Positions 1 through 32,000 of a stretch of DNA of 32,000 nt are shown one piece after another (within the stretch, counting starts at the first letter, position 1; each line of letters opens with the position of its first letter). Location: contig NC_003364.1 of the NCBI RefSeq assembly GCF_000007225.1, positions 780,001 through 812,000 of the forward strand. The letters run 5' to 3'. This DNA is from Pyrobaculum aerophilum str. IM2. GTDB taxonomy: Archaea; Thermoproteota; Thermoprotei; Thermoproteales; Thermoproteaceae. The notes beneath the pieces were generated by a model. The model was given only the letters and a program-made list of their open reading frames with translations, was not told where the DNA came from and made no database searches. The position numbers and the translations under genes are program-made.

Positions 1-24
1 TTATTTATACCTTTACCCCAATTC

Positions 25-393
25 GTGGAAGCGTGGTTAGAAAAAGCGTCGCGTTATAGGGAATACGCCAAACGTAATTTTGAAAGCGGCGCCTACGACC
101 TGGCGTGTTTTCTCGCGCAACAATCCGCCGAGTTTCTCCTAAAAGCCCTCCTCATAAGAGAAACCGGAGCGCGTCCCCTAACTCACAGCCTTTATGAAAT
201 GGCGAGGAGGCTCGCCACGTTGAAAAATTTTGAACTAGGCGACGAGGTGGCCAAATGCGCCAAGGCCTTGGAGCATCACTACGTCCAGTCGAGAGATCCC
301 GACGCCAGAGTCGGCGAATACGAGCGCTGGGAGGCGGAGAGCTGTATTGAATGCATGGAGGCGCTATGGCGCTGGACAAGTGGATTGAAATAG
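25..393 (+). CDS. HEPN-domain protein (toxin-type half of a HEPN/MNT pair)
   Basis: GTG-start 122-aa ORF with a helical HEPN-like sequence (AEFLLKALLIRETG, THSLYEMARRL). It ends in HHYVQSRDPD, at the position of the conserved Y-x-x-SRYP block of PF05168-type HEPN domains (Tyr replaced by Asp here). The 3' end overlaps the next gene, a nucleotidyltransferase. Call rests on motif recognition only. Confidence 0.7.
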   Translation: MEAWLEKASRYREYAKRNFESGAYDLACFLAQQSAEFLLKALLIRETGARPLTHSLYEMARRLATLKNFELGDEVAKCAKALEHHYVQSRDPDARVGEYERWEAESCIECMEALWRWTSGLK

Positions 394-608
394 CAAAGGC
401 CAGAGAGGGGGAAATAAGGGCAAGGGTAAAGCAGTATATTACAGAGCGCTGTCCCTCTGCAGACGTCGTGTTGTTCGGGTCCAGAGCCCGCGGCGATTAC
501 CACGCCCTAAGCGACTGGGACCTTGCAATTATCACGCCCGCCGGCAAATACGCCGTAGTGCACGAGGAGTTCGGCCAAGCGGTCTACCTGCCGCTTTCGG
601 CCTATTAA
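351..608 (+). CDS. Minimal nucleotidyltransferase (MNT), short or truncated form
   Basis: Signature VVLFGSRARGDY...SDWDLAII (G-S-x-x-R-G ... D-x-D). ATG at 351 or 366, both inside the HEPN 3' end. Only 85 aa; the expected C-terminal part appears in another frame (see 617..775). Confidence 0.7.
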   Translation: MHGGAMALDKWIEIAKAREGEIRARVKQYITERCPSADVVLFGSRARGDYHALSDWDLAIITPAGKYAVVHEEFGQAVYLPLSAY

Positions 609-616
609 CAAGTAGC

Positions 617-775
617 ATGTTAATTCTCGACATCGCCCATGACGGAGTGTTGCTATGCGGCAAGGGGGATTATTGGCACATATTATTGAAAAAAGTCAAG
701 GAGTATGTAAGCGAAAAAGGCCTTATAAGGACAAGGGAGGGGTGGTACCCCGCCGCCGCTGAGCAGGCGCTGTAG
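617..775 (+). CDS. Possible detached C-terminal segment of the upstream MNT (52 codons)
   Basis: ATG ORF MLILDIAHDGVLLCGKGDYWHILLKKVKEYVSEKGLIRTREGWYPAAAEQAL, below the ORF-track size cutoff. Its frame is open upstream through the 3' end of the 351..608 ORF. The content resembles the C-terminal helical region of full-length MNT antitoxins (my recollection, not searched). Confidence 0.3.
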   Translation: MLILDIAHDGVLLCGKGDYWHILLKKVKEYVSEKGLIRTREGWYPAAAEQAL

Positions 776-816
776 CCCTTGGCCAACTCTATAAATTTAA
801 ATGTGTTGAAAACTAT

Positions 817-1239
817 ATGAAGATCTCGGCCGTGGCGAGGACAAATGTAGTGACGTGTAGCCCGGACACCCCCATACGCGAAGTCGCCGAGATAATGATT
901 AAGAAAAACATCGGGTCAGTAATCGTAGTAGATCCGGCAAAGCCCACAGGGCCAATAGGCATAGTGGGAGAAAGAGACGTGGTGAAGGCCTTCGCGGCCG
1001 GGCTAGACCCCTCTACGCCTGCGTCTGAAATAATGTCGAAATTGTTAGTGACAATAGACGCAGACGCCCACGTGGCCGAGGCCCTTCTCTTAATGCGAGA
1101 GGCAAACGTCAGGAGGCTAGTGGTCACAAAAGGCGGAGAGCTGTACGGAGTAATTGCGCTTAAGGACATTGTGTACGACATACCGCTTTTAAAAAATCAT
1201 CGCCGACTATTTCACCAAAGAAAAAATATAAACACTTAG
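817..1239 (+). CDS. CBS-pair domain protein
   Basis: Two CBS-type repeats (NIGSVIVVD...GIVGERDVV and VRRLVVTKGGELYGVIALKDIV). TATA-like TATAAATTTA at 790-799, about 23 nt upstream of the ATG. Confidence 0.85.
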   Translation: MKISAVARTNVVTCSPDTPIREVAEIMIKKNIGSVIVVDPAKPTGPIGIVGERDVVKAFAAGLDPSTPASEIMSKLLVTIDADAHVAEALLLMREANVRRLVVTKGGELYGVIALKDIVYDIPLLKNHRRLFHQRKNINT

Positions 1240-1251
1240 GTAAACTGACGC

Positions 1252-1509
1252 GTGAGCACAATCACGCTGGGGCTTTTGTTAATAATCCTCGGCATGTTGT
1301 TAGTACTTATCTCAGTCCTACTCCCCCTCCTCAGACGGGGGGAGGAGCAGGGCGGCGAAGAGGAAAGGCGGGCGGAGGCGGGCGGGGTTGTGCTAATAGG
1401 CCCCATTCCCATAGTCTTCGGCACAAGCCAGAAAATGGCGCAGTTGACAATAATACTTGCAATACTACTCACGGCGATGGCGATAATCCTCTTCGCGCTA
1501 TTGAGATAA
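1252..1509 (+). CDS. Small membrane protein, DUF131/TIGR00304-like
   Basis: 85 aa: TM helix, charged loop (RRGEEQGGEEERRAEA), GGVVLIGPIPIVFG motif, second TM helix. GTG start with AAAAAATATAA centred about 25 nt upstream. Family name is from memory and unverified. Confidence 0.6.
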   Translation: MSTITLGLLLIILGMLLVLISVLLPLLRRGEEQGGEEERRAEAGGVVLIGPIPIVFGTSQKMAQLTIILAILLTAMAIILFALLR

Positions 1510-1767
1510 CTGCTTAAGACCCCGCCTTACTAAAAACCACTGAAGCAACGCCACAGCAAACATCAACACAGCTACCGCCGCTAAGGCAACGGCGAGAAAA
1601 TCGGCGGGCCCCGCGCCGAAGCAAATCGGCACTACAAACAACACGACGCAGCCAGCCACCCCGCCTCGCACTTCCCACGCCGGAGGACTCATCAACAGAG
1701 GCGAGAGGGCCAGTATCACAAAACCCAAAATTATCAGCGTAATCCCCAGCACAAAGAGCCACGTCAT
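1498..1767 (-). CDS. Small membrane protein, paralog of 1252..1509 (DUF131-like)
   Basis: 89 aa with the same architecture: TM, loop, GGVAGCVVLFVVPICFGAG, TM. Convergent with its paralog, 3' ends overlapping by 12 nt. A TATA-like element (rc TTAAGTTTTTAACC) lies about 26 nt upstream of the ATG. Confidence 0.6.
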   Translation of the reverse strand: MTWLFVLGITLIILGFVILALSPLLMSPPAWEVRGGVAGCVVLFVVPICFGAGPADFLAVALAAVAVLMFAVALLQWFLVRRGLKQLSQ

Positions 1768-2021
1768 GATAGAAACAGTCTACAGAGGTTAAAAACTTAA
1801 CAGCGCTTGAATTAGAGGCAAAACAACGCCCTCTGGAGGGACCGGGCTAATGGTAAAAGGGGATCTTGTACAGGCTTTAGACACTAACGTAGGACCCCAA
1901 GAGGGTCTTGTCTAGGGACTGCATAACTACGTAGGAAGCGCGTTGATTTAAACGGCGGAAAGCGGGTAGGGATGGGTCCCCGTTCTAGCCCAAATTTTTT
2001 AAAAGACGTGTTAGATCTCGT

Positions 2022-2398
2022 GTGCACTTCCTTAGAGAGAGGGCTTTGCAGTTTTACGAACAAGCGACCTTTACCTTAGAGAGGGGATATTGCGAAATGC
2101 TGTTTAATATAGAACAGGCTCTGCAACTATATATGAAATACCTACTGTATAGAAAAATAGGAGATTACCCCAAGTCCCATTTTCTCCGCGACATTGCAGA
2201 CAGGTTAGTTGAGATATATGAGACAATTGCGGCGTTAAAGATCACGTCAAAAGGTGGGGACAGATCCTGGCGCTGTTGGAATAGGCCTACATCTCCTCTC
2301 GGTATCTGCCCTTTAAAGCCAGGCGGGAGGACTGCGAAACGGCGTATCAGATGTTAAAAGAGGCTCTTGAAGTGTTTCAATGTCTAGAGAGTTTATAG
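2022..2398 (+). pseudogene. HEPN-domain gene disrupted by a frameshift plus an in-frame TAG
   Basis: The N-terminal 70-odd residues (frame of 2022) are HEPN-like (FNIEQALQLYMKYLLYRKIGDYPKSHFLRDIADRL). The conserved C-terminus KDHVKRWGQILALLE*AYISSRYLPFKARREDCETAYQMLKEALEVFQCLESL is read in a different frame, which contains a TAG at 2282-2284 and ends at 2398. The tail of the ORF-track product (GGDRSWRCWNRPTSPLGICPLKPGGRTAKRRIRC) is out-of-frame read-through. Confidence 0.65.
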
Positions 2399-2718
2399 AA
2401 TTATTAAAGCGCAAGGCAGAGGAGCGGGAGAGGATTATTAAAAACCTCGACGACTATTTAATGCGCATTAAAGAGGCGGCGAGAGAGCTTGACCCCAAAG
2501 CGCGGGTAGTTCTATTCGGAAGCTTCGCCCGCGGCAACCCCAGGCCGGACAGCGACATAGATATCCTCGTAATTACAGACGCCTGGCGCAAGGCGGAGAT
2601 GATAGTACACATATCTGAAAGAGTAGGCGGCGTCGGGATATTCGAAATACACGTGGCCACCACAGAGGAGTATGAAAACTGGTACATGCAATTTATAGAT
2701 GCCTACCGCGAAGTTTAA
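2380..2718 (+). CDS. Minimal nucleotidyltransferase (MNT), apparently intact
   Basis: VVLFGSFARGNPRPDSDIDILVI (G-S-x-x-R-G ... D-x-D). The ATG lies 19 nt inside the reconstructed HEPN reading frame, the same overlap architecture as module 1. Confidence 0.8.
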   Translation: MSREFIELLKRKAEERERIIKNLDDYLMRIKEAARELDPKARVVLFGSFARGNPRPDSDIDILVITDAWRKAEMIVHISERVGGVGIFEIHVATTEEYENWYMQFIDAYREV

Positions 2719-2750
2719 CGCTTGCACAGTACGAATAGTTTAAAACGCAG

Positions 2751-3824
2751 TTATTCAATGCCGCGGATCACTACATTTCCAGTTTCTTCATCAAATAAGA
2801 CGGCTTTTTTCATGTCGAATTTAAAGTATATAGAATCACCCGGTTTTAGGCTTACTTCCCTTAGAGTCTTAATTTTTAACAAAACATCAGCAATCTTTAC
2901 ATTTATCAAATATTCTGAGCCGATCGGCTCCACTACATATACCAAGCCTTTTATATAGCCGGGCTGCTCCTTGTCGCTCCACTCAATATACTCCGGCCTA
3001 ATGCCGAAAAATACTGTTTGCTTCACGCCGGGGTTTTTAATAGTAAAACCTGGACACTCTAAAACGTCGCCTGCAGGTTTACACTTCAATATGTTCATAG
3101 GCGGATTGCCTACGAACGTGCCCACAAAGACGTGAGTGGGGGCGTCATATATCTCCTTAGGGGTCCCAAACTGCACTACCCTCCCGGCGTTCATCACGGC
3201 AATTCTGTCGGCTAGCGTCAGCGCCTCTACTTGATCATGCGTGACGTATATTGTGGTAATGCCCAAATCCTTCTGAAGTCTCTTCAACTCAGCTCTTACT
3301 TGTAGCCTAATTAGCGCATCGAGGTTTGACAGCGGCTCGTCCATTAACCAGACTTTAGGCTCTCTAACCAACGCCCTGGCCAACGCCACACGCTGTTGTT
3401 GCCCGCCTGAGAGTTGCGACGCCTTTCTATCTAGCAAGTGGTCGATTTGAAGCATCTTGGCAACTTGAAGCACCTTTTCTTCTATATCTCTCTTTGTGAG
3501 TCTTAGCTTCCTCCTCCGTATTTCCAGAGGAAAGGCGATGTTTTCAAACACCGTCATGTGGGGATAAATTGCATAGTCTTGAAACACCATGGCGACGTCG
3601 CGCTCGCCTGGCTCTAGATAAGTGACGTCTCTCCCATCTATATAAATTCTGCCGCTCGTCGGAATTTCAAGCCCAGCTATCATCCTAAGCGTTGTCGTCT
3701 TGCCACAGCCAGAGGGGCCAAGGAGCACTACAAATTCACCCTTTTCAATAGACAAAGACACATTGTCTACTGCTAAGACTTTTCCAAAGCGTTTAGTAAC
3801 CCTGTCTAACACTACAAATGTCAT
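2751..3824 (-). CDS. Sugar ABC transporter ATP-binding protein (MalK/UgpC type)
   Basis: Walker A GPSGCGKTT, Q-loop VFQDYAIYPHMTV, signature LSGGQQQRVALARAL, Walker B VWLMDEPLSNLD, plus a C-terminal regulatory/TOBE-like extension. Confidence 0.95.
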   Translation of the reverse strand: MTFVVLDRVTKRFGKVLAVDNVSLSIEKGEFVVLLGPSGCGKTTTLRMIAGLEIPTSGRIYIDGRDVTYLEPGERDVAMVFQDYAIYPHMTVFENIAFPLEIRRRKLRLTKRDIEEKVLQVAKMLQIDHLLDRKASQLSGGQQQRVALARALVREPKVWLMDEPLSNLDALIRLQVRAELKRLQKDLGITTIYVTHDQVEALTLADRIAVMNAGRVVQFGTPKEIYDAPTHVFVGTFVGNPPMNILKCKPAGDVLECPGFTIKNPGVKQTVFFGIRPEYIEWSDKEQPGYIKGLVYVVEPIGSEYLINVKIADVLLKIKTLREVSLKPGDSIYFKFDMKKAVLFDEETGNVVIRGIE

Positions 3825-4660
3825 CGTTTAACACCCCAGCCGGCCACTCCTCTTGCGAAGTATTTATTAAACAGCACATATAACACTAACGGTATAGACA
3901 TCGAGAGCACAGAACCGGCGGAGAGAAGCCCCCAATCCACGTGAAACTCACCTTTTAGAAACACCACTTTTTGCGTAATTACTTGGTTTACATTACTCGA
4001 GAGGAAAACTAATGCGTAGAATAGGTCGTTCCAAACCCACGTGTACTGTAACAACGCCGCTGCAATTAACCCCGGCTTTGCTAGCGGCAAGACAATACGC
4101 CTAAATATTTGCCAATCCCTAGCGCCGTCTACCCAAGCCGCCTCAACTAAACTCCTTGGAATTAGGGCAAAGTAGTTCCTGAGGAAGAAAGTCGCCCACG
4201 CGGTTCCCCACGCGCTGTGAAGCAGTATAATACCTGGCAATGAATCATAAAGCCCAAGTTGTAAATATAGAAAGAATAGAGGCACCACAGATATTTGTTG
4301 TGGTGCCATCATTATAAAAATAATAATCATGAATAAAAAAGTTTTCATTCTAAATGGCAGATTTACAAATGCATAAGCGAAAAGAGACGCAGCAAATAAC
4401 GCTATTAATGTCGCCAACGACGCGACCAGAAGGGAATTTCTAAGCCCAGTGGCCAGATCGTATACAGGGTTGAAAAGGGCCTCTAGGTAGTTTTTAAGAG
4501 TTATGCTCTCAGGATCTGGTACCCTAAGCCAACCCTGAATTACTACCTCGCGGTATGGCAGTATTGACAACATTATCACGCCCACAAAGGGCAATACCCA
4601 AAACGCCGCAAAGGCCCAAACAGCTATATTGAATAGAATTCTCGTAGCCTTCATAGCCAC
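3821..4660 (-). CDS. ABC transporter permease (MalG-like)
   Basis: Six hydrophobic spans and an EAA-type loop (VEAAWVDGARDWQIFRRIVLPLAKPG). 4-nt overlap with the ATPase gene. Confidence 0.9.
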   Translation of the reverse strand: MAMKATRILFNIAVWAFAAFWVLPFVGVIMLSILPYREVVIQGWLRVPDPESITLKNYLEALFNPVYDLATGLRNSLLVASLATLIALFAASLFAYAFVNLPFRMKTFLFMIIIFIMMAPQQISVVPLFFLYLQLGLYDSLPGIILLHSAWGTAWATFFLRNYFALIPRSLVEAAWVDGARDWQIFRRIVLPLAKPGLIAAALLQYTWVWNDLFYALVFLSSNVNQVITQKVVFLKGEFHVDWGLLSAGSVLSMSIPLVLYVLFNKYFARGVAGWGVKR

Positions 4661-5529
4661 CTCCTAATTGCTATTATTACAAACGGCACTACTAAAGCGG
4701 TTAGAATGACGGCGACAGTCGCGGCTCTAAAATAATCTAGCAATCTGGCAAAGTAATTATACATCACTAACGCCAAGACATTTGTAGCGCCCCCGGGACC
4801 TCCGCCAGTGGCGGCGAATACTATGTCAAAAATTTTCATATCCCACAATGCAGTCATAACTACTACGATAATAACGGCAGGCTTTACCTCTGGCACAACT
4901 ATCCTACGGAATATATGCCAATCCGATGCGCCAAAAACTCTGGCTGCATCAATATGGCTTTTCGGAATAGCCTCAATTGCAGCTGAAAACACCGTTACAG
5001 CAAAACCCAACCAAATCCACACCGAGCCTAGTATTAAGGCATATAGGGCGAGATTGGGATAATTTATCCAAGTCGTAGCAAGTTCTTTAATGCCTAAAGC
5101 TGAGAATATGATGGGCACTACTCCTATGTCCTTGTCAAACATAAATCTGATAATTACACCGCCAATAGCCGGCGGAATTACCATGCCGATGAAGACAATC
5201 CCCTTTACTAAATTACTACCCACAACATAATATTTCAAAACGTACGCAAGCACTAACCCCAATACTGTAACTAACGGCACGTGTATTGCAATCCACACAA
5301 CGTTGTGTATTAATGCCCCCCACGGCGGGGTATCGTCTAGCTTAGGCATTACTAACGCCCTCAGTGGGTTTGTGTCCGTTATTACTTTAATATAATTGTC
5401 GAGTCCAAATCCGCTACCAGTATAGAAACTGTAGACAAAGCTGGCAAAGACAGGGTAAATGGTGAAAATCCCCACGAAAATAAGGGGAGGAATTAAAAAA
5501 ACAAAGTAATTTTGAATCTTCCTATTCAT
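4651..5529 (-). CDS. ABC transporter permease (MalF-like)
   Basis: Polytopic membrane protein with an EAA-type loop (IDAARVFGASDWHIFRRIVVPEVKP). Overlaps both neighbouring genes. Confidence 0.9.
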   Translation of the reverse strand: MNRKIQNYFVFLIPPLIFVGIFTIYPVFASFVYSFYTGSGFGLDNYIKVITDTNPLRALVMPKLDDTPPWGALIHNVVWIAIHVPLVTVLGLVLAYVLKYYVVGSNLVKGIVFIGMVIPPAIGGVIIRFMFDKDIGVVPIIFSALGIKELATTWINYPNLALYALILGSVWIWLGFAVTVFSAAIEAIPKSHIDAARVFGASDWHIFRRIVVPEVKPAVIIVVVMTALWDMKIFDIVFAATGGGPGGATNVLALVMYNYFARLLDYFRAATVAVILTALVVPFVIIAIRRWL

Positions 5530-6839
5530 TGAGTTGGGAAATTCTCTGCCAAGGTCTTAACGACGTCATCCCATTTATCTGGAGACACCCACAACAACTT
5601 TAGTTGATCCCAGAAGAGCTTCTGCCAGTCGCCTCCAATCGTGTCGTCTAGATCGGGAAGTAACACCATGCCTTTGCCCACAGTCTTCTGGTAGACATCT
5701 CTCAGAGGCGCCCAAATCTTATTGGGATCTGCCTTAGTCCATGAAGGCAACTTGCCGGCTTTTGTGGAAGAGTGAACTTCCTGGCCCTTGGTGGCGAGCC
5801 ACTGGACGAACTCTACCGCCTCGTTTCTCACTGGGCTATACACCGGCACAAAAATGTAATCAGTGCCGCCGGTAATACCCTTTGTCTCCGGCATTGGGAA
5901 GAAGCCTACATCATCTGGATTGTCTACCATGCCTAGTATCCATGTGCCCATGAAGTAAATGCCATATGTGCCGTTCCACCACTTCTCTACGGCCTGAGTC
6001 CACTCCTCAGGTTCGCCGAAGTAACCCTCTCTTAACAGTAGGGATATCCTATCGCGGAACACGGCATTAATTCTTGGATCATCGAACTTTACTTTTTTCT
6101 CCGTTAACCCTCTAAAGACGTCGGGACCAGCATATGCAATAATAAACGCCTCTGTAACATCTGAAAGCGGCCAGCCAACTCCGTCGCCAGAGGCAATTGG
6201 CGTGACGCCAATTTCCTTAAGCCTCTTCAATAACTGGAGGAACTCGTCCCAAGTCTGTGGCTCTGAGAGTCCATGCTGCTGGAAGAAGGACTTCCTATAC
6301 CAGAAACCAGGTTTCAGCACAATGGTGAAAGGCGTAGCCCAAATCTTACCCTCGTATGTTACTGGATCAAATATTCCGGTTACGTACTCATTGGGATTAA
6401 TGACATTAGTCAAATCTACTACATGTCCACGTTTTGCCATCTCAACTACAAACCATCCAAAAGAGGTAATCACCACGTCAGCAGGTGCTTGTTTAGCCTC
6501 CAGTTGCGTTGGTAAAATCTGGGCGATCTCCTCAGCTCTCCTCGTCACATATTCAAATTCTACATTAGGATTAATTTTTTGATATTCATCAAGTACTTGT
6601 TTGAAGTATTCATACTCAGCGCCAGACCATGGCCCCCATATCCGTATTTTTACTTTCTGAGGCGTTGGAGACGGGGAGGGTGATGGACTAGGCGACGGCG
6701 TTGGCGATGGAGTGGGGCTTGGAGTAGGAGTGGGAGACGGCGTTGGGACTGGCTGTTGGGGGGCAAGTAGAAACGCCAATGCGGCTATAATTACCAGCAG
6801 GACTATTACGCCTATTATAATTCCAATTCTACTAGCCAT
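5526..6839 (-). CDS. Extracellular sugar-binding protein (CUT1 family) with membrane anchor and Pro/Ser/Thr stalk
   Basis: N-terminal TM helix, then a 31-residue P-[ST] repeat, then a solute-binding-protein-like domain. First gene of the four-gene minus-strand operon. Confidence 0.9.
   Translation of the reverse strand: MASRIGIIIGVIVLLVIIAALAFLLAPQQPVPTPSPTPTPSPTPSPTPSPSPSPSPSPTPQKVKIRIWGPWSGAEYEYFKQVLDEYQKINPNVEFEYVTRRAEEIAQILPTQLEAKQAPADVVITSFGWFVVEMAKRGHVVDLTNVINPNEYVTGIFDPVTYEGKIWATPFTIVLKPGFWYRKSFFQQHGLSEPQTWDEFLQLLKRLKEIGVTPIASGDGVGWPLSDVTEAFIIAYAGPDVFRGLTEKKVKFDDPRINAVFRDRISLLLREGYFGEPEEWTQAVEKWWNGTYGIYFMGTWILGMVDNPDDVGFFPMPETKGITGGTDYIFVPVYSPVRNEAVEFVQWLATKGQEVHSSTKAGKLPSWTKADPNKIWAPLRDVYQKTVGKGMVLLPDLDDTIGGDWQKLFWDQLKLLWVSPDKWDDVVKTLAENFPTQ
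6660..6752 (-). repeat. Low-complexity coding repeat (PTPSPTPTPSPTPSPTPSPSPSPSPSPTP stalk)
   Basis: On the plus strand this reads as degenerate GGNGAN/GGNGTN hexamer iterations (ggcgttggagacggggagggtgatggactaggcgacggcgttggcgatgg...). Encodes residues 30-60 of the binding protein. Confidence 0.8.
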
Positions 6840-6860
6840 AAAATAGATATTTTTTTGGGG

Positions 6861-6868
6861 TTTTTATT
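6861..6868 (-). promoter_or_regulatory. TATA-like box for the ABC operon (leaderless geometry)
   Basis: rc AATAAAAA centred about 26 nt upstream of the ATG at 6839. Confidence 0.4.
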
Positions 6869-7473
6869 CGTTAACGCCATCTCATAAACAGTGACAATTA
6901 ATAAGTAAAGTTTATTCCGATGCCCCCTCGCCAATTAAGCCGGGTGGCTACTTCAATAAGGATTCTCAATTGTTCTACAGCTAGGGGCTTGGTATCCAAC
7001 TCATTTGGTATAGTATAACCTTTAGATAATAGCTTTTATACGCACCTCATCAATTTGCCATAAGCATTATCGCAATAATGTCCACTTAGAGGCATTTTGC
7101 CTACTGTAATACTGACTATATATCATATTAACCAACCCCTTTCTATTATTTGCTTTCTATCGCTCTAATGTTCAAGTCACAACAAACTGAGGGTATTTAA
7201 GACGTTGAGAGTGATCTATTACCGTCTCTATTGGAGGAATAGGGCTACGTCATGTAAAACCCCTATCAAAGAGAGATTACGTGTGATTTCCATCGGTTTT
7301 TAATATAGAGTGGATCTTACTTGCAAATTCAGCGGAATAGCCGTGTTACGCCGTTTTTACATTGCCGACGACGCATGTAGTGTCAGAAGTAGACGCCGCT
7401 GGATTTATATGGCGACTTGGTTGTGAAAAACAAAATATACTAAAGAGCTATAAACCCCCAGATTTGGAAGCTG

Positions 7474-8154
7474 GTGGATCTTGCTAGAGTTCACACACCC
7501 CGCGGTTGGTATGACGATTTTGTAAACCGTTTGGTGAATTGCGCGAGATGTCCACGGCTTGTCTCTTACAGATCTACTGTAAAGCCCTTAAGGAGGTACG
7601 AAAGTTGGAGCTACTGGGGGAGGCCCGTGCCTCCCTGGGGCGACCTCAACGCCAGGGTGATGGTCGTGGGCCTGGCGCCTGCCGCGCACGGGGGGAATAG
7701 GACTGGGAGGATGTTCACTGGCGACGCCTCTGCCCAAAACCTCTTTAAAGCCCTCTTCCTGCTGGGCCTGTCCAATAAGCCGTACAGCGTGTCGAGAGAC
7801 GACGGCGTGGAAGTGCGGTGTGTGTACATTACGTCTGCTGTTAAGTGCGCCCCTCCTAAGAATAGGCCCACCGCGGAGGAGGTGTATAACTGCTCCTCTT
7901 GGCTGCGGGAGGAGTTAGAGGCAGTTAGGCCCAGGGCTGTTGTAGCCCTCGGCGAGTTGGCGTGGCGCGCGGTATTGAAAATCCTCGGCGCTACAACGGC
8001 GGCGTTTAAACACGGCGAGGTGGTGAATGCCGCAGGTGTTAGGGTGTACGCCTCGTACCACCCCAGTCCTCTCAACGTCAACACAGGCCGCCTTACAGTA
8101 GAGACTCTGGCTGAGGTCTTGAGGAGGGCCGCGGCCGACGCCGGCTGTCTATGA
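7474..8154 (+). CDS. Uracil-DNA glycosylase, family 5 (UDGb-type, Fe-S cluster)
   Basis: Motif VVGLAPAAHGGNRTGRMFTGD (GLAPA instead of the family-4 GEAPG) and C-terminal SYHPSPLN. Cys residues occur at CARCPRL and later, as in 4Fe-4S UDGs. GTG start with GCTATAAACC about 23 nt upstream. Confidence 0.8.
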   Translation: MDLARVHTPRGWYDDFVNRLVNCARCPRLVSYRSTVKPLRRYESWSYWGRPVPPWGDLNARVMVVGLAPAAHGGNRTGRMFTGDASAQNLFKALFLLGLSNKPYSVSRDDGVEVRCVYITSAVKCAPPKNRPTAEEVYNCSSWLREELEAVRPRAVVALGELAWRAVLKILGATTAAFKHGEVVNAAGVRVYASYHPSPLNVNTGRLTVETLAEVLRRAAADAGCL

Positions 8155-8990
8155 AGAGGCTCGGGCTTTTGCTGGCCCTGTTCTCAGTCGCGGCTTGGAG
8201 CACTAATTACTTGGCGGGGAGGTACTTGGCGTGGAGGGGGGTGGACCCTCTTGCCCTCTCCGTGGTGAGGTTTGCGCTGGCCACGCCGGTGATTTTCGCC
8301 TTGGCGCGGTTCCCCAAGTACAGAGGCTCTTTTAAAACGCTGTTTTTACTGGGGCTATTGGGAGTGGCTGGGTTTAATATTTTCTTATACACCTCGCTTA
8401 ATTACATATCTGCCGCCGTTGCCTCCCTCTTTGTAGTCTTGGCGAGTCCCTTGACCCAGTTGCTTCAACTCGTTATCCGCAGGGAGAGGCCTGGGACCGC
8501 CGCCGTAGCCGGCTCTTTGCTGTCGGTGGCGGGGGCCTATTTAATACTGGAGCCCTACATCGCCGTTAAATCCCTATTGGGCCCCCTCTTGGCGGTCTCA
8601 GCCACCCTGTCCTGGTCTCTATACACTGTGTTAGTGAGGCAGGCGTACTCCTTATACGCGCCGGCGGAGGCCATGGCCTGGATTTCCCTCTTCGGCCTTG
8701 TCGCCATGACGCCCGCCGCCCCCTTTGCGGCATATGGCCAAATACTCAGCCCTTTAAACGCCGCGGTGGTAATATACGTGGCGCTGGTGCCAGGCGCCTT
8801 GGCCTACACGGCGTGGAATATGGCCGTTAAACAAGTGGGTCCCAGAGCCTCGGCGGCGGTTCTTCCGCTTATGCCCGTCATAACCGCGGCCCTCTCCGCG
8901 GCGCTTCTAGGCGAATATTTAAGCGCACAGCAACTCTTGGGCATGGCCGCGGCCGTAGCCGGTGTTTACCTAGCTTTAAGAGATAAATAG
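8151..8990 (+). CDS. EamA/DMT-family transporter
   Basis: About 10 hydrophobic spans in two similar halves, Gly/Ala-rich, typical length (279 aa). ATGA start/stop overlap with the UDG gene. Confidence 0.8.
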
Positions 8991-9003
8991 GGAGGTTCGG
9001 GTA

Positions 9004-9447
9004 ATGGCTATGGGGCTGAGGTGGGGGCTACCCGCGGACTTGGAAAAAGTCAATGAGTTTTTACACAAGACTGAGCCCATAACCGCCTTTCTAGGCTACA
9101 GACTTGTGGAGCTGTCGGAGGGCAGGGCATGCGCCGTGTTTGACGCCTTGTCTAACGCCCAGAGAGTTGGCGGGATTCTGCACGGAGGCGCCATTATGAC
9201 CGCCCTCGACGAGACCATGGGCTTCGCTGCGCTGACTCTTAACGACGGCGACGATCAAGTGACGCTGGAGTTAAAAGTCAATTTTCTAGAGCCGGGGGTA
9301 AAGCCCCCTTTTAAAGTCTGCGGCCAGGTGGTGAGGCGGGGCGGACGGGTTGTTGTGGTAGAAGGCGAGGTGAGAGATGCAGATGGGCGGGTGATCGCAA
9401 AGGCCCTGGGGACTTGGTATTACCTAAGGCGGCGGGTGGAGGGCTAA
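9004..9447 (+). CDS. PaaI-family hotdog-fold thioesterase
   Basis: [20 protein letters not shown] core, followed by [24 protein letters not shown], typical of PaaI/YbgC-like thioesterases. Confidence 0.8.
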
Positions 9448-9475
9448 ATTTATATATACCACGAATCTTATATAG
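9447..9475 (+). promoter_or_regulatory. Tandem TATA-like boxes upstream of the citramalate synthase gene
   Basis: AAATTTATATATA (9447-9459) and CTTATATAG (9467-9475). The second is centred about 27 nt before the in-frame GTG at 9498. Confidence 0.4.
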
Positions 9476-9497
9476 CCATGCCGGGGATTATGTAGAA

Positions 9498-11075
9498 GTG
9501 CTGGACACAACTCTCCGAGACGGAGCCCAAGGCGCCAACGTCTCCTTCGCTCTCCAAGACAAGATAAGAATTGCCCTGAAGCTCGACGAGTTAGGCGTCG
9601 ACTATATAGAGGGGGGCTGGCCCTACTCAAATCCCAAAGACTACCAGTTCTTCAAGGCAATGAAGGAGTACCCCCTTGCCAGGGCGAAGCTGGCGGCTTT
9701 CGGCAGCACTCGGAGGAAAAACACTAGGCCCAGCCAAGACGAGAGTTTGAACTCAATTGTAAAGGCCGACGTCCCCGTCGCTGTAATATTCGGGAAGAGC
9801 TGGACTTTACACGTGGACAAAGTGCTGGAGGCCACTAGGGAGGAGAACCTAGCCATGATAAGCGAAAGCGTTGAGTACTTGAGGGAACACGGCATGGAGG
9901 TGATATACGACGCCGAGCATTTCTACCAGGGCTATCAAGAGGATCCCGAATACGCCTTGGCCACTTTAGAGGCGGCGTGGAGGGCCGGGGCGAGGGTAAT
10001 CGTGCTGGCTGATACAAACGGGGGGACTCCGCCCCACGAGGTGTACAGAATAACGGCGGAGGTGAGGAGGAGGTTTCCCAACATGCCCCTAGGCGCCCAC
10101 ATGCACAACGACATTGGATGCGCCGTGGCTAACACTTTAATGGCGGTGGCGGCCGGCGCCAGACACGTGCAGGGCACTATAAACGGCATAGGGGAGAGGA
10201 CCGGCAACGCCGACCTCGTCCAAATCCTGCCTTCGCTGGAGTTAAAAATGGGGCTTAGGGTGTTGAGAGAAGAGGCGCCTCCTGTGAAGTTCGCAAAACT
10301 AAGAGAGGTCTCGAGGTTTGTGTACGAGGCGCTGGGCCTCCAGCCTAACCCCTATCAGCCCTATGTCGGTGAATTCGCCTTCGCCCACAAAGGCGGCGTA
10401 CACGCAGACGCCGTTATGAAAGTGCCGAGGGCTTACGAGCACATAGATCCCCAGCTAGTGGGCAACAGGAGAGTGTTCGTCGTGTCGGAGATGGCCGGGG
10501 GCGCGAGCGTTGTTTTAAAAGCCGCGGAGGTGCTGGGCCTCGCCCTTAACAAAAGAGACGAGGCGGTGAGGAGGGCCCTCGAGGAGATTAAAATGCTGGA
10601 GAAAGAGGGGTATTCCTTTGACGTCGCCCCCGCCTCAGCCATGTTAATCCTGCTGAGGCATCTGGGCCTCTATAGGGAGAGGTTCAGAATACTGGAGTGG
10701 AGAGTGGTCACGGGGCCGGCCGAGGCCTCTTACGCCGTTGTAAAAGTCCTAGTGGAGGGGAGGACAATGTTAGAGGCCGGGGAGGGCGTCGGCCCCGTAC
10801 ACGCAATAGACGTGGCATTGAGAAAGGCCCTCGTGGGGGCGTTCCCCGAGCTTTCCGACGTACAGCTCAGAGACTACAAAGTGATCCTCCCCACGGCAGT
10901 GAAGAGCACTGAAAGCGTCGTGAGAGTGGTGTCGGAGTTCACAGACGGGGAGAGGATCTGGCGAACCACGGGGGTGTCCAGCAATATAGTAATGGCGTCT
11001 CTCATGGCGTTGCGAGACGGATACGACTTCGTATTACAAACAAACTCGCTTAACAAAAACAATATCGGCAGATGA
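9498..11075 (+). CDS. cimA: Citramalate synthase (LeuA-related, CimA-type)
   Basis: LDTTLRDGAQGANVSF...LGVDYIEGGWPYSNPKD, HMHNDIGCAVANT, and a C-terminal LeuA-dimer-like regulatory domain. The ORF track begins at a TTG at 9414 inside the thioesterase gene. I prefer the in-frame GTG at 9498 because of the promoter geometry and the usual N-terminus (M-x-DTTLRDG); the start is uncertain. Confidence 0.8.
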   Translation: MLDTTLRDGAQGANVSFALQDKIRIALKLDELGVDYIEGGWPYSNPKDYQFFKAMKEYPLARAKLAAFGSTRRKNTRPSQDESLNSIVKADVPVAVIFGKSWTLHVDKVLEATREENLAMISESVEYLREHGMEVIYDAEHFYQGYQEDPEYALATLEAAWRAGARVIVLADTNGGTPPHEVYRITAEVRRRFPNMPLGAHMHNDIGCAVANTLMAVAAGARHVQGTINGIGERTGNADLVQILPSLELKMGLRVLREEAPPVKFAKLREVSRFVYEALGLQPNPYQPYVGEFAFAHKGGVHADAVMKVPRAYEHIDPQLVGNRRVFVVSEMAGGASVVLKAAEVLGLALNKRDEAVRRALEEIKMLEKEGYSFDVAPASAMLILLRHLGLYRERFRILEWRVVTGPAEASYAVVKVLVEGRTMLEAGEGVGPVHAIDVALRKALVGAFPELSDVQLRDYKVILPTAVKSTESVVRVVSEFTDGERIWRTTGVSSNIVMASLMALRDGYDFVLQTNSLNKNNIGR

Positions 11076-11085
11076 CAAAATTAGA

Positions 11086-12498
11086 TTAAAAAACAAGAGC
11101 CTTATATACTAAATCCATTACTCCCCCAAAAGTCAAAGACTTTCCATACATTTTGTTCAACTCTTCAATAACGCCGTTAAGAGTACCTTTACACATTGAA
11201 CACGGCCTTACGACGTGTTGTGCCCCTGCATTAATGGCACACTCATACCACAACTTAGCATATTGAAGCCTGAGGGGTTTGAGTTCGTCAGCAAGCATTC
11301 CAGCTTGCCCCCCACAACACCAATTTAACTGCCGGTTCTGGGGACACTCAACCCATTTTTTAACGACGTGGTTCATAATAAACCTTGGCTCGTCAATTAG
11401 ATCGCCGCCGCGTGAGTATTGGCAAGGGTCTTGATACATATAAAGTATGTCCCCATTAGCCTCTGGGTTAAGTTTAATTCTCCCCTCTCTAATTGCCCTA
11501 ACGACTAAGTGATGTATGTGATACGTCTTAATTCCTTCTCTTTCAAGTACAGGAGCCACAACGTTTTTAAAGGCTCTCCAGCCGTGGCCGCATTCTCCAA
11601 AAATAGCCATCTTAGCGCCTAACTCCTTAGCTGCATCTATGTAATGTTGCGCTATTAATTTCATCAACTTCTCATGAGTCCACAGTCCAAAGTTTGCAAC
11701 TTCAACTGACCTGGTATTGATAACAAAGGGCAACTTTATAGCGTGTAAAAACGCCAAACAGCCCTTTAAAGTCTCCGTATTTAAAAACAAGTCAGCAGAG
11801 GAAACGTACATTATAGCCTCAGGCCACTGGCTCCTTTCCACCTCCCCCACTAGCTCCGCCCCTTTGAATTTTAACATTTTCTTCTGATCATGTCTATATA
11901 CATAGTATTCGATATCAACTCCCTTCTCGCTTTTAATTTCATTTGCAAAGTACGTCAATATATTTATCGTAGCAGCCGGAGTGATACCCATATTATTCCC
12001 AGTGTCAATATGCTTGTCAATAGTCATAGCGGCGTATCTACTTACTAAGCCGGCTTCAAATAACACCCCCCTAACAACACGTGTAATATCAGCTTGGTCT
12101 ATGCCAAAGGGACAAACATAGCCACAACGCCTACAAGTTAAACACTGCCAATAGTATGTATACAATAACTCCAAGACGTCATCATTTACTTTTTTCCTTC
12201 TTTTAATAATATCACGTAAAAGTTCGGCGCGTCCAACAGGCGAGTTCCTCAAATCTTTAGTAGTAAGATAGGTAGGACAGGCGTCAATACAGGCACCACA
12301 GTGTACACAAGTGTCTACAGCAATTTTTATATTTCTATTACGCCCATATTCCTCTCTTAGCCTCTTCTCCACATAGCTATACTTATCAGCTGGAGACTCA
12401 ATACCAGCTTTTTTCTGAAGTTTGACGACAAGACCCTCTGGCGCTTTAAGAGGCTTTAAATTAGAAGTATCGCCAAGTCTGAATTCTAACTTGTGCAT
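11086..12498 (-). CDS. Fe-S oxidoreductase, HdrD/GlpC-like (2x[4Fe-4S] ferredoxin motifs plus CCG domains)
   Basis: CVHCGACIDACP and CLTCRRCGYVCP, then Cys-rich CCG-type segments (NWCCGGQAGM ... PCSMCKG). No TM helix seen. AT-rich relative to neighbouring genes. Confidence 0.75.
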   Translation of the reverse strand: MHKLEFRLGDTSNLKPLKAPEGLVVKLQKKAGIESPADKYSYVEKRLREEYGRNRNIKIAVDTCVHCGACIDACPTYLTTKDLRNSPVGRAELLRDIIKRRKKVNDDVLELLYTYYWQCLTCRRCGYVCPFGIDQADITRVVRGVLFEAGLVSRYAAMTIDKHIDTGNNMGITPAATINILTYFANEIKSEKGVDIEYYVYRHDQKKMLKFKGAELVGEVERSQWPEAIMYVSSADLFLNTETLKGCLAFLHAIKLPFVINTRSVEVANFGLWTHEKLMKLIAQHYIDAAKELGAKMAIFGECGHGWRAFKNVVAPVLEREGIKTYHIHHLVVRAIREGRIKLNPEANGDILYMYQDPCQYSRGGDLIDEPRFIMNHVVKKWVECPQNRQLNWCCGGQAGMLADELKPLRLQYAKLWYECAINAGAQHVVRPCSMCKGTLNGVIEELNKMYGKSLTFGGVMDLVYKALVF

Positions 12499-12838
12499 AT
12501 AGATTGATTAAAAACGCTTTAATTAATCTCGTTACTCATTTCTGAGAAAAACTCGCCATAATAAGAAATGCACAAAAATTATACAAAGTGTACATTTAAT
12601 AGTATTCGTAGAGTTTGAGTAATAAAATTCATAAAAAAATTGGTTAAGTTAAGGTCAGTGAGACATATACGCCGTGGAAATATACTCCAAGCGCACTTAG
12701 CGTTATAAGCGGGTTTAGATTAGCCATAGATTCTCTTTCGATGTTAATATTTAAACACATTAGAACAAGGCTAGTGTAAAGAAAAAGGTATGTGTTCTAG
12801 CGAATTAGGAAATTATATACATGAAAGAGGAGGATATA

Positions 12839-13267
12839 TTAATGAATATGGAACTCTGCCCGCGATGGAGTCGCCGTGAAGACCGCCCGCCTGCCGTCTT
12901 TAAAAATAAGGGCAATTTCAAGAGTTCCGGTGGCGTTGCCCATTATCATAACGTGATAACCGCCGTGGGCAAATCTCAAGCTCGAGAAGGGGTTTACGCA
13001 TACCTCGCTTACAGGTCTCATGGCCGCTATTGATCCATTGAAAATCGTCTCGTGTAGCTCGGCCTTAACTCCGCCCGGCTTCAACACCTCCACGCCTGTT
13101 ATACACGCGGGAAAAGGCGTGGGGTTTACCACTGTGAGCACAACCATGCCGACGTCTGGAGCCGTCATGAAATAAGAGGCGTCTTTCACATACGGCGCGG
13201 TGAAGAGCAGGTAGAGCCCCACCAGCGCCGCTACAACGGCTGGGACAATCAGCTTGAAGACGCCCAT
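12839..13267 (-). CDS. PCuAC-type periplasmic Cu(I) chaperone (DUF461)
   Basis: N-terminal TM/signal anchor. Exact match to the published H(M)X10MX21HXM motif: H-ETIFNGSIAA-M-RPVSEVCVNPFSSLRFAHGGY-H-V-M. TAATG 1-nt overlap with ctaB. Confidence 0.8.
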   Translation of the reverse strand: MGVFKLIVPAVVAALVGLYLLFTAPYVKDASYFMTAPDVGMVVLTVVNPTPFPACITGVEVLKPGGVKAELHETIFNGSIAAMRPVSEVCVNPFSSLRFAHGGYHVMIMGNATGTLEIALIFKDGRRAVFTATPSRAEFHIH

Positions 13268-14103
13268 TATAGCCTTGACAAAATGAGGGCTATTAAAAAC
13301 AGCGCCAGTATTGGGCTAGACGCTTTGTACATTTTCCACATGGCCTCTTCCGTTTTTTTAACTGCGGCGTATATGCTTGTGGCTATTGTGGCGGCTACGC
13401 CGAGGGCCACTAGCGCCCCCCCTGCCCCTCCTCCAAATTGTAAATACAGCCAGAGGATGTAGGCGGCAGCCGCCGCGTTTATAGCCGATATTACCGCCAC
13501 TGCCCTCTCTTCTTTTATTAACGCGGGTAACATCGGCACCCCTGCCCTTTTGTAATCCCCTCTGTATTTAAAAGCTAGGGCCCATATGTGAGAGGGAATC
13601 CAGAGGTATATGGCAAAGGAGATGAGGACGGCGGGGAGGTCCACAGTCCCCTTGGCCAAGGCGTACCCCCCTAGAAAAACGGCGTTTCCGGCAAAACCCC
13701 CTCCGAAAATATTCAGCCAAGTCCTCCTCTTGAGGACAATTGTGTAAACCACTGCGTAGAAAAGCCAGCCCAGCAGTACGAAAAGGCCGGGGAGGAGGCC
13801 CAGCAGTAAAAAGCCCAGGGAAATCCCCGTTGCTGAAAGGGCGAGGGAGTAGGCGAGGGCGGCGTTAGGCGTAATTAGCCCGGAGGGAAGAGGCCTTTTA
13901 AAAGTCCTCGTCATTAAGGCGTCTATATCCCTCTCCCAGTAGTGATTAAAAGCAGCAGAGCCCCCAGTGGAGAGAAAAGCCACAGCCAAGAGGGAAAAAA
14001 GACGGCTGTCAACGCCGCCCCCGCCGTAAATATAGCCAGCAACAGAGGCCAAAATAAGGAGCCAAATAACCCGCGGTTTTAATAAAGAGATATAGGAAGA
14101 CAT
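13267..14103 (-). CDS. ctaB: Protoheme IX farnesyltransferase (heme O synthase)
   Basis: UbiA-family polytopic protein with [23 protein letters not shown] (the NxxxDxxxD-type prenyltransferase motif). TATA-like rc CTTTATTAAG about 24 nt upstream of the ATG. Confidence 0.9.
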
Positions 14104-14138
14104 GAGGAGATTTTAGTTTCTCTTAATAAAGTTTTTGA

Positions 14139-14684
14139 TTAATCTATTTTCCACAGGGCCAGGCCCAGTAATAAGAAGGAGTACACAATTGGGAAAATTG
14201 AAATTTTTATAAGCGCTGTCCCCAGCGCTTCGTACAGCGGCATTAGGAATGCGCCTAGGGCCATGGCAGTTGCCCCGGCCGCATACGTGTAGCCTGAGTA
14301 CGTGAACAGCCCTATTTTTGATATCCGCGACATCTCTGCTACCAGCAACCAAAAAGGCAGGGCGCTTGCCGCCCATAAGATGCCCACCCAGAGCTCCATC
14401 CGCCCGCCTAAGTATAGCGACAGTAGCGTTAATTTGAGGGTAGCCGCAATGGCTATTGAGCCGGCCACGGCTGTAATAAACCAGACGAAGGCCTTGCGAA
14501 AAATAGAGATCTTGCCGAAATAAGAGGAGGCCCAGCGGAAGGCGAGGAGCAAGAGGATGTGCGCCGCGATGGAAACGGGAAGCAACAGCCCCTCTAAAAT
14601 AAAAGAGAGAGCCCCTATAAAACCAAATACTTTAATGAGACTTGGATCCCGCCTCTCTAACCCACCGCTCATACCACCGTTCAA
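14139..14684 (-). CDS. Polytopic membrane protein of unknown function in the oxidase operon
   Basis: 181-aa ORF with about 5-6 hydrophobic spans and no motif I recognise. The start is uncertain: ATG at 14684 or 14672, both overlapping the upstream small ORF. Confidence 0.5.
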   Translation of the reverse strand: MNGGMSGGLERRDPSLIKVFGFIGALSFILEGLLLPVSIAAHILLLLAFRWASSYFGKISIFRKAFVWFITAVAGSIAIAATLKLTLLSLYLGGRMELWVGILWAASALPFWLLVAEMSRISKIGLFTYSGYTYAAGATAMALGAFLMPLYEALGTALIKISIFPIVYSFLLLGLALWKID

Positions 14685-14826
14685 AGTAGTAATAAGAGAG
14701 GGCCATCATCCCCAACACTAAAAACGCCGAGAACAGCGGAGGGTCAAAGGCAGTTACGGCGTTGATAACGGCGGCGCCTATTAAAACCACGGCGACTACA
14801 AGCGAGAAGACTTTTAATACTCTCAT
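14632..14826 (-). CDS. Small two-TM membrane protein, candidate accessory oxidase subunit
   Basis: MRVLKVFSLVVAVVLIGAAVINAVTAFDPPLFSAFLVLGMMALSYYYFERWYERWVREAGSKSH (64 aa). Its ATG forms an ATGA overlap with the stop codon of the CoxI+III gene. The longer 87-aa version in the ORF track runs into that gene. Confidence 0.5.
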   Translation of the reverse strand: MRVLKVFSLVVAVVLIGAAVINAVTAFDPPLFSAFLVLGMMALSYYYFERWYERWVREAGSKSH

Positions 14827-17228
14827 GCCCTGGCGGCGACTGGCGTAATGCCGTTTATAGCCCCCACGTAGAACGTAATAAACAGCAACACCCATATTGC
14901 GTCTACAAAGTGCCAGTAGTACTCGGCGGCCTCCACCCCGTCGGGCCGGTTAGGCCTCCAGTAGCCCACGGCGACGAATAAAGCCACTAATGCCCAGAAG
15001 ACCAAGCCAACAATCACGTGGAAGCCGTGAAGCGTCACAATGGCGTAGAAGTAATTTGCAATAATTGAGGTGCCGTAGACAAAGCCGTGGTGAGCCAGCT
15101 CTGGGTACTCTATTAAAAACTGGCCGCCGACAAAGAAGATCCCCAGTGCCATAGTGGCGGCGAGCCAAGCGTAAAAGCCCTTTAAATTGCCCTTTAGGAA
15201 GTTCCGCCTGGCGACCATGGCCGTAAAACTACTGCTCCACAACGCAATAGACATGGCGATAGATATCGGCGTTATTAACTGCGGGAGGTTGGCCAAGGCG
15301 GCGTTCCAACCGTCGTACAACACCACCCTCGCGTAATATGCGGAGGAGATCAAAGTGCCGAATAGGGCTATTTCAGACATAATTACCCAAGACACTGAGG
15401 CCTTCAAGTCGCCCCATACGCTGGGCGGCTTCGGGATCTCAAAATGGGCCGCCCCGTTCATGAGACGCAACATCTTAGCCGTTTTGAACTGGTCTAAAAA
15501 CAGCCAGGCCACGCCGAGCCCAATGAAAGTCCCAATTGCCAACATGCCGAATTGCGGCGCGGATAAAAAGGCATAGTTCTTCAAAATAGGCGACACGTCG
15601 CGGAGAAGGGACAAGACGCCCAGCCCAAGAGGTATCATGCCTACGCCTAAAATAAAGGGCCACGGGTTTGGCTCGTGGCGCGGGTGGACTAACGGCGGTA
15701 TTACGTCGGGAAGCCCGTATTTAGACACACCCCAAGGATCCTCTCTGTTGGCCACAGGCCTGCCGTTGAAATAACTATACAGCAGATTGGCGAATAACAA
15801 CGCTACGCCTGCCGCCAGTATAATTGTGAAAGCCGTCATTGCGAAGTGATAGGGGTTGACGTCCGGCGTGGGGGCGGCGGCGTAGCGCCTAGGCGATCCC
15901 AGCACCCCGGCCGCCGACATTAGGGTATAAGTGGCAAAACCTCCTACTGTTATTAAAGCCCAGCTAATCCGCGCCAGCCTTTCGTCGTACCACCTCCCCG
16001 TTAGGTGCGGGAAGTAGTATAACAATGCGCCGAATACTCCGAAGGCAATGGCGTTGACAATGTAGTGGAAGTGCCCCAGGACGAAGTAAGTGTCATGTAG
16101 GTGTAGATCCAGCGTAATCACCGGGAAGAAGACGCCTGTTACGCCCCCCACGATGAAGAAGAGGAGGAAGGTGAGCATGAACAGCATGGGGGCTTTTAGC
16201 TGAATCCTGCCGCCGTAGAGAGTGGCCACCCAGTTAAACACCTTAACGCCGGAGGGTATGGCGACGGCCATAGTGGCTATGGCCATGGCCACTCTGGGCG
16301 CGAAGTCCTGCACGGCGGTGAACATGTGGTGCATCCACACGGCGAAGCTAATAGAGGCAATTGCCACTGAGGAGATGGCTATGGCGGTGTATCCATACGC
16401 CCTCCGCCTGGCCATACGCTGTATGACCTCAGAGACAAGGCCCATGGCCGGCAGTACTAATATGTACACCTCGGGGTGGCCGAAGAACCAGAAGATGTGT
16501 TGAAACAGCCTCGGGTCGCCCGAGGCGGCGGGATCCCCGGGAACTGGGGTGAAGAAGTGCATCCCGAGATGCCTCTCTAAAAGCAACATTATGGCGCCAG
16601 CGGCGAGAGGAGGCAGGGCTGTGACCATGAGCATAGAGGCCGCCAGCACGGACCAGGCAAAGAGCGACATGTCCAGCATTTTAATATCGGGCCTTCTGAG
16701 CCTTGTAATTGTCAATATGAAGTTAATGCCGGTTAAAGTGCTGGAGAACCCCGCTATAATAATCCCGAGGAGAATTAGATCAACGCCAATTGACTTGCTG
16801 ATCGTGCTGAGCGGCGGGTATAACGTCCAGCCGATGGAATCTCCGTGTTGCCAGAACAGGAGGGATGACCACATAAATACGGTGGCGGGCACTTGCATCC
16901 AGAAGGACAAGGCATTTATCCTAGGCCAGTACATGTCGGGCGCCCCGATTAGCTTGGGAACTAGGATATTAGCCGCGCCGGCGACTGCTTGCATGGCGAA
17001 GAGCAACAACATGCCCAAGCCGTGAAGCGACATGAACCAAGTGTAGAGCAACTCATTAAAGGGATCTTGGACGGGGGATCCCGGGGGCGTGTTGGCTATG
17101 GTCAGCCTCATATACATGGCGGCTATTCCTGCCAGTACGAAGTTAATTATCGAGAGCAGTATGTACAATATACCTATATAGTGGGCGTTGGTAGTGGTTA
17201 GGTAGTGGAATAGCTTTTCCCGCATCAT
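14823..17228 (-). CDS. Heme-copper oxidase subunit I+III fusion (SoxM-type, A-family)
   Basis: Subunit I signatures FWFFGHPEVYILVLPAMG and VWMHHMFT. The C-terminal ~240 aa carries the subunit III signature AAEYYWHFVDAIWVLLF. 801 aa in total. Confidence 0.95.
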   Translation of the reverse strand: MMREKLFHYLTTTNAHYIGILYILLSIINFVLAGIAAMYMRLTIANTPPGSPVQDPFNELLYTWFMSLHGLGMLLLFAMQAVAGAANILVPKLIGAPDMYWPRINALSFWMQVPATVFMWSSLLFWQHGDSIGWTLYPPLSTISKSIGVDLILLGIIIAGFSSTLTGINFILTITRLRRPDIKMLDMSLFAWSVLAASMLMVTALPPLAAGAIMLLLERHLGMHFFTPVPGDPAASGDPRLFQHIFWFFGHPEVYILVLPAMGLVSEVIQRMARRRAYGYTAIAISSVAIASISFAVWMHHMFTAVQDFAPRVAMAIATMAVAIPSGVKVFNWVATLYGGRIQLKAPMLFMLTFLLFFIVGGVTGVFFPVITLDLHLHDTYFVLGHFHYIVNAIAFGVFGALLYYFPHLTGRWYDERLARISWALITVGGFATYTLMSAAGVLGSPRRYAAAPTPDVNPYHFAMTAFTIILAAGVALLFANLLYSYFNGRPVANREDPWGVSKYGLPDVIPPLVHPRHEPNPWPFILGVGMIPLGLGVLSLLRDVSPILKNYAFLSAPQFGMLAIGTFIGLGVAWLFLDQFKTAKMLRLMNGAAHFEIPKPPSVWGDLKASVSWVIMSEIALFGTLISSAYYARVVLYDGWNAALANLPQLITPISIAMSIALWSSSFTAMVARRNFLKGNLKGFYAWLAATMALGIFFVGGQFLIEYPELAHHGFVYGTSIIANYFYAIVTLHGFHVIVGLVFWALVALFVAVGYWRPNRPDGVEAAEYYWHFVDAIWVLLFITFYVGAINGITPVAARA

Positions 17229-17674
17229 GGCTCTACCACAATCCGTCCCAACATTCTATAATGGCCTGCTCCGCAGAACTCAGCACAGAGGACGTTGTAT
17301 ACGCCCGGTTTATCCACTTTTAGCCACGCGGTATATACAAAGCCCGGAACTGTGTCGTATTTGTAGCCCAGTTCTCTTATGTAAAAGGAGTGAACGACGT
17401 CACTTGACGTGAGTTCAAGTCTATACAGCTTGCCCGCTTTTATGTACAAGGTGTTCAGCGACTTGCTGCCATTCGGGTACTCAAATATCCAGCCATACCT
17501 ATAGGCAGTGACTTTTATCGTCTCGTACTGGCCAGCGCCAAAGGCGGTTTTCTCCGCGACAGCGCCGTAGTTGTCTATTTCATACAATCCCACGGCGGCT
17601 ATATACGCCAGCACTCCCAAAATAGCCGCGGCGCCGAAAATCGTCATGTATTCCAACAGCTTACCCCTCTCCAT
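17225..17674 (-). CDS. Heme-copper oxidase subunit II (CuA cupredoxin)
   Basis: One N-terminal TM helix plus a cupredoxin domain with CuA ligands VVHSF ... CAEFCGAGHYRM. ATGA overlap with the subunit I+III gene. Confidence 0.9.
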   Translation of the reverse strand: MERGKLLEYMTIFGAAAILGVLAYIAAVGLYEIDNYGAVAEKTAFGAGQYETIKVTAYRYGWIFEYPNGSKSLNTLYIKAGKLYRLELTSSDVVHSFYIRELGYKYDTVPGFVYTAWLKVDKPGVYNVLCAEFCGAGHYRMLGRIVVEP

Positions 17675-17900
17675 GGCCCCTGTCTCTGAACTTATACGTG
17701 AAGTATATCATTGCGCCGATGAAGATAGAGGCCACCACGCCAGCTGATATTATAACGAGAGAATATGCGCTGAAGATAATCTGGCTAATATAAGAGGCAG
17801 GCTCGAAGGGCGGTTTGCCGAAGTTTGTGAGAAAAAGCCACGTGATTAAAATTCCCAACACTATCCCCGCCGTTGCCAAAGTGTCTTTTAGAGACCACAT
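17661..17900 (-). CDS. Small two-TM membrane protein, first gene of the SoxM-type oxidase operon
   Basis: 79 aa with two hydrophobic helices, ending in YFTYKFRDRG. 14-nt overlap with the subunit II gene. TATA-like rc TATATAAATA centred about 25 nt upstream of the ATG. Confidence 0.55.
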   Translation of the reverse strand: MWSLKDTLATAGIVLGILITWLFLTNFGKPPFEPASYISQIIFSAYSLVIISAGVVASIFIGAMIYFTYKFRDRGHGEG

Positions 17901-18071
17901 GTATCCGAAATTATATTTCTATTTATATACTTTTTCTCTCTTTACCCTGTTTACAATTATTTCAATACATAGAATCGCATAAGTATATCTATAGATATTT
18001 TTATGTATATTTATATATACTTTCACACTAAGCGATGGGTTAAAGATATAAAATAGCTCTGGCCGCTCACT
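17901..18071. promoter_or_regulatory. Divergent promoter region between the two respiratory operons
   Basis: 171-nt very AT-rich spacer. TATA-like boxes lie about 25 nt from the minus-strand start at 17900 (17919-17929) and about 23 nt from the plus-strand start at 18072 (GATATAAAAT, 18045-18054). A perfect 14-bp palindrome ATATCTATAGATAT sits at 17985-17998. Confidence 0.6.
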
Positions 18072-18929
18072 ATGCGGAATTTATTCCCCTCCTTTGTGAA
18101 ATACGCCTTTATCTCCGCGCTAGCCACTAGCTTTGTAGGAGGGCTAACGGCGGGGCTGGGACAGGGATTTGACCTAGGGACGCAGTGGCCTGGGCCTGTT
18201 TTGACAATGGTTCTCTTGGCGATATCTGGCAGTTTTGAGCCTATCCACAGATTTCTTACTGTTTTAACGAGCGCCCTCTACGTGGCGGTCTTCGCCTACT
18301 CGTTGCGCATAAGGTCAAGAGTAGTTGTGGGCTTAGCCGCCCTCGCCTTGGCCTTTCTCATCGCCACGGCCCTCACCGGAAGAGCTGTGTTGTTAGTCCT
18401 GGGGGGAGAGATAAAGCCGCCCTTGGCCTTCGCCATATATCCTCTAAATAACTCCCTTGCCTTACTGACTGCGGCTACCATGGCGCTTTTGTGGTCCCTC
18501 GTGACGCCGGTGAAGACCTATTCGCATATTTTGGCATATAGAGGCGCCGCCTTCTGGGGCTTCGTGGCGTCTGTGTCGGGGGCCTATATTTTGGGCTATC
18601 ACAAGATTACAAAAACCCCGCTGTCGTACTCCATCCCCCCGGCGCTCACCGCCTCGGAAATACCTTGGATTATCCACCTCGTCGCCGCGGCGCTCAGCGT
18701 CGCGCTGGCCATTTACGCCTTTCTTAAGAGCGGGGAGAGGGACTTCTGGCACTGGGCCGCGCTCACCTCAGCTCTTGCGCAGCCTATTACCGGCGTGTTG
18801 ATGTTTGTTGGGGCTTCGAGAGACCCTTGGGCCCCGGGGCCTCAGACGGCGTTGCACGCGGCCTTCGCGCACCTCTTAGTCATCTCGGCCTTTGTCATAT
18901 ATGCCAGGGGTAGATTTGGCCGTAGGTAA
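18072..18929 (+). CDS. Putative heme A synthase (CtaA/COX15-like, Cys-less type)
   Basis: About 8 hydrophobic spans. Has an E-x-x-H-R motif (FEPIHRFLT) in an early helix and His residues in later helices (WIIHLVAAAL, LHAAFAHLLV), resembling the two-halves His pattern of CtaA. No Cys residues. Sits opposite the ctaB-containing operon. Function is an inference. Confidence 0.5.
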   Translation: MRNLFPSFVKYAFISALATSFVGGLTAGLGQGFDLGTQWPGPVLTMVLLAISGSFEPIHRFLTVLTSALYVAVFAYSLRIRSRVVVGLAALALAFLIATALTGRAVLLVLGGEIKPPLAFAIYPLNNSLALLTAATMALLWSLVTPVKTYSHILAYRGAAFWGFVASVSGAYILGYHKITKTPLSYSIPPALTASEIPWIIHLVAAALSVALAIYAFLKSGERDFWHWAALTSALAQPITGVLMFVGASRDPWAPGPQTALHAAFAHLLVISAFVIYARGRFGRR

Positions 18930-20872
18930 TGGAGTTGTACCTCCTGGCGGCAGTTGGAATTGCCGCTAACTTAGCCGCTTACTTTAAGCCGAGGCTAGCC
19001 TACATTGCCCCCGCCTCGGCGGCCCTCCCCCTGGCCTTTCTTATTTACCAAACACCCTTAGTATATGTTAACCTCTCTCCCGCGGAGGCGGCGCTTGGCA
19101 AGACGGCAGTTGCCATGTCTACAACCGCAGGCGCCGCCGCCTTCTTGGCGCTGGGATGCGCGGCTCTGTCTAAGAGGTCCAGGCAACTCAGTCTTATCTC
19201 TGCCGTTTTGTTACTAGGCGCCATCCTCGAGGGGGCCCGCCCCTACCCGCAACTAAACCCGGCGGATTACCCGTGGGCGCTGTCTCTCTCTCTTACAACG
19301 CTCGCCAGCCTCTTGCTGTCAGTATACAGCCTTTTAACCCGGCGCGTTGCCGCCGTTAAGTGGGCGTGGCTGGCCGCCTCCTTAGGCCTGTTCTTACAGA
19401 TTATGTGGAACTACACAAGGGGTAATTTGTGGAGCTGGGGCCTAGGCGAGATGGGGATGCTGGCCATGTGGATAGCAACAACTGGCGCCCTGCATTACGG
19501 CCTAAACGCCGCCGTGGCCGCGGGGGCAGGCCTCGGGGCTGTGTCGGGCATTTTGCACGGCTCCGAGTTTGGAATTGCCGCGCTCAGAGGGGCCGCCATC
19601 TTGCTAATAGCAGTAGGGCTTACGAGGAGGCCGGCTGACTTGGGGAGGGCCGTTGCAGGCATGGGAATGGCGGGGTTGGGAGCCGCCTTGTTTTTAACAA
19701 GCTGGGTCGGAGCGGCCTATGCGCTTGTCTACCCCCTGGCCTCCGCGGCGTTTACGGGCACTGCCATGATGGCGGTGTACCACGCCGGTTTGAAGCGCTG
19801 GAAGAGGGTTATGGCCATATACGGGGCTCTTATCGCAGTCAGCGCCGCTCTGTCTCTGACTTGGCGATACGCCTTTGAAAGCACGGCGGCTACAAACTTC
19901 TATGGGTATTTAGTAGCTGGCGGCGCCGCCCTGGCCATCTGGCACGTGGCCAAGTCGCAATACGGAGTTTTACACAAGGCGCTTCACTCCTCTATATTAT
20001 TTATACTGATACTGTTGTCCATAAGCGGGCCGTATATAACAGATCAGGGGTATTATAAGCTACTGGCAGTTGACTATATAGGCGCTAAGTACTATACGCT
20101 CCTAAACTGGCCCTACCCCCAGGCCATAGAAGTAGAGGCAGTCAACTTAACGCTGGACAGGAACGCCCACATCCCAATTACCCCCCTAGACTTCCCCGAC
20201 TACTCCCAATATTTGAAAAAAGTGGGAGGCCCCTTCTCTCTTAAAGGGATAAACTATACAGTGGCGGAGGTGGACGGGAAAAAGTACGTATTTACAAACG
20301 GCACAGCCCTAGTGGAAGTGAACGGCACCGCCGTGTTGTTCCCCGCGCCTCTCGACTTAGTGACCGCCTTGGGAATAGACCCGGGGCTCACGGCTAGGTT
20401 TGTTTACTGTATGCACAACGAGACTTCTGCGGCGCCCAGCGGCGTAGTGTATCGGGTAACGGTAGATGTCGACGGAACTCCCTTGACCTTAAACGCGGGG
20501 TTCAACCTCCTGAAGGCTTCGGGCGGGGGGCTGTACGCCGGCGCTGCATACGTCGGAGGCGTCTTAATCGGCTATCACGTCATGGCAGTGCCCCCAGGGG
20601 TTATTACTCCTGAAGGCGCCTTTTGGAGCGAGGCCGTTGCGAAATACGCCGAGGCCGTGCTAAACCAGTGCAACGCCCGCGTGGCATATACAGCCCTCAG
20701 CCTATTCGGGGCAAGGAATTTAACGGAAGCAGTGGCTTATATTAAAAACGCAGAGGGAATTTGGATATTAGCATTTAAGCCTATACCCCTTTTGGGTATC
20801 CTGATATTAACTATGATAATGACTCTAATAATAAGTATACTCAAAATATTAAATAATTACACAAAAGTATAA
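18929..20872 (+). CDS. Large membrane protein, divergent CcmF/CcsA-like heme-handling protein with a C-terminal extracytoplasmic domain
   Basis: 647 aa. The N-terminal ~375 aa is polytopic. WSWGLGEMGMLAMWIATTGALH (residues 168-189, nt 19430-19495) aligns without gaps to the WWD-domain core W-F-W-D-P-V-E-N-x5-W-x3-T-x3-H of CcmF as I recall it. A ~240-aa soluble domain carries six N-x-[ST] sequons, followed by a terminal TM helix. The ORF is solid; the function is tentative. Confidence 0.45.
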   Translation: MELYLLAAVGIAANLAAYFKPRLAYIAPASAALPLAFLIYQTPLVYVNLSPAEAALGKTAVAMSTTAGAAAFLALGCAALSKRSRQLSLISAVLLLGAILEGARPYPQLNPADYPWALSLSLTTLASLLLSVYSLLTRRVAAVKWAWLAASLGLFLQIMWNYTRGNLWSWGLGEMGMLAMWIATTGALHYGLNAAVAAGAGLGAVSGILHGSEFGIAALRGAAILLIAVGLTRRPADLGRAVAGMGMAGLGAALFLTSWVGAAYALVYPLASAAFTGTAMMAVYHAGLKRWKRVMAIYGALIAVSAALSLTWRYAFESTAATNFYGYLVAGGAALAIWHVAKSQYGVLHKALHSSILFILILLSISGPYITDQGYYKLLAVDYIGAKYYTLLNWPYPQAIEVEAVNLTLDRNAHIPITPLDFPDYSQYLKKVGGPFSLKGINYTVAEVDGKKYVFTNGTALVEVNGTAVLFPAPLDLVTALGIDPGLTARFVYCMHNETSAAPSGVVYRVTVDVDGTPLTLNAGFNLLKASGGGLYAGAAYVGGVLIGYHVMAVPPGVITPEGAFWSEAVAKYAEAVLNQCNARVAYTALSLFGARNLTEAVAYIKNAEGIWILAFKPIPLLGILILTMIMTLIISILKILNNYTKV

Positions 20873-20970
20873 AAAGATCTTTTGTGTTATAAAATCTGTA
20901 TAGATTGATATTCTCTGTGCTCAAAAATATGCTGATAATGCTTAAATATCTATTCCTTACTTCATGTCCC

Positions 20971-21540
20971 ATGAAGATGTTAACCGGTATAATAATAACC
21001 GCGGTAGTGATAATAGCTATAGTCGCCGCGTTAACTCTGTCGGGGCTTGGAGCGGCATCACCTGCGCCTCCCGCAACTACGCCAGCGCCGACAACGCCCT
21101 CTCCCACCGCAACGCCCACGCCAACTACGCCTACGCAAACTCCCCCGCCGCAGGAGGGTGGCGCCATTCAGTACGATCCCAATCTGGCTCAAAAGGGAAT
21201 ACAGTACTTCAAGGAAATTGGATGTACCGCATGTCACTCAATTAAATCGCTCGGCATATCCGGCGGCGCCGTCGGCCCCGATTTAAGCAAGACTTTGATC
21301 TCGCCGGCAACTAACGTGCAGGGACTGGCGAGGTTTTACAAGGAAAACGGCCTTGACAACCCCGCGGCTGATCCCCAAAAGGCCGCCCAGTTGCTGGCCC
21401 AGTATTTGACAAATACGCCTAGCTACTCCACTACCATGGTCAGCCAGACAAACACCTACAAGTCCCTATATGGAGATCAATGGGAGAAGGACTACGTCCC
21501 GGCCCTTGTGGAGATGTTGAAAATGGCGGCTACGAAGTAA
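20971..21540 (+). CDS. Membrane-anchored monoheme c-type cytochrome
   Basis: N-terminal TM helix, a Thr/Pro-rich stalk, then the heme-binding motif CTACH (EIGCTACHSIKS). I prefer the ATG at 20971 (MKMLTGIII...) because CTTAAATATC is centred about 25 nt upstream. The ORF track starts at a TTG at 20905. Confidence 0.85.
   Translation: MKMLTGIIITAVVIIAIVAALTLSGLGAASPAPPATTPAPTTPSPTATPTPTTPTQTPPPQEGGAIQYDPNLAQKGIQYFKEIGCTACHSIKSLGISGGAVGPDLSKTLISPATNVQGLARFYKENGLDNPAADPQKAAQLLAQYLTNTPSYSTTMVSQTNTYKSLYGDQWEKDYVPALVEMLKMAATK
21058..21150 (+). repeat. Low-complexity coding repeat (SPAPPATTPAPTTPSPTATPTPTTPTQTPPP stalk)
   Basis: ACN/CCN codon iterations. This bias generates the spurious antisense ORF 20841..21167 and the out-of-frame ORFs 20964..21245 and 21047..21286. 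Confidence 0.8.
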
Positions 21541-21541
21541 T

Positions 21542-22102
21542 ATGGTGGATGAGAACAGGAGGAACACCCTCAAGATTTTTTTAGGAACCACGGCGGCCTT
21601 AGGAGCCGGCATGTTGGCAACGCCGCTTGTGGCTTCTGTAATTGGGAGCAAGGCCGGCTACATCAAGCCCGAGCCCTCTGGCGCAATACCAGTTGAGATC
21701 TGTAAAGACGTTGACAGCTGTCCTAAGGACTACGGCGTGTCCCTCGATGAGCTGAGAAACGGCCCCGTCTTTAAGTTATTAAAGGTTAATACCATGGCAA
21801 TCCCCGCAGTGTTTGGCATTGTTAGAGCAAAGGACGGCAAGGAGTACCCAGTGGCGTATGTGGCAATATGCACTCACTTCGGCTGTCCCGTAAACGTCAG
21901 CGGCGGGAAGTATTTAATAGGGTTTAACTGCCCATGTCACGGCTCTATTTTCGCCATATGTAACGATCCGAACGGGTGTCCTGACTACAACGCCGCGTTT
22001 TTAGAGATGTACGTCAGCGGCGGCCCAGCGCCCCGTTCGCTTAGGGCAATAAAAGTAGCTGTTAAAGACGGCGTAGTGTATCCACTGGTGGCGTACATAT
22101 GA
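21542..22102 (+). CDS. Rieske [2Fe-2S] protein with twin-arginine signal
   Basis: NRRNTLKIFLGTTAALGAG (TAT-type signal). Rieske boxes CTHFGC and CPCHGS. Confidence 0.9.
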   Translation: MVDENRRNTLKIFLGTTAALGAGMLATPLVASVIGSKAGYIKPEPSGAIPVEICKDVDSCPKDYGVSLDELRNGPVFKLLKVNTMAIPAVFGIVRAKDGKEYPVAYVAICTHFGCPVNVSGGKYLIGFNCPCHGSIFAICNDPNGCPDYNAAFLEMYVSGGPAPRSLRAIKVAVKDGVVYPLVAYI

Positions 22103-23340
22103 GAGCGCTTGTGAGGCTCTGGGAGTTGCTACTGGAGAGATTCCACCTAAAGGAGTTTTTAGAACACCCAGTGCCTAGATATTCCAACATAAACCCGCTG
22201 TACTGGTTCGGGGACGTGGCCGCCGTGAGCTTCTTCCTCCTGGCTCTGACCGGGTTCTTCCTCGCCCTGTTGTACACGCCGGGGATGCAGGTGATTGAAA
22301 TACCCACCAGCGCCTTAATGCCCTGGGATAAGCTGTATCTCTACGGGGAGGAGGTGCCGCCTACTCTCAAGGCCACGCAGAGTTACGTCAGCGTCTATAC
22401 AATTACATACCTCACCCCCTTCGGGTTCGTGTTAAGGCAGTTCCACCTCTGGGCCGCCTATTTGATGATATTTGCCGCTTTGGTTCACTTCTTCGCCAAG
22501 TTTGTGCTGGGCTCCTATAAGAGGAAGGGAGGCGGTGCCCTCTGGCTCATCGGCGTGTTGCTGGGCTTTCTCACAATAAGCCAAGCTGTCTTAGGCTACA
22601 TCTTGCCCCTCCACCTTGACGGCATTTTAGCGCTAATGATCGGGCTGAACCTATTCCGCTATTTTGACTACATAGGGATACCGGTGGGCGGCGCTATTAT
22701 TGCGCTAATGGGCAGCAACTACCCCACTGACGCGGTGGTGAAAATTATCTACGTGGCCCATATATTAATCGTCCCGGCAATAATTTTAATACTGCTGGTG
22801 CTGAAAATACAGGGCATACTCTACGGCGGCGTCTCGCCGCCTCCTGTGAAAAACGAGGAGATTAGGCGTAAGATGGTGGAGGACAAAGAGCCCTTCTACC
22901 CCCACAGATTCGCACTAATGGTTGGACAAGTCTTCCTCCAGATATCCCTTTTGCTCTTGCTAGTGGCCTTCTTCCCGTTGCCGCTCCTAGAGCCTTGGGC
23001 GCCAGGCGAGCCGGTGCCTCCGGGCGTGAGGCCTCCGTGGCCCGTCATGTGGTACTATACATATGTCAAAATGATAGATCCCTTCATCTCTGTGGGTCTG
23101 CCCATTGTGCTAGTCCTGTTCGCCCTAGTGGTGCCCCTGCTGGATAGGAAAGGCGGCGTGTCTATATCTGAGCGCTGGTTCTGGATACTCATTGCCATAA
23201 TATACATGGCCATTATCGGATACGGAACAGTGCTTGGCTTCATAATTGAAATACCAAAGCAAATTACGCCGTTTACTCGCATTGCAGTTCCGCCTGAAAG
23301 CGCCGTTCCCTACATCACAACGCCATCCCCGATAGGGTGA
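22099..23340 (+). CDS. Cytochrome b (long form, b6 plus subunit-IV-like C-terminus)
   Basis: Polytopic protein with heme-ligand His pairs in RQFHLWAAYLMIFAALVHFF and YVAHILIVPA. ATGA-type overlap with the Rieske gene. Confidence 0.9.
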   Translation: MRALVRLWELLLERFHLKEFLEHPVPRYSNINPLYWFGDVAAVSFFLLALTGFFLALLYTPGMQVIEIPTSALMPWDKLYLYGEEVPPTLKATQSYVSVYTITYLTPFGFVLRQFHLWAAYLMIFAALVHFFAKFVLGSYKRKGGGALWLIGVLLGFLTISQAVLGYILPLHLDGILALMIGLNLFRYFDYIGIPVGGAIIALMGSNYPTDAVVKIIYVAHILIVPAIILILLVLKIQGILYGGVSPPPVKNEEIRRKMVEDKEPFYPHRFALMVGQVFLQISLLLLLVAFFPLPLLEPWAPGEPVPPGVRPPWPVMWYYTYVKMIDPFISVGLPIVLVLFALVVPLLDRKGGVSISERWFWILIAIIYMAIIGYGTVLGFIIEIPKQITPFTRIAVPPESAVPYITTPSPIG

Positions 23341-23672
23341 GTATGGAGCCGGCGGCTCTCGCCTGGATAACGGCCGGCTTCGCCGTGCCGGCGATGTTGG
23401 TAGTCTACGCCTTTCTGGGCGTCGACAGGAGGTGGGCAGTGGCCGCGGGGCTGGTGTCAGTCTTAATTCTCCTGATCCTCTTCGCCTACACCTCCAGTAT
23501 CATCATGGCGCTGTACTCCGCCGTCTCGTGGCCTCCGGACCCAGCGCTGGTGGAGAAGGGGGTGGCGTATCAGAGAGTTGCCGCTGGGCAACTGGCCGCC
23601 GCGTCGTTTATAATAGGAATGTTGGCAGTGGGCTACTACATGGAGATTAGCAAGAGGGAGGGCCATGAATAG
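23337..23672 (+). CDS. Small three-TM membrane protein, candidate bc-complex accessory subunit
   Basis: 111-aa hydrophobic ORF. GTG at 23337 overlaps the cytochrome b stop (GTGA); an alternative ATG is at 23343. Confidence 0.55.
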   Translation: MSMEPAALAWITAGFAVPAMLVVYAFLGVDRRWAVAAGLVSVLILLILFAYTSSIIMALYSAVSWPPDPALVEKGVAYQRVAAGQLAAASFIIGMLAVGYYMEISKREGHE

Positions 23673-23922
23673 GGCAACGGCCTTGTTAATATTTGGAGTA
23701 TTAGTGGCGTTGGGGATGGTCTTACTAAACTACGGCTTGATATATATACAAGATGTTTACAACTTTTTTGCCCTATCCGCCAGGGATTTGACACTCCTGC
23801 GCACTGATTACGTTGAGGCGACGTGGATGTTCCAAAGCACTATATGGACGGCGGTATTTGCCCTGTCAATAGTAGCGGTGCTGGCATATCTCTACTACCT
23901 CGCCAAGGAGGAATTCGAGTAG
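23665..23922 (+). CDS. Small two-TM membrane protein, last gene of the bc operon
   Basis: 85-aa ORF with two hydrophobic helices. 8-nt overlap with the preceding gene. Confidence 0.55.
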   Translation: MNRATALLIFGVLVALGMVLLNYGLIYIQDVYNFFALSARDLTLLRTDYVEATWMFQSTIWTAVFALSIVAVLAYLYYLAKEEFE

Positions 23923-23934
23923 TTAAAATCACAC

Positions 23935-23950
23935 TTTTTATTCCTTTTTA
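23935..23950 (+). terminator. Oligo-T tract terminator candidate after the bc operon
   Basis: TTTTTATTCCTTTTT begins 13 nt after the stop codon. Archaeal termination commonly uses oligo-T runs. Confidence 0.35.
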
Positions 23951-24069
23951 TCTACACTACTATTCACTTTTATACATTTCTCTAATTCTGTGTCTATTTG
24001 ACTAATTTAATGTCATTCTACTCATATAAATATAGAACTTTCTATAAGAATAGTTAGGGGAAATTTAGA

Positions 24070-24085
24070 ATAAAATTTAAAAAAG
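24070..24085 (+). promoter_or_regulatory. TATA-like box for the ba3 oxidase operon
   Basis: AATAAAATTTAAAAAA centred about 27 nt upstream of the ATG at 24104. Confidence 0.45.
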
Positions 24086-24103
24086 TTGAGTTTTCTATTA
24101 GCC

Positions 24104-24229
24104 ATGGCCTCTAAAAAGGAATTTGAGGCAAAAGGCACTTTGACAGTGATGTTAATATACGCTTCGATTTTCGCAATTCTTTGGTTTGTAATATACGCCA
24201 TAACTCTGGCAAGAGGCATTGTGGGATAG
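24104..24229 (+). CDS. cbaD: ba3-type oxidase subunit IIa (single-TM, 41 aa)
   Basis: Not in the ORF track (below the size cutoff). Product: MASKKEFEAKGTLTVMLIYASIFAILWFVIYAITLARGIVG. It aligns without gaps to Thermus thermophilus ba3 subunit IIa as I recall it (MEEKPKGALAVILVLTLTILVFWLGVYAVFFARG), with identities K,G,L,V,L,W,Y,A,A,R,G. The stop lies 3 nt before the subunit II ATG. Confidence 0.7.
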   Translation: MASKKEFEAKGTLTVMLIYASIFAILWFVIYAITLARGIVG

Positions 24230-24232
24230 GCT

Positions 24233-24709
24233 ATGCCCTTCCACGGAGAGGAGAAAATCTGGGTGGGAGTTGTGGCGGCCATGACTATTATTTTCCTGGG
24301 GGCATTAGCCTACGCCGCGTGGGTTATCGGCTTGCAAGTCCCCGGCGGCGACGTCCAGCTCGTTGATCCGCAGAAGGCTCTGACAGAGCTGAGGCCCGGG
24401 GTTAGAGAGATCGCCCCCGGCAGATACGAGGTGACAGTAGTGGGGAGGATGTGGCAGTGGTTCCCCAGGAACATCACCTTAGTGGATCCAGTTGAGGTAA
24501 AGTTTAGATTAACTGCACTTGATGTTATTCACGGCTTTCAAATCGTGGGGACGAATGTAAACGTAATGGTGTTTCCGGGATACGTCGCTGAGATTACATG
24601 GAAAGTGCCGCCAGACGCCAAGGGCACTTACCTCGTTATCTGCAACGAGTACTGCGGCTTGGGCCACCACGAAATGTACGGATTTGTAAATATTATACGT
24701 ACAAAATAA
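24233..24709 (+). CDS. cbaB: ba3-type (B-family) oxidase subunit II, CuA
   Basis: One TM helix plus a cupredoxin domain. CuA ligands VIHGF ... CNEYCGLGHHEM. 158 aa, as in B-family subunit II. Confidence 0.9.
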   Translation: MPFHGEEKIWVGVVAAMTIIFLGALAYAAWVIGLQVPGGDVQLVDPQKALTELRPGVREIAPGRYEVTVVGRMWQWFPRNITLVDPVEVKFRLTALDVIHGFQIVGTNVNVMVFPGYVAEITWKVPPDAKGTYLVICNEYCGLGHHEMYGFVNIIRTK

Positions 24710-24754
24710 GTAAAGAAGAGAAAAATTTTTAAATTATTTTTCTTTTTTCTATAC

Positions 24755-26428
24755 ATGGAAGTTCCAAATAAATTTAGAATTGAAGACAGAGTGGCAAAGG
24801 TGGCGCTAGTGTTCAGCTACGTGTTGCTTCTATTAGGCGGCCTGTTTGGGTTTTTACAAGTGCTGAGCAGGACCCCGGGCATGCCAAAACTAGAGACTGC
24901 CCAGCTTTACTACGAGGGGCTGACTCTACACGGCGTAGCCCTCGCTATTTTATGGACTGCGTTTTTCATAGTGGCGCTTGCGGTTTTCGTCATTACGAGG
25001 GAGTTGAATATTAATATGAACGGGCCATTGCTGAGGGCTGGCTGTATATTGGCTGTTGTCGGGTCTTTAATGGGCGCCGTGGCGATACTAAGCGGACAAG
25101 CCACGGTGCTCTATACCTTTTACCCGCCGCTTCAAGCATCTCCTCTCTTCTTTATAGCATTGGCAATTATTTTAATTGGCACGTGGTTCATAGGGGCAGC
25201 CGTGCTAGAAGCCATTTGGAGGTGGAAGAAGCTAAACCCCGGTAAGGAAGTGCCCCTCGCCACATACGGCGTGTTTACTACTATAGCCATATGGCTGTTG
25301 GCCACTCCTCCGTTGGCATACGCTGTGTTGTTTAGATCTCTGCCCATGTCTCTCTTCAACGCCCCTGTTGACGTCTTAGAATGGCGCCTGTGGTTCTGGT
25401 TCTTCGGCCATCCGCTTGTTTACTTCTGGCTGGTGCCCGCCGTAACTATTTGGTACACCATACTGCCTAGGGTTTTGGGCACTGAGGTGTTCAGCAAAAC
25501 AGCGGCTAAGGCTGCCTTTATGTTGTATTTAATCGCATCCGTGCCCGTGGGCTTGCACCACCAGTTTGTAGATCCAGGAGTCCACCCGGTGTATAAATAC
25601 CTCCACACGGTATTAACTTACCTAGTGGCTGTGCCCTCTTTTATCACCGCCTTTAACGTCATAGCCACTTTAGAAAAGGCAGGCCGCATGAGGGGAGGCA
25701 AGGGGCTTTTCGGCTGGATAACGGCTTTACCCTGGGGCAAAGACCCGGTCTTCACCGGCATAACCTTCGCCATTATCCTCTTCGGCATCGCCGGCTTCTC
25801 CGGCGTTGTAAACGCCTCCTTTAACGTCAACTATAATGTCCACAACACCGCCTGGGTTGTCGGCCACTTCCACTTGACAGTAGGTGGCGGCGTCACTCTG
25901 ACTTTCATCGCCACGTCCTTCTTGCTAGTGCCGCTTCTTTTCGGCAGAGACTACGTGGCCAAGAAACTGCTAATCGCCGTGCCCACTCTGTGGTTTGTGG
26001 GCCAGTTAATATTCGGCATTGGCTACCACGTCGCTGGGCTGTTACACGCACCAAGGAGAACGTTTACAGCAGAGGCAGGATACTTAAACGATCCCAATTT
26101 GTTAAACACGCTCCACCTAGTGGGACAGTGGACTCCGTGGCTACAGCTGGGCGCCATTGGCGGGGTGATTTTCGCCCTCGGCGGCGCCTTATTCCTCTTG
26201 TTAACCTTTGTCTCTATTTTCAAAGGGCCTCCGTTTAGAATGGACGGCGCCGCTTTGCAGATCTCGCCGACGCCTGAGAAGGCTACTTTCTTTGACAGAC
26301 TGGGGTTGCTTGTGGGCATTGCGTTAGTGATCATAATAATCGCCTACTCTCTACCCGCCATTGAGATATACACGAGAGGTCTGTCCCCCGCGCCTCCCTA
26401 TTGGCCCACTGGCGCAGCCGCTGGATAA
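24755..26428 (+). CDS. cbaA: ba3-type (B-family) heme-copper oxidase subunit I
   Basis: FWFFGHPLVYFWLVPA, GLHHQFVDPG and VGHFHLTVGG. 557 aa, about 13 hydrophobic spans. TTTTTAAATT about 23 nt upstream of the ATG. Confidence 0.95.
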   Translation: MEVPNKFRIEDRVAKVALVFSYVLLLLGGLFGFLQVLSRTPGMPKLETAQLYYEGLTLHGVALAILWTAFFIVALAVFVITRELNINMNGPLLRAGCILAVVGSLMGAVAILSGQATVLYTFYPPLQASPLFFIALAIILIGTWFIGAAVLEAIWRWKKLNPGKEVPLATYGVFTTIAIWLLATPPLAYAVLFRSLPMSLFNAPVDVLEWRLWFWFFGHPLVYFWLVPAVTIWYTILPRVLGTEVFSKTAAKAAFMLYLIASVPVGLHHQFVDPGVHPVYKYLHTVLTYLVAVPSFITAFNVIATLEKAGRMRGGKGLFGWITALPWGKDPVFTGITFAIILFGIAGFSGVVNASFNVNYNVHNTAWVVGHFHLTVGGGVTLTFIATSFLLVPLLFGRDYVAKKLLIAVPTLWFVGQLIFGIGYHVAGLLHAPRRTFTAEAGYLNDPNLLNTLHLVGQWTPWLQLGAIGGVIFALGGALFLLLTFVSIFKGPPFRMDGAALQISPTPEKATFFDRLGLLVGIALVIIIIAYSLPAIEIYTRGLSPAPPYWPTGAAAG

Positions 26429-26459
26429 ATTTTTAAAGGAAATAGCTCTTTTTTTTCCA

Positions 26460-27083
26460 ATGCCCCGTAAGTATATTCTCCTTTTCCTCGCTATACTCAT
26501 CCCTTTTGTCGTTGCTGTTATAATGCAGTCGCAACTGGGCGCTACGGCTGAGGAACACTCCGGTCTTTTCGAGAGGGTGGTCCCCGTGTGTTATTTGCCC
26601 GGGAGGGAGCCTCCTGCGGCGGATTTTGAGCTTATTAACCAATACGGGGAGAGAGTGCGCCTTTCTGACTACTGGAGCCGCCCTGTGTTAATTACTTTTA
26701 CATATACCTACTGCCCAGACGTCTGTCCCCTGATGAACTTAGTGTTAAACAAGACGCTACCTCTTGTCCCAAATCTATTTGGCGCCGTGTTTGACGTCTC
26801 TCTCGACCCTGATAGAGACACCCCCGAGAGGTTGCTGGCCTATTCCCGCGGCAACCGGTACAACTGGACGTTTCTCACAGGCGACTACGCGACTTTAGAA
26901 AAGGTGTGGAGGGCCTACGGCGTGACTCGCTATGTTGAGAATAGAAACGGCGTGCCTTATATTGCCCACGACGTGTTGTATATAGTTGTTCAAAACGGGA
27001 AAATCCTAGGCCTGGTGAGGGGGCTACCCGCCCCCGAAACTCTAGCCGATTACCTCAAGAAAATAGTCTCTAGGCAGTGTTAA
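26460..27083 (+). CDS. SCO1/SenC copper chaperone / thiol-disulfide oxidoreductase
   Basis: N-terminal TM anchor and a thioredoxin-like fold with YTYCPDVCP (CxxxC) and the distal His in YIAHDVLYIVV. I prefer the ATG at 26460 (AAATTTTTAAAGG centred about 26 nt upstream). The ORF-track start at 26361 lies inside cbaA. Confidence 0.85.
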   Translation: MPRKYILLFLAILIPFVVAVIMQSQLGATAEEHSGLFERVVPVCYLPGREPPAADFELINQYGERVRLSDYWSRPVLITFTYTYCPDVCPLMNLVLNKTLPLVPNLFGAVFDVSLDPDRDTPERLLAYSRGNRYNWTFLTGDYATLEKVWRAYGVTRYVENRNGVPYIAHDVLYIVVQNGKILGLVRGLPAPETLADYLKKIVSRQC

Positions 27084-27448
27084 TGGAGGCCTTAATTCTA
27101 TCTCACATCTCGCGCTGTCCGGGGCCCTACCTTCGGCAGTTGCAAAAAGAGCTAGCCGCGCCGCTGGGCACTTTGGACTACTATTTAACTAAGCTTTTGA
27201 GAAGGGGGGAGATATACAAGCTGGGGAGCAGGCCGCGCTACTTCCCCTCACAGCTAGACGAGCTACAAGCTTGGGCGATATACCTCCTTAGAGAAGGCCC
27301 GCGGGCCTTGGAGGAGGCTGGGCGTTTAAAATGCGGCAAGAGGCTGTGCCCAGAGGTTAGAGATTTGCTTTTACGCTCTGTGGAGAGCTATGAGTGCTTG
27401 AGGCGGGATTTAGTGGACAACTTCATCATCCTCATGTCAATGCTCTAG
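27083..27448 (+). CDS. Winged-helix (ArsR/TrmB-like) DNA-binding protein with a Cys-containing C-terminal region
   Basis: N-terminal wHTH-like YLRQLQKELAAPLGTLDYYLTKLLRRGEIYKLGSRPRYF. C-terminal CGKRLCPEV...YEC, plus SRCPG near the N-terminus. The ATG at 27083 overlaps the SCO1 stop (TAATG); an alternative GTG is at 27077. Confidence 0.55.
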   Translation: MEALILSHISRCPGPYLRQLQKELAAPLGTLDYYLTKLLRRGEIYKLGSRPRYFPSQLDELQAWAIYLLREGPRALEEAGRLKCGKRLCPEVRDLLLRSVESYECLRRDLVDNFIILMSML

Positions 27449-27481
27449 ATCAGCAATGCGATATATATCAACGGGGCTGTA

Positions 27482-27497
27482 CTATAAATTATAAAAG
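27482..27497 (+). promoter_or_regulatory. TATA-like box for the nos-like operon
   Basis: CTATAAATTATAAAAG centred about 29 nt upstream of the ATG at 27518. Confidence 0.4.
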
Positions 27498-27517
27498 AAA
27501 AGGGAATTAAAAGGGCC

Positions 27518-28201
27518 ATGAGGCTGGGCAGTGTATTGGCCGCGGCGATTGTGGCGATAATTGTCGGCGTTGCGGCTTATATGGCCGGCCTCAGCGGGGC
27601 TCAAACAAAGACTGTAACTGTGGAAAAGACGCAGGTAGTTACCTCTACTGTGACCCAGGCCGCGAGGAGGAGCGCGTTAGAGGAGATGATATTAAACGGC
27701 ACTTTCGCCCGTAGGTGTGTTCTCTGCGGCATGGACGCGGCAGAGGCCGTGCATATGGGCGTTTCCGCCGTAGTTGAGTTCTCCACTGGCGTACACGCCA
27801 GGACTGACGACATTGGCTGTATATTTAGAATGGCTATCCTCCCGGCGGAGAAGTGGCCTTTTATAAAGAAGCTTATTGGAAGCAATGTGACGACCGCAGA
27901 GGAGGTCAGGAAGTATTTAGGCGATGTGAAAGAGGTCCTCGTCCCGGACTACGGAGCCCACGTGAGGGGGACTGAATCTTATATAGACGCCAAAAAGGCC
28001 TTTTACGTGATTTTACAAGACAGGAAGACTCCCATGGGCGACTGCGTCTTTGCCTTTTCCAGCAGAGAGGAGGCGGCTAAGTACAACTCCACGGTGTATA
28101 CTTACGACCAAATGCTCCAGCTGTATAAAGAGGTTATGCAGAAGACTGGAATGCCGAGGCCTATGTGGTGCCGCGGGGCAGGCCACATGCACGGCGGATA
28201 G
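27518..28201 (+). CDS. nosL: NosL-family copper chaperone-like protein, membrane-anchored (paralog 1)
   Basis: N-terminal TM helix. C-x-x-C-x-M (RRCVLCGMD), TDDIGCIF, VPDYGAH, KTPMGDCVFAFSSREEAAKY, as in the NosL family (PF05573, from memory). The C-terminal tail MPRPMWCRGAGHMHGG is rich in Met, His and Cys. Confidence 0.65.
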   Translation: MRLGSVLAAAIVAIIVGVAAYMAGLSGAQTKTVTVEKTQVVTSTVTQAARRSALEEMILNGTFARRCVLCGMDAAEAVHMGVSAVVEFSTGVHARTDDIGCIFRMAILPAEKWPFIKKLIGSNVTTAEEVRKYLGDVKEVLVPDYGAHVRGTESYIDAKKAFYVILQDRKTPMGDCVFAFSSREEAAKYNSTVYTYDQMLQLYKEVMQKTGMPRPMWCRGAGHMHGG

Positions 28202-28203
28202 CC

Positions 28204-28818
28204 GTGTTGAAAGTCTCCAGGCGTCTATTTTTCTACCTCCTCGCCGCGGGCGGGATAGGGACTGTCCTCTTTTTTGCCACGCCGCTTTTACAAAGGGAGA
28301 GGGGAGGGGAGATTTACTGCCCCGAGGAGCCGCCGCTTGTATACGGCCGGGAGGAGTGCCCTGTGTGTTTAATGGTAGTGGACTACCCGCCATCATCGGC
28401 CGCGATGAGGGCTAGGATTAGAGGCGTTGAGAGGTGGTATTTCTTTGACGACGTTGGGTGTCTGGCGACGTGGCATAAAGAGGTTTTGAGACAGGGCGGC
28501 GAGGTGTTGGAAATCTGCGTAAGAGACCGCCTCGACGGTAAGTGGATTCGCGGGGATAAGGCGGTTTATTTAATAACCACAGAGTTTACCGCCATGGGCA
28601 CTGGAATAATACCCGCGGCTCCTGGGAATGTAGAGCGGTATAAAAAAGGCGAAGTGGTTGGGCCGTGGCGGGTGAGGAGCGTGGGCGGAGTGGAGGAGTA
28701 CAGCCCTCCCAAGCCCGCCGGGGAGGTGAGGGCTGTGGTTGATTATAAATGTGTATTTGAGAGGTTTTCCTATGGGCCTGCGTGGTCTACTCCTCCTGAT
28801 TGGTATCGCGGCTGTTAG
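28204..28818 (+). CDS. nosL: NosL-family protein with TAT-like signal (paralog 2)
   Basis: A GTG start at 28204 gives MLKVSRRLFFYLLAAGGIGTVLFFATP (S-R-R-x-F-F, twin-arginine-like). Then EECPVCLMVV (C-x-x-C-x-M), FFDDVGCLATW and TAMGTGII. The ORF-track start at 28165 overlaps paralog 1. Confidence 0.65.
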   Translation: MLKVSRRLFFYLLAAGGIGTVLFFATPLLQRERGGEIYCPEEPPLVYGREECPVCLMVVDYPPSSAAMRARIRGVERWYFFDDVGCLATWHKEVLRQGGEVLEICVRDRLDGKWIRGDKAVYLITTEFTAMGTGIIPAAPGNVERYKKGEVVGPWRVRSVGGVEEYSPPKPAGEVRAVVDYKCVFERFSYGPAWSTPPDWYRGC

Positions 28819-29926
28819 CCAGGCGGCCGCGGTGGTTATTGACAAGCCCGGGGTCTATTACGGCATTTCCGCCGAGCGTTTAATAATTAACGCCAGCAAT
28901 GTGGCGGTTTTCAACACAACTGTGAAGGGGGGGTATGTGGAGGCGGCGTTGCCGCAGGGAATGACTGCGTACAGAATAAAGCCGGCCATGGGCTGTGTGG
29001 TAGTGACTGGGAGGAATATAACTCTGGCCGGGGTACGCGTTAATTGTAGCTCGGGGATTTTAGTATTTAACTCCAGCCGGGTGAGGATAGAGGCCGTGAC
29101 GGCGCAGGGATTGGCGGATCTGCCGGTGTACAGGCGGGGGCTGGGCATTTACATATACAACTCCAGTGATGTGCTTATCTCCAAGGCGGATTTGGCCTAT
29201 TTCCATGACTGTATATACGCTGAATATACGCAATCACTAGACATAAGCGGAGCGTCTGCCCGTTATTGTAGATATGGAGCACACGTCATGTTCAGCAAGG
29301 GAGTTCGCCTTAGGGAGTCTAGCTTTAGCGATAATTACGTGGGAGTCGCGTTAATGTACAGCGACGACGTCGTTGTGAGCGACGTGAAGTCTTCTGGCAA
29401 TAGGGAATGGTCTGAGGGGTACGGCTTTTTGCTGGCGGAATTAAGAGGCGTGGTTAAAAACTGCAAGGCTGTGGACAACGTCCACGGCTTTTACGTAATG
29501 TACTGGGGCAACACCGCGTTGAAAATAACTAACTGCACCGTGGAGGGGAATTATTTCGGCGTGACTCTCAGGGGGCGTAACGCCACAGGCGTCGAGTTTA
29601 TTGGAAACGCCTTCAGGGGCAACGTGGTACAAGTCATGCATATAGGGCTCGGCGAGTTGTCCACTGCAGCGCGGTTCGTGGGCAACGTCTGGGGCGGGCA
29701 CGTGACGGCGCGCCCCTATCAGTACATCAGCGTCTTCTCAGACTTAATGTCAGCCAGCGAGGGGGCCTTGGCGTTTTTAGCGGCATCGCCGAGCAGATTC
29801 GCCATAGACTCGGCCATGGGCCGGGTTATTATAGTCGACGAGGCCCCCCGCCCCGACCAGCTCCAAACTCCTGCGTTATTGCTACTCGCCCTTCTCCCCC
29901 TTGTGTTAATATGGAAATCAAAGTGA
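28772..29926 (+). CDS. nosD: NosD-like periplasmic beta-helix (copper-binding) protein with C-terminal TM anchor
   Basis: Signal peptide MGLRGLLLLIGIAAVSQAAA. Parallel beta-helix repeats with NosD-type blocks CRYGAHVMFSKG, NYVGVALMYSDD, GYGFLLAEL, NVHGFYVMY, NYFGVTLRG, GNAFRGNVVQV. Terminal hydrophobic helix ALLLLALLPLVLIW. Confidence 0.8.
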   Translation: MGLRGLLLLIGIAAVSQAAAVVIDKPGVYYGISAERLIINASNVAVFNTTVKGGYVEAALPQGMTAYRIKPAMGCVVVTGRNITLAGVRVNCSSGILVFNSSRVRIEAVTAQGLADLPVYRRGLGIYIYNSSDVLISKADLAYFHDCIYAEYTQSLDISGASARYCRYGAHVMFSKGVRLRESSFSDNYVGVALMYSDDVVVSDVKSSGNREWSEGYGFLLAELRGVVKNCKAVDNVHGFYVMYWGNTALKITNCTVEGNYFGVTLRGRNATGVEFIGNAFRGNVVQVMHIGLGELSTAARFVGNVWGGHVTARPYQYISVFSDLMSASEGALAFLAASPSRFAIDSAMGRVIIVDEAPRPDQLQTPALLLLALLPLVLIWKSK

Positions 29927-30570
29927 GTCTATATAAAAAATTCAGGGGGTTTCAACTCGCTGTGAACGCCAGCTTCAGCCTGCCGGCTTTGTTCTTAGGG
30001 CCTAACGGAAGCGGCAAGTCCACGGCGTTGAAATGCATAGCAGGCCTGTACACGTGCGGGGGGAAAGTGGAGCTAGACGGCAAGGCGGCTGGCGGCGACA
30101 GTTTTCTATACGTCCCCCCAGCCCCTAGAATACCGCCAACTCTTACAGTGGAGGAATATCTTGCCCACGTCTCAGAGATTTTCGGCGTAGACGTCAAGCC
30201 AGCGCTCGGCGTTGATAAGTTTTTAAAAAAGAGAGGTTCTGAGCTCTCCTCCGGAATGGCGGCTAGGGCGGTGCTAGCCGCGGCTCTCTCCACAGACAGA
30301 ATTTTGCTATTAGACGAGCCCCTGTCGTATTTAGAATCCGACGTCAGAATTGAGTTAGTTAAAGCATTGAAAGGCCGGGCTTTTATAGCCGCGACTCACG
30401 ACCCGGGGCCCTTCTTGCCGCTGAGGCCTTCCGTAGTGGCCATATCTGAGGGGAAGTCCGTGAGGGTTGGAAGCTGGGAGGAAGTGGCCGGTTGGTTAAT
30501 TAGAGACTGCGGCGGTGATTTCTGCGTGGAGAAGGTAAAAGCGCCGAGCTTGGCTGGATATGGCCTATAG
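29911..30570 (+). CDS. nosF: NosF-like ABC transporter ATPase
   Basis: Walker A GPNGSGKST, signature LSSGMAARAVLAAAL, Walker B RILLLDEPLSYLE, H-loop ATHD. 16-nt overlap with nosD. Confidence 0.8.
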   Translation: MEIKVSLYKKFRGFQLAVNASFSLPALFLGPNGSGKSTALKCIAGLYTCGGKVELDGKAAGGDSFLYVPPAPRIPPTLTVEEYLAHVSEIFGVDVKPALGVDKFLKKRGSELSSGMAARAVLAAALSTDRILLLDEPLSYLESDVRIELVKALKGRAFIAATHDPGPFLPLRPSVVAISEGKSVRVGSWEEVAGWLIRDCGGDFCVEKVKAPSLAGYGL

Positions 30571-31306
30571 GCTCAAACGCCTTACTTTTAAACGCGATGT
30601 GTACAGCAAGCCTATTGCCTCTCTAATTGCAACGGGGTGGGCCGTCTCGGTATCCCTCGCCTCTCTGGGCTCCTCTTTCGCCGCAGTTATCAGTTCCATA
30701 AATATGCTGGCCCTCGTGGCCTCCCTCATTGCAATGGTATTATCGGCTCACGCCGTCGCGGGGGACAGAGACGGCTTGCTCGAGGCCTATTTATCCGCCT
30801 GGGGGAGGCTTAAATATATAACGGGGCGAATTGCCGCAAATTCCGCAGTATCTGCGCTGTTAGTAGCAATAATATCAACGCCGTATTTAGCGCTGAGGTG
30901 GGAGTGGGCCCCGCCTCTTGGGGCGCTCCTCGCCTCACTGCCCTCTTCTCTCATCGGAACCGCCGTGGGCATCTCCTCAAAAGAGAGGGCCCCCCTCGTC
31001 GCCATTGTTGTGTGGTCCGCGGTCACTTTAATATACGACGTAGTGGTGGCGTTTTTATCGCTAATCCTCCCCCTAGGCGACGAGGCAATACTAGCCCTGC
31101 AAGTTGCCAATTTCTTCAAAGTGGCCACTCTCTTAGCCACTTCTCTAGTAGACCCCTATTTATTAACGCTAGGCCCCCTGGGAGAATTCGTCGTATCGCA
31201 CTGGGGCGTCCAGTGGGCGTACTCAGCGCTCTCCTCAATATACGCCTCGTGGACAATTGCTTTAATTCTCCTCGTCGTAGATCTGGGCAGAAAGGCCGAC
31301 TTATGA
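30560..31306 (+). CDS. nosY: NosY-like ABC-2-type permease
   Basis: 248 aa with about 6 hydrophobic spans. 11-nt overlap with nosF. Assignment rests on position and topology, not on a sequence motif. Confidence 0.6.
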   Translation: MAYRLKRLTFKRDVYSKPIASLIATGWAVSVSLASLGSSFAAVISSINMLALVASLIAMVLSAHAVAGDRDGLLEAYLSAWGRLKYITGRIAANSAVSALLVAIISTPYLALRWEWAPPLGALLASLPSSLIGTAVGISSKERAPLVAIVVWSAVTLIYDVVVAFLSLILPLGDEAILALQVANFFKVATLLATSLVDPYLLTLGPLGEFVVSHWGVQWAYSALSSIYASWTIALILLVVDLGRKADL

Positions 31307-31650
31307 GATCGCTGATATTTTTACTGCTCCCAATCGCGGTGCTTGTATTGTCCTTTGGCCACAGCCACGGCGGGCTTTCCCCCGGCCACATGTTGCTCCA
31401 CGCCCTTACTGTAATAATTGCGTCAGTGTTGCTATACTTCGCCGCGGCGGCTTATTACAGAGTAAAAACGCCGCGGTTTAAGTGGCTATTCTCAGGCTTT
31501 CTCCTACTACTAGCCAGAGAGCTCGTCCTCTCAATCTCCATGTATACATACACAGACATATATGTGCCGTATACTGACATCCCCCTCGACCACATGTTAG
31601 GCCTGGCGGCGCTTATCACCCTCGCTTATGCTATTTTTAAACAATTCTAG
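31303..31650 (+). CDS. Small membrane protein with an N-terminal His cluster, coupled to nosY
   Basis: MRSLIFLLLPIAVLVLSFGHSHGGLSPGHMLLHAL... (115 aa, 3-4 hydrophobic spans). ATGA overlap with the nosY stop. The 250-aa ORF-track entry 30898..31650 is this gene plus an out-of-frame read-through of nosY. Confidence 0.55.
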   Translation: MRSLIFLLLPIAVLVLSFGHSHGGLSPGHMLLHALTVIIASVLLYFAAAAYYRVKTPRFKWLFSGFLLLLARELVLSISMYTYTDIYVPYTDIPLDHMLGLAALITLAYAIFKQF

Positions 31651-31789
31651 AACGCCACGCCGGTAAGCGCTTATATCGGTTTGCGCAAAATCCCCCTTAG
31701 GGCTTCAGCTCTTCCCATCTTCGCCACGCGTCGGCCTGCAGCCGCTTCACATCACTAAAGGTTTTAAACTGCCAAGTTTTTCTACTTTT

Positions 31790-32000
31790 ATGGAGTTCAA
31801 GCCCGAGTATTACGCGGCGCTGGAGGTTTTGGCAAGGGGCGGGAGGACTGCGGAGGAGGTGGCGAGGGAGTTAGAAATAGAAGTCCACGAGGCTGAATCG
31901 CTGTTAAACACCCTCATGGCTTATGGCCTAGTGGAGACTAGGGAGAGGGGGCTGATTTTGCGCAAGACTGTATACGTCCTCACGGAAAGGGGGTGGGAGG
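31790..32000 (+). CDS. Winged-helix DNA-binding protein, 3'-truncated by the window edge
   Basis: MEFKPEYYAALEVLARGGRTAEEVARELEIEVHEAESLLNTLMAYGLVETRERGLILRKTVYVLTERGWE..., open to the end of the window. GGTTTTAAAC centred about 26 nt upstream of the ATG. Confidence 0.5.
   Translation, partial: MEFKPEYYAALEVLARGGRTAEEVARELEIEVHEAESLLNTLMAYGLVETRERGLILRKTVYVLTERGWE

Follow-up and report, generated by a model that had tools for sequence, protein, structure and literature searches.

The closest described relatives of the genes analysed here belong to the accessory machinery of the N2O reductase NosZ. The canonical NosL–NosDFY system, represented by P. stutzeri (PDB 7O0Y and 7OSF) and by Shewanella NosL (PDB 7OG7), consists of a NosL with a lipobox and a CxxCxM...Met signature, the beta-helix protein NosD, an ABC ATPase and a six-TM ABC-2 permease. 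Loading of both the CuA and the CuZ centre of NosZ was placed downstream of NosL and NosD (bioRxiv 10.64898/2025.12.16.694761; PMC8457098); in Paracoccus, CuA of NosZ relies on PCuAC/SenC and NosL serves CuZ (PMC7558416). Canonical clusters are also found in Pyrobaculum, arranged as nosL-nosZ-orf185-nosDFY-sco1 in P. ferrireducens and as nosZ-nosL-orf184-nosDFY in P. calidifontis. Systems that are not linked to NosZ have been described as well: the nosDLYF clusters of Bacillus azotoformans (PMC3475470) and Parageobacillus (PMC13068155) were proposed to feed other cuproenzymes, nosFY without nosZ is mentioned for Haloferax volcanii in PMC9240420 (citing Zumft and Kroneck 2006), and the McoP protein of P. 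aerophilum was put forward in 2010 as a non-NosZ N2O reductase (Fernandes et al., as cited in PMC7349289).

The window analysed, a stretch of 32,000 nucleotides of P. aerophilum IM2 (NC_003364.1, positions 780,001 to 812,000), contains at 27518–31650, around PAE1364, six tightly packed genes according to the ORF reading. We refer to them as the cassette; they encode, in this order, NosL1, NosL2, NosD, an ABC ATPase, a NosY-type permease and a 115-aa protein, X. The nosL1 and nosL2 genes are separated by a 2-nt gap, and the following junctions overlap by 47 nt (NosL2/NosD), 16 nt (NosD/ATPase), 11 nt (ATPase/permease) and 4 nt (permease/X). The ORFs and spacings of the original prediction were reproduced exactly. 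The span it had given for the operon, 27077–31650, was correct at its end but not at its start, which belongs to the preceding winged-helix (wHTH) gene (ATG at 27083), with nosL1 beginning at 27518.

The cassette is made of the same kinds of parts as the canonical system, from which it differs in having no nosZ partner, two NosL paralogues with an N-terminal TM tether in place of the lipobox, a NosD that is about 50–80 residues shorter N-terminally and far under the NCBIfam NosD cut-off, a NosY too divergent for Pfam, and an additional 115-aa membrane subunit. It shares with the canonical Pyrobaculum clusters the genus, the respiratory island, the nosL promoter dyad, the C-terminal anchor of NosD and a similar NosL (45–57% identity between NosL1 and the NosZ-linked NosL in P. 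ferrireducens and MAG L117), whereas its D, F and Y proteins are just 24–35% identical to their canonical Pyrobaculum counterparts; the canonical clusters have orf184/185 where the cassette has X, and have no NosL2. The nosD-nosL-nosY-nosF clusters of Bacillus, Neobacillus, Geobacillus and Parageobacillus are likewise NosDFY-L systems without NosZ, and their NosD proteins are the next-best genomic relatives of the cassette NosD (22–27% identity), but these clusters are bacterial, have the order D-L-Y-F, a single NosL and no X, and in the locus examined do not stand next to oxidases. A NosZ-unlinked state, together with the idea of another cuproenzyme as client, is thus already known from Bacillus and Parageobacillus. 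RefSeq also already names the cassette proteins NosL and NosD; given these names, the published NosZ-unlinked clusters and the McoP proposal of 2010, it was an overstatement that either of the two functions originally suggested, copper insertion into the adjacent oxidases or maturation of a non-NosZ N2O reductase, would be undescribed.

NosL1 (27518–28201, + strand) passes the Pfam NosL model (PF05573; 39.6 bits, gathering score 24) and is predicted to be a Cu(I) chaperone tethered to the membrane; its stalk is rich in Thr and Val, its C-terminal tail in Met, His and Cys. NosL2 (28204–28818, +) is a second, divergent paralogue found in this cassette type only. Its score of 21.3 bits is just under the gathering score, and a PDB search matched solely NosL chains, weak ones; it carries CxxCxM at 52–57, DDVGC at 82–86 and M131, and is 61–70% identical across the other cassettes. 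The metal ligands of Shewanella holo-NosL are Cys, Cys and Met of CxxCxM, a Cys/Asp pair and a distal Met (PMC8457098), and all six are present in both cassette paralogues. The ligands C67, C70, M72, D97/D98, C101 and M173 (NosL1 numbering) were invariant in 13 NosL sequences, both paralogues included, and the Asp-before-Cys order agrees with that reported for clade II NosL.

NosD (28772–29926, +) is of the right-handed beta-helix type and carries an N-terminal signal and, at the C-terminus, a membrane anchor. It passes PF05048 (72.9 bits; gathering score 23.6) and misses the cut-off of 300 of NCBIfam TIGR04247 with 118.5 bits, although RefSeq uses the NosD name all the same. The sole match in a PDB sequence search was P. 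stutzeri NosD, 7O0Y. An AF2 model (pLDDT 77) showed a beta-helix, for which 7o0y_A ranked third by E-value and had the best TM-score (0.47) of the leading matches, a level at which many unrelated beta-helices score alike. The motif RYGxHxMFS...MY was invariant; its residues H171, M173 and M195 (RYGxHxM...M), which are the same in cassette, distant and P. stutzeri NosD, may bind copper.

The ATPase in the NosF position (29911–30570, +; PF00005, 53.7 bits) is short, 219 aa, and has Walker A, signature and Walker B motifs. NosF was absent among its best 60 PDB matches and no NosF-specific model matched. It is an ABC ATPase of generic type; what makes it NosF-like is its context and an identity of 31–34% to Pyrobaculum NosF from nosZ clusters. 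In GenBank it is labelled as a branched-chain amino-acid ABC ATPase. The permease (PAE1364; 30560–31306, +) has a hydropathy profile that fits about six TM helices. It gave no Pfam match at E <= 0.01, PF12679 ABC2_membrane_2 included, and its AF2 model (pLDDT 41) was unusable. Profile alignment nevertheless places it as a homologue of the NosY of genuine nosZ clusters: hhalign against canonical Pyrobaculum NosY, which carries PF12679, gave a probability of 98.8% and E 1e-16 over 205 columns. A HMMER search with the permease against 1.84 billion representatives returned 19 matches in all, and of five remote ones the four that were scanned belong to PF12679. Protein X (31303–31650, +) has four predicted TM helices and conserved His and Asp residues in two loops predicted to face outward; it occurs in every complete cassette, with H22, H29, D92, D96 and H97 invariant. 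No Pfam or NCBIfam model matched it, no relatives were detected outside the cassette, and it showed no relationship to the orf184/185 family of the canonical clusters. The product list given earlier (two NosLs, NosD, ABC ATPase, NosY-type permease and a small membrane protein) is supported.

The six-gene order was found again in at least seven independent Pyrobaculum loci, with protein identities of 37–70%, so the cassette is no chance arrangement. It is kept in P. arsenaticum, P. oguniense, P. calidifontis and in MAGs. The cassette proteins form a clade of their own, with 38–59% identity among themselves as against 25–33% to canonical NosD, and on these identities the cassette is a distinct paralogue of the canonical nos accessory set. 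The nearest outgroup of each cassette protein was found in the nosZ cluster of P. ferrireducens.

A dyad, TAGATCA-N25-TGTAC (27446–27482, +), has its TGTAC at −40 of the nosL1 start codon and is a putative operator of the cassette promoter. It was found with identical spacing upstream of nosL1 in all cassette loci, the chance expectation being about 0.2 matches in 320 kb. The same dyad also stands upstream of the NosZ-linked nosL in P. ferrireducens and MAG L117, and a regex scan did not find it upstream of the cba or SoxM operons. A TATA-like box, tataaattataaaag (27483–27497, +), with its centre some 28 nt ahead of the nosL1 ATG, is a putative archaeal promoter element, and an A/T-rich box was seen at the matching position in all orthologous loci. 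The regex scan gave a second copy of the dyad on the − strand (12763–12799), at −40 of a 27-aa hydrophobic ORF (12727–12644; the whole entry 12644–12799) that may be a member of the cassette regulon. This second copy stands beside the PCuAC gene. The wHTH gene (27083–27448, +), whose ATG overlaps the SCO1 stop and which ends 69 nt upstream of nosL1, codes for a winged-helix protein with conserved Cys and a weak match to Pfam HTH_HVO_0163_N, possibly a regulator of the respiratory island. It accompanies the cassette in P. oguniense and has another position within the island in P. calidifontis and L117.

No NosZ is encoded in the window. In tblastn, two Pyrobaculum NosZ proteins matched nothing but the CuA domains encoded by the two genes for oxidase subunit II, and the CuA motif occurs solely at 24641 (+) and 17287 (−), in agreement with the original prediction. 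The 10 kb that follow the window downstream likewise hold no nosZ, and NosZ was not seen at the cassette loci of P. aerophilum, P. arsenaticum and P. oguniense. Published surveys list NosZ for P. calidifontis and P. sp. 1860 and not for P. aerophilum (PMC3512248). A nosZ co-varying with the operon was not found either: it is missing from most cassette-bearing genomes, and in P. calidifontis it has its own nosL, D, F and Y in a complete canonical nosZ-nosL-orf184-nosD-nosF-nosY cluster, 1.4 kb from the cassette. The lineage L004, more than 90% identical to P. calidifontis, has lost nosZ, nosL and most of the canonical nosD and has an intact cassette. Since P. calidifontis carries both systems and L004 lost nosZ but kept the cassette, a role of the cassette as the NosZ maturation system was ruled out. 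Deletions inside the nos cluster were also seen in the related lineages L038/L040/L047. Such deletions, and the kinship with the NosZ-linked genes of P. ferrireducens, would suit a functionless leftover of a nos cluster that had lost its nosZ, but we give this idea hardly any credence: none of the six ORFs is disrupted, the metal ligands are invariant throughout, the overlaps at the gene junctions are kept across cassette lineages as diverged as 37–60% identity, and P. calidifontis has the cassette alongside a canonical cluster.

The cassette might instead mature a non-NosZ N2O reductase or another enzyme with a complex copper cluster, with McoP or another protein as client. This would be in line with the report of P. 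aerophilum as lacking nosZ (PMC3512248), with the in vitro N2O reductase activity of the multicopper oxidase McoP (Fernandes 2010, as cited in PMC7349289), with the need for the NosL/NosDFY route for CuZ rather than CuA in Paracoccus (PMC7558416), and with the NosL1 and promoter dyad that the cassette has in common with genuine nosL-nosZ operons. Nevertheless, none of the seven loci examined had a candidate client gene in or beside the cassette, and P. calidifontis, whose NosZ has its own accessory set, also retains it. The cassette is kept, moreover, in P. oguniense and P. arsenaticum, which are not known to denitrify. No positive evidence emerged for this second of the functions originally suggested, and we consider it unlikely.

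The cassette always lies in or near an island of haem-copper oxidase, SCO1 and PCuAC genes. In P. aerophilum, one candidate client is the ba3-type oxidase (24233–26428, +; Pfam COX2 and COX1), composed of CbaB (24233–24709), with the CuA motif CNEYCGLGHHEM at 24641 (+), and CbaA (24755–26428). It is followed by the SCO1/SenC copper chaperone (26460–27083, +; PF02630, 74.7 bits), which has a CPDVCP (CxxxC) motif. A second candidate client, the SoxM-type oxidase (14823–17674, −; Pfam COX2, COX1 and COX3), comprises CoxII (17225–17674), with its CuA motif at 17287 (−), and a CoxI/III fusion (14823–17228), and the PCuAC copper chaperone (12839–13267, −; PF04314, 50.8 bits) belongs to the same island. 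No Cox11-family match was found among the scanned ORFs of the island. The gene order cbaDBA-SCO1-wHTH-cassette, predicted for P. aerophilum, was borne out and is the same in P. arsenaticum; in P. calidifontis the order is PCuAC-cba-SCO1-cyt c-CtaB-SoxM-cassette, in MAG L010 it is SoxM CoxI/III-cassette-PCuAC, where the cassette adjoins the SoxM type and not cba, and in P. oguniense the cassette is 22 kb from cba-SCO1.

Because it is intact, has no reductase to serve and lies within an oxidase gene island, the cassette probably delivers copper to another enzyme. We tentatively favour the reading that it is a NosZ-independent paralogue of the NosL–NosDFY copper(I) relay whose client is not NosZ and would most likely be one of the copper centres in the island's terminal haem-copper oxidases. 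The oxidases are suggested by conserved synteny, which is circumstantial evidence. Oxidase subunit II is a homologue of the NosZ CuA domain (34–36% identity over about 75 residues) and would therefore offer a structurally related acceptor for a NosD-type donor. Several observations count against the oxidases. A conventional CuA pathway, SCO1 with PCuAC, is already in the island; its chaperones also act on the outer side of the membrane and share the proposed client, but they belong to families unrelated to the cassette proteins and need no ATP, and since both are present the cassette would be an additional or upstream system, not a replacement. The division of the CuA and CuZ routes in Paracoccus suggests that the natural client of NosDFY is a copper site of greater complexity, and nosL-nosZ operons have the cassette dyad as well, which was not found upstream of cba or SoxM. 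The synteny argument is itself weakened because a genuine nosZ cluster stands directly beside SCO1 and cba in P. ferrireducens; another is beside SoxM and the bc complex in MAG L117, and the neighbourhood may simply be a copper-respiration island. At the oxidase locus of Thermoproteus uzoniensis, no NosD-type system was found in the 10 kb flanking SCO1 on each side, and oxidases may therefore not need one in every case. The first function originally suggested, insertion of copper into the neighbouring oxidases, keeps the support of conserved synteny and is weakened by the nosZ clusters beside cba/SCO1 and by the SCO1/PCuAC already present.

It is also possible, though in our view rather doubtful, that the cassette serves general copper supply or buffering outside the cytoplasm, for several cuproproteins (oxidases, McoP, blue copper proteins) or for excess copper, with no dedicated client. 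NosL was described as a more widely used metallochaperone that is not always in nos clusters (PMC8457098), and the NosZ-unlinked nosDLYF clusters of Bacillus have no cuproenzyme nearby (PMC3475470). Each of the two distinct NosL paralogues of the operon could have a partner of its own, and the second promoter-dyad copy beside PCuAC would be consistent with such a role. However, the cassette is consistently inside the oxidase island and not with copper-efflux genes, and no CopA- or CopZ-type match was found among the scanned ORFs in the window. NosDFY is, in addition, reportedly a protein-to-protein relay and not a transporter.

For the favoured relay to the oxidases, the following course can be proposed. 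The two membrane-tethered NosLs on the outer side of the membrane would each hold Cu(I) in their Cys/Met site and pass it to the beta-helix NosD, which would be seated on a dimer of the NosY-type permease. By analogy with P. stutzeri NosDFY–NosL, ATP binding and hydrolysis in the cytoplasmic ATPase would toggle NosD between a chaperone-docking and a client-docking state. The His-rich membrane protein X would be an extra subunit specific to this version, and as its client the relay would supply the CuA cupredoxin domain of CbaB and/or of SoxM subunit II, either directly or by feeding SCO1/PCuAC. A bolder proposal, which we regard as improbable, is that the cassette uses ATP to insert copper into archaeal haem-copper oxidases, at CuA or the membrane-buried CuB, or that it builds a multinuclear copper site in a non-NosZ enzyme, with X as a membrane-level hand-over point. 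If this were true, NosDFY-type relays would represent a general class of cuproenzyme assembly machine and not a NosZ-specific accessory.

The window carries a whole aerobic-respiration island. PCuAC, CtaB and the SoxM-type CoxII and CoxI/III are encoded on the minus strand, and the plus strand holds a CcsA-like protein, a cytochrome c, a Rieske protein, cytochrome b, cbaD/B/A, SCO1, a winged-helix (wHTH) gene and the six-gene cassette nosL1-nosL2-nosD-F-Y-X (27518–31650), so that the cassette does follow the ba3-type oxidase genes as proposed. The 647-aa polytopic ORF (18929–20872), whose orthologues give weak Cytochrom_C_asm matches, is probably a CcsA/ResB-type cytochrome c synthase. It precedes a mono-haem cytochrome c with a Pro/Thr-rich linker (20905–21540) and then the Rieske and cytochrome b genes, a set that resembles an archaeal bc-type complex equipped with a haem-attachment factor of its own.

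The six ORFs of the cassette and their junctions, a 2-nt gap followed by overlaps of 47, 16, 11 and 4 nt, were exactly as originally read. The start of the unit had been placed at 27077, which is not the start of nosL1; this position belongs to the preceding winged-helix gene (plus strand, ATG 27083), which overlaps the SCO1 stop codon and lies 69 nt upstream of nosL1. In RefSeq the first and third products are named NosL and NosD, and the second, fifth (the permease, PAE1364) and sixth are hypothetical. The ATPase (29911–30570) is named there a branched-chain amino-acid ABC ATPase, and GenBank and UniProt likewise give 'branched-chain amino acid ABC transporter, ATP-binding protein, putative'. 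Its context shows that it is the ATPase in the NosF position. In sequence the NosD-like protein matches the "nosD homolog" of Pyrobaculum aerophilum IM2 at every position (100% identity), and no paper was found in the literature for the locus tags PAE1360–1365. For another P. aerophilum strain the annotation joins NosL2 and NosD in one 512-aa fusion (P0012, WP_258871790); the fusion junction falls within the 47-nt nosL2/nosD overlap, and either a real fusion or a frameshift artefact is possible.

The absence of NosZ from the window was confirmed by tblastn, in which two Pyrobaculum NosZ queries matched only the CuA domains of the two subunit II genes, and the CuA motif itself is confined to these two genes. 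NosZ was not found in the 10 kb beyond the window either, where a TrmB-type regulator, EamA, a futalosine-pathway gene and TmcA are located. Archaeal NosZ has been given for P. calidifontis and P. sp. 1860, with P. aerophilum not among them (PMC3512248). The suggestion that the cassette matures a non-NosZ N2O reductase, such as the multicopper oxidase McoP, we consider distinctly improbable; the cassette also occurs alongside NosZ, as described below.

Searches with family models supported the assignments in part: NosL1 passed the Pfam NosL model and NosD passed PF05048, whereas NosL2 fell 3 bits short and the permease had no Pfam match. In the structure of S. denitrificans NosL the metal ligands are Cys59, Cys62 and Met64 (CxxCxM), Cys88, Asp92 and Met145, and in clade II NosL the Cys and Asp ligands occur in swapped order (PMC8457098). 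Both NosL1 and NosL2 have the CxxCxM and DDxGC motifs and the distal Met, and when 13 NosLs from the cassette, canonical Pyrobaculum clusters and Bacillus were aligned, the ligand residues did not vary. The cassette NosD scored 118 bits against the NCBIfam NosD subfamily, for which 300 are required; its sole PDB sequence match was P. stutzeri NosD, with which it shares an invariant RYGxHxM...M motif. Its AF2 model is a beta-helix, although Foldseek does not tell NosD from other beta-helices. Family and PDB searches returned the ATPase as a generic ABC ATPase. For the permease (30560–31306), a profile search against PDB sequences gave no match, and the AF2 model, built from four sequences, had a pLDDT of 41. 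Profile–profile comparison with the canonical Pyrobaculum NosY proteins, which carry PF12679, gave a probability of 98.8%, and on this basis the permease is a NosY homologue. One remote match of the permease profile (P0066, 452 aa) combines an ABC2_membrane_2 (NosY-type) permease with a C-terminal cytochrome c domain. For the 115-aa protein X (31303–31650) no relatives beyond the cassette were found, and Pfam and NCBIfam gave no match; a relationship to orf184/orf185, the extra genes of canonical clusters, was rejected on comparison.

The cassette was then compared with canonical, nosZ-linked clusters. In P. ferrireducens, nosL-nosZ-orf185-nosD-nosF-nosY-sco1 lies directly upstream of cbaDBA-sco1, and the proteins of this cluster are the nearest outgroups of those of the cassette (NosL1, 177 bits; NosD, 94; F, 59; Y, 32). 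The cassette differs from canonical NosDFY-L in having a second NosL, whose C-terminus is extended by a stretch that contains Cys, a NosD with a shorter N-terminus, and X, which has conserved His and Asp residues; from positive-inside reasoning, these residues are predicted to lie in two loops facing outward. A Met/His/Cys tail is common to NosL1 and the P. ferrireducens NosL.

P. calidifontis carries both systems, and the idea that NosZ-bearing species lack the cassette was thus rejected. Its cassette is followed by a ferredoxin and an MFS gene and then by a convergent, complete canonical cluster (L116, from CP000561, 14212–20028) encoding a 715-aa NosZ, a 160-aa NosL, orf184, a 422-aa NosD, an ATPase and a 261-aa NosY. 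The D, F and Y proteins of the two systems are only 24–35% identical. In a close relative (L004), the cassette NosD clusters with its P. calidifontis counterpart at 90% or more. Here the canonical cluster has lost NosZ, NosL and the larger part of NosD; what remains (14209–15884) is NosY, NosF with a frameshift and the final 96 residues of NosD, while the cassette is intact. This truncation suggests that N2O reduction was lost naturally and recently. Because the two systems coexist, and because the canonical one is reduced in L004 where the cassette is intact, the cassette is neither the NosZ maturation system nor a decaying remnant; that it is a functionless relic thus seems to us scarcely credible. 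From these comparisons it is a separately maintained paralogue. In three hot-spring metagenome contigs (L038, L040, L047), the 3' third of sco1 comes immediately after nosL-nosZ, with no nosD/F/Y within 3.5–5 kb. This looks like a deletion of orf185-nosDFY-5'sco1, but the reads are rich in frameshifts and their quality is doubtful, so no conclusion here is based on them.

The cassette is rare: among 5.8 billion protein clusters just a few NosD relatives exceeded 50% identity, and the permease profile had only 19 matches among 1.84 billion representatives. The full six-gene order occurs directly 3' of cbaDBA-SCO1-wHTH in P. arsenaticum; with its wHTH gene 22 kb downstream of cba-SCO1 in P. oguniense; after PCuAC-cba-SCO1-cyt c-CtaB-SoxM in P. 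calidifontis and L004; and between SoxM CoxI/III and PCuAC in the MAG L010. Another MAG, L012, has a version that is 38% identical and contains only one NosL. When genome contigs were scanned with a single NosD protein nothing was found; an alignment-based scan recovered P. oguniense and three MAGs and missed P. calidifontis and P. aerophilum itself, so absence elsewhere cannot be concluded from it. That P. oguniense lacks the cassette was considered and rejected. Between SCO1 and wHTH-cassette in this species (CP003316, 1548462–1570708; L006, L009) are about 22 kb of unrelated genes, including PEP-utilising enzymes, a Rieske oxygenase, an aldehyde dehydrogenase, an FAA hydrolase and an ADH; in its close relative P. 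arsenaticum the two are contiguous, and the stretch is probably an insertion. In both species X is followed by three polytopic ORFs of 372, 322 and 243 aa (L007, 17215–20086; L009, 12913–15782), which were not counted in the system because they have no family match and are absent from P. aerophilum.

Upstream of nosL1 in every cassette we found a dyad, TAG(A/T)(A/T)CA-N25-TGT(A/T)C, in which TGTAC always stands at -40 relative to the start codon, with a TATA-like box after it; in P. aerophilum it lies at 27446–27482. With equal spacing it precedes the NosZ-linked nosL of P. ferrireducens (L034, 583–619) and of a Pyrobaculum MAG (L117, 9186–9222). About 0.2 matches are expected by chance in the 320 kb searched, in which no copy of the dyad preceded the cba or SoxM operons or the canonical nosZ of P. 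calidifontis. Its placement implies that the cassette has its own predicted promoter. The NosZ-less cassette and NosL1-type nos operons thus appear to share a regulator, which is not obviously common to the oxidase structural genes. Immediately 3' of PCuAC (12644–12799, minus strand) there is a second, palindromic copy, which is followed by a TATA-like box and, with the -40 spacing retained, by a 27-aa hydrophobic ORF (MANLNPLITLSALGVYFHGVYVSLTLT). This ORF, upstream of a 470-aa Fer4/CCG iron–sulfur protein (11086–12498), may be part of the same regulon.

By homology, the cassette would act as a Cu(I) relay, in which tethered NosLs would load a NosD mounted on an ATP-driven NosFY module. Switching of such a relay by ATP is reported by Mueller et al. 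2022. Transfer from NosL to NosD on the NosFY module is summarised in PMC13068155 and bioRxiv 10.64898/2025.12.16.694761. As the client, the best-supported candidate, to which we tentatively give a little less than an even chance, would be one of the copper centres in the neighbouring oxidases, since the cassette recurs by cba or SoxM with SCO1 and PCuAC, and since the CuA domain of NosZ is homologous to oxidase subunit II. We do not put it higher because genuine nos clusters occupy the same island, which already contains SCO1 and PCuAC; because the NosL route of Paracoccus serves CuZ rather than CuA (PMC7558416); and because the 10 kb retrieved on each side of SCO1 at the oxidase locus of T. 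uzoniensis showed no NosD-type system.

To call the arrangement undescribed is an overstatement: nosDLYF clusters unlinked to NosZ, together with the proposal that they supply other cuproenzymes, are on record for B. azotoformans (PMC3475470) and Parageobacillus (PMC13068155), and H. volcanii nosFY is a further NosZ-unlinked case (PMC9240420). We found nosD-nosL-nosY-nosF without NosZ to be common across the Bacillus cereus group and its relatives (L021, 9716–13121, and 17 other loci among L013–L032); the B. cytotoxicus cluster has no cuproenzyme within 10 kb. A general role for the Pyrobaculum cassette, as a multi-client copper supply or in homeostasis, strikes us as rather doubtful, and a neighbouring oxidase is the client we prefer.

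What is new is a strongly diverged cassette from archaea that has two NosLs and a novel subunit, is placed systematically within the oxidase island, coexists in one genome with the canonical system and has a promoter dyad in common with nosL-nosZ operons. The database names of the ATPase (an amino-acid transporter label), the permease and X (both hypothetical) are corrected, and the dyad offers a handle on a putative archaeal regulator of copper or respiratory genes. To our knowledge, NosDFY-NosL is studied at present solely as the nitrous-oxide reductase assembly line. Here a complete, conserved paralogue exists without NosZ, and the pairing in P. calidifontis is nearly as clear a natural demonstration of other clients as genome comparison allows. 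If the client is a terminal oxidase, the cassette would bear directly on copper delivery to archaeal oxidases, a little-understood question.
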